DNA of 64,000 nucleotides, from positions 8,556,001-8,620,000 of the forward strand of contig JBHGNT010000013.1 of NCBI GenBank assembly GCA_043228905.1. Direction: 5' to 3'. Positions 1 through 64,000 of the stretch are shown piece by piece (within the stretch, counting starts at the first letter, position 1; every line of letters starts with the position of its first letter). The notes under the pieces were generated by a model. The model saw nothing but the letters and a program-made list of their open reading frames with translations. It was not told the DNA's origin and did not search any database. The stretch is from Azolla caroliniana. Its lineage: Eukaryota > Plantae > Polypodiophyta. Position numbers and translations under genes: made by a program.

Positions 1-2062
1 CGTCCTAGTGATCCAGTATTTGATAATCAAAAACAGGTAATCTTGGGACCAACACGTTTGCACACAACGCGGATTTTTCACACTCCATTGGATTCCCAGA
101 TTATTGATGCCATACGTGCGAATTTGAAGACGGACAGTTTTGCTCAAGCCATTCTAACGCAAATTGATGCCTCTCGGGCATCATGTTCCCAGTCTGAACA
201 ACCAGGTATGGACTACCAACAATTTGAATATCATGATGGTTTATTATTCTTTAAAAAGCTCGTGTATGTTCCCGATTTCTCCTATCGCCTTCAAATGGTC
301 CAAAATTGTCACGACACCCATACAACTGGACATTTCGGTAGTACTAAGACGTTGGATCTAGTCCAACGATATTTTTGGTGACCCCATATGCGACGTTTTG
401 TCGACAACTACGTTCGGACCTGTGATGCTTGTTGCTGAGCAAAGATGTCACGACATCATCCATATGGCTTGTTGGAATCCTTACCAATTCCAAGTCATGG
501 CAATCCATTTTTCTTGATTTTATCACAGATCTTCTAGTCTCGAAGGGCTTCGATGCTATCTTAACCATCATTGACCGTTATACGAAGATGGCACATTTTG
601 TGCCTTGTACTAAGGCCATCACTAGTGAGGAAACCGCCGCCCTTGTCATGCATGAGGTTTATCGGCATCATGGCCTCCCAGACAATATCATCAGTGACCA
701 AGGACCACCATTCGTCTCCAAATTTTGGAAGCATCTCTTCAAGATGCTCAAGGTCTCTTGCAACCACTCCTCTGGCTATCATCCCCAAACTGATGGGCAA
801 GCGGAATGAACAAACTAAACGTTGGAACAATATCTTCGGTGTTTTCTAAGTTATCAACAGGACGATTGGGTTGATATTCTCCACTTTGCAAAGTTTGCTT
901 ATAATAGCACTATTCACTCCTCCACTCGGATCGCCACATTTTACACTTATACCAGTTCTCATCCTCGTTGGTCTGTGATCGACACTCCGAAGCTACCTAC
1001 CAATCCTCGTGCCAAGGATCATTTGGAGAGGCTATGCAAGATTCAAACGGATCTATCTACTCATCTTAGTCATGCTCAACACACACAGAAGACTTATACA
1101 GATCGTCATCGACTTCCCTCCTCTTTTGCCATCGGACATCGAGTATGGCTCTTGTGTCGTCACATCAAGACTACTCGACCATGTGACAAATTGGATTATC
1201 GACGACTCGATCCTTTCCGTATTACCGGCAAGATTAATGATGTCACGTTCCACCTTGATCTTCCTCCGCACCTTCAGATACATACGGTCTTCCATAGTTC
1301 TCTTCTCGAACCTTATCAAGCCAACAACATTATTCCTGATCGTGTTACACCGCCGCCGCCACCGCTTGAGTTGGACGTCGGCCCGGAGTATGAAGTTGTT
1401 GCCATCCTCAAATCCAAGATTGTTCGCAACAAACTTTATTATTTGGTCGATTGGCTCAGCTATAGTCTGAGTGAACGCACTTGGGAACCTGTCGAGCATG
1501 TCGCCAAAGCTCAGGATCTTCTTGCTGATTTCCAACGACAGTATCCGGATAAAAACCTGGTCCCCAATCAACACCGACTCGTAACACTCATCGTTTTAAC
1601 GGGGGAAAGTGTCATGATATGGCAAGACTCCAACCCATGACCTTATGTTATATAGGTCAAGCTCTTGACCATTACACTATCTATTGTAATACATAAAATA
1701 TTATTGTCATTTAAGTTTTAATATAGAAAATTAATGTATATTCCAGATTTCTCTGGAACATTTTAGAAGCTTCATGACTACACCTGAGAACACTATAAAA
1801 GGAGGCACAAGGCATTATTTCGAACCAAATTGGTTCAACGCCAGTCTTAAGCCTCATAGCTATATTGTATTTACTCTTCACATAATATATCATCTGTTAT
1901 CATCACTCTCTCTCAATCTTTCTCGCCCTCGCTATCTCTCTCTCTCTCTCTTCTTTTCTCTCTTCCTCTCTCGTGAGTCTTACATAGTCAGTCCTCTTAG
2001 TAGTAATAGTATTTCCCTTCTCTAGTACTGATTCTCTCTCTATTTTAGTAGTATTCCCAACA
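1..2062 (+). mobile_element. 3' part of a Ty3/gypsy chromovirus (Tcn1-like): degenerate integrase and chromodomain, PPT, 3' LTR 1610-2062
   Basis: ORF pieces contain HHCC (CHDTHTTGHFGSTKT), integrase core (IISDQGPPFVSKFW, HPQTDGQAE) and a chromodomain (YEVVAILKSKIVRNKLYYLVDW...TWEP), with stops and frameshifts. PPT GGGGGAAAG at 1601-1609, then TGTCA...AACA LTR. Inserted into the minus-strand copia that resumes at 2063. Confidence 0.9.
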
Positions 2063-2801
2063 CTCTCCTTTCAGTAGCTCCGTCAACTTATATGTATGGT
2101 TCTCAAGCAAGGAATCCATCTCATCCTGCATGCCACTCAAACACTTGTGGTTGTGGGTGTCTTTCTTTGCTTCTTCGAAGCTTTCCGGCTCCCCTTTATC
2201 TGTTAATAGCACATGCTCTGCATCCAGAAATCTCAGGGGGCTCTTCTCTCTCTTAGAGTATATATCCGTCCTTGATTTTGGACTATCGGTTCCTCCATTT
2301 GCTCCGAATCCGAATCTGATTCGGGGCTTTGCCCGGTTCCGGTGTCTTCTTCTTCTTCGTCTTCAGTCGGTTTGGTTTCTTGTCCAAATCCAGTCAGTTC
2401 ATCAAGTGTCATCTAGTTACCGGCTAACTTTTGGTTTTCGTTGGTTGATTCGGAGTCCATCATCTTCTTCTCCAACTCCCAGTCGGCAATGGTCTTGTCT
2501 TCCATGAAGACTATGTCCCGACTCCGGAACACCTTCTTGTCGACCAGATCCCACATTCGGTAACCGAACTCATCATCGCCGTATCCAAGGAATATGCATG
2601 GCCATGACTTCGGGTCCAACTTTGCTCTCTTGTCCTTTGTGACATGCACATATGCAAGACACTCGAACACCTTCAAATGTTGGTAAGACATGCCTGTACC
2701 GGTCCATACTCTTTGTGGTGTGTCTCCTTCCAAGGGTGTTGAGGGTGATCTGTTAATCACGTACGTTGCCGTCATCAGTGCGTTGGCTGAAAATGTCTTG
2801 G
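2063..2801 (-). mobile_element. Ty1/copia pol fragment (integrase C-terminus to RT N-terminus)
   Basis: ORF 2413-2775 (TATYVINRSPS...AKLDPKSWPCIFLGYGDDEFGYRMWD...SRDIVFMED) is nearly the same as the copia sequence at 39590-40320. Confidence 0.9.
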
Positions 2802-4508
2802 TGTTGTCCGCTAGACATGACGCATGGAAAATAGAGTATTATATTAGCAACGTTAAAGTAACGTGTGTAACGGTTTTACACAGGGAGCGTAACCGATTAG
2901 AAGCCTTGTGTATTTAAGGGGTGAGAGACCATTGTAAAGAGCTAGCGTATTTTGGGGAGTGTCATTTTAATATAGTTCTATCTTCTCTGTTCTTGGTATT
3001 TTGTTTACTAATCCCTTGTTCTAGTTCCTCGTTCTCTGTACAAGACTGCATAGTAGTAAGCGTAAGGTAAGTACGTGTTGTGTAACTACGCGTCATCGGA
3101 GGTTCGGTTGTAGCCGTCTCCATTGCGACTTACGAAGTACACTCACTACGCATCCCTATTCCCCTTGCACCACGATCACCTTGAAATCCACCCCAAAGGT
3201 CTGAGGGTGGACCGTGTTCCTAACCGGTAACACTTTTGGCACGCTTGGTGATCTGTGAATTCTCATAGTCAAGCACACAAGGAATGGATGTCTAGCCGCC
3301 GACGTATAAGAGAACTGACTCGACAATATCGACCACTAACTAGATCCATTACCCGACAGGTAGAGGAATGCGCTACACGGAAACCCCGCCTCTTTTCAGG
3401 AGTACACGGTAGACTCCACGCTCAGAAAACAGAGCGCCCTTGATCACGAAGTCTTATCGCACCACGACCAAAGAAGTGCGAACAAGCATCACAGTAGCCC
3501 ATACCACAGAAACACAAACCTCCCCTTGTTGATCGTCACCGTCACGGCCGGAATGGCTTTCTCATACCCCGTTTCAACGGAGAAACCGACGCTGTGAGCC
3601 ACCTACGGTCGTTCCTCAACGTATGGAATGCCAACCACCTAGCGCAGTGGTTTCTAGAGGCCGAAGCGTGAAATTATCGGAGGGTGCCGCAGCGTAAAAT
3701 TATCGGTCAGTTCTATACCGTCAAGCAACTTCCAAAAGAATCCATAGCGGATTTTAGTCTGCGTTTCAAGAGTTTACGGCGACAACTCACACAGGCCCCG
3801 ACAAACGAGGAGGTGAAGGAGACATTTTTGGCAGCCTTACGATGACCTATCAAGACAACGTTGACCACGCACAGTGTGAAAGAGGAGACGACGGATATGG
3901 TCATCGAGTGGGCGTTACAAGTCAAATTGGAGGAGGAAGATGAAGGCTTGTCCATGGCATCGCTCCAACAGGCGTTGCCTCAAGACGAGGAATATCGATT
4001 CCGCCAAGCCATTCAATGCACAATCTGCCTGAACTCAGGACACTCTGTAGTGGATTGTAACATGCAAATACATTGCCTCATTTGCCATTCACGGGCACAT
4101 ACGGTGGATCAGTGTGAGTATAATATGCTGAACAGACCCACTCCGACAATTCGCCGCATGGAACCCCAACGATAGTAGCGCCGTAACGACCAGGGCCGGC
4201 AGGACGAGCGTTACCGGAATACGGAATAACAGCCGAGGACAAAAAGATAGTTCCATAACCATCGTAACAACGACCCGTATTCCGACGAACAAGAGCAGGA
4301 TGATGAAGAGTACCGGAATAATGACCGCTACAATCAAGGGAAACGTCGTTATGGAGATCGACATCCTACCGACAATCGTGGAGGACCAGCTGGGTCTAGA
4401 CAGCCCGGCAGTAATCGCCAAACACAAGACTACCACCGTTACGAGGTGAGTTGAGAAGATGAACGATGGCCGGAGCCTCACTGGGAGTATCGCTAGAAAC
4501 CCTGAAAC

Positions 4509-6587
4509 TGTTACCGTACGAGATGTACAGGTGATTGATAAGTGTGATAAGTGAGGGTGAAAGATGTAATGCATTGATATGTATCTGTAATGTTATATGA
4601 TTATGAGAACCGCCAAACGACGAACGGAATGGGCCGAACAGTCGGAATGGTGAAGGAGTCGGGACGATCACCGTATTGTGGTGGCCAGACAACCAACGGC
4701 CGGAGCGGTGCCCGAACAGCAATGGCCGGAGTGGCGGTAACCGGATGCCCCTGACAAAGACAGTGGCATCGGCCTCACAGTAGCCGATAGTAGTAGTGGC
4801 CGAACAACGGCCAGAACAGCCACGGTTAGACAGTGGACGAAGAGCGGGCGGACTGGCCAGACAGAAGCCGGAGCGGCCGGAGTGATAGGAGAGCGGCGAG
4901 AGTGGCTGCAATGGCAGAACATTGGTTAGAGTGGCCGAACAACACCAGAACGGAGACAGCCGGACTAGACAAACGAACGACACCGAACAACGACTATGAT
5001 GGAGAACGACCGGAGCGGTTGGACAAACGAACGGGACGAGGACGAGAGAAACAGATAGACGAAGAGTCAAAATTAACGAACAATCGGATAAATGACCGAC
5101 AAAGACTGACAACGGCCAAATAAACGGCCAGTTCAACAGAGGCCAAACCGACGACCAGAAGGCAGAGAGGTAGTCGGACAAGGCCGAAACAGTGGGGCGG
5201 AAAGCGGCCGAACAACGGAAATGCAGCAGTCAGAGTGGCGGCCGGATAGCAGAACGCCAACAAAGATGGACGACAACGGTGATGGTGATGGACAACAATA
5301 GTGACAAAGATGGACGAAGCAACAGAGATGGATGAGAAACCAAACAGAGAAAACAGAAAGAAGAAGAAGAAGAAGAAAGAGAAGAAGCATCGGAACAAGT
5401 ACATAAGAGAAGTAGACTACCTTGGAGTACACCTTTGGCAATGTTGAAAATACATTGTGCTATATGTTTGACAAAATCTTTCTTTCTTACATCCACGTCA
5501 AAAGGAGGGTCCACAATTTGAATCACGTATTTGAATTCTGACCGAAGTGAGTTGATCGAAGAAAGAGAGGACGAAGACAACGAAGATGCAACGACAAGAG
5601 AGAAAACATGAGAAGCAAAGAAGAGAGAAGAAGACAAATACATAAGGGAAGGTAAAAAGAACCTAAAAGCAAAAGAGAGGGAAAAAGATAAAATAGGGGT
5701 ATGAGACGAATTTCGGAAACATGAGGGTAGACCAACAAATTTCATAAATATAAGGGTACATAATTTAAAAAATTAAAAATCAAATGGCACCTACAAAATT
5801 TTGAAAACTCATCAACCTAAAAGAAATGGACGCGATCGACACACAAATCACAAAATCAACAAAAGGAAGATACACATACACAACGTTTTTGGACCCATGA
5901 TATCAATGTTTGTGAACCGACAGAACGGGAATGTTCATGTCGATGAAGTCGTTGACCGAAGGAGATGTTCGAGTCAAGCGCTCCGATCGAGGGAGTCAAT
6001 CGTTGAGACGACCGATGGAAATTCTAGTCGAAGAAAGATTATGATCAAGGCATGTGGGATCGACGTACAAGGCACTCTCCCACGAGCGTGCCATATTGTG
6101 TTACCATACGAGATGTATGGGTGATTGATAAGTGTGATAAGTGAGGGTGAAAGATGTAATGCATTGATATGTATGTGTAATGTTATACGATTATGAGTGT
6201 GAATGTAAGTGTGAGTGTGGTGGATACAAAGAGGTGTGAGTGAGTGACTAGGTGTGAATGCCCAAGGGGACTTGCACCCTTGTGTATCTACCCTTTTGTA
6301 ACTATTTAACCCCCCTTATGGGAAATGAATGAATACAAGGAACATTTCTCCCTCAATCTCTCTCTTGTCATTTCTCTCTTTCTCTCGCCCCCCTTACGTT
6401 GAACCCCCTTGGGAGGGGGGTGGAGCCATTCTAGGCACCACCCCCCACCCCTCAATGCTTGTCTTGTTCTTCATGTTCCCTCTCACCATCATACCATTCA
6501 TCATCTCCACCATTACACCATGTCTATCTTCATCATGAATCATCATCATTATCATAAATATTAACCCTAACCCTAAAACCTTGAACA
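4509..6587 (+). mobile_element. Nested non-coding LTR element: truncated left LTR (4509-~4607), low-complexity purine-rich internal region, complete right LTR 6099-6587
   Basis: TGTTACC(G/A)TACGAGATGTA... occurs at 4509 and 6099; element ends GAACA at 6587; TSD GAAAC at 4504-4508 and 6588-6592. Orientation inferred from a TATA-like CTATTTAA followed by a CT-rich tract. Confidence 0.8.
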
Positions 6588-7666
6588 GAAACCACAAACG
6601 ACTCGAGCAGACACAGGAAGAACAACCCACACCCCAGGAAACCACTACACCACAAGTAATGGAGAAAGACGAATCCAACGTACATTGCTTCATTTGCCAA
6701 CAGTCATGCCATTACGCGATGCAATGCCCCCAACGTAACAAAGGCAAAGGACCAGTTGTAAATACCATCACGGTAGATGTCCAACAAGTCACTACACACA
6801 GTCAAGAGAAAAACACAAATTGGACAGAACAGGACGACATACACAAGGCGGCTTAGGCTTGGGTAGAGAAAGCAAACGCGGCTAACACGGAGCGAATGAA
6901 GCAAGAATCGGTGAGCATCAGTACGCAGAAAGAAGACGACACATTATCACCGGACTCGATATAGCAAATATTGGCGGATCGCGACATAGAGTTGACCATG
7001 GATAAGCGTCTCCGATTGGTTCCACGTTTCCAACAAGCGGTAGAAAATCAGGTGCAGGGCACGACCAGATTAGAAATCTCGACCAATTTCGTAGAAGTTA
7101 ATACCGGCCCAGCAGTGGTAGATCAACACAACCCGGCCATCAAAATAGTCTTGTGGAGCCAAGAAATATCTAGTTGCATCGTTGATGGAGGCTCTGGCAT
7201 AATGTTATCAGCACAACCACGTGTACTCAATTGGGCATTACAGATTGGGACGCATGCCCCTTCTGGCTCCGTATGGCCGACATCCGTTCCGTGAGACCCC
7301 TCGGGTTAATTCAGACACTAGGAATTATAATTGGGGGCCATCACTTTGACATTTCTGCAGTAGTACTCGCCTTGGATGCCCCGAGGACATACCCAATTTT
7401 GTTAAGCAAACCATGGCTACACTCTGCCAACATCAAGCAGAATTGGCAATATAATTGCATCAGTTTCCGACGTGGCCGAAGTAAAGTCCGCATACCTATG
7501 CAAGAAATGGTGACACCAACCAAAGGCATAACACCATTATACGCTGAAGATATTAATATGTTGGAGGGTTTGGAAGATACAGAGCTCGAAGCTTACCTCG
7601 ACGAAAACCCACAAATAGTACCGCTATTCGAGATCGACATACTCAAAACCACTTCGGGGTACACCC

Positions 7667-8204
7667 CAGCAAGCACGCTTCAAGAAGAGGACTACGAGCT
7701 TGATCCTACGTAGATATTGGAGTTAAGCAGGGCACGAGAAGCATTCGAAAAAGAAATGGAAATCTCGCGTAGAATCACCGCTTCTGCATTGGAAGAAATC
7801 AATATCGGAACCACGACTACTCTCAATCACTAAAGACCTAGCCCCAAGTGAGAAGACAATCATGACAAAATTGCTTCGGGAGTATAAGGATGTTTTCACA
7901 TGGTCACACGAGGACATGAAAGGGTTGGACAGCAAGCACGCTTCAAGAAGAGGACTACGAGCTTGATCCTACCTCGATATTGGAGTTAAGTTGGGCACGA
8001 GAAGTGTTCAAAAGAGAAATGGAAATCTCACGTAGAATCTCCGCTTCTGCATTGGAAGAAATCAATATCAGAACCACGGCAGTACCACGACTACTCTCAA
8101 TCGCTAAAGACTTGGCCCCAAGTGAGAAGACAATCATGACATAATTGCTCCGGGAATATAAGGATGTTTTCGTATGGTCACTCAAGAACATGAAAGGGTT
8201 GGAC
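7667..8204 (+). repeat. Tandem duplication of ~265-275 bp inside the Tat-like pol
   Basis: CAGCAAGCACGCTTCAAGAAGAGGACTACGAGCTTGATCCTAC starts at 7667 and 7930; both copies end GAAAGGGTTGGAC; copy 1 lacks ~11 nt. Confidence 0.9.
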
Positions 8205-8299
8205 CCAAAACTTTATCAGCATAAGATCAACTTGTCCACCGATGCGAAACCTGTGCAACAGCAACGATACCGCATGAACCCGAATTACGCGACTCACGT

Positions 8300-8437
8300 T
8301 GTCGTAGTGTAATTCGCACACTACGTGAAATATGTTAAAAATATATCTGATTGTAGTACGCATAAATAAATAAAAGAAAATATTAAAAATATTGTTACAT
8401 GCATAGGGCAAGATTCGAACCCTGTACCTCCATGTTT
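8300..8437 (+). mobile_element. Truncated LTR (U3 end) related to the 33517-37037 family
   Basis: TGTCGTAGTGT...CACTACGTGAAA...CATGCATAGGGCAAGATTCGAACC..TGTACCTCCATGTT matches the reverse complement of 34110-34246. Confidence 0.8.
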
Positions 8438-9930
8438 ATGGATCCGAGATCATCGGCCTTGTATGATGAGAAGTATTTCCCATCTTTATGGATCCGAGAT
8501 CATCAGCCTTGTACAATGAAAAGCATTTCCGATCAAGGGTTAGGTGAAATGATGCACCCGAATCGACCACCCATGTCGATTCATCGCCGACAAGGTTCAC
8601 TTTGTTCTGCTCACTAATGAGCATCAACTCCTCCTCACTTGTCGCGATCGCTGAGGAGTTCCAGCTTTCCGGAAAAAAAATTGATTGCACACCATCGGCT
8701 CCCCTTTTTTCCTTTCGGAAATGTCGGCAATTCTTTTGAAAGTGCCGCGGCTTCCCACAATAGAAGCACTTGAGCCTTCCTCTCGACTTCGACCTCGTCC
8801 TCGATTTGTCCCGGCTTTGGGAACTCCGATACCAGCCTCTTCCCCGGTTGTGGTCATCTTCCATAACCAAGGCCTTCGGATCGGGTCCGGACTCCCGGTC
8901 CTTTCGGTGAGCTGCTTCATCTAGCAAGCTTGATTTGACTTCCAACGAGGTTGCCTGGTTTATCAGTCCCTGGAAGGCATTCATGTGCTCCACCATATAG
9001 AGTCGTCTTGGTATCAGAGCCTCACTAGCTTCGTGAATACCGAAACCCGATTAATAGCATTCATGTTTTGGAACATGCTGTTGATCTTCTCCCAGAGTTC
9101 ATGAGCCTTACTTTCTTCATTGAAGTTGTTGTACAGGCTCATGTCCATGAAGCATCAGATGTATGTCTTCGTCTTCATGTGCATCACCTCCCACATTGTG
9201 GCGTCGATCTTATCCGGTCTTTTGTCCCCGAACTGAACCGGCAACCAAAGATCTTTAACCACCAGCGTATCCCTCATCTTCGACTTCCACACTGAGTAGT
9301 TGGAGCCAGTGAGCTTGAACATGCCGTAGAAAAATTCTTCCATTTCCTGTGTTATTCGCTCTGATACCACTTTGTCGAGAATCGTGATCGGCCACAACCG
9401 ACTTCTCGTTCTGATGTTCGGGTGTAGGGAACGTAAAATAGAATGCGCTCAGACAGAGTACAAAAACAGAAATAGCACAAGAGACAGAAACACACAATTT
9501 TAACGTGGAAACCCGAAATGGGAAAACCACGGGGGTCCACAAATCCCAAGAAACAGAATCACTATGCAAACAAGAGGAGTACAACTAGAAGCTCCGAGGC
9601 AACGACCTCGAGATTCTACTTCATCAACAGACGGCTATAGAGTTACATGCGCTCTCACTCTCACTCGCTTATTGTTACACAGTTACAAAGGCAACAACCT
9701 TCTGATTTTCCTTTTGACAATCGCTCCCTGGTTCTATTATGATTGCCCTAAGTACTTAATAATACTAGTACACCTTTTGGGTTATTTACAAGTGTAGCCC
9801 ATAAGGGCATATTTAGACTATTTACAAGTATAGTCTTCTGAGTTGGTTGTCTACACGATTTCGGTTTCGGCCGAGTTCCTCATCATCTTGGCTCTTCTCT
9901 TCCCATTCGGAGGGACCTGTTTCCTAACCA
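8438..9930 (-). mobile_element. Ty1/copia 5' part: 5' LTR (~9373-9930), tRNA-iMet PBS, degenerate gag-protease
   Basis: PBS TGGTATCAGAGC at 9358-9369 (minus); MFKLTGSNYSVWKSKMRD; zinc knuckle CFYCGKPRHFQKNC; protease WVVDSGASFH. Same family as 37132-41820. A small duplication sits at ~8438-8535. Confidence 0.88.
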
Positions 9931-10399
9931 ACTCCTCTCTGTCTCGGTACTATTCTTGACACTACCTTTCTCTCTCTCTCTCTCATAGACACATTTCTTC
10001 CGTTGCACAAAATCATACACGTGATTCTTTACAGTCAATCTAACCAAATAGAACAATGTATGTCATTAGAGCATGTTTACATATCAATGACTGGTTTTTT
10101 AGATTCAATATTGTGTCCTCAAGGATTTGAGGCTATCGTCCATAATTATAAATGTGTCATGGGTATATATGTTTGGACTATGGACCTTCTACATTTAGGT
10201 GGTGTCCAAAAGAGTTGAGTAGTGAAATTTTATTTTAATTCAGGCCATTAAGTTGTTTGAAAATGTTGAGAGAACTTATGAAGGCAAGGTGTGTAAACAA
10301 AATCTTGCATAAACCAAGGGATTTATTGTCTCTTTTTTACTTTCAAGGAGCAAAATGAAATTCAATCAATGGATTGATGGTTAGTACATGTAATAATTT

Positions 10400-11400
10400 T
10401 TGTTTATATAACTTATTATCCAATTTCTGGTGATGTAAAAAAATTAATTTATTTCTTTATATCTGATTATAAGATGCATGATACCTTGTTTGTCCACCAT
10501 TGTTTTAAATTACATTGGAAATGGTTGTTACATCAACATTTGGTTTGGTTTGATGGACCTACATCACAAATCAAGGCTAAACAATCATTCTACTTTATTG
10601 GGAGGTATCCTTCTAAAACAAGATTGGAAATGAGATAGAACTTTTTCGGGTTTGACCATGGAAAAGGTGAACATGATGGAGTATTATAGGTGTAGTTATA
10701 AAGCGAGCACTTACTCATGACCAACTAAAGGTCGATGGTATGCGTATGACTTGTGCCACTCATGTAGTAGATTATTTAATACCTAATATGTCATCTAGTG
10801 TAATCGATTTTTACTCCTCACAAGTTTGAGATATCAAACATGTATTGTGGGACATGAGGATAGATAAAGTAAACAGAGAGAACACATGGGAGTGCCAAGG
10901 AATTCCTAAATTGTGATCTCTCCACTTTGTTCGTGGGTATTTTATGAATGAGGATCATTGTATTGCAATTAGAGAATTGACAAGTTTTTGCTACCATTCT
11001 GTCCAAGAAAATTGGAGGCAATGTCCAAACAAATCATATATTCATAATACGATATACCATACATACATTGATGAACAAGAAAGAAATTGAAGCAAAGCTA
11101 GAAAACGTGCATGAGGAGTTCAGATATCAAGGATTTGGAGATACTCTAAGTGATGTCATATATATTGGTAATAATTTCATTGTAAATGCTAAAGATGGAA
11201 ATTCAAATGGTGTTGATTTTTACTTATTGAGCTGCATAGTTTGTAAACAATGTGCAACTCACAATATTGTAGATGCTTGGGAAAATGTTGTATTTATTGG
11301 GACATTCTACATTGAAGGTACTTTTTTTAATAAGTGTTCGTTTATTGGAATGTTACTAAATTACATCACTTAATAAATTGAGGCTATGATTGTTCTACAA
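10400..11400 (+). mobile_element. Degenerate DDE DNA-transposase remnant, Sola2-like
   Basis: Manual translation from ~10450: FFISDYKMHDTLFVHHCFKLHWKWL..HLVWFDGPTSQIK...RYP...*NFFGFDHGKGEHDG..VVIKRALT. This resembles the W-SDG..Q.K / WNFF..HGKG..DG motifs I recall for Sola2-type transposases. Boundaries approximate. Confidence 0.55.
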
Positions 11401-14400
11401 ATTTGTGATAAATAGTCAAGCTCTTCGAATTTAGTGGAACCTCCATGCATATGTTGCCTACATACTCAACTCAGGATGGAGTGAATAACCATGTTTGAAG
11501 TTGGTTGCAAAGAGTTTCCTGCAAGTAGTTGTCTAGCATGTATTCTAGCACAATAAGACAACATCTACGAAGGTTTAGGTATTGCTGAAAAATTATGTGT
11601 ATCCACCATTAAGGTAGCTTCTTCACTTATGGAGGAAGTTGCCCCTCTTTGTAGTGTCAGATCAAGGGCCTCAATGGAACTATCAACTTCCATGGACCCT
11701 TTCTTGAATATCAGTACATCATGGTAATGTACCGTATCAAGGTTCAACAGCCCTTTATAAATTGTTTTTGTATGTACAGGTTTTGGTGTACATACAATGT
11801 CTTTTATTCTACGTTGTAAGCCTCTGGGTAGATAACTTCAACTTGTAGTCTTCAAACATTTTTTAATACTATTGAAGAAAATCTTTCAGGGAAAAAAAAA
11901 GGTAGTATCTTCATTATACTCGGGTCACATAGACCAAAATTTGTCAAGGCGTTTGAACCTTACATAGTCATTCTCTTCATAGTTTTGCCTTGTCCATTGA
12001 AACATAAATGGTACTAAGCATTTTGATAAGATCTATCAACACACTTCCAAACAACATTACCTAGTTTATCAGTCATAATAAAAATATCAAACCATGGGAC
12101 AAGCCATGTAAAAAATTGATTTGTGTCCTAGCTTCATCACTCACATATTCATGAGGACTTTATCGAGCTTCAAAATCAAAACTCTCCTTTTTTCTTTCAA
12201 TGGTTTCGGCGTCCATTCTTGAAACTCCTATTTAATTCCCCCAATGGTTGGTACCAATGATCCATTACAATCAGCTTAGGTTCACATGGGAACATTGATG
12301 TCTTCTTTCTCTTCACACGCCTACTTTGTTCGAGTTTCATTAGGTTTAGATTCAATCTAATTTGCTCCTGCACACTAGGGAATGGCAAGCATTCTGTTTG
12401 TTGGTCTTGTGTCTAAGTTGCAACGTCTGTCTTACACCAAAGACTCTCTACCTCCATGTTGCTGCTACTTCCTTGGTCGAGATGAGCCCAATAGTATCAA
12501 TTTCCACATCTACCTACACAATTAGAACAGTTGTGCCACATGCTTAATCTACTTCATTAACTAAACCCGTGGTGTCAATTTCTACATCTACTCTCACAAT
12601 GGGACCCATGGTGTCTTTTCCCTGATGGAGCCTCATTCTTTTGCCTTTTTCTAGACAAATGCCCATTTTTTGTGGCCTCTTTCACCCATTGAGAAAATGT
12701 GTCCTCCTCCAACAACATATCCACCACATCCTCCTCCTTCAAAGGCTCAGTAGCAGCTTCCTTCGCTAGATGTTTAAGAAAATGAGGATGTGGTTCTACA
12801 TCATCACGTGTAGGGCAAGGTGGGTTGTTCCAAGGTCCGAGAACTCAAAGAATTGTTGCATCAAGTGTTCAAAAACACTATTTCTTTGCACATCAGAATT
12901 ACGCACTTGATCGACTATTTCATTATTCTAGGCAATCTTGCCTAGTTCAATTCACTCTTCCATAAGCAAAGAATGAAGCTCATTTGAAGGAGATGTTTGG
13001 GCAAACTCTTACTCTCAGCCACATCGCCAAATATCTCCTTATCAGTTGCAGCATCAGCCTAGCTAGACATGTTATGTAGGTGAGCTAATCCCTGAGGTTC
13101 TATAACAACATGTCTTAGATAATAAGCTTAATAGCTACTAGCTTATTAGTGGTTAGGGGTACAACTTAGTTATTTAGCTACTGCTCTTCCACAAACTCGG
13201 CTATTTAACTACTACTTTATTACTTTTGAAGGTGTACCAAAATGGTAATACTACCCTCAATGAATGCTCGCATGTGATGCATGTGGACTGTTATGCCCTC
13301 CAACTGATACTTTTGGTAAGGGAAAAGAAGTTGTAAGGTCGTATTCTTGTTTTATTCTTACTATTCCTTCGTCAAATTGTAGTTGCTTTTCAAGGCAACG
13401 TACTTTGTCTTCTTGGTCAATGTGTCGTTCCTGAAATGGGGACAAAAAGTTTATTGTTATATTTTGAAACTTGCTGGCAACGAATATATTAAAACAAGTA
13501 CAATGATCTTAGTTGGAGGTCTAGAACATCATTTCTTACAACATGTTTAAGCCCTAGAAGATCTAGGTTCATATGAGAACCTAGATCTCCATCTCTAGCT
13601 AGATCCTACACTTGGGATCCAACAACTCATTCCTTTCAAGCTCACTCTTTATAATATCAATCCTCCTCATTTCTATTACAACCAAGTTGACCTTGCTTTC
13701 CATGACAACTACTAATGTTGTTTTTTTCTAGGTCAACCTGCTTCCAACGTCTAAAAGGCACCATCGACATTTTTCTTCATTGATTGACGCAATGTCCCAC
13801 CTGTATCATCAACATTGGGTATGTGGATATGACAATTTGGTTTCTCCTTCATTATTTGTTGATAGTCCGCAGTTGCATCATCAACTATCATGCTCTAGAA
13901 TCCCCCAATCTTTTGTTGCACATTCCCCATCTTGTAGCAACGCTCTATCAATGCCTCATTTGGAAGCGCCCATATTACCCTTTACAAATCTTTGCTACTC
14001 ACTTTCTTCGTAGATGTACAATTCTCATGTGCAAATACTCTAATGATGGAAACTAAGAACTGATTATTGACCTATATCTCTTGATGCCCTTTTTATGAAG
14101 CATCATGCAATCCTCATAAAGTCCTGGATGTACATGTTTGGTCTTCACCTTCCCTTTTACCTTGGTTACTTTGTAGACTGACAACCAGTCTACATCAGTT
14201 ATCATTTTGTAGCTTAGCACTACATAGTAAATACCATTAAGTGATAGATCATATACTCTATTAAAATCCTCCTTCGTTTGATAAAACTTCTTATAGTTCC
14301 ACACCTTAGGATAGGGAGGAACTAGCCACTTGAATTGAAACTTAATTACATTTAAATTATAAAAACATGTGTAACATATCTACATAGTTGCTAGAAACTG

Positions 14401-17299
14401 AAACATATGTTTGTTAACCACCATATTCCCACAATTTGATTCTAACTAGAGCAAAAGGGAATGTGTTTGTTAACCATATTTCCAGAGTTTGAGTCAAAAT
14501 AAAGTAAAAGGGAATGTGTTTGGTAACCATATAAACCCTAATAACCATATGTCCACAATCTGATTCTAACTTACTTGTTAGATTGTGATTTTCGTGACAT
14601 CCTCATCTATGACACAAACGACTTTACCCAAAACCAAACCATATAAAAACTTTTAGTTATGAGTTTTAAAAGAAGACAAATAATTAATCACATATATATA
14701 TATATATATATATTGGTAACTACCTAGATAAAGAAGGAATTGGTTGATAACTATTGTAGTATGGTAGTCTGTTGATTTCTATGTTTTCTTATTGTTGTGA
14801 AGGCTTCTACATTCGCAATCATAATGCTCCATCTGTTTGAATGTTGGTGCAAAACTCAAAATGATGAGGATTATGTTGACATTAAAGGTGTGCACATGAC
14901 TGCACAAAACCCCATGTTCCAGTGTGTGTGCCCAAATTCAAAATTTTGGGGATTCCCATTTTGAATCCACATAGTAAATGATATGTATCTTTAAAATTTG
15001 TCCACTAAATAATAGTTAAAACAAAATAGCTAATTAGCTACGAGAAATTATATGTATCTTTTAAGTGTTCGCATTCCCATGCTTTCAACCTTGAAGCTCT
15101 AGTTACTCGATTAAAAGGTCATTAGTTGTCTCCTTACCAACTATTTGAGTAGAGAATGTGGTTCTTGAGGATCATTGTTCGATGCAAGGGAGTCTCCACA
15201 AGGACTCAAAGAATTGTTGTATCAGTGTTTAAAAATTTTATTATGTTGCACATTAGCACTTCCTCAATTGTAGATCATTATTCTGGATAGTATTGTTGAT
15301 ATGTGCACCATAACTTATCATGAGATAGGTTTTCCATGCCTAATCCTACAATGAGTACGTGCAAGTGAATTCTTAGATGAACGAGGGTATGAATTGTAAT
15401 ATCCAATTCTATAGTGTGGGATAACTATTAAATGTGTTATCACTTGATCACTTCACATAAACTAATCAAGTGTGAACACACTAGGCCCTAGGGTTTCTGC
15501 TTATATAAGAAGGGCTAGTTACTTTCTTATTAGAAGGGGGGTTTGACTTATAGTGTGGTCATGGCTCTTGTTAGCTAAGCACGTGCAATCCTCGCAAGAC
15601 CCAAGGTACGACTCGCATCAACCCTTGATACTATGAGACATCGAGGAGGTTTGAGTATGTCTCACGTCGTTGCTACGGGATAGTCGGGTGGTTTGACACT
15701 CCTCTTTCCTTTTTTTGGTCTATAATTCCCTATATTTTGCTTAATTAATTGTTAGACTCTAACAACGCACCACACACATTTAACCTCATTTCCCACTAGT
15801 TTGTCTTTTGGCATGACCTAGTCCATGTGGGATTATCACAATGTTAGTTGGTTATTTTTAACAAAATGAAAATTTTCAATCTAGGGCAAACCTACTTCAC
15901 ACTTGGCCAACTTAAGGTTGTGAATCGAAGGAGTTGCCAATTCACACAACCCGAGCACAATGAGAAAACAAAATTCTTTTGTTACAAGGACACATACCTT
16001 CATGAACCATTGGTTTTTTACAAATAGTTTCACACACATATGGCGATACTCTATTCAAATTTGGCTGGTCTACCTTACATATCCATTGCAATGTAATATT
16101 CTTTGTCGAACACGTTTCACAATGTTCTTGGTACAATCATAGGTTCTTAACCCATGGTCAAATACAATAACACATCTTTGACTTATCTCATTCATCTATA
16201 TACAAGGTTTTTTAATTGCCATACTATGTATATAAAGAGAAACTGAAACCATCATAATACAGAGTCAATATTCAACAAATACCCAATAATGATATACACT
16301 AATGTTGTTTTGAACGAGTAATTTCTGGAAAATAAATGCATGTATCCTATTAATATTCAATATATTGCATGAGAAACGAACTAGTTGGGTCAATTGCCAT
16401 GCATCCAAGTATGGAAAGTCATTCATATTTTGCTTCCATATCACCAAGAGTAAAATAACATGGGGTTTCTATGAGCTCTACCTACCCAATCAACAAGGAT
16501 GATATAAACGATCATGACAATCCTAGTTCATCACTTATCAAGTCTACTGCTCGAGTTTAGATGTACGTTTATCCAAACGCATATCAATATCAATTTAAAT
16601 TTGCTTACTTGATTGTACTTTTAAAAAGAGTATGATAGTATTTATTATATTTCTCCAAACATGATAAATTTGCCATATTCCTCTAGAGAATCTATTGGGG
16701 CATCACAAAGGGTAACACATCCATCCTTCAAACCATTTCGTTCTATATTGTACTTACCAAAAACTCAATATTTTTGCTTTTTGTGCACTTCTTGAACTTT
16801 CTGTGAGAGCAATGCAATCTTGAAAGTTAAAGTGACATTTTCATTCTAAATCTGATGTAAATACATCACAACCCTTCCCATTCATGCTCATGCTCTATTT
16901 CTATGGAAAGTGATCCAGTCCAAAGAAGCATGAGTATCACCAAGGTGCTGAAAGGCATTTCTTGAGAACCCAGCAACTGATTTCTCTTGTCATATGATAT
17001 AATTCACATTATCAATATGCACCTGGGTACTTAAAATAAGGCACACAGCACTCCCAATATATATGTGATTAGGAGGAATTATGCCTAGAGAAAAAAGTTC
17101 ATTTACTTTCCTGGAAATACAAAGATTGTTCCATATCACCTGGTTTTATTTACGTGAATTAAATAGAAACCATAGTAGCCAAAAAGAATGTGAGTTTTGA
17201 GTTATAAAATAGCTTCCGTAAGGATCCTGAAGTCTTATAAGGTTTTGTTGCTCGAGCATATAATCAAGCAAACAATTGTGAGCAAGAATCAAACGGCTT

Positions 17300-20200
17300 T
17301 TATGGTACTACATCTTCCAACACGACCAATTCATCTTCTTTATCAATTACCTGCATATCATGAACTGATTCTATGGCCTCACTATCTTCTATCAATTTAC
17401 CCTCTGCATTTTCCTTTTCGATATCCTTCAAATCTTTTTCGTCAACAGAGAACAATCGATCTAGAAGTTGTTCAGCTTCCTCTGTCGGTATCAATAGGCT
17501 CATATTCGTCCGGCCACGCCAGCATCCAATGGCTATTACCGATGTATTTCCATTTTGGACCTCACTTTGTCCTACAAGACCATGAGCAATAATGTTGTAT
17601 GCTGATATATATAAATATAGATGGAAGCATAGACAAATAGATACCTCAGGAACCTTTGATTATGATTTTATATGACTACCAAAATAAACATGTTAACACA
17701 TGGAGCAAATAACAAACACCAAATGTTGAACACTTTCTTACCCCCATCTAAGATTACAATACAGCATCCTGGAAGAAGGGCTTCAATTCCGGCTGTAAAA
17801 CACGAGCCTGTAAATGATGTAAAATGTGCTTTTTTCTGTGAAAGGAGAAGCTTGAAATCCTTTCTCGAAGCATGAACTATCTGTTTCGTAACATAAGGTA
17901 AAAGCAATGGAAGTCCCTCTGATGCAATTCGGAAAGCACAATGTGACAACCCTTCTTTTCCTCCTTGCCGCTCCTAAAACAAAACAATGAGAAATGGTTT
18001 ATGACAAGATTAAGATTATACCAGTTGGTATTTGAAACAATGTATATGAAATGCACATATTTCTTACAAAGAGTTTCAATCCGATTGAGGTTATTTTTAT
18101 CTGCTCCCCTGAGCGGAAATTCATCTTCATTACATTAGATACTGACTCAGAAACGTAGTATATTCTTTTCAGGCGGCTTGTATCTTCGCTTCTAGTGACC
18201 AAATGTCCACGCAAAGGAAATGTCTCTTTTATACCATAGAAGCTAATGATGCTCATTATGAGAGCTTCATCTCTTAGAAATAAAACAGGGTCAACTCCTT
18301 TCCAGTTTCCCTGTCGTTGAACCCTTCCTGATTTGTTCTTTAAGTCAACATGAACTTGATCATTCACACCAAATTCTGCGTTTTTTTCCTTATTTTCTTC
18401 ACATTGAGAATGATCATCTTTACTTTTCTCCTCTACCCCATCCTCAAGTGAACCCATCTCTCCCAACTCTTCTTCCATGTTCACTTTATTTTGTTCATAT
18501 CGGGAGGGATCATTTTTACTTTCCACCAGCACCCCATCCTCAAGTGAGCCCACCTCCCCCATCTCTTCTTCCACATTCTCTTCTTTCTCTTGTTGACATT
18601 CAGAGGGATCATCAACCTTACTTTCCTCTACTACTCTATCCTCAAGCGAGCTCATCTCTTCTTTAGACCTGACAGTATTCTCTTTCCTTCCATTCTTCTT
18701 AATGGTTGTTCTCATAGGATACTCAACTATCACAACAAGAAAATGCTTAGTAAAGCAATACGCTAAAGCAATAATAGATTACATACATGAAACTGCCAGT
18801 TCACCTTTCAAGGTCGATATTTTTTTGAAAACAGCAATAAAAAAACCACCGGTATCCTGGTCATGAGGCAAAATCCGTAAGCATCGTTCCAATGGAAGAG
18901 TTGCAAATTCTACATTACCATCTTCAAGAGGAAATTTATCCCTGTTGGTTCCATTTTGAAGTATTTCTTCCGCATCATCTACTACTACATCCAAGATAGT
19001 CTTTTCATCCTCACAATCTAATTGCTCATTACAAGTATTCCCAGAAGGAAACATTCCTGGAAGTATTGACCCTGCCCGATGTTTATTTACATGCTGATAA
19101 GAAGAGATCCAAATACCTTTGTCTCTGACCTAGAGAATGAAAACAAACATACTTAACGAATCATATAATATGTAAATGACAATTTACTGTTGCTTAGAAT
19201 ATGAAAGAAACCTTCCATGTCTTCACTCCTGGCCTCCGTTTTAGTTCTGGCAGTTCTTCAGAAACATCTAGAAGTTCTAAACATCCATCAGACCGCCTCA
19301 GAATCTGTTGCCAAGAAATGATGTCAAGCATTGAAAACTTTATCAAAATCAGCACACTCTGGGAAGGGAATCTATCACTTAAACTAATCTAGCGATTTTA
19401 GGCACTTAAAGTAAAATAATTACACCAGATTGAGATTTCAAAAAAGAAGTACTTATATTTCTCTGATAGAACTAGTGTTAGCATGGGGTATTTGATCAAA
19501 TCACATGAGCTGACAACCATTTACAAATCTGATTGTTTACACCCAGTGATTCTATATTTGGAGGAGAAAAAACTAGGATGCACTAGAAAAAGTGATTCCA
19601 TTTTCACTCTTTCAGAAAAGCTGAAAAAGAAGACATAAATCCAGATAGCAGCACACCTCCCCAACAACCGCCTCATCCTCAATTGGATTTAACGAGCATG
19701 TTGAGTAAACAAGTCTGCCTCCCACTTTTAGCAATGCTACACCTACCAAGCAAAGTTGAAAACAAAGTAAAACACAAATGTTAGAAACTAAAGAGCAATA
19801 GGGAACATTTGAAGCAGAACCTCTCATTGCAATCTGAACCTGCAAGCGATGTAGACCATTTGCAATGCCGGCATTCCTAAAAGACAGCATTGATTCATTA
19901 ATGCTAACATTTATATAGAGGATATCAAACAAACTACAGTCATGTTTGACATGCAAACTCAAAAGAAGAAAGCAGAGATACCATTTTTTCCAAATGTCAG
20001 GTGCTTTACGGATAGTACCATCACCACTACATGGAACATCACATAGCACTCGGTCAAAGTATAACCCCTTCTCATCATCACTTTCAATACTCTCTATATC
20101 CTTTAAGCTCAATTGAAATTCCCGTGATCCATTCAATTGGTTTGTAAGGTCCTTCTCTTTTCTAAGACCAGGAAAATGCTGTGCTTCATGATTCGTGACC

Positions 20201-23200
20201 ATCAAGTTAGGACTGCACATGCGTTTAGTCTGATGTATAAGAAGATGACATCGTTGGACATCCAAATCATTTGCTATCACCTGGAGTATTTCATAATTGT
20301 AACACAATAAACACAAGCTGATTCCTTAATTTTGGCCACTAAGTCATAAAGAAGCTGCTACAAACCATGCCACTAGGAAGTGACCCGTTCTTATCATCAC
20401 TATGAATCATTTCAAGCAGTTGGAAAGTCTTCGAGCCAGGCGCTGCACACACTGCTCATTACAATCATCAGAAGTCGTAGACTGGATTAGCTGACATAAT
20501 ACTATCTACAACTCTATATTTTTCAGATATTAAGTATGCATCATACTATCTAAAACTCGATGATGAGGCTTCACGTCCAGGAAAAGAGGTGGAACCTGTA
20601 CTCAGGGCAGCAGAGTTATTCACGAATTCGATTAATTGAAACACACAGGGGCACATCACAATATTTACCATGCTAACAGCCTCTTGCCGGGTAATATTTC
20701 CTATTTCATTCTCTCGTTTCAGGAAGTCGTGAATCCTGAAAATTGATGCAATTATTCAGAAAATATGCATATTTTCAAATAAGCCAATAATATAAAAACC
20801 CAAAGAATAGGCTAGGAATATTAAAAACCACAAGACATAAGTTGCATATCTTAACTTAATTGGAGATTCGTTCTTAGATATGAAAAAAATTAACTGGGTA
20901 GTTTGCAAAGTAGATGAGATCATTACTGAGCACCTAGATGTGGTTTTGGTCTTCCTAGTACGGGTCATAAACCAAATACTACAATCAAGTTTCAACTTGT
21001 ATAAATGACGCTATCCATGCTATCAGCCTGACTGCCACATCCACAGAGCGGGTCATAAACTTAAATTTCTTTCGTACCTTTTTTTATTAGTCTTACCCTA
21101 TCTTTTCCTAGAAATCCTCACCTACAATTTCAGCCAAAACATCAGGAAATTTTATCTAAAGAATTGAGTGTATATACTTGGTGTGGCTCTATAAATAGTG
21201 CATCCTTGTTCCACCAATCTGTCCTCTATACACCAGCCATCTATAATCGAGAGTCTTCACTCTTGTCATATGAGTGTTGCACACTTAGTCGCTTATTCTG
21301 CTGCTGGGAGTTTCTTATGGGAATTACATCCTTTATATCAGCCATCTATATTCGAGAATACTTTCCTCTCATTATACCAATATTGCACTGTTAATCGGTT
21401 ATTCTGCAGAGAAACCTCTGATGGCCCATGGCGCAGTGCGATGTGCACCACCATCGCAAACGATGTGATAAGTTAAGTGCGAGCTGTTAGGGCAGGCACC
21501 AAAAACACCTGGATGTCTCACCAACCTATCCTTTCAATAAGGCTGTTCCAGAAATGGGTCTTTCAGTTCATTGGCCCTTTCAACCAGTTACACCACAACG
21601 TGGACTGACAGACGCTATAACAATGAGCCAGCAACTACTGCAACAATGGCTGTTGCACCACCTCTAGGGCAATGATGGCTGCAAATCAAAAACCCAGGCA
21701 AGGTGATATCGCGACATGCCACACAGCTACAGTAGTTGGAGCTTGAACTACAACAGATATTTGAACCCAACTCACTAACCAAGCTACACCTTGTGGAGTG
21801 CATCTGGGTCGCCCTGGAGCCAGCCAATGGAAGCGACACCACAGATATGCTACACGCAATGGTGGCCTGGGCTAAGATGGTAGCTAACAGCATGGTAGCA
21901 AGGTGGTGGTTAACTGCAAACAAGCAACAGAAGAACACTTGCACAGTTCTCACAACCAATTGCAAGTGGAGTCACTCAGTGAACTAGTCCGGCAACATCA
22001 GGACCAAGTGCAGGAACAGGCCAATGTACTCAATCTTCAGGCTGCCACCCAAGTATCCCATGTCATTTGCAAGGTTTGGTCTTGCTAAGAAGCTGAAGCC
22101 ACGAACTTACATTTCCTGCAAGCAGACACAGAGCCATGGCACCATGAAGGCCTTAAAGTAACCTATTTCATCAATTTTAAGTACATTGCTGAAGTATGAG
22201 AAGATATCAAGCAAATCAAGGCTACAGGGACCTAGTAGCTGCCACCTTGGAAGAAACACGATGACTAATCACCCAGTGGCAGATCAACTACGTCACATTG
22301 ACATGGCCATCACATGTTCTCCACCGGACGCTCAACCCTGAGTCTTCGGCCAACTTTCCCACCGAACCCTAAGTTGCCAACTTTGTTCAGGTTTATGTGT
22401 GTAAATACATTGTCTCAAGCATGTGCCAAAGTGTTGGTTGTCTAGGGGCGACTTGTAAATCCAGCCAGTCAAGGCCAATTTTGCAAATAAGCTTGTGAGT
22501 AGTGTATCAAATACGTTAAGAAGGACGTAATATAGTTATTGAAGTCTAGGAATAGAATGGAACCCTCACTTGGAGGCCCCCACAAATAAGAAGTAAATGG
22601 AGTTCATGAGAAGTAAATACATGCACCTCGACTATGCTTCTTCAAATTCCAACATATCAAAACCATGTAAAATGCCTTTACAGGCAAGAGAGAGAGAGAG
22701 AGAGAGAGACAAAGCTAAAAAATGAATATAATTTATTCCTTGCTGCAATTTATAAAGATCTTGTCTCTGCTTCTGCATCTCCTGATACTCTTTATGTGGG
22801 CTTGCTCCAAGAAAACAGTATTGTTTCTTTGGCAGGCATCTCAGGCTAACAGTGGTTAGACTACCCTCACTGGCAACAACTATCACTGAAACACACAGGT
22901 AGACAACAATGTGATTTACTGAATTCCAAAGTTACGATGTTAGAATGACAAGATAGGATTTGAAATAAATGATTGTGGATTCACTTCAAGATTTACAAAG
23001 GATATTGAACAAAAAGATATAAGACAAAATGCGTATCTTCACGAAAAATTACTTGACCATAAATTCTAGTTTGTCACGTGCACATATCCAAATAAGAAGC
23101 TACATATTGAATAGTGTTTTGATTTCACAAATGTCGTCTATAAATATAATACAATTAGTTTGCTAGGTCCAATTTATATGGACTATACAGGTTGAAGAGT

Positions 23201-25754
23201 ATTGAGATAAAACTTCAATGTTCAACATTGCCATGAACTATAAGCTAACCACCACATTCAGGAGCCATGGCTGCTATGACTTAAATTTAGCTTGCATCTT
23301 TGTAGAGTCATTCCATTCATGGGCCAAGGCTATTCCTGTATGTATGCATGGGTGTATCAATATTTTTCTTTTCTTTTTATTTGAGTTCAGAGAGCTTGCC
23401 GAAGAGTGTAAAGGAATGTCTCCATTAGAAAATTTAAAGATAGTCATATGCATTCAAAGATAAGTTGATGAACAACCTTGTGAGAGTTTGATTTTTCCGC
23501 AGCTGCATACGAGAGAAATTTAGATGCCAAGCAAGTTTCCCAGGATACCATGCAAGTGGCTTCACAAGCTCTTCTCCCTCCCCAGCAGCCTACAAAAGGG
23601 AAAGTCATAAAGACATCATCGCATGACAAACACTGTTTCAGATAAGCAAAGATTGGCATACCTCATTGTTCAAGGACTCAACAAATTCATTCTGTATTTG
23701 ATTACTGATTTCTCTTGCAAATTGACCACTGTGTATCAAAATATACTACATGAATATTAGAACTTGCAGGACGGCGCTGTAAAGTTTTCTTGCTTAGTTG
23801 AATAATTGAACACATCACATGCATACATATATTCTATTGTTGTTCTATTGTTAACCAATGACGAACACACATGTTTTCATGCCACAATTAAATACTCCCA
23901 TGCATACAATTTGTAAACGTGTCTCCAACTTATTGAAACTATACAACACAATACCTGTTTGTTACCTTTTGATGTGTAGCACATATATTCTGCTCTATCT
24001 CATCAATGAATTACTCTAGAAATATTTGTGCCACAGTACAGACGAAGCTATAGCACAATAGATTATCTTCCATGTGTACCCATGTTTAGTGACACAAGCT
24101 CTTTTTCAATAATAATATCAGATTGCTTACAAGTCTTAAAAAAATATCAACAATAGTAGTAAAACCATCTGCATCATCACATTAGATTAATACCTGAATT
24201 ATCAGTGTTATTTCTTTCAGCACAATAAGTCGTAACTTGTAAACCACACACAGCACCTTTTATGTCACGTGTTACCATGTTTCTTTGTTACATAAGCCTG
24301 ATTCACGATAAACATGTTAAACTAGAGTCTCATCTTACTCAACAACTAGGATCGCATGCGAGAAATCATCAAGGATGTTTTATTTTGCTGCATTCGCATC
24401 TTGAATACATGTAAGAACAGTGAGTTAAAAGCAATTCTGAATGGTTAAATTACAATATCAGGGAAAATCTAGTTTACGATCTATTGGCAAAAGATCACAC
24501 TATTCTATTACAAACATATTAACTGATATCAGGAAAAATCTAGTTTAGGATCCATTGGCAAAAGATCACACTATTCTATTACAAACATATTAACTAAAAC
24601 CACATGCAAGAAATCATCAGGAATGTTCCTTTCCTGCATTCTCATCATAAACACTCATGTGACTAATGAATACAAAGAAATTCTCATTGTTAAATTGCCA
24701 CTTCAGGGAAAAGCTGGTATATAATACATTGAGAGAAAATTGTAGCTATTTTATTGCAAGTTCATGAGAATTCATGATGAGATGACATCAATTGTAAAAA
24801 TGCTCATAGCAATGCCTCCTCCACGTGAATCTAACATCAAAGCATCAGTCATAATTTTCAATTATAAAGTCTTTACCTGGCATTTACCCGAAACACTGCT
24901 GGCAAAGGCTTTTGTAAAATAGCAATGAATTCATCCCATTCATCCTCGGGGACAATTTGTTGTTCCTGCACAATTATATGTACTATGAGAAGGCAACATT
25001 ATATATTACCAAAGGAAAGTGTCCAAACACAGTAACAATATCTCCCTTTGACACGGAATACAACTGTAGACAAGTTAGAAAAGTTAACAAACAAATCATA
25101 ACTACAATAGCTTATGCAAATTTCCAGAAATAGTTCTTCAAAGGCATGCATGAACTTCATAGTTAGAAGTAAGGAGAAATTGCTTATCAGCATTCACATT
25201 AATATAAGGAGCTTGGAGATATTGTTCTCCATTGGAAGCTTCTTGCAATCAATGTAAACATAACATGCACATTCAATTTGAGAGGAAACACATGACCATG
25301 ATTTTCCTATTGCTATCCTCCTCATATGTAAATTTTGCACAAATTATCAATGTGGTTTCGACATATTGTTTTCTAATGGAAGCTTACTAGCAATCAAAGT
25401 AAACATAGCATACACGGTCCATTTGAAAAGAAACATAGAAACAGCTATGCATCCTATTCCATATATACTCGAAAAGAGTTATAGCAAAAATGTAACTTCA
25501 AAAGGTATAACAAGAATATCGATTTTGAGGTAGAAGGAGAAGAAGGAGACTTTATAGTATTGTTGGAAAACGGGGTTGTCTGTGACGAAGGGCTCCCAAC
25601 CTGCACCTCCTTTACCATCTCCACCTTCACCTTCACCTTCACCTGCTTGACCCTGTGGGCGAGGTTTCTTCTTCCATGTGTTCTCTCTTCCTTCTTTAAA
25701 ATGTCTGCGTTGGGTGCGGCCACGCTTCTGCCCTCCCCTGTTTCCCCCACCCAT
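17300..25754 (-). CDS. NSUN2: RNA (tRNA) cytosine-C5 methyltransferase, NSUN2/TRM4 family, 15 coding exons, 898 aa
   Basis: Exons with GT-AG boundaries and continuous phase: 25551-25754, 24877-24965, 23662-23728, 23477-23589, 20669-20735, 20547-20595, 20366-20451, 19982-20280, 19821-19876, 19657-19742, 19212-19304, 18805-19129, 18068-18726, 17742-17973, 17300-17571 (2697 nt). Motifs: GNITRQEAVSMVPPLFLDV, LDMCAAPGSKT (SAM binding), FDRVLCDVPCSGDG, VYSTCSLNPIEDEAVV, LPHDQDTGGFFIAV, FRIASEGL, GCWRG. Both catalytic cysteines are present. Confidence 0.93.
24456..24595. repeat. ~70-bp tandem duplication in intron 2 of the methyltransferase gene
   Basis: TATCAGG(G)AAAATCTAGTTTA.GATC.ATTGGCAAAAGATCACACTATTCTATTACAAACATATTAACT occurs twice in tandem. 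Confidence 0.85.
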
Positions 25755-25797
25755 TCTGCTCTGCTCTGCTCTGCTCTGCTCTGCTCTGCTTCTGCTC
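25755..25797. repeat. (TCTGC)n microsatellite directly upstream of the start codon (5' UTR)
   Basis: About 8 pentamer units abut the ATG at 25754. Confidence 0.9.
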
Positions 25798-25837
25798 TTC
25801 GTAATGTTTCCTTGTTTATTTTTAACACTCCTTTCAG

Positions 25838-28800
25838 TAAATGTACGAGTTACTGGGCTCAAGGAAGGGGCATCTCCTGACGAAGAGGATCCACAAACAT
25901 TAGGGAAAATGTTGGGGTACGAAGAAGCCCTACCAATCACTAAAACTTGGAGGGTAGGACGTGACACGACTAGGAAAAGAGCTTTGGTCCTTCCGTTTAA
26001 AGACTCGAAATCTAGAATCGTATTTTTTAAAAAGAGACCAATTCTTCGAGGATTGGGTGGGGGACCCTATCTACCTTGATGAAGACCTGACCAAGATGCA
26101 AATTGAGCATTGTAAAAACTTGTATGCCGCGAGCCATACAAGCTCGTAAAGAGGGGCGTCGTGCTTTTTACCAAGACGGACGTGTGATAATAAATGATCA
26201 GAGCCCAAATCGAGGACTGCCACGAGTTGATGGTTTTCTTGGGAATCTATCTTTAGACAAACCTCACGTCGACATACTACTAGAGGGTCTAGAGGGGTTG
26301 CGATACTATTTCGAAGGGAGATACAAAATAGGATAGAAATACTAAAGAAAGACCCAAAAGCCCATTTTATGTGGGTGAAAGTCCTCAGTAGCAAGGATCA
26401 GGTGATATTTATCATCGTGTGTTACTTCCCCCTAAAAGGATACCGGTATAATATGGCTAGAGAGGGGAGTATAGTTGATGAAGGAACGCCGCATGGGCCT
26501 TCTCCATACGAACCTTTATCAGATGACATAATCCGATATTCTTCTTAAGGGGAAGTCTTCCTTGTAGGAGATTTCAATGCGAGAACCCAATCCCGACAAT
26601 GCACAATATTTCAGATGGATAGAAACCTCGAAATGATGAATGTCGACCCTTTAGACTTAGACATAACGTGTACATCAAAGGATCAAGGTGCGGATGCCAC
26701 AAGCTTTGGCCATCATCAGCTTGAACTTGGAAGCTAACACCAGATGATCATATATAATGGTTTAGCCAAGTGGCCGGGCTCGGAAGCGCTCACATGTTTC
26801 CCACATGGAGGAGGGGAAAGCACAGTTGATTACCTAATAGGACGCCCTAAAGCTACCCACATGGTTAACTCCTTCCGGGTGGCCCCATGCCCCATTGGTG
26901 CATACCATAGCTTCCTATACTTTGAGCTAAAATGCAACACCTCCCACGCCACCAACTCTAGTCAACCAAACCATCACACCATAATACATTTCACGCATGA
27001 GCTCGTTGACATCTACTCTCGACATGTTCAAGCCCATCTCTCCTCTTGTGATTCTTCCTTGCCTTTAGAGAACCTCACACACACCCTTCACTCGGCAGCA
27101 ATTAGTAGCTTCCCATACACGAAACACTCCAATCATAGTAGAATAGGGTCTATGCCATAGAACAAGTGGTATGACAAGGATTGTAGAGAGTTGTATAGAC
27201 AACTTAAAGTGTCGCGACTTAGTGGTACTATTTCCTCGATACAGGCTCGAAAAGAGATGCGCAAGATGACACATCGTAAAAGACGAGCTTGGGAAGCATC
27301 CCAATATTGGGAACTCTACCATATGCTCATGAGTAGGTATCACCGACTCTTTTTGGGATCTACATTGATGAGATCACTGATTTTATTGCTCGTAAGGGAG
27401 GCAAGGGAGTAGCTATTGGGGATATGCAAGTTAGTCTCTTACTCTACGCAGACGACTCTGCTCTCAAAGTCAGAACACGACCTACAAAAGCATATTAATG
27501 CCCTAGATGACTTTTGTACACAACGAGGACTGGTATTGAATCTGGCGAAAACTAAAGTCCTTATCTTTCATATATCATCCCGAGTTAGGAGTAAATGTCA
27601 CCTAACCCTCTCTCATAAACTAGTTGAGGTAGTTGGATCATATGTATACTTGGAGTCACTTTTAGTGCTCGCTCAAGTAAATTCTCGATGACCCAAGTAG
27701 CCAAAGATAGGCTAACGAGAGGGTATGCATCCCTCTCACTCTTAGAGAGACAATGCCATCAGGCATACTTTCAAGAGCCACGAACTAAGGGATGGCTCTT
27801 CAACTCATTAGTGACCCCTTCCCTCATGTATGCATTAGTCGTATGGGCTCTAGGTCTACCATCTTTCATGTGGACACAATTAGAGAGACCTTTGGTGACA
27901 ATGTTATCACGTCAACTCCGAAGAAAATCGACAATACCACATGACATTATTAGAGCAGAGTTCAGTCTGCCCCCGATGTTAGTACAAGCACTGTTTCAAG
28001 TGGTAACTTTTATTCATCGGATACATAGCCAACCACAAGATAGGATATCCCGTCGAGCCTTTGAGGCATCTCGATCCCTACATGCGTATGGAGACACTAG
28101 CTCTTGGTATAACACTGTGGTGAGTCAGTTACTTGCAAACGGCATAGACATTAATAACCTACCCCCCCTTAAGTACAACCATGGGACTAACCAAACTCTA
28201 ATATCTCATGAAGACCGTAATAGAGTGATACGCCAAGAAATATGGCAAATTTACACTCAATATAAATGGATCACCCCACGAGAGCCACTCCCATCTAAAA
28301 TGTTGTACTATAAGGAACACTTCTTGCACTTCTCTCAGTTAGGTTTTATTACACGACCAAGATATCTAGATACATTCTTATCAAATGCACTAAGGGTTGC
28401 CATTGGACAACTCAGGATATCGTCTCACCAACTTGAGATTGAGAATGGTCGGGCTAATAGAGTCCCTAGGGAGGAAAGGCTATGTAGGTTGTGCCACATA
28501 GAGATAGAGGATGAGTATCACTTCACATCCAAGTGCCCAACTTATGCCGAGATACGAGTGGAATACTAAGACATATTAGGACCCTCTCCCACCCTCTCCA
28601 AACTATTAGATACCCTGGATGTAAAGAGACTAGGTAGGTATATCTTAGAGTTAAAACAACATAGGGAGAATAAATTACAAAGTGTTAACCATAACCCTTT
28701 TCCTATTCATCAACTTGTAACTAGTGTAATTTTTTAGGAACAAGGGGAGACGATGAATGTGGATACACTTACGTTGCTTGGCCTCTCTCTTGAAGAAGCC

Positions 28801-29200
28801 GAAACGCAAAGAACAACCAAACGCCCTCAGATGTTGGGCTTCAAAACAAGTCGACACGGAGTAGAAAGGATTAAGAAGATAAGGGAACGTGAGCTACGTC
28901 GACTAGAAGCTATGGTTGGGGTACCTTTTACATTGGGGCCACGAGCCACATCCACATCGAAACCCTTTGACCTCCCACTTCTTTGCGAGAGACTTGGATG
29001 GAAATGAAATTAGGCTTAGTATAACATCATTTTCATTGTAGAACATGGTTGTTATTTTATTTTACTAGAACTATTTAGCTTAAAACTCTATTTTTATTTT
29101 TATTTTTTACTTTCAATGAATGGGTAAATATCCCATTTTTTGTTGTAAACCATTTGGCTCATGGGCCAATTTTGGCCTTAGAAGACGTTAATATATCTTT
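25838..29200 (+). mobile_element. Degenerate, 5'-truncated non-LTR retrotransposon (RTE-X/L2-like): ORF1 remnant, AP endonuclease, partly deleted RT, C-terminal zinc finger
   Basis: ORF1-like NVRVTGL...WRVG...IYLDEDLT; endonuclease GDFNART and GESTVDYLI; RT LYADD-like and LNLAKTKVLIF; C-terminal QLRISSHQLEIENGR...ERLCRLCHIEIEDEYHF..KCPTY. Many stops. Confidence 0.8.
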
Positions 29201-29924
29201 CTTTCTTCATTTATACATATTGAATATGTGCTTGTGTTGCACGTGTGATTGATTGTAAATAGAACCAACAAGCAACATTTCCACATATACATACATGTGT
29301 GTATGATTACAATTTATGATAATACACAATTCTAATTGTGGATAAGACGACCTCTAATGACTTGACAACTTAGGCAGATCAATCCAATACAAATTGGTTT
29401 CGTTTCATTCAGCCTTTATCTCTTTCATGCTTTAAAACCTTAACGACTCAATGGTTTGGGGGAACTTTTTTTTATAATATATATATTTAATAAATTACGT
29501 GCCATTGTTATGAGGTTTTAGCAAACAAATCTTTTTAAGTTCTGGTTTTCTTTCTTGAAAAGTTTATAAGTAGGTGTACACTTGCCTATAGTTTAACTTG
29601 AGTCAAAACCAACCACTGTAAGGACTAATTGTTTGTAGATCTCTTTGTACCATTTGGTTTGAACTTCAAAAATCCTCAAATGGTTCACTTTAAATGGTTT
29701 TGATTCAAAGCTTCCATGGTTTGATTAAAGTTTTAAAGTTTTAGAACCGTAGTCGCGAAGATACCCATGAGCATGTGAAACATGAGCAAGATCACTCGGG
29801 ATTTGAGTCAAAGAAGATGGGATCGACCGAATTATTGATGTTACAGTGCTCGTGGATGCCAATTTTTCAAGGAGTTGGGTTTATATTTGTCAAAGATTTA
29901 TTCTTTGCGTCACTAACGTGAACC

Positions 29925-31720
29925 TTTTTTTTCCAAAAAAAAAACTTCGTCCATTAGTTATAAAATTTTACAAATGAGATTATTATGTACAAATCCATGT
30001 AGGGATGTGATAGTTCCATCTTATGTGCATGCCCATTGACTCAAGAAAGGGAGAGGACGACCATTGTTGGATGAAGGTTATTCGTTGTCTTTCAACTCCA
30101 TCGGAGCCGCCCTTGAGGCCATCATATTGGCTCTTTAGAGTGGCTACAATTTCACTCCATATCTCTTGCAGTAACATTGTTGGATGCACGGTTTGGTTGG
30201 AGAAGACCCATCTACACCGTTGTTTCCATAGAATCCAAAGAGTTATTGGGCAGACCAATTCCAACACAACTTGAGCTTTGTCAATAAGAGGAGTTGAGTG
30301 GACATTGCCGATGGAGGAGAAAAAAACCTCTTGTGCTTTTATCACCAAAGTCATCCCCTCCTCCTGATGCTCGTATCTACCAACTTGGGTCTGCTATGAT
30401 AGCCAACATATATTTCCCCGCTTGATTGAGCCTTACACCTGGCATAGTTGTAACAATCGACCAACCCCCCACCATATTCAATGGGACGTTGGGCAGTCCC
30501 ACATAGCATGTCGTATTGATTCTACTGCATTTGGGCACTCTACACAATTAGGAGAGCTAAGGTTCCCACATTGTCGTGCTCCCACCGGTAGTGAATTATG
30601 TATTAATAGCCATTGGAACGTGGTAATTCGCCTCGCATGTTGTTGTTCCTAGATTTTTTGCCAAAACTTGGTGACAATTGTGTGAGGAACTTGATATGTG
30701 TGCTAGACCTTTGCAACAACTGGCTCTCGGGCAGTTTGAGTAGCTAGAATGTGGCGACCCAATCTAGTTGTGAATTGGAAGAAAGGGATGGGTTTGCTTC
30801 CTTGCCCCGCATAAGGATCACACCATGTCCATTGCAAAGGGTCCCAACTGACCTTACGTAGTCATGTGTTTTCATGAGTACATATGTGCCAATTGGGTTG
30901 TACTTTGATCAGACCAAGATCTACAATCCATTTATGAACAGTATACGCCAATACTTGAATTGTGTTATTCTGTGTTGGTGTCTCAATGTCTCGCAATTTA
31001 GAGCCTTCAATCATGTCTAGTGTTCCCCTACCTCTCGGGATCAGAGATCCCTCCTCCTCGTAGCCTATCCATTTCTCCATTGTCTTCCTTTGAGTAGCAG
31101 CTTCCCTAATCAATAGAGTGTTAATGATTTCCAATCTCATAGTCCATCCGCCCCTGATTCCATGGAGTATGTTGGCTTGATCTTGTAGTGGCAATGACAT
31201 AAACTGTCTCCAACATTCTATATACTTTTTCCTGGACCTTCTGCAATGTATCCCCATGACAATCCCTTACTTGATCCAAGTAGTTGATGAGATTCATCCT
31301 TGATACTTGAGTTCCATAGGATACATTGATTGAGCCAAGCAGGTCCGGACCTCGGATGATCGCACTTGAGCCCTCGTCTAATGTCACACCATGCCTTCCA
31401 CATGGATGCACTGAATCTATCCTCCAATTGGTGGGAGAAACCAGGTTTGAGATCCATGTTTAGAATCCATCCCGTTTGGGGGGCCCAATTGACCCCTTTT
31501 CGTGGCCTAAAGTAAGCGAAACGTAATCGCTGGAGCATTTTCCAACAGTCATTTCCTAGTTGGAGTCCTCTTGTCGCAAATTTGGCAAGTAAGGCTTTTG
31601 ATTGTGAGAGGGGATCAATAAGACCCAATCCCCCTCTCGACTTAGGTGTTGTGAGTATAGGCCACACCGCCTTGGCGCAAGTTACATGATCTTCCTTACC
31701 AAACCAAATGTAGTTACCTT
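29925..31720 (-). mobile_element. 5'-truncated plant L1-type LINE ORF2 C-terminus
   Basis: WPILTTPKSRGGLGLIDPLSQSKALLAK; zf-RVT-like C..CPNAVESIRHAMWDCP; LWILWKQRCRWVF; short A-tail (T8 on plus) at ~29925-29932. Confidence 0.8.
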
Positions 31721-32549
31721 TGAATGCGGTGACTCGAAGATTCATTTTTCATATATTTCACTCCAAAATTGAGTAACTTCACACCCCATACTCAGAATTC
31801 TAAACCGAAAAAATCCAACAAGATCCTTATTCAATAATGAATACCACTAGATATTATATTTATAAAAGTGATTTTTGTATGGATATTAAAAGGAAAAAAT
31901 TACATCAAATCACAATTTGAATCAGATACAAAATAAACTCAACTTTGTTACATGGGGTGGCTTATAAGGTAAGTAAATAAGATAGAAGAGTATAAGATTT
32001 TTGGGAAGAACTATGGGGGAAGATCCTATAGTTTCGGTACAATATCCCAATAGATGAGCTCTATGTTTCCTCTTGTCATTGTTGGCCTTACATGCTACCT
32101 TGATTCACAAACCCGAGCCCGTTCAAAATTTTGGTAACACTTTTGCCTTGATCCAAAATCCGGCCATTGACAGTAAGCTCTCTTCTTCCTTTTGTAGGCA
32201 TCTAGATCTCTTCATGCAAAAGAAAGAAATATTCTTTTATCATGCACTTTACTTATTTCCCCAAGTCATCTGGTGTGAGCAAAATGCCACTCACCAAGTT
32301 CATCCATTTGCATTTCCTTTGTTCGTCACATTGAAGTCCATGATGCACCTAACGTTTGAGGTTAAAACGTGATGGGCTACCTTGGATAGCCCCCATCTAT
32401 CATCTCCCATATGAAAACGACCATGTCCTTCATCTCCATGAAAATTGAAAATGTACTTGTAATTAATCTCCCTATAAAACAAGATGAACTATGTCCTCCT
32501 CACCTCACACCATCTGCTTCGATTCCCACACCATCTTCACTCAACCTTA

Positions 32550-33400
32550 ATAGTAAACAAAATTATGCTTCATTCGGTCCGCATCAACCATCTCGCCACT
32601 TACTACCAAGGTCCTGTACACATAACAACAAAATGAGTCTAGTGTGATTCTCATCCCCTCATGATATGCTTTAGTCCCCCCCCACCATCATCGCTCCTAA
32701 AAACATACAAGTTGCTTCGTTCAGTCCACATCAACCATCTCGCCGAATACCACCAATGTCCTATGCAAATAACAACAAAATAAGTGAAAAATGATTCCTC
32801 ATCCCCTCATGATCTTCTTCAGCCCTCACACCAACACCACTCATCCTCTCGTCATGACAAACATGCTTCAAACACCATTGCCATCATCCCACAACCTATG
32901 AGAACCATAATATCTTCTTAACTCAGCCCTTATCTAGAGCATCTTGTTGACCCTCTTGCCATCACACCGATTACCGCGATCCTGTATTGATAGCCAAAAA
33001 TGAGTGAAAAAAAAAAATCCTCACCTTCTCATAATAATCTGCTTCAGCCTCCACACCAACATCATTCATCCTGATCACAAAAACAGAAAACCAGCTTCCT
33101 CATGTTCCCATCCACCATCTCGCTATCTTCGATTATCTCAGGATTCCCGCCTATTACTGCTAAAATCCACCAAGGTCCTGTGCAAATAACAAAAAATAAG
33201 TGAAAAATGTTTCCTCATCCTCATCCCCTCATGATCTACGACAACCTTCACACCATCACCACTCATCCTCTTGACATAACAAATATGCTTCAAAACCCAT
33301 CGCCATCATCCCTCAACCTATGAGAACCATAACATCTTCATAAGTCAGCCCACATCTGAAGGAAGCATTTCGCTAACCTTCTTGCCATATCGTTGATTAC
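32550..33400. repeat. Degenerate tandem repeat region (3 partial units)
   Basis: Recurring CATCAACCATCTCGC...CCAAGGTCCTGT..AAATAAC...TTCCTCATCCCCTCATGAT at ~32580, ~32730 and ~33110; two copies of CCATCATCCC.CAACCTATGAGAACCATAA. Confidence 0.7.
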
Positions 33401-34080
33401 CTCAAAAATCCTATACTAACTAATTGTCAGGAATAGTACTAAAACATAGAGAGAATTAGTACTAGAGAAGGGAAGTACTATTAGTACTAAGATGATGGAC
33501 TGCGTAAGACTCACGGTGTCGTGCCTTTCGGCTCCGGATCGTTGCGTGAGTCGGGTGGGAACCGCTGGGGTTTTGGACTAGGAAGAGGAGAGTTTTAAGG
33601 CTAATAAGAATATAAATATGTTGTAAGAAAGAGTTATAGCAAACTCGTGAATCCCACGAGTGTATTGTATTAGATTAATCAATATGAATATAAGAATATA
33701 AACTTCGGTTGAAAGAGAATGATATAGAATTCTCGTGAATCCCACGAGTATAGTTTATTAATTGGTGTTTTTTAGAAACATATCTAGTTTCCAAATATTT
33801 TTCACACACAATTACATTGTGCTCCCCATCCTTATGTAGTGATGAGGAAGTCTTAGTAATCCATGCTTTTTCTCTAACTATAGACCCCATGCTTTTCCTA
33901 TAGATAGACTATATGCTTTATCTAAAGTGATCATGCTTTTTTTCTAACTTGTGCGTTTTTTATCATGCACGCTAGATGTGTATGTGTAGCTTTTTCTTTT
34001 GTTATGCGTTTTTCTAATGTTTATCCTAGCGTGAATTTATCTTTCTATGTGGGACATCTATGCTTTAACACTAATGAAAT

Positions 34081-34150
34081 GCTAGTGTAATGGTAAGACA
34101 TTACATTATTAACATGGAGGTGCAAGGTTCGAATCTTGCCCTATGCATGT
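34081..34150 (+). other. tRNA-like Pol III A/B-box module inside the LTR (second copy ~36872-36941)
   Basis: A box TAGTGTAATGG at 34083-34093; B box GGTTCGAATC at 34126-34135; D-arm GTGT/ACAT and T-arm GCAAG/CTTGC pair; no acceptor stem; followed by T-runs. Confidence 0.7.
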
Positions 34151-34247
34151 TCCATTTATTTTGCTATTTTCTTCTATTTCTTCATTTTTTTATTGAATCT
34201 AATACTATATACGTTTTTCACGTAGTGTACAAAATACACTACGACAC

Positions 34248-36290
34248 TCACCCCCTCCAAACCCGCACATCCTCCGGTATGTGCCGAAGTTGTTGGTGTT
34301 TGTTAGTCTCCTCCGTCCGGTCTCTACCCGATTGGTTTCGTTGCCGGCTCGTAGTACCCTCGACTTCTCTTGTTATGTTGACTTTGTCTCTCCATTTGGA
34401 GCACATCCATTCTTTCCACCCGAACCATTGTCGACATCCGATCCACCATAGTCTTCGTTCGCTTTTTGCATGGCCCGCTTGGTCCTTGTCATCCGCGGTA
34501 GTATCTTTTCTTGCCCTCTTTCTTTTCTTCATCAATCTCGACTTCTTTTCGGATTTTCGGTTTAGTCGGATTAGCTTACTTCCGATTCGGTCTCGTCGGA
34601 TCGTCTTTCGTTTAGTTCGGCTTCCTTTCCGATTTGTATTCGGTCGATCCGGACTCGGTTGATCGGTTTTTACCGATTCAGTGCTCTTTCGGGTCGGTTT
34701 CTTTTCTTTTCTTTTCGTCCGGATTTGCTTTCTTTTCTTCGTTTTCACCTGCCTTGTCCGGTTCGACTTTCGGCACTTCTTTCCGTTGTTCGCTACGTAG
34801 GTCCTCCGATATGTGCTCGTTGTTCGGTCCTCGTGTGGTTGTAATGCATGCTTCTTTTCTCGCCGTAGCGCGTGCTTCTTTATTCGCCATAACACGCGTT
34901 TCTTTATTCGCCGTAGAGCGTGCTCTGTATTACGCGCTTCTCCCGTCGTAGACCCGACCTCCGCATTGTCGCACTTTCTTTTAGATTGGAATTTCGGATG
35001 GATCATTTTCCATCCGAACCGACTTCCAACTTTACCTTCCTCGCCGCCATCTCCCGTCTCTCCGGTCTCACGTTGGTTCTCGGACACAACCGCCGAAGTC
35101 TCTAGATATTGTTGGCATGAATCCTCGGTATTACCTTCTTTCGTAGTTTCACCCTTAGCATTCTTCTCGGCTATCTCTTCATCGTATTCGTCGGCTTCGA
35201 CATTCGTTTTCTCTCCGCCACCTTCCGTCTCTTCGGTCTCACGTTGCCTTTCGATCGCAACCGCCGGAGTCTCTGGAATCAGTGGTGGGGAAGTCTCGAT
35301 ATGGCAATCCGCCATTGATTCGTCCATAGCCACCTCCGATTCGATTTCGTCTTTTGTGGCTACCTCCTTAATCACATCCACTTCACACTCTTTATCTGCA
35401 TCAATTATGCAAACATCTATTATGCTTACCCCTTTTTGACCCGATGTCTCGGGCACTTGTATCCCGAAATTTCCTTCTACACTTGAATTATCGGCCTTAT
35501 CCTTCGCCATCGTTCTTTCACAAGACGAGTGGGTGTCTTGTTCCACTCTTTCTCCCGTGGTACCATCATGTTGTATTTCGGCCTTCATATTGGCTTCATC
35601 GTTTTTCCTCAATCGACCATCCTTCATGGGCCATGTCGTTGTTGACGAGATTCTCAGCTTCCTTTCATCATGTCTTCGGCATACCCTTTCGACTTTGGCC
35701 CAATCCTCGGTAAGGCCGTTCGCACCGTCATCATCTTCGAGTTCGATCCCAATGTCCATCCTTTCTTTCCGATCGATCGATCTTACGAACATTAAGACTT
35801 TATCTTCTCCCACCAATCTTCGTTCCCGCTCCGAGAGTCGAGCAAAACGATGCTCGAACTCTAGGAACGCTTGCGTTGCACTTCGGTGAGTCTTCTCCGA
35901 CGCCACCCATTCGTCGAATTCTCGTCGATCTCGTCCCGTCCATCTCTCATAGTCATATGCCTCCCGTAAAGCTTCTTCAAAGGACTCCCATGTCGAGTTT
36001 TGTTGTTGTATCTTGTGGATTCTCTCTTGTAGTTCGTCCGAGGCCACCCGACTAAAGGATATCACTTGCAATCCTTCCGGTATCCCACATCGTATCATCT
36101 CTGCCTTGTAGTCACGTAGATAGCGTGACACATCCTTTCCATCAAATTGCCCGTTCCGTTGCACGAGCCGTTGTACTACTGTCGTGATCTCCGACATCTC
36201 GCGTTGTTCTTGTAGCATTCTCTCGAACATCATCATCATCATGTTCATCGCCTCTTGTTGATTCTCCATCTCCTTGCCACCCGCCTTCAC
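34248..36290 (-). CDS. Gag-like protein with acidic middle region and very basic tail (up to 680 aa)
   Basis: Uninterrupted ORF. N-terminal FDGKDVSRYLRDYKAEM...TWESFEEALREAY resembles retrotransposon capsid. No protease, RT, RNase H or integrase motifs. Confidence 0.75.
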   Translation of the reverse strand: MKAGGKEMENQQEAMNMMMMMFERMLQEQREMSEITTVVQRLVQRNGQFDGKDVSRYLRDYKAEMIRCGIPEGLQVISFSRVASDELQERIHKIQQQNSTWESFEEALREAYDYERWTGRDRREFDEWVASEKTHRSATQAFLEFEHRFARLSERERRLVGEDKVLMFVRSIDRKERMDIGIELEDDDGANGLTEDWAKVERVCRRHDERKLRISSTTTWPMKDGRLRKNDEANMKAEIQHDGTTGERVEQDTHSSCERTMAKDKADNSSVEGNFGIQVPETSGQKGVSIIDVCIIDADKECEVDVIKEVATKDEIESEVAMDESMADCHIETSPPLIPETPAVAIERQRETEETEGGGEKTNVEADEYDEEIAEKNAKGETTKEGNTEDSCQQYLETSAVVSENQRETGETGDGGEEGKVGSRFGWKMIHPKFQSKRKCDNAEVGSTTGEARNTEHALRRIKKRVLWRIKKHALRREKKHALQPHEDRTTSTYRRTYVANNGKKCRKSNRTRQVKTKKRKQIRTKRKEKKPTRKSTESVKTDQPSPDRPNTNRKGSRTKRKTIRRDRIGSKLIRLNRKSEKKSRLMKKRKRARKDTTADDKDQAGHAKSERRLWWIGCRQWFGWKEWMCSKWRDKVNITREVEGTTSRQRNQSGRDRTEETNKHQQLRHIPEDVRVWRG

Positions 36291-37131
36291 GTCGGGTTCA
36301 CCAACTGTGTCGTGCCTTTCGGCTCCGGATCGTTGCGTGAGTCGGGTGGGAACCGCTGGGGTTTTGGACTAGGAAGAGGAGAGTTTTAAGGCTAATAAGA
36401 ATATAAATATGTTGTAAGAAAGAGTTATAGCAAACTCGTGAATCCCACGAGTGTATTGTATTAGATTAATCAATATGAATATAAGAATATAAACTTCGGT
36501 TGAAAGAGAATGATATAGAATTCTCGTGAATCCCACGAGTATAGTTTATTAATTGGTGTTTTTTAGAAACATATCTAGTTTCCAAATATTTTTCACACAC
36601 AATTACATTGTGCTCCCCATCCTTATGTAGTGATGAGGAAGTCTTAGTAATCCATGCTTTTTCTCTAACTATAGACCCCATGCTTTTCCTATAGATAGAC
36701 TATATGCTTTATCTAAAGTGATCATGCTTTTTTTCTAACTTGTGCGTTTTTTATCATGCACGCTAGATGTGTATGTGTAGCTTTTTCTTTTGTTATGCGT
36801 TTTTCTAATGTTTATCCTAGCGTGAATTTATCTTTCTATGTGGGACATCTATGCTTTAACACTAATGAAATGCTAGTGTAATGGTAAGACATTACATTAT
36901 TAACATGGAGGTGCAAGGTTCGAATCTTGCCCTATGCATGTTCCATTTATTTTGCTATTTTCTTCTATTTCTTCATTTTTTTATTGAATCTAATACTATA
37001 TACGTTTTTCACGTAGTGTACAAAATACACTACGACAACGGGAGAGGAAGAGAGAAAAGGATAAAGAGAGAGATACCGAAGGTGAGAGAGAGAGAGAGAG
37101 AGAGAAGATGATGATCACAGATGATATATTA

Positions 37132-40100
37132 TGTTAGGATCTCGGTTCCTCTGGATGGGATGATGAAGGCCCGGTAAGAACCAAATGATGAGTACCCGGC
37201 AAGGAAGACCCGGTGAGAACCGGATGTTGTAGGCCCGGTAAGAACCTCTCATTGGATGAAGGGACATATATGTAAATATGTTCCAGAGAGCCCACTGGGG
37301 CTATATTTGTAAATAGCCTGAAAATCATATTAGTATAAATATGACCTAGGGCAAACTGTGTGGATTTTTATTGTGTTGTCATTATTTTGTATAGAGTTAT
37401 TGGTGTAACTGCTGTACAGAGCGTAGCAGAGGGAGAGAGGGAGGGAGAGAGAGAGAGAGAGAGTCTCTGTTGTAACCGTCACCAAGCGAAGATTGTGAGC
37501 ACGAGGTTGTTGCCTTTGTGTTCCCTTGTTGTATTCTCCTTGCATATTGATAGTTCGGAGTCTGTGGGCTCCCATGGTTTTTCCTGTATAGGGTTTTCCA
37601 CGTTAACATCCTGTGCATCCTCTTCTATTTGTGTACTTACTTCCATTTCTCATTTTTCTTGTGTTTGATTATCATTAAGTGATCTAAGCTTCGGTTGTGG
37701 CTGAAGATTATTCCGTATATATCTCGACAATCTGGTATCAGAGCGAAACGACACAGAAAAATGGAAGATTTGTTGGGAGGCATGTTCAAGCTCACCGGCT
37801 CCAACTACTCAGTGTGGAAGTCGAAGATGAGGGACATGCTCATGGTGCTTTAAAGATCTTTGGTTGCCAGTTTAGTTTGGGGACAAGAGATCGGACAAGA
37901 TCGACGCCACGATATGGGAGGTGATGCACATGAAGACAACGATGTACATACGGTGCTTCATCGACCTGAGCCTGTACAACAACTTTAATGAGGAGAGTAA
38001 GGCTCATGAGCTCTGGGAGAAGATCAACATTATGTTTCAGAACAAAAATGTTGTTAATCGGGTTTCGGTATTTCGGAAGCTAGTGAGGTTATGGTACCAA
38101 GATGGCTCCAGTATGGCGGAGCACATGAATGCCTTCCAAGGACTGATACACCAAGCAACCTCGTTGGAAGTACCTCTCGCCGATGAGGTACTAACATTAC
38201 TCCTGCTCGGTTCCCTCCCAGATAGTTGGGAGACGTTAGTTGTCACTTTGGGCAACGCCTGGCCGGAAGGAAAACAGTTATCCCTAGCAAGAGTCAAGTT
38301 GAGCTTGCTAGATGAGGAGGCGCGTCAGAAAGACAAGGATACGAGCTCCGACTCCAAAGCGCTCCTTACCGAATCGGAATGCGGAAGACAAAGGAATCGT
38401 AGTCCCCAGAACCGGTCAAAGTCAAGGGGGAGGCCTACTTACTTCTATTGCGACAAGCCGGGACACTTCCAGAAGAACTGTCGGTATTTCCGGAAAGAAA
38501 AGGAAACCGATAGTACCGATTCGAAGCGGTCACCGAACCGGAAGGGAACGACAACAATTGTGGCAAGTGAAGAAGAGTTTATGCTCATCACCGAGGAGAT
38601 TGAGTTGAACCTTGCCGGCGACGAGACAACATGGGTTGTCGACTCCGAAGCGTTGTTCCACTTGACCTTGAACCAGAAATGCTTCTCATCCTACATAGCC
38701 GGTGAGCACGACTGTGTCCGGATGGGGAATGAAGGTACATGCCGAAGTGTCGGCATAGGAGACATGTGGCTGACAACACCAAACGGATGCAAGTTGATGC
38801 TGAAGGATGTCTGACACGTTCCGGAGGTTCGTCTGAACCTGATATCAGCCAGTCGGCTGGATGATGAAGGCTACATGAGTAGCATCCGAAACGGTGTCAT
38901 GAAATTCAGCAAAGGGAGCCTGATAGTGGCTCGTGCCCGGAAAGTCAACACGTTGTATCTGATGAATGCCCGGTTATGCCCGGAAGAAGTGAACGTGGCA
39001 TCTGACACTGCTGGTGAGCTGTGGCACAAGAGACTGTGTCACATGAGCGAGAAGGGGATGAAGAGGCTTGCCGATGACAACCTCATTCCGGCGAAAGACG
39101 TGCATCTTGAGAAGTGCACCGGTTGCCTGGCCGGTAAGCAAAACCGGACCTCCTTCCGATCAAGGCCACCAATGAGACATAATGCACCACTAGAGTTGGT
39201 GCATACTGATGTGTGTTAAGTGGACACGAAGTCACATGCCGGATTGCAGTACTTTGTGATGTTCATAGATGATCACAACCGGAAGCTGTGGGACACACCG
39301 TTGAAGATGAAGGATCAAGTGTTATCCGTCTTCAAGGAGCTCCACGTGAGAGTGGAAAGAGAAACTGACCGGAAGCTGAAGGTAGTTCGAGCAGATAACG
39401 GAGGAGAATATCGGGGGTAGTTTGAGGAGTACTGCCGCTCAAAGGGAATCCGGCTCGAATTTACTGTGCCAAAGATGCCGGAACTAAACGGGCTTGCTCA
39501 GAGGATGAACCAGACCATAATGGAGAGGGTCCAGAGTATGCTAGCGCATGCAAAGCTACACAAGATGTTTTGGGCTGAGGCGTTGTCGATAGCGACGTAC
39601 GTGATAAACAGATCATCCTCAGTGCCCTTGGACGGAGACTCACCGCAGAGAGTATGGACTGGTAAGGAAGTGTCTTACCGGCATCTAAAGGTGTTCGGGT
39701 GTCTCGCTTACGTGCATGTTGCAAAGGACCGGAGAGCAAAGTTGGATCCAAAGTTCCGGCCCCTTGCATATTCCTCGGATACGTCGATGATGAGTTCGGC
39801 TACCGAGTGTGGGATTTGGTCGACAATAAGGTTTTCCGGAGTCGAGATATTATCTTCATGGAGGACAAGACCCTTGCCGACTGGGAGTCGGAGAAGAAGA
39901 TAATGAACTCCGAGTCGACCGGTAAGGATTGGTTTGATGAGGTTCGGACCTACCCGGCTAAGAGCCGGTTGACACTTGAAGAACCGACCGGTTACGGTGA
40001 GGATACCGAACCGGTAGAAGAAGAAGAAGCAGAAATCGGAACTGGCCAAGACCTCGAATCAGATTCGGATGAAGAACAAACAGAGGAGCCGGTTGCCGAA

Positions 40101-41820
40101 AGCCAAAGACGGAGATATCCTCTCAGAGAGAGAAGGCCCCCCTGGAGATTTCCGGATGCAGAGCATGTGTTGTTGACCAATGAGGGGGAGCCAGAAAGCT
40201 TCAAAGAAGCAAAGGAGGACACCTACAGCCGCAAGTGGTTGAGTGCCATGCAGGACGAGATGGATTCCCTGCATGAGAACCACACATATGAACTGGTGGA
40301 GTTGCTGAAAGGAAACCGGGCACTCTGGAATAAGTGGGTGTACGAGTTGAAATCGGGAGATGCCGGCAACCCCCCAAGATACAAAGCTAGGATCGTGGTG
40401 AAGGGGTTCCAGCAGAAGAAGGGCGTGGACTTCGACGAGATATTTGCCCTGATAGTAAAGATGACTTCCATCCGGACGGTGCTGAGCATAGCGGCAAGCA
40501 TGGACCTCGAGGTAGAGCAGTTAGACGTGAAGACGACATTCCTCCACGACGACCTCAAAGAGGAGATCTACATGCAGCAACTAGAGGGATTTGTGAAGAA
40601 AGGGAAGGAGCACCTAGTTTGCCGGTTGAAGAAGAGCCTCTACGGTTTGAAACAGGCTCCCCTGGCAACGGTACCGGAAGTTCGACTCCTTAATGACCGA
40701 TCAAGGGTACCACAAGACGCAGGCCGATCACTGCATATTTGTGAAGAAGTTCGAAGGTGGAAACTTCCTGATACTCCTCCTGTACGTGGACGACATGTTG
40801 ATCGTCGGACGAGACCAAGTCAAGATACGGATGCTGAAGAAGGCTTTGAACCATACCTTCTCAATGAAATACTTGGGTCCGGCAAGACAGATACTGGGGA
40901 TGCATATCATCCGGGATCGGTCAAAGAAGCAATTGTGGCTGTCATAGGAGAAATACGTGACAAAGGTGCTTCAACGGTTCAACATGTCAGACGCGAAACT
41001 GGTCGGATCGACACTTCCGGGAAACTACAAGCTATCCGGTGAGCAAAGCCCGAAGAAGAAGGTAGAGAAGGCGGATATGATGAAGATACCATATGCCTCC
41101 GCCGTCGGGAGCTTAATGTACGCAATGGTGTGTACACAACCAGATATCAGATACGCAGTCAGAGTGGTGAGCTAGTTTATGAGCAATCCCGGCAAGGAGC
41201 ACTGGAATGCGGTAAAATGGATACTCTGGTACTTGAAAGGCACCTCAAGTATGTGTCTCCGATTCGGCTCCGGTAAACCCCAACTTGACAGTTTCACCGA
41301 TTCGGATATGTCGGCTGATGCGGATACTAGCTGATCAACATCGAGATATGTTATGACGTATGCAGGGGGAGCTGTTTCGTGGCAGTCGAGGCTGCAGAAG
41401 ACAGTTGCGTTGTCAACCACGGAGGCGGAGTACATGGCAGTCGTGGAAGCCGGCAAGGAAATATTATGGATGAAGGACTTCATCGGAGAGCTAGGGATCC
41501 GGCAAGAGGAATACCAACTCTATTGCGACAGTCAAAGTGCCATCCACCTTGCGAAGAACGCGACGTATCATTCCAGGACGAAGCACATCCAACGTAGGTA
41601 CCACTGAATCCGGGAGCAAGTGGAAGATTGAGAGTTCGTGTTGACGAAGATCCACACAGAGGAGAATGGGTCAGATATGTTGACCAAGGTGCTGATGCCC
41701 GACAAGTTGGACGCATGCTGGAAGCGAATAGGACTAACCAGACATCTCATGCCGGAGTGAAGGGGGAGTTTGTTAGGATCTTGGTCCCTCCGGATGGGAT
41801 GATGAAGGCCCGGTGAGAAC
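37132..41820 (+). mobile_element. Ty1/copia element with degenerate gag-pol; 5' LTR 37132-37729, 3' LTR truncated after ~50 bp (41771-41820)
   Basis: PBS TGGTATCAGAGC at 37733-37744; gag zinc knuckle, protease, GAG-pre-integrase LWHKRLCHMSEKG, integrase RADNGGEY, RT LLLYVDDMLI, RNase H ALSTTEAEY; PPT GAAGGGGGAG; multiple stops and frameshifts. Confidence 0.93.
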
Positions 41821-42773
41821 ACATGGCATATGTGTATTAATTACCGACGCTTGAATAAAGTGACGATCAAGAATTCATATCCATTACCCCGGGCTGACGA
41901 TCTAATTGACCGTCTCCAAGGAACTCGGTATTTTACGAAACTGGATCTCCGTACTGGGTACCATCAAATTCGTATAAGTGAGGACGATGTTCCTAAAACG
42001 GCATTTCGCACGCGCTATGACCATTATGAGTTTTTGGTTATGCCTTTTGGTTTGACCAATGCTCTGACTACATTTCAACAAGAAATGAATGACATTTTCC
42101 AAGAACAACTTGGAAAATTTGTCATTATTTTCTTGGATGATATTTTAGTTTATAGCCGTACATTACAAGAACATGCTAAACATGTCCGCTTTGTTTTACA
42201 AACATTGCGTGACAAACAGTTTTATGTGAAGCTCTAAAAATGTGAGTTCTTCAAGAAATCAATTACTTATCTTGGACATCTCATAACCGAACAAGGAGTT
42301 GAAATTGATCCTTCTCGCATCGAGAAAATCAAGCTTTGGCCCACTCTTCAGAATATTCGAGAAGTTCATTCATTCCTTGGTTTTGTCGGGTTTTTGCCAA
42401 AATCCCTTTGTAATTACTCCCAATTGACGACGCCGTTTACTGATCTTCTAAAAGGTCAAACGTGTAAGTCTACAAAACCTATTGTTTGGAATGCTACACT
42501 AGACCTCGCCTTTAAGGAACTCAAGGAGCTAGTGTGCAAGGCTCCTTCACTTCTTTTACCCGATCCTTCATAACCTTTTGAGGTTGAAACCGATGCAAGA
42601 GATTATGCTATAGGTGTTGTCTTATATCAAGATGGTAAACCAATAGCATTCAAGAGTAAGAAACTTGATTTTGCTCAATGTCGGTATACCGTTCAAGAAA
42701 AGGAATTATTTGCAGTTATACATGCGCTCAAAACATGGTGCCATTATCTTTATGGAAATCGCTTTTGTGGTAA

Positions 42774-45700
42774 TGTTGTCCGCCGGAATAGTAACCGACG
42801 GACAAGAGCGTAGGAATAAGAAATAATATAAGATCATAACACATGTAATGGTTCACGCAGGAAGCGTGAACGGCTAAATAGTCCCTGGCACGTATATAAA
42901 GGGTAGAAAACCTCTGATAGAGGGGGCGTGTAATTTTGGAATTGTAAAGAAGCGTATCGTAATAGAATTCTATCTTCATTGAAAATCTGTGTATAGCTAC
43001 GACTAATCTATTGTGTGTCTGGAATACCTGAGCGTGTAAGAACGTAAGTGTAACCATTGCTAAGGAGTTGGTTGTAGCCGTCTCCCTTATATGCTGATAG
43101 GTTACAGGGAACATTCCCTTACGCATTACGCCTAGACGCCTATTCGTTGTTCCACAACCACTTGAAGGTCTAGGTCGAAGGACTGATCGCAGACCGTGTT
43201 CCTAATCAGTAACACTTTTGGCACGCTTGGGGGGATTTGTGTCTTCTCACAGACGAGCAACGACGAAGGGATGTTTAGCCGCAGATGCCCCAAAGAACCA
43301 ACACGACAAGACTGGCCAATCACAAGGTCCGTCACACGCCAGGTAGAAGAACGCACACGGCAAAAGCCTCGCTTCAGCAACCTCAATACGACCTGCCGTG
43401 ATTACAAAGGTGATTCTTCGCTCTCCAAATACCTCGACGATATGCGGAGAGTACGCTCACCACAGCCACCCTGTGGTCTTTCCCGACTCGCCGTAGCCCC
43501 CAGCATGGCCTTTGCCTATCCCCGCTTTAATGGCGAAACCGACGCCGCAACCCATATTCGCATGTTCCTTAATGTTTGGAATGCGAACCACATGGCGCAG
43601 AGCCTTTCGGAGGCGGTAGCGCACCAGTCGAAAATGACGGAGTTTGGGTTAACATTGGATGGGCGAGCGGCGTTTTGGCATTCATAGATGGATTTACCAG
43701 CAATCACAACCTTCGATCAGCTGCGGTCCGCTTTCTTGCGGTTCTTCCATTGGAGGATTCCACAACGCGAAATCCTCGGACAGTTCTACACGATTAAGCA
43801 TTTGCTGACCGAGACGATCGCAGACTTCAGCTTATGTTTCCAAAATTTACGGCTGAAACTAGAATGGAGCCCCGCGGAGGACGAGGCTCGAGAAACATTT
43901 CTGGCAGCATTACGCCGACCCATCCGGGCAACGCTAAACACAAATAGCGTGAAAGGGGAAACGACGGATATGGTCATTGAACGAGCGTTACAACTCGAGT
44001 TGGACGAGGAGGAAGAAAGGTTTTCTATGTCCTCCTTACGACAAGCGTTACCTTGTCACGGACACATCAATCGCGGACTAAGACGGAACACGGATGATGA
44101 GGCTACGACGGAGCGATGACGGAATGACACAAGAGCATAAAGATAGAGATGAAGATTAAGGAAAGAAGATGGGCGAAACGAGAATACTAGATTGATATGT
44201 CCATGACTGGCGTTGTTCTCCTTGAATTCCTTCAAGGTGAACTCAACTATGTATACTAAGTGGCATGCATACCTGTTGCACGCATGTGATACAATAGAGC
44301 ATGTAGGCAGTAGGTACGCATGCATGTGCCAAGTGTAAATAATACAAGGGAGAAATTATGCACATGGTGCTAGCTAAAACCTACAATGAGAAAGTATATA
44401 CATGATTATATGCTATATGTGTGGTTAACACATAACACTCGATTATAACATGGTCATGTCAAGAGTTCGAATCTTGACATACCCCAGGACGAGGAACGCC
44501 AGTTTCGTCAGGCAATCCAGTGCACGATTTGCTTGAACTCGGGGCATTCCACAGTGGAGTGCAATATGCGAATCCACTGCCCAATCTGCCACTCGAAGGC
44601 TCACACAGTCGAACAATGCGAATACAATATGTTGAACAGAGCCACTCCTGCAGTCCGCAGCATGGACACCCAACATCCACCACTCCAGACTGAACAAAGG
44701 AGGCAAGAAGACCGACCACGGTATATGGATCGCAACCCACGGGACGACTGGCACCACCGGAATCGCCGAAATCACAATGATTCCGAGGAAGACGAACCAG
44801 AGGACGAGGATTATCGTGGACATCCGAGTTATGCTAAAGGGGGCCGGCGCTATGAGAATCACCGGCCGACAACCAAACGGGGCGGCGTCAATGGTTATCG
44901 TGGTAAGCCGCGGCAATATTGAGATCACCGGAGTTACGACGAAAGCTCGGGAGATGAGCGGCACCAGGAACAACGACGGGACCAATAGCAACCACCGCGT
45001 GCGTTCCGACAAACGAGGCCGAACCGCGAGGAGCAAGTCACACCAAGGGAGCAACACACACCACCAGGAGCCGAGAAGGGTGAATCAAGCATCCATTGTT
45101 TTATTTGTCAGTAGCTCGGACATTATGCCACGCAATTCCCAGCATGCAAGGGCAAGGGGCCTGCCGTCAATACGATTACGACGGAATTGTAGCAAGTCAC
45201 GACACGCCAGCAAACAAGAACGGCTGATTGGGCTGCGCAAGACGAGATACGACGACAAGCCTAGGCATGGGTGGAAAAAGCAAACACGACCAATACAGAG
45301 CGCATGTGGAAGGAGTCCACGAATGCGAGGGAGCAACCAAAGGACGAAGGACCAATCCCGGACCCCATTTGGCAGGCATTAACGGGCTGCGAGATAATGT
45401 TAACCATGGAGAAGCTGCTGCAGCTAGCCAAGCATGCCAAAAGTGTTACCGATTAGGAACACGGTCTGCGGTCAGTCCTTCGACCTAGACCTTCAAGTGG
45501 TTGGAGATGGCCATTAAAAATAAGAATGTCTGGAAGAAGCTGAAAATGACCCAAGCCGAGCTGCAAAAAGCCAACGAACGCATCGCGGAGTTGGAGCCTA
45601 ACGCGACTACGACGCAACACACAACTCCGCCACCAAACCACACCATTGACGCTTTGAAGGAAGAAATTGAGGCTCAGACCGCCATCGCCTCAAAAGCGAA

Positions 45701-47479
45701 AAGGGTTGTGCAGCTAACGGAATCCGAAATTGACCGCCTTCGAGCTGAACTGCGCCAATCCTTAGACAGAGAAAAGGAGATCCGGGCTAACGGCCGGAAG
45801 GCAGTAAAAACCCTTGAAGAGAAACTCGCTACGGAGGTAGCTTACCACATACGAACAAAAGACGAAAACGCCCACTTACGGGATGAGGCGAAGAAATCGG
45901 AGGCGGCAATCACGGGACTCCGGGCCTTATTAGAGAAAAAGAAGACGAGCAGCTGGTGGTCGAACAGGAAAGAAGGCATCAGTTCGAAATCCGCCTAAAC
46001 AATGAAATGGGGAAATTAGAAGAACAACACGCAAAGGAATCCCAGCTATGGGCGGGCCTGAAGTCCACATACGAAGAAGCGGCGGCGGTTAGGCAACAAG
46101 AAATTGCAAACCTCTAGAAGTCGATGGAAGACGCACGCAACCGTTGCCAGGCCATCATAGACAACGTGCATATCCTTCTCCAAACAAATCGGGAGCGGTT
46201 CACAGCGCAATTGAAAACGGCGTTGGACAAAGGATGGATGGCGTGGGCAACCCAAGTAGCGAAATTGCACGTGTATCGTGCGGACTGGGAGAACCAGCAA
46301 AGAGACGGCCGAGGTTTCTATAAACTAAATGAGGAGAGCATTGCGGCCATACGCGAGGACCTAGCGAAAGACTATCGTGCGCTAGAGGACCAACATTCCG
46401 AAGAACTCACGCAACTCTTAGATGATTTTGGTGAAAGCCAGGAGGAGCTATTTCACCAGATCACACAAACCGGCAACACGTGAACATATGAGGAATCCAA
46501 CGCGACGCCAATTCCGGGCACGATCGAAGAAGAGGAACCTCAGGCCAGATCACCAGAAAATACAACGACGGTGAACAACGCGGACCGACGAGCGGATTCC
46601 CCCACAGTACCAGACAACGAAACCGCTGCCGAAGAGGAGCTCCATCCGATGGAGCCCGCGCTATCATCGGACTACACGGAGAACGGTGCGGGCCAAGCGA
46701 AATCGCAACCCCACTCCCCGGAACGTACAAAGACGGTCGATACCACGGAGGAAGTAACGATTGAGACAGAGCCACGACCGATCGCAAGCACGACGACGGC
46801 GGAGCCCAATCCGCTAGCTCAAGAAGAACCCATCGAACCCGGGACCGCCCACACACGACGACTGTGACACCGGGAGAAACCATGCTGACCAAATAGGGGA
46901 GCCGCACCACGATGCACCTACGGGCTCTACGTCGCCTCCGGACATGGACACCGGAGCAGAGCCAAACATCCGGGCCATTTTGGAAGAAGATTAACGAGAT
47001 GGGTCCGACGTGCTAGGGCACTGTCCCACAGGTGTGCCAGGTGTTGTCTGCCGGAATAGTAACCGACGGACAAGAGCGTAGGAATAAGAAATAATATAAG
47101 ATCATAACGCATGTAATGGTTCACGCCGGAAGTGTGAACGGCTAAATAGTCCCTGCGTATATAAGGGGCAGAAAACCTCTAATAGAGGGGGCGTGTAATT
47201 TTGGAATTGTAAAGAAGCGTATCGTAATAGAATTCTATCTTCTTTGAAAATCTTTGTATAGCTATGGCTAATCTACTGTGTGTCTGGAATACCTGAGCGT
47301 ATAAGAACGTAAGTGTAACCATTGCTAAGGAGTCAGTTGTAGCCGTCTCCCTTATACGCTGATAGGTTATAGGGAACATTCCCCTACGCATTATGCATAG
47401 ACGCCTATTCGTTGTTCCACAACCACTTGAAGGTCTAGGTCGAAGGACTGATCGCAGACCGTGTTCCTAATCGGTAACA
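42774..47479 (+). mobile_element. Internally deleted Tat-like gypsy element; LTRs 42774-43214 and 47042-47479; gag plus a 3' coiled-coil extra ORF region, no pol
   Basis: TG...CA ends; TSD GGTAA at 42769-42773 and 47480-47484; PBS TGGCACGCTTGG at 43219; gag with zinc knuckles matches 3250-4500; coiled-coil ORF pieces at 45501-46867. Confidence 0.92.
44054..44479. mobile_element. Solo LTR (426 bp) inserted into the Tat-like gag
   Basis: TGTCA...TGACA ends; TSD TACCT/TACCC; gag reads QALP|QDEERQFRQAIQC across the insertion. Confidence 0.85.
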
Positions 47480-48356
47480 GGTAACTACGGACCACAAGTC
47501 CTTGAAATATTTCTGTGACGAACAAGACTTCAAAGGTCGTAAAGCACGAAGGGCTGATCTCAGCCAGGACTTTGATTTTTCCATACGATATTGTAAGGGT
47601 TCCATAAACACTGTCACTGATGCACTAAATCACATCCGTTAAGTTAACATGCTTAGCTTCACTGAAATAACTTCAGATCTTTATGATCCCCTTTGAGGAA
47701 AGCATACTGATGACAGTTATTTTGCAAAATATTGGGCAAGAGTTGAGTCTAGAATAGACACCACCACATCATCTCGTTGGGCAAAACGAGACGACTAGAA
47801 GTTTGAGTATATGAACACGTATGTATATTAATTTGTATGTGTATATCAAGACGGTTACAACTAATAGGCCGGCAAGGCGAACGCCGACGCCTGTTCACTC
47901 ACACGTAGAAGAGCGAGATGGTGACTCTGCCGGAAGCACACGGGCGTTCCACGAAACAGAGTCAACCTCCCGAAAACCTGCACCCAGCGAATACAGAGAA
48001 AGAAGGAGGAGAAGAGCTCGGTCCCCGTCCGACAACACTTCGTCCTCCACAAAAAAAACGATCCCCTTTTCATTCCTCTCCCTCTCTTTTATAGCCCAAG
48101 GAGGGAGGCCGTTATCATTCGTTACATCATATTAATTCTCTGTCCTTTCGGACATAGATACACCTCGATTCTCTCCCTATTGAATGCGTGCTACCTAGGA
48201 TTTCATCTCAGCCGACTTGTACCTACCTACTTACTATACAACGAAAGTGTGCTCACGTGTAAGGGCCGGTTTACACACGCTAAATTCGGTTTCTGCCTAG
48301 GGACAGTTTTTGTAAACGTAAGTGTTTGCGGAAACGTAAAACAGAGAACAACACAC

Positions 48357-48415
<59 letters not shown>

Positions 48416-51400
48416 GAGAGCAGAACACAATTCCAAAATTATATCAAGACTCTGTACACACACTGTGCTAAGTAGCACTATTTATACAAGTCCTCTTGGG
48501 ACTGACAGAAGTACCATGTACTTCAATGCTCACACGAGCATCTGATACTTACTACGAGACTATAGCTACCTAGTAGTCTATCCTATACTAGGCTTCCAAT
48601 TGGACTTCCGGGTACGGATTGCACCCGGCCTCCACTGCTTGCCGGTTCGGTTGCTTACCGTCATACCGATCCGTTTCGCCCGATCCGTCTCGCTTACCGG
48701 CTCCAGCTTATTCAGCCGATCCGGCTCCGATTGAGCTTGCCGCTCAACACTCCCCCTCAAGCTCAACCTGAGGTGGGGTCGTAGTGTCGACCTCTGTGGC
48801 AGTCAGTTCTTCCAACCGACTTCTCCTGGCGTCACTTTGCCTTGCTTGCGCTCCTCGTCCGGTCCGGTCCCGTTTGCCATGATCCCTTTGGTTCTACGCG
48901 CCTCCACCCTCTCGGTCGGCATGTCTGCTCAATAGGCCCATCTCAGCACTCACGTTGCTGTGACTCCGGCGCTTGCCGATCCGTCGGTTCTCCCACGATG
49001 GCATCGACTTCCGCTGTGTCCGTGTCCCCTTGGCCTTCAGTTGATCCGAGTCATCCGGATCCATCTGTTGATTCGAGTCAGTTGTCTCCGACTCGTTCCA
49101 GCTCTTGTCCGAATCGGTACACTCCGATTCGACTTCCGGCTTCAGGCCTCTCACCACATTGGACCACTTTCGAGTCTTGGCCTTCTCCATGCTTCCCTCG
49201 GCTTCTTCAGCCGGTGAACCGAAATCGAATTCTTCATTCGACTCCTCATCATGGTTAGTACCGTCGTGATGACCTCCGCACAGCATGCACTTCTCTTCCT
49301 GAGTGCACAACTCTTCTTCACAGCCGCTTGCTCCGACTTGTTCGGATGTGTCGACTTCCTTCGTCGACACGACTTCCTTCATCTTCTTGTCTCCTCTTCT
49401 TCCAGCTCTCCTCTTACCGATGGGTTCAACAGTTTTTTGGCCTTTGCCCGTTTCGGTAGAGACTTTGCCCTTGCTTCTCCCCCTCAAGTGTGGCACCTCG
49501 AGATGCTCAATACCAAGCATGTTGGTAAAGTGCTGCAACTTGTCCGATCCGAGTGGCTTGGTGAAGATGTCGGCAACTTGCCGATCCGTATGAACATACC
49601 GTAGGTCAACTTCATCGCCCAGGACCCGCTCACGCACGAAGTGGTAGTGCACCTCGATGTGCTTTGTGCGAGCATGGAACACAGGGTTCCTAGCGAGCTG
49701 CAGGCTGCTCATGGTATCGCAGTAAATCGGGATCGGGGTCGGTACCTCGATCCGCAAGTCTCGCAGCAGTCGCCGAAGCCAGATGGCTTCACAAGTGGCA
49801 ACGGTAGCGGCCCGGTACTCAACCTCAGTGCTTGACAAAGCCACTGTGGGCTACTTCTTACTGCTCCACGCAACGGCCGCGCTACCTATGGAGAACATGT
49901 ATCTGGAAGTGGAGCGACGATCAGACGCATCGCCGGCCCAGTCAGCATCTGTGTAACCGACAAGCTCTTCGGGTATACCTCGCTGGTATAGCAGTCCCCG
50001 GTCCTTAGTGCCGCTGACATATCGTAATATTCGTTGCACGCACTGAAGGTGCTGCATGGTTGGCTTCTGCATGAACGGATAGCTGATGTTGGGTCGGGTG
50101 ATGGTTAAGTAGATCAGGCTTCCGACAACCTGTCGGAACCATTTCTCATTGCAGGCCGGTCCGGAGTTGGGACGGAGCTTCTGGTTCCGGTCCAGGGGTG
50201 TGGAGACAGGTCGGCAATCCGTCATGTCGAACTTATACAGCATATTCAACACGTAATGTCGTTGTGAGAGCAATATGCCGTTGGGGGTCCGGATCACTTC
50301 GATCCCAAGAAAATAATGAAGGTCCCCCAGGTCCTTCATTTCGAATGCGTCCGACAATTGGGACTTGACACGGTTGATTTCGGGAAGACCCGGTCTGGTG
50401 ATGACTAAATCATCCACATACAAGAGTATACATACCGGACCGTCAGAGCCTTGCCGGATGAACAACGAAGAGTCCGACTTAGAGACAGCAAACCCCAACT
50501 TACGCAACCGGTGTGTGATCTTCGCGTTCCAAGCTCGGGGGGCTTGCTTCAAGCCGTAAAGCGACTTCTTTAGTCGGCATACCGCCGACTTGTTCATCTC
50601 CGATTGAAATCCAGGGGGCTGAGTCATAAAGACTTCTTCTTCAAGCTCTCCTTGAAGGAAGGCGTTCTTCACATCCATCTGGTGAAGATGCCACCCCCTT
50701 GCTGTAGCAACCGCCAGTACCACACGAACCGTCGTCATCTTCGCCACAGGAGCGAAGGTCTCGTCGTAGTTGATTCCGTGGGTCTGCGCGTATCCCTTCG
50801 CCACTAACCGGGCTTTGTACCGGTTAACAAAACCGTCGGCGTTGTACTTGACCTTGTACACCCACTTGCATCCGATCGGTTTACACTGACGGGGAGGATC
50901 AACTAGGTCCCAAGTTTCGTTGGCATCGAGGGCCCGCATTTCTTTGTCCATAGCGGCACGCCAATTTGCGTCCTTTGCCGCTTCTGCGTAGCTCTCCGGC
51001 TCACGCACTTCTGTCACCTTAGTCATGTACGCATAATGATGCACCGTGTATTCATTGTACACGTACCGCATGACGGGATCCTTCTGGCGGGTTGATCGGC
51101 GCAACGCACTGTTACCTGATTTGAGGCCCTTCTTGGCCAGTTCGGTCTTCATTGCCGAAGATCCGCCTTTCTCCTTTCTGGAGTCGGATACACACCGATC
51201 CAACTCTTCGTTGCCGGTTTCGAATTCCGGCATCTTCCTCTTCCCCTTCTCTTTGCGCGTGAACCGTTTCATCAGTTCCTTGCGCGGGGAGAGCACGGCA
51301 GAGTCTCCACCACTTGCCGTCTCTTCATCCGACTAGTCCAACCGACTCAGTCGCTCGTTCGGTCCACTCAACCGTAACGATTCCGGACTCTCTTCTTGAG

Positions 51401-53437
51401 TCCCGGCTTCATCATCCTTTGCCAGGGCTGATTCAGGCTCATTGGCTTGATCTTCCGACATTGGGTCGGGATCAGAAGTCGAAGTCGGTACGGAGTACCA
51501 GGATGCCGATTCATCGAACTCGACATCCCGGCTAACTCGAACTTCCTTCGTCCGGGGGTTATAGCACTTATACCCCTTTTGCTCTTGAGCATAGCCGACT
51601 AGGATGCATTTTTCCGATTTTGCATCCAGCTTTCTCCGCTTTTGATTCGGCACATGCACATACACTATGCTGCCGAATATCCGAAGGTGTCTTAAGTTCG
51701 GCTTGCGCCCGAAATACAGCTCATGAGCTGACACCTTGTCACCAATGCGGTTTTGTATGTAGACGGACGTCCGGACCGCCTCCGCCCAGTAGAACCGGGG
51801 CATGCTCGTCTCCTCCAGCATTGCCCTTGCCGCTTCGACGAGTGTCCGGTTCTTCCTTTCGGCCACACTGTTTTGCTCCGGTGTGTATCTGCAGCTGAAC
51901 TCTCGCCGAATTCCCTTCTGTTGCAGATAACTAGTGAATTGGTCGGAAAAATATTCCTTTCCGCCATCCGACCGAAGGCATTTGATCGAGCTTGTTACGG
52001 CTCCAGTTCCGTTCGGTGGGGAATGGAAGCCGGTGTTGCTTCCCTAGTTGGCAGGCTTCACAAATTTCGGCTCTCCGGCCGCTGAACTTCGGCAAACCGA
52101 AAACGACTTGTTTCGTTTGTAGGTCTTGAAGCCTCCGGTAGTTGACGTGGCCTATCCGCTTGTGCCACAGGTCGATGTCCGACTCGACCTTCTGTCGTTT
52201 CGCGAACAGAGCGGTGCCAAGGTCATTGGTGTTGAGGATAAACATCCTCCCGTCTCTGCGCCCTTGCGCAATGACTTCACCCTCATCCTCAATGAAGCAC
52301 CCGAGGTGCGTAAACCGCACCTGCATCCCCTGGTCGACAATCTAATCGACAGACACCAGGTTCTTCGTGATTGTCGGAATGTGTAATACGTTCATCAGCT
52401 TCCCGTTTTGTCTGACGTGACTTAGAGGGACTTCTGCGACGTGCACGATTGGGTGAGGAGTGTCGTCTCCGGTTTCGACTACTCCTGGTTGATCCGGTTT
52501 CTCCAGAAAGGAGAACCACTCTTTGTGGCTCGTCATGTGGTTTGACGCGCCGTAATCAACATACCACACTTCCTCCATTTTGGAAGTGGTCTTCTTCATT
52601 GAGTTTGCCTTGTGATTCATCACCAAGGCTGGCCCCTTACCGGCCTTTCTGGTTCCGGATCCTCCTAATCCGTTTGCGTAGTGCGAGTTTTGCCGGCCAT
52701 CCTTACCGGTCTTGCCGGATCCGGATTTGTCCGAATCGGCACGCTTTCTCCAGCACTCGCTTTCCCTGTGGCCTTTTTTGCCACAGTACCAACATTCCGT
52801 ACTGGATTTGTCTTGCCGGCCTCCGGCACCGCCTTGACTCCCCCTCCTTGTGGAAGTCCCGGAACTGTTGTCGGCACGCTCATAGTGCCTCCATTCCTGC
52901 TCTTGCCGGCCGCCTCCATTGCGTGCCGACCCACCTCTTCCACCACGCCCATGGAGCCGATCCGTTCCCGTGTACAACATTCGGCTATCCGGGGATGCAC
53001 TGGTAGATGCACCGGCGTGGTTCTCCTCTACAAGGAGCATCGACTGTAAGTCGAAGAATGAGGGGGTATTCTCCCTTGTACACACCGCTGTCCGGAAAGC
53101 TCCCAACTTGGACGCCAGGCCTCCGAGACATACCTGGACCATCTCGTCTTCCTCTACGGTAACATTGATAGAGGCGAGCGAGTCGCAGATCTCCTTTATC
53201 CGGCCCATGTAGTCTGCCACGGACATGTTCTTCTATCGAACATTGCTCAACTCCTATCTGAGTTGCAACTTCCGGGCAATGGTGCTTGCGGCGAAAACCT
53301 TTTTCAGGTTCCCCCAAGCATCCTTCGGTGTCTTGGCGTCACGGATGTGGCCGAGCAGCTGATCGCCGACACTGGACGCGAAGCAGTACATCACCCTGCT
53401 TGCCGCCTGTTCCCATACTGGGAAGTCCTTGTGTGCC

Positions 53438-56400
53438 TATTATAGATCTAGGTACTAAAGTAAGCTTAAGATAAGGATAAAGAAATGAAAGATAGAAAGG
53501 AGAAAGAGAAAGAAGGGTGCCGATCCACCCAACCACCCCCGAGCGAAGGGATCGAGACGAACTCGAGCCTCGATCGGCGTCCCATACCACCGCCGTGGCG
53601 TCGAGTCGTACCTGGTGCTGGCGCGCTCGCTACAAGAGTTGACCCACCACACGAGCAGAGTCTCGATGTAGTCAAAAGATGATCAAATGAGGGTAGCTAG
53701 GCCTCTTATTTATAGCGATACCCAAGGCCCCCAGGCAAGTTCACACTTGACCTAATGGGTTGTCTCAATCCCGAGGATTAAAAGTAATCCTCCCCTTCTT
53801 TACACTCTCCTTTAACCCTCATACTTATCCACTCGTATAGAATACTACGGTAAATTCTTACCACGGGATATTATATGGTCATGCCCGTAACATACTCCCC
53901 CTCTTTAAAACATTGCACTCTTGCAATGGAAAGTTAGGGAAGTTAGTTCTAAGAGTATTTTCGCGTTCCCATGTGGCATCTTTTATTGATTTATCCATCC
54001 ATTTTATTTTGAATTCTCGGATTTCTTTAGTACGTAATTTTTTTGTTTTAACATCGAGAATTCTTTCTGGTACATGTGGTTTAGAATATAATTCTTCAAA
54101 AGTAACCAGAGTTTCAGTCGTAACTGTATTGTCGCCAGAACCTAGAAGTTCTTTTAGACGACTCACATGAAAGACGGGATGAATTCCGACACCATCGGGA
54201 AGAGCGAGACGATAGGCTGATGACCCAATGCGTTTGAGGACTGTAAAAGGTCCACAAAACCGTGGGGCTAACTTAGCGCACTTACCCGTAGACAGTGTCT
54301 TAGAATTGTGAGGTACACGTAAAAATACCTTCTGTCCAGGGTTGAATACACGAGGTTGCCTATGATGATCGGCATAAAAACGCGCTCTATCTTGAGCTGT
54401 TTTTATATTATCTCGTGCAATATGCAACATATCTTGCATATCCCGAAGAAAGTTTTGCATACTTCGCAACTCATCATGATGTATAGTAACATCAATTGGG
54501 GCTCGTGGCTGAAAACCATACATCAACATAAAAGGACTATATCCCGTCGACGTATGCTTGGAGCTGTTATAAGCAAACTCCAAAATTGGGAGATAACGTT
54601 CCCATTTTGTTGGTTTTGCACCAACGTATGCTCGAAGCATGTCCTCAATAATTTGATTTACTCGTTCTGTCTGTCCATCGGATTGAGGATGATCCGTGGA
54701 GCTCATGCTCAACGTAGTTTCTAACTTCTTAAAGACTTGTGTCCAGAAGTCACTAGTAAACTTTGGATCTCGATCACTCACGATATCCATCGGTAACCCA
54801 TAAAAACGAAACAATTCATCAACGAATTGGTAAGCCAATTCAGGAGCTGTTACCGTGGTTTTAGTAGCAATAAATCTGGCCATTTTAGTTAGTCAATCAA
54901 CGACAACCCAGATGGCATCATGACCTTTTTGGGTGCGAGGAAGGCTAACAATAAAATCCATGGATATACTTTCCCACTTATTATTGGGAATGTCCAAGGG
55001 ATGTAAAAGTCCTGCGGCTTTAAGTCGCTCGGCTTTGTTAACCTAACATTGGTGACATTTAGTCACATAGCTATGTATGTCAGGACGCATCTTAGGCCAA
55101 TAAAATTGAGTGGAGATGAGAACGAGTGTACGATGTATTCCAGGGTGCCCTGCGGAGGGTGCATCATGGCATTAAAAAAGAATCCTCTTTTTGACCTCGG
55201 GTAAATGTGGAACACAAACCTTCCCATTACGGTAGAGCAAACCGTTAGCAATGTGGAAGTATTCCTTCGAGGATGTGGTGGTGTCTGTTCCAGACTCAAC
55301 TCTTGCCCAGTATTTTGCGAAATAACTGTCATCAGGATACTTTCCTCGAAGGTGATCATAAAGATCTGATGATATTTCAGTGAAGCTAAGCGTGTTAACT
55401 TCACGGATGCGACTTAGTGCATCAACGACAATGTTCATGGAACCTTTACGATATCGTATGGAAAAATCAAAGTCCTGGATGAGATCAGCCCATCGTGCCT
55501 TACGACCTTTCAGGTCTTGTTGGTCACAAAAATATTTCAAGGACTCGTGGTCCGTAGTTACCACAAAGTGATTTCCATAAAGATAATGGCGCCATGTTTT
55601 GAGCGCATGTATAACTGCAAATAATTCCTTTTCTTGAACGGTATACCGACATTGAGCAGAATCAAGTTTCTTACTCTCGAATGCTATTGGTTTACCATCT
55701 TGATACAAGACAACACCTATAGCATAATCGCTTGCATCGGTTTCAACCTCAAAAGGTTTTGAAGGATCAGGTAAAAGAAGTGAAGGAGCCTTGCAAACTA
55801 GGTCCTTGAGTTCCTTAAATGCAAGGTCTAGTGTAGCATTCCACACAATAGGTTTTGTAGACTTACGCGTTTGACCTTTTAAAAGATCAGTAAACGGCGT
55901 CGTCAATTGGGAGTAATTACGAAGAGACTTTCGCAAAAACCCCACAAAACCAAGGAATGATCGAACTTCTCGAATATTCCGAAGAGTGGGCCAAAGCTTG
56001 ATTTTCTCAATGCGAGAAGGATCAATTTCAACTCCTCGTTCGGTTATGAGATGTCCTGGATAAGTAATTGATTTCTTGAAGAACTCACATTTTGAGATCT
56101 TCACATAAAGCTGTTTGTCACGCAATGTTTGTAAAACAAAGCGGACATGTCTAGCATGTTCTTGTAATGTACGGCTATAAACTAAAATATCATCCAGGAA
56201 AATAACGACAAATTTTCCAAGTTGTTCTCGGAAAATGTCATTCATTTCTTGTTGAAAAGTAGCCAGAGCATTGGTCAAACCAAAAGGCATAACCAAAAAC
56301 TCGTAATGGCCATAGCGCGTACGAAATGCCGTTTTAGGAACATCGTCCTCACTTATTCGTATTTGATGGTAGCCAGTACGGAGATCAAGTTTTGTAAAAT

Positions 56401-59400
56401 ACCGAGCTCCCTGGAGACGGTCAATTAGATCGTCAGCCCGGGGCAATGGATACGAATTCTTGATCGTCACTTTATTCAAGCGTCGGTAATTAATACACAT
56501 ACGCCATGTGCCCTCTTTCTTTTTAACCAAGAGAACTGGTGCACCCCATGGAGATTTACTATAACGTATATAACCCATTCGTAAATAGTCCTTGAGTTGC
56601 TTAGATACCTCATCTTCTTCGGATCGACTTAAGCGATACGGAGGTATACTTATTGGTGCAACACCAGGTACAATATCTATACGATGGTCTATATTACGTT
56701 TAGGAGGTAACCCATTAGGTAGTTCACTTGGAAAAACATCATGAAAATCATTTAAGATTTCATCAAGTTGTTGTTGTTCAAAATATGTTAATTGAATCGG
56801 GACATTATCGATATTGTAAACGTGAATGTCCGGATCAAGTACACAATAAAATAACGTAGAACAAGACAACTCGGATATTGATGGACACGAGGAAACAATC
56901 GAGAGGGATTGTTTTTTTACACATTGAATAAAATGCGTACAATCGTTCAGTACAAAAGAAATGGAATGACGAACCCAATCAATAAATAAAGAAGAGTTTT
57001 TATTATAAAACCAGGGATAACCCAATATTACATCGGTGGTACAAAGATTCATTACATGGAAGTCTACTTCCTCTATATAAGTATCAATAGAAATTCCTAA
57101 TGAATGAATCGCCCCGTTGATGTATTGTACTCTTCCATCAGCCAAGTGCACCGTGTAAGTGTGATCACTTACGGTGGGTTGGATTCCCCATATCTGAACC
57201 AAACGATCATTCACAAAATTGTGTGAGCTTCCCGAATAAAAAAAATTTGTACGGGAGATCCATTGATATACCCGTTTGCACGTAGTAAATCATTGGGACC
57301 CAATACATAGTGAGGGAAAGAACATTGACAATTACTTAAATGATGTGTATAGACCTGAAGGACATTAGGAATCTGACCTTTATGGTCTGCAGCTTTAGCT
57401 TTGTTGTCGTGCTCTTTCCGTTGGAGCTTTCGACATTGATCTTTTGTATGACTCTTCTTTTTGCAGAATACACAAAAAGGATGTTGTCGCTTACAATCGC
57501 GATCCAGGAATTCGTTGGGTGTCTTGCGTTTCCCAACAAATTGCAACTGCTTAGTCCCGGGCGCTTCGTTGGGTTTGTTATGGTCCTTCTTCGAAGTGCG
57601 TTGATAGCGAAGAACTATTTCAACGGCCTCTTCGAAGGATTTTGGATCCTTATCGTGCACTATCCAGTGATAGTCCGAATTGGGGATGCCATTGACAAAA
57701 CAAGCTATCAACCAATTGTCCCCTTCTAGACCCGATTTTTGGATTTGGGTTCTAGCATGGTGAACATAGTCTTCTAGCAAGGAAAATTTCCTGCTAGAGA
57801 GGTTCATTAAAGCTTGTGCTACCTCGGTTCGAGAGGGAGGTTGTAGAAATTGGCCCTTAAAAACCGTGACAAAATCTGTCCAGGTATCAGGCAATTTCCC
57901 CATAGTACGGAGGCCACGCCACCAGGCGGCGGCCTTACCCCCGAGTTCTCGGCCGACATATGCAATCTTCGTACTATCTGGCGTGGGATAGAGCTCAAAA
58001 TGAGACTCCCATCGTCCCAGCCATGTGCAGATTGCTTCTTCGGTTCTTTCCTTTTTGTCTCCCGTAAATGGCTTAACGATAAATGATGGTTCACCTTGTC
58101 GCTCATCAGGTCTATTAGTCTCACGTTGTAGACTAATGACACGTGCCTCAAGAGCACTCTGAGATTGCCGAAGTTCGGTCATCTGTTGAGCGGTGAAACT
58201 AAGGTATTGGGTTATTTGTGCCAAATACATCTCAGTGGACATTTGTCCAGGAGGATTCCCTTGAGTTCCTTCCGCTTGAGCGGATGACATCGGGTCGTTA
58301 ATTTGAGCCATTAAAGATTATTTCTGGAAAAGAAATAGGATAAGGTCAGAGATATAGTCATAACATCTTGTCGTGATGTAAACATATCATGGGCGAGCAT
58401 TAATCGATATCATTATCTCACGTCAATACCCCTCTAGACGTATGAGATGAGGTTCAAGATCAGGTTACTATGGTAACACAAAGGTGTTTTAAAAACCATG
58501 GGGGTGACAAATAAATGTCTTTCCTTGATCTCTATATCGATTTTTTCATGGTGGCTCCCCGAGGCTCAACCATGTATGTTCGCGTCATGAATAGTTTATA
58601 CACGAAAAAAAATGTTAACAATAAACTATGTTTCGGTGCCCACATAAGTGGTTTCGGCTCTTTAAGTCCTATTACGAGGACCCCGAGGTGCACTTAGACC
58701 TTAAGTCTAACCATGTGTTATAGTCATATGTATCAAGGATGTTGTATGGTCTTGGTCATATTTGAACTCGAGACCTCGAGAACAAATACATTAAACACTT
58801 GAGCCAACCAAGTAAGTTGCTCTTCTCGAATGCTTAATGTTTGATGCGTATAAGAGATATGCGAGGCAATTGATCATATATGTTTTTTTAAAAGAACATA
58901 TATGTCAAGGGTCCTTATTGCGCCCTCATTTACCAAAACTATGTTGGTACGTTACCTAACCTCAAGTCTCGTAATTACGATGGCATATGCCAAAGTGCAA
59001 CCTAATGGTCAAGCCAAATGAGCCCTCGTTTCGTAGTAGGCTCACGTGGGCCATCACATGGTCACGTCATTACGAATGCCTCTCGTAAGAACGAGCTCAT
59101 GGTGGCATCGTATCCATGTAATGAGGGAGGGATGTTGGATACGTGCGTCATTGGAGCGACCTCACTTGAAGTGGGTCAAGCCCTACGTACTCAACATCAT
59201 TTTGGCTATTCGCGTTTCTTTACGTAACGAAATTGAGGTCATCAACGGGGTTATCAACAATAAAAAAAATGTTGAAAAAGGGATGGTGACAACACCATTC
59301 TCACAAAAATGTGAGGACGGCCACCAACATCCTTTTCCCGACAAGGACAACTTTCGATATAATCACGTAATAACGAATATACACATATGTTTACTTATCA

Positions 59401-60456
59401 CATATATACGATCAAATACGTATATATGTGACCACATATGCCTATATTAAACATATCGTTATAGTAAATAGCCACAAATGATGTGATCGAGATACGTAAT
59501 CGAGGTATATACCTCTACGCACACGAAACATCCACAAATAAGAGATCATCGTAATACGCAATGGAGGTATTGACCTCTTACGCATACGAGACCAAACACA
59601 TATCGTTTACAACAAATCAAGGTATTAAACTCATACGCAAACGTAACATATGTTCGTGAACACAATACATAATTGAGGTATTAACCTCGTACGCATACAA
59701 CACTCATCACATATTATTAATATGTCAAACGAGGTATTGACCTCGTGCACATATGTAAACGTTTTAGATAATCAATTAAAGACCACTACAACATCATTGA
59801 CTTAATGAAAAAAATTACATATAAACTAAACACATGATTAGATGGGAGAAGAGAGAATAGAAAGAAAAATTATGGAAAGAGTTACCGAAGTTCTTTGTTG
59901 ATCGTTGTCTGGATCAAGGCCAACCACACAACGATCGATCAACATCAATCAAAAGACAAATGAAAAACAAAGAAACATTAGTACAAAAATCTGATACCAA
60001 ATATTATAGATCTAGGTACTAAAGTAAGCTTAAGATAAGGATAAAGAAATGAAAGATAGAAAGGAGAAAGAGAAAGAAGGGTGCCGATCCACCCGACCAC
60101 CCCCGAGCGAAGGGATCGAGACGGACTCGAGCCTCGATCGGCGTCCCATACCACCGCCGTGGCGTCGAGTCATACCTGGTGCTGGCGCGCTCGCTACAAG
60201 AGTTGACCCACCACACGAGCAGAGTCTCGATGTAGTCAAAAGATGATCAAATGAGGGTAGCTAGGCCTCTTATTTATAGCGATACCCAAGGCCCCCAGGC
60301 AAGTTCACACTTGACCTAATGGGTTGTCTCAATCCCGAGGATTAAAAGTAATCCTCCCCTTCTTTACACTCTCATTTAACCCTCATACTTATCCACGTGT
60401 ATAGAATACTACGGTAAATTCTTACCACGGGATATTATATGGTCATGCCCGTAACA
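53438..60456 (-). mobile_element. Full-length Ty3/gypsy chromovirus; 455-bp LTRs at 53438-53892 and 60002-60456; gag 57211-58311, pol to 53879, disabled
   Basis: TSD GTGCC; PBS TGGTATCAGA at 59990-59999; PPT AAAGAGGGGGAG; RT FLDD, RNase H ETDASD, integrase SDRDPKF, GPF and chromodomain-like C-terminus. A frameshift removes the protease catalytic Asp (VQIFF[D]SGSSHNF); stops at ~55172, ~55044 and ~54891; about 6 LTR mismatches. Confidence 0.95.
59502..59756. repeat. Five palindromic ~25-bp repeats separated by dissimilar spacers in the chromovirus 5' leader
   Basis: GAGGTATTRACCTCNTACGCA at 59502, 59564, 59619, 59675 and 59731. Confidence 0.8.
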
Positions 60457-60741
60457 GTGCCGAGTCGGGCGCCGCATCATTCGCTCTTTCGACATAACTC
60501 CAGTACCCGTGTCCAAGCAGGTACTGGTGCATCTTGTAAGACTAGGATGCGTAGTTGCTCCTGTCGAGCTTCTCCACCGGGAGCGACGTAGCCATGCCTC
60601 TATCCATGTCTTCTACTGTGTCTGTTTTCGACCTGTTAGGGTTTTCTTCTCAAGATTAAATGTCTGCAACAGAGGTTCTCAACCCTTGCGCTCTGATACC
60701 ATGTAAACGTAAGTGTTTGCGGAAGCGTAAAACAGAGAACA

Positions 60742-60790
<49 letters not shown>

Positions 60791-61788
60791 GAGAGCAGAA
60801 CACAATTCCAAAATTATATCAAGACTCTGTACACACACTGTGCTAAGTAGCACTATTTATACAAGTCCTCTTGGGACTGACAGAAGTACCATGTACTTCA
60901 ATGCTCACATGAGCATCTGATACTTACTACGAGACTATAGCTACCTAGTAGTCTATCCTATACTAGGCTTCCGATTGGACTTCCGGTTAGGGATTGCACC
61001 CGGCCTCCACTGCTTGCCGGTTCGGTTGCTTACCGTCATACCGATCCGTTTCCCGATCCGTCTCGCTTACCGGCTCCGGCTTATTCAGCCGATCCGGCTC
61101 CGGTTGAGCTTGCCGCTCAACAGTTTTCTTCACAACATCCGCCCCCACCTAACCACGCATCCACTGGTATGCGCCAAAATTGGGCTTTTGCCAGAGAAAA
61201 CCAGTCCATGCTTTACTCCTCGCCTTTTGGGTCGTCATCCGTCGTCGCCGTCCATTTTGCTTTCCAGATCCGACTCGCACTCGTGTCGTTTCTTAAATGC
61301 TTTGACCCTTTTCCCCGCTACTGGTATTGCCATCCTCATATCGTCGAGCTCCGCAAGGTGGTAGGTCCCGTTGTTGTTGGCGCCTGCCACCGCGTAAGGC
61401 CCGGACCACCTCCTTGCAAACTTTCGCATCGCCCTGTGTTGGTTTTGAGGCTGCTGTCATACACTAGGACCCAGTCGCCTTCCTCGATTTTCTTCGGTCG
61501 CAGTTGGTGAGTCCGGTCAAAACGCCCTTTGTTCTTCAACCTTGCCAACTGAAGCTTCTCCGCGGCTCTTTCCACGTCCTCCGGCCTCCGCTCGAGCTGT
61601 CGAATCCGTGCCGCCAGCAGCTCCTCTCGGCTCATCTCATCTCTCTAGTCCACCGTGGCCCATGAGGAGATCGTCCGTTCCGTCGGCATGATCGGCTTCT
61701 GTCCGTACATAAGCTCTGCCGGCATGAACCCGGTTACCGAATTGTGCGTAGTTCGGTCCGCCCATAAGGCATAAGGTAGCAGTCGTGG

Positions 61789-64000
61789 TGTTAAGAGTCT
61801 ATTACTAATCAATAGACCAAATCAAGTAAAAAGGAAGAAAATAGATTGGATAGAAGAACCCGTTCCACCCGACCACCCCCGAGCTATGATCTAGACATAG
61901 CCAACCTACCACCGACGTCCCATACCGCCGGATATTAGGATGACTAATACCTTGGAAGAGATAAACACGATCGTCGAGACGAAAGCCTAGCCCGCACCAC
62001 CGGTGTCTACGACAGCAGCCTTCCGACGTGATGATCCCTATGAGGGTAGCTAAGCCTCATATTTATACCTTTTCCTAGGCTCCTTGAATAGATGTGCCTT
62101 TCTAAAAGGCTCTCTATTCATTGGTTGTCTAAATCATGATAGTGCATGCACATATCATTCATTCTATCCAATCATTAGTCCCCTTTTTAATAATAGTGAA
62201 CATACCCTTCACTAATGTAAATATTAGTGACCTACCCTCACCAACGTTATGTGTACATAACATATTCCCCTACTTCAAAAGATTGCACTCTTGCAATATA
62301 AAGTGAGGAAATTGTGCCTTAAGCGAATGCTCGCGTTCCCATGTGGCATCATCAATAGGTTTATCCATCCATTTGATCTTGAATAGCCGAATCTCTTTAG
62401 AACGTAAACGTTTAGTACGAGAATCAAGAATTCGTTCAGGAACATGAGGTTTGTAAGAAAAATCCTCTAATGTTACAAGATCTTGGATTGTGATGGTGTT
62501 ATCACCAGAGCCTAAAAATGGTTTTAGACGACTGACGTGAAAAACAGGATGAATACCAAGGTTACGAGGTAAGGCAAGGTGATAAGCAGATGACCCAACT
62601 CGCTTAAGGATTTCAAATGGGCCACAATATCGTGGGGCTAACTTAGCGCACTTGCCCGTAGATAATGACGTAGAATCAGTCGGGACACGCAAAAAAACTT
62701 TTTGACCAATAGTAAATGCACGAGGATGTCTATCCTGATCAGCATAAAATCGAGCACGATCTTGAGCTGTCTTGACATTTTCTTTGGCAATATGCAACAT
62801 TTGGTTCATGTCTTGCAAAAAATTGCGTGTACTGTCTAATGTATCACGATGAATCGTGACATCAACTGGGGCACGTGGCTGAAAACCATACATCAACATA
62901 AAAGGACTATATCCAGTGGATGTATGTTTAGAGCTATTATAGGCAAATTCTAAGATAGGAAGGTATTGCTCCCACTTAGAAGGGGTTTTTGCTACATAAG
63001 CTCGAAGCATGTCCTCAATAATTTGATTAACTCGTTCAGTTTGTCCATCAGACTGAGGATGATCTGTGGAACTCATGCTCAACGTAGTTTCTAGTTTCTT
63101 AAAGACCTGAGTCCAAAAGTCACTAGTAAACTTGGAATCTCGATCACTAACAATATCCATCGATAATCCATAAAAACGAAACAACTCATCAACAAATTGA
63201 TAAGCCAACTGTTGAGCGGTTACCGTGGTTTTTGTAGGAATAAATCTAGCTAATTTTGTTAGCCTGTCAACGACAACCCATATGGCATCATGACCCCTCT
63301 GTGTACGAGGTAAACTAACAATAAAATCCATCGAGATACTTTCCCATTTATTGTTGGGAATATCTAAGGGATGTAAAAGACCGGCAGCTTTAAGTCGTTC
63401 CGACTTATTAATCTGACATTGTAAGCATTGAGTTACGTATTTATGCACGTCAGAGCGCATCTTAGGCCAGAAAAAAGTACACGAGATGAGAACGAGTGTG
63501 CATTGTATTCCAGGATGACCAGCAGATGGTGCATCATGACATTCATGAAAAATTTTCTGTTTAACATTTGGTAAATCTGGAACACAGACCTTTCCACTAC
63601 GGTAGAGCAAACCGTTTGTAATGTGAAAGGTCGCCTTCGAGGGTAGGGTGCTAGTATCGGCATTTAAACCAGATTCGGCTTTCATCCAGTATTTTGAGAA
63701 ATAACTGTCATCAAGGTATTTCCCTCGAAGGTGATCTAAAAGATCAGATTTTATTTCCGTGAAGCTAAGCATGTTAACTTCTTTAATGCGACTAAGAGCA
63801 TCAGCAACGGTGTTCATAGAACCCTTGCGATATCGTATGGAAAAATCAAAATCTTGCATAAGGTCAGCCCAACGGCCTTTACGACCAACAAGATCGGGCT
63901 GGTCACAAAAATACTTTAATGATTGATGGTCTGTTGTAACCACAAATTTATTTCCATAGAGATAGTGCCTCCATGTTTTAAGTGCGTGTATCACCGCAAA
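61789..64000 (-). mobile_element. 3' part of another chromovirus: open RNase H-integrase-chromodomain ORF (62270 to window edge) and 3' LTR 61789-62262
   Basis: 574-aa uninterrupted ORF closely similar to the pol at 53879-55600; PPT GAAGTAGGGGAA; LTR TGTTA...TAACA; inserted into the integrase at 61788. Confidence 0.92.

Follow-up and report, generated by a model that had tools for sequence, protein, structure and literature searches.

The window analyzed here is a 64,000-nucleotide stretch of Azolla caroliniana DNA (contig JBHGNT010000013.1) in which an LTR retroelement occupies positions 42774–47479 (Table 1). The earlier note on this DNA had described the element as bounded by a GGTAA duplication, with a PBS after the 5′ LTR and gag on the plus strand. 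The duplication is present on both sides, and an uninterrupted empty site homologous to the insertion point lies at about 55560 in the window. The PBS is also where the note had placed it. Gag does run on the plus strand, as judged by tblastn matches to a second element in the window (element 2) and to a related polyprotein, P0025, with the Pfam Retrotrans_gag domain falling below its cut-off. The copy itself is in worse condition than had been described: gag is broken by stops and a solo LTR and there is no pol, so this is a defective copy. Its two LTRs are identical at 417 of 441 alignment columns (95%). The remnant of the 3′ extra ORF has fifteen homologs and is 47–48% identical to the intact frame of a metagenome locus, L074. 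Other copies of this many-copy family stay in the gag-pol frame at 45427, as seen from loose contig ends in three of four public sequencing runs (16–22 contigs each; comparison region 45300–47600). The inverted U5 and PBS segment joins the truncated gag to the extra ORF; in size and polarity it resembles a stray product akin to minus-strand strong-stop DNA.

Table 1. Coordinates of the element at 42774–47479, of its junction motif, and of related features. Positions are those of the window unless a locus is named.
Feature	Position	Strand	Remarks
Left target-site duplication GGTAA, 5 bp	42769-42773	+	Right copy 47480-47484; single copy at homologous empty site
5′ LTR, 441 bp, TGTT...AACA	42774-43214	+	TATA-like box at +119
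5′ PBS, predicted tRNA-Arg-type 3′ end	43219-43230	+	4 nt past 5′ LTR
gag region	43256-45427	+	Frame broken by stops and solo-LTR insertion; ends ahead of protease
Solo LTR inserted within gag	44054-44479		Basis: insertion ends
Inverted U5 end and PBS, 76 nt	45428-45503	-	In place of absent pol; 96% identical to 43155-43230
C-terminal half of the family's ~900-aa 3′ extra ORF	45504-46867	+	Coiled-coil-like; frameshifted
tRNA-like junction motif	46999-47039	+	Ahead of 3′ LTR
Box corresponding to tRNA-Arg nt 49-58 (T-stem 5′ strand and T-loop)	46999-47008	+	8/10 identical; alignment to bacterial stand-in L123
14-nt insert between tRNA nt 58 and 59	47009-47022	.	4-bp hairpin, GTGC-loop-GCAC
17 nt corresponding to tRNA nt 59-76 minus one C	47023-47039	+	CCA end; predicted PBS on minus strand
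Spacer to LTR, 2 nt	47040-47041	+
3′ LTR, 438 bp	47042-47479	+
Second motif copy, in element B	6054-6093	+	Ahead of 3′ LTR (6099-6587)
Element 2, diverged relative	2802-8293	+	LTR 2802-3232, PBS at 3237, gag-protease-RT start; 3′ end absent from window
Intact ~900-aa extra ORF, L074	827-3613	-
Intact ~900-aa extra ORF, L065	1742-4426	-
Intact ~900-aa extra ORF, L019	30-2774

The element lies inside the RT-RH region of a gypsy element, within a deeply nested tract (41820–64000). Further along, a Met-PBS element (48311–61122) contains another gypsy element (53438–60456) and is itself inserted in the LTR of one more non-chromovirus-like element, whose G-rich PPT lies near 61140. On the minus strand, a 3.5-kb LTR element (33513–37037) with 734-bp LTRs that are 99.9% identical represents a very recent insertion and has a normal PPT. 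Element B (4509–6587), which carries the second motif copy, is non-autonomous, has the duplication GAAAC, and has lost most of its 5′ LTR. Its polarity was set by relatives in locus L047 and by LTR homology, and on these grounds we rejected the reading of its motif as an ordinary minus-strand PBS. A 5–6 bp hairpin follows the gag-linked 5′ PBS at four sites (43231–43260, 3251–3272, L074, and L018).

The earlier note had reported that no purine tract precedes the 3′ LTR, and this is borne out. The final 20 nt contain 10 purines, with a longest run of 3, compared with 14–15 purines and runs of 8–12 at the same position in three other LTR elements of the window. A fourth has a G-rich tract at the PPT position by eye. 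The sequence found instead had been likened, over its last 17 nt, to the 3′ end of a tRNA-Arg. That likeness stands, including the CCA, and its extent had to be corrected: it reaches back to 46999 and covers tRNA nt 49–76, with a hairpin inserted after nt 58. Motif positions are given in standard tRNA numbering. The reference is a bacterial stand-in, L123, which is an Arg(UCU) tRNA and may differ from the host's own tRNA-Arg. Stand-ins were taken from a scan of genome contigs that yielded twenty-two bacterial stretches (twenty tRNA-Arg, one Asp, one uncalled) and serve for geometry only. One of the scanned contigs (L128, 300–374, minus strand) carries, beside an uncalled tRNA, a tRNA from Saccharibacteria whose body is Arg-like but which ARAGORN assigns as Asp(atc). 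Within the excerpt consulted, human tRNA-Arg(UCU) has the same T-arm as the motif, a likeness limited to the T-arm (PMC13267816). The T at 47033 is a variant private to this copy; about 94% of the depth in public run X3 has C, like the tRNA. The window contains the core pattern at two places (47018–47039 and 6072–6093), and none of 100 shuffles gave any occurrence. There is no tRNA gene in the 64-kb window, an Rfam search of 46850–47100 gave no match, and the only two tRNA calls in the 110 plant loci described below are both Lys-like.

The motif and adjoining LTR start (region 46980–47095) were found in all four public runs, which represent four organisms and two studies, with no listed indel. 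For organism C, five matching contigs cover 47017–47052 only, that is, the motif and the LTR tip, so the motif outlasts its surroundings. Contigs with the LTR start but without the motif numbered twenty-one in X3 and fourteen in X5, with upstream agreement of 0.37 and 0.39, respectively. Their upstream letters behave as random flanks and have no common purine tract.

A pattern scan of metagenome contigs returned 114 stretches, which gave 110 loci and 116 copies; dropping L094 as a chance match left 115. The loci come from a single series of assemblies in 109 of 110 cases, and some genomic sites are included more than once. The search pattern fixed the motif core plus two purines and left the missing C optional. 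Retrieval relied on the motif, which kept any copies with a PPT out of this sample. The ninety copies with 70 nt on both sides fall into twenty-four single-linkage groups. Two parts of the motif outside the search pattern recur across these groups: the T-arm box matches at 7 or more of 10 positions in 21/24 groups (vs 107/4492 random places), and the GTGC hairpin arm is perfect in 16/24 (vs 39/4492) and matches at three or more of four positions in all twenty-four. The insert is 13–15 nt long across copies. The LTR starts 2 nt after the motif in 81 of 116 copies, 4–5 nt after it in twenty-one, and 8 nt after it in one; the start was unrecognised in ten copies and cut off in three. Only two further convincing variants came out of a profile search of the loci, and the substitutions that the motif tolerates, its core being fixed by the pattern, are transitions at G and T. 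The full 18-nt form with the extra C is present only in L009 and in the chance match L094. The L009 copy (152–174, minus strand) has two differences from its own family, both towards the stand-in tRNA, and its family's LTR start is absent after the motif. It may record a copied tRNA primer, or it may be a chimera (coverage 2.6). Four pattern matches in viral contigs, without box or hairpin, were taken as chance.

Could the motif be a by-product of rearrangement, in which defective copies picked up an inverted PBS when the template switched? The element in the window is defective and does contain a real inverted U5 and PBS (45428–45503), and the sample was gathered by motif. However, among 103 family LTR starts from the loci and the window, a motif-biased sample, ninety-seven follow the exact motif, two a variant, one an inverted PBS, and three flanking DNA. 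None of the 103, the loci having been fetched by motif, comes after a purine run longer than 5. The earlier note had itself raised the concern that the motif might be restricted to rearranged copies, with an ordinary PPT in intact members that carry pol. The motif is not so restricted, being found in all four runs (four organisms) and in 115 metagenome copies (twenty-four groups), and L074, which has an integrase C-terminus and an intact frame, has the motif and no PPT. The note's other concern, that the motif might match no host tRNA and lack conservation, is likewise not borne out, the motif being conserved in the same samples. L074 and L065 agree in their motifs although their extra ORFs share only 25–28% identity. 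An origin by rearrangement is thus largely refuted and has next to no chance of being correct; the motif is confirmed as a feature of the lineage.

Coding sequences around the motif give its polarity. An extra-ORF homolog ends within 1.5 kb upstream of the motif on the same strand in 21 of the 110 loci, and in none of them did the internal side of the motif have gag on the opposite strand. The opposite-strand exceptions are one RT and one ORF fragment, both at contig edges at least 1.8 kb away (L049, L066). Fifteen LTRs in fourteen loci are bracketed in the order motif, LTR, PBS. The contig of L074 reads integrase end, intact 929-codon frame, motif, LTR, PBS, gag. Its integrase C-terminus shares 14 of 18 residues with P0025 (E = 0.001), and this single locus supplies the linkage of pol to the motif, over those 18 residues. 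The extra ORF is open for about 900 codons in L074, L065, and L019. Its N-terminal domain is conserved and its C-terminal half is coiled-coil-like. No Pfam family matched at cut-off, and viral contigs contained no homologs. For the N-terminal part, the Atlas leads were all below 0.9; plant mobile domain clusters gave a weak likeness (0.80). Many other loci are non-autonomous, and in seventeen of them PBS and motif surround 0.6–3.5 kb with no recognised genes.

Tandem arrays with one common LTR are frequent in the lineage, among autonomous and non-autonomous elements alike (L003, L005, L013, L018, L020, L026, L031, L035, L039, L045, L062, L071, L074, L076). Two odd copies have rearranged ends. 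In L037 (about 2660–2740), the LTR start of one non-autonomous family is inverted ahead of the 5′ PBS, as if the LTR had flipped. In L030 (451–1080), a 630-bp segment has a long motif at either end; the two are oppositely oriented and face different LTR ends.

With the polarity known, one may ask whether the motif simply serves an antisense genomic RNA as its ordinary PBS, with sense and antisense RNAs packaged together, each primed by tRNA, and the two cDNAs completing each other. Such a scheme would account for all of the tRNA complementarity and would avoid a tRNA:DNA hybrid, and the ends look interchangeable in L030 and L037. It requires a full-length antisense transcript, however, and TATA-like boxes are found in sense orientation in 18/18 LTRs but in antisense orientation in 11/18, at scattered places. 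We regard antisense genomic RNA as a decidedly improbable explanation.

The lineage was placed using P0025, a 1901-aa relative with the order GAG-PR-RT-RH-INT and, by Pfam, neither aRH nor chromodomain; a second polyprotein, P0027, is likewise non-chromovirus without chromodomain or aRH. The P0025 protease region is 60% identical to that of element 2. P0025 carries the four acidic RNase H motifs, which are catalytic, and its RNase H appears from the sequence to be intact. Among named RT-RH sequences, those of Riccia, Marchantia, and Adiantum come nearest (48–52%). In an RT-RH tree, the family and the Riccia rows fall in a seed-free-plant group (support 95) that is sister to non-chromovirus rows from angiosperms and pine (99); this was a quick tree of forty-nine chosen rows with SH-aLRT support only and no REXdb references, from which P0133 was dropped as too short. 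Two LTRs, a target duplication, and a 5′ PBS, together with the PR-RT-RH-INT order in P0025 (the copy itself has no pol), agree with Ty3/gypsy. The PPT that typically precedes the 3′ LTR in that group, though not part of its definition, is absent.

As far as the consulted portion of the REXdb paper describes them (PMC6317226), Athila and the OTA non-chromovirus Ty3-gypsy elements resemble the family in their GAG-PR-RT-RH-INT order, the lack of chromodomain and aRH, the 5-bp duplication, the 3′ extra ORF, and the full-tRNA PBS. The family differs from Athila as described there in lacking a PPT, in having a putative inverted second PBS, and in having an extra ORF without a Pfam family at cut-off. 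The table in that portion gives Asp, Asn, or Ala as the PBS type of Athila and Arg for TatIII, Ogre, and Retand, which have aRH (PMC6317226). The PBS here is Arg-type by the bacterial stand-in tRNAs and so not one of those dominant in Athila, and the archaeal RNase H of Tat/Ogre/Retand is absent. Nor does the family share the 4-bp duplication, Trp or Ala PBS, and lack of an extra ORF of Phygy and Selgy, or the tRNA-derived promoter inside the LTR and the PPT of Helenus (TRIMp3): here the motif is outside the LTR and there is no PPT. We call the family Athila-like from its sequence and do not file it as Athila, because its PBS type differs from the REXdb table and the tree lacks a reference set.

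PPT priming is described as the general plus-strand route in retroviruses and LTR retrotransposons (PMC3185511, in the section consulted). Within the sections of the cited papers that we drew on, several systems share one property with the junction motif. The bipartite PBSs of Ty1 and Ty3 are also split sites for acceptor stem and T arm, consisting in Ty1 of two segments around a small internal loop (PMC5371799). Those sites are on genomic RNA and prime the minus strand, and the elements use a PPT, whereas the split site here is complementary to tRNA on the minus strand only; according to the same text, the tRNA does not serve to rewrite the Ty1/Ty3 PBS, and the primer of the plus strand is used again (PMC5371799). 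The self-priming elements Tf1, Tcn1, and TAR resemble the family in having one standard primer replaced (PMC6317226). In their case it is the minus-strand tRNA and the PPT is kept (SM-Tcn1 has one; PMC2864245), while here it is the PPT. Helenus TRIMs likewise have tRNA-derived sequence in non-autonomous LTR elements; it is inside the LTR, is read as a Pol III promoter, is accompanied by PBS and PPT, and is given no priming role by the author in the part consulted (PMC10886601). In VL30, also an LTR element, a vesicle-enrichment motif repeats this T-arm sequence on the sense strand, but as described in the section used it has no CCA end, lies away from the LTR junction, and coexists with an intact PPT (PMC8615591). 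Finally, HIV-1 3′PPT mutants are described in the excerpt used as falling back on the central PPT and on 1-LTR circles, not on tRNA (PMC13332604); the elements here, unlike these, integrate with target duplications.

How, then, might the plus strand be primed? It must begin 2–5 nt ahead of the LTR, which is where the CCA of the motif ends. The earlier note had offered two options. The first, priming by a second tRNA-Arg, is the better fit to the anatomy added here and is in our judgment probably right. Given the position, conservation, and polarity of the motif, the missing purine tract, and the identity to tRNA nt 49–76 with a hairpin after nt 58, we think it fairly likely that a second tRNA-Arg anneals to the minus-strand cDNA through the split site and primes the plus strand. 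RNase H would clear the RNA and expose the site on minus-strand DNA. Host tRNA-Arg would then pair through nt 59–76, with one C bulged, and through nt 49–58, and the hairpin would loop out at nt 58. In tRNA, nt 58 is normally m1A, which is unable to pair, and a split-site junction at nt 58 fits this. The CCA end would start the plus strand 2–5 nt ahead of the LTR, with RT extending it before RNase H cuts; RNase H would later remove the tRNA and integrase would trim the short spacer. Both ends of the linear DNA would thus arise by mirror-image steps, and the DNA site could perhaps be reloaded with fresh tRNA.

Co-folding of the site with the last 28 nt of the stand-in tRNA gave one three-way junction in 14/14 contexts (thirteen distinct). 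In this junction, 16–17 bp form with a single bulged base in the tRNA, the hairpin loops out, and the freed T-arm strand pairs with the box. The energies were those for RNA-RNA and DNA-DNA pairs rather than for hybrids, the tRNA was a bacterial stand-in, and the outcome follows partly from the sequence identity. Positions 9–10 of the PBS are pyrimidines in 32/32 sites, as two tRNA Gs would permit. In the fifteen bracketed LTRs, both spacers start with C beside AACA, but the two stand one reading frame of symmetry apart. By eye, the 5′ PBS also seemed to be followed by a T-arm box; in none of twenty-four sites, however, did this box score above shuffles (best 16/200), a result that counts against tRNA priming. 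The main difficulty for tRNA priming is that a tRNA:DNA hybrid is a substrate for RNase H, which is apparently intact in this family, and could be cut in the tRNA before extension. The bulge and the junction may, speculatively, protect it.

A rival reading has the primer made in cis. The motif in the element's own RNA could survive RNase H as a structured tRNA mimic, be cut after the CCA, and act as a non-purine PPT. Its position and spacer are the same as those of a PPT, no new partner is required, some contexts give T-arm-like folds, and in mouse VL30 RNA a motif resembling a T-arm, in sense orientation, plays a part, according to the portion of the study used (PMC8615591). The folds of the RNA strand argue otherwise: taken alone, it adopts several unrelated structures across contexts, with no common fold and a 3′-end accessibility of 0.10–0.80 over the fourteen contexts. 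Together with an insert that splits the T-loop a mimic should retain, this counts against a conserved cis mimic. Moreover, L019 and L065, which have high coverage and intact ORFs, have A at nt 51, which is a mismatch in a cis T-stem and a wobble pair in trans, and no 5′ strand of an acceptor stem was seen upstream of the motif. A cis mimic seems unlikely to us.

The second option of the earlier note was that the motif pairs with the element's own PBS, for minus-strand self-priming or mainly for RNA circularisation, with the plus strand primed in some other way. Motif and PBS are complementary over 10–11 bp, and at two variable positions they are exact complements in 13/17 elements, a pattern that counts somewhat against tRNA priming because it also fits cis pairing. 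The covariation is weak either way: the seventeen elements belong to few families, and two tRNA isodecoders would also produce it. In 2/17 elements GA faces CT, a combination that mismatches in cis yet pairs with tRNA Gs, and mismatches are present in 5/15 shared-LTR pairs and in L074. Gag-linked PBSs match the tRNA end further than they match the motif (13–14 vs 11 nt), including a C that the motif lacks; the cut required for self-priming would sever U3-R from the template; and the box, the hairpin, and the missing PPT would be left unexplained. We consider motif–PBS pairing very improbable as the main explanation. Self-priming is disfavored by the 13–14 nt pairing with the true tRNA end, while end-to-end pairing may hold as a side role in view of the 13/17 elements, or two isodecoders may be in use.

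Returning to priming by a second tRNA-Arg, the reading that we prefer, this would be an old LTR lineage of seed-free plants, with autonomous and non-autonomous members and no PPT, that probably uses one and the same tRNA-Arg to prime both strands; the second priming would take place on DNA, at a split site in which the hairpin skips nt 58. It would then be the first LTR retroelement with a tRNA-primed plus strand and mirror-symmetric ends. Our literature search found no description of an inverted PBS in place of a PPT; subscription journals, Repbase, and the REXdb per-element table and sequences were outside its scope and may hold such elements. The architecture is thus apparently undescribed. 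The known variety in priming concerns the minus strand, and here it is the plus-strand primer that would differ. If the proposal is true, a tRNA-primed plus strand would be a new step for LTR retroelements, and a gypsy RT would be able to use tRNA on a DNA template despite its own RNase H. A natural and successful lineage without a PPT would offer a direct way to test how RT distinguishes a primer from an RNase H substrate, and it would bear on the origin of the PPT. Annotation tools that depend on a PPT would miss or mis-orient such elements, and tRNA 3′ fragments could target both of their strands.
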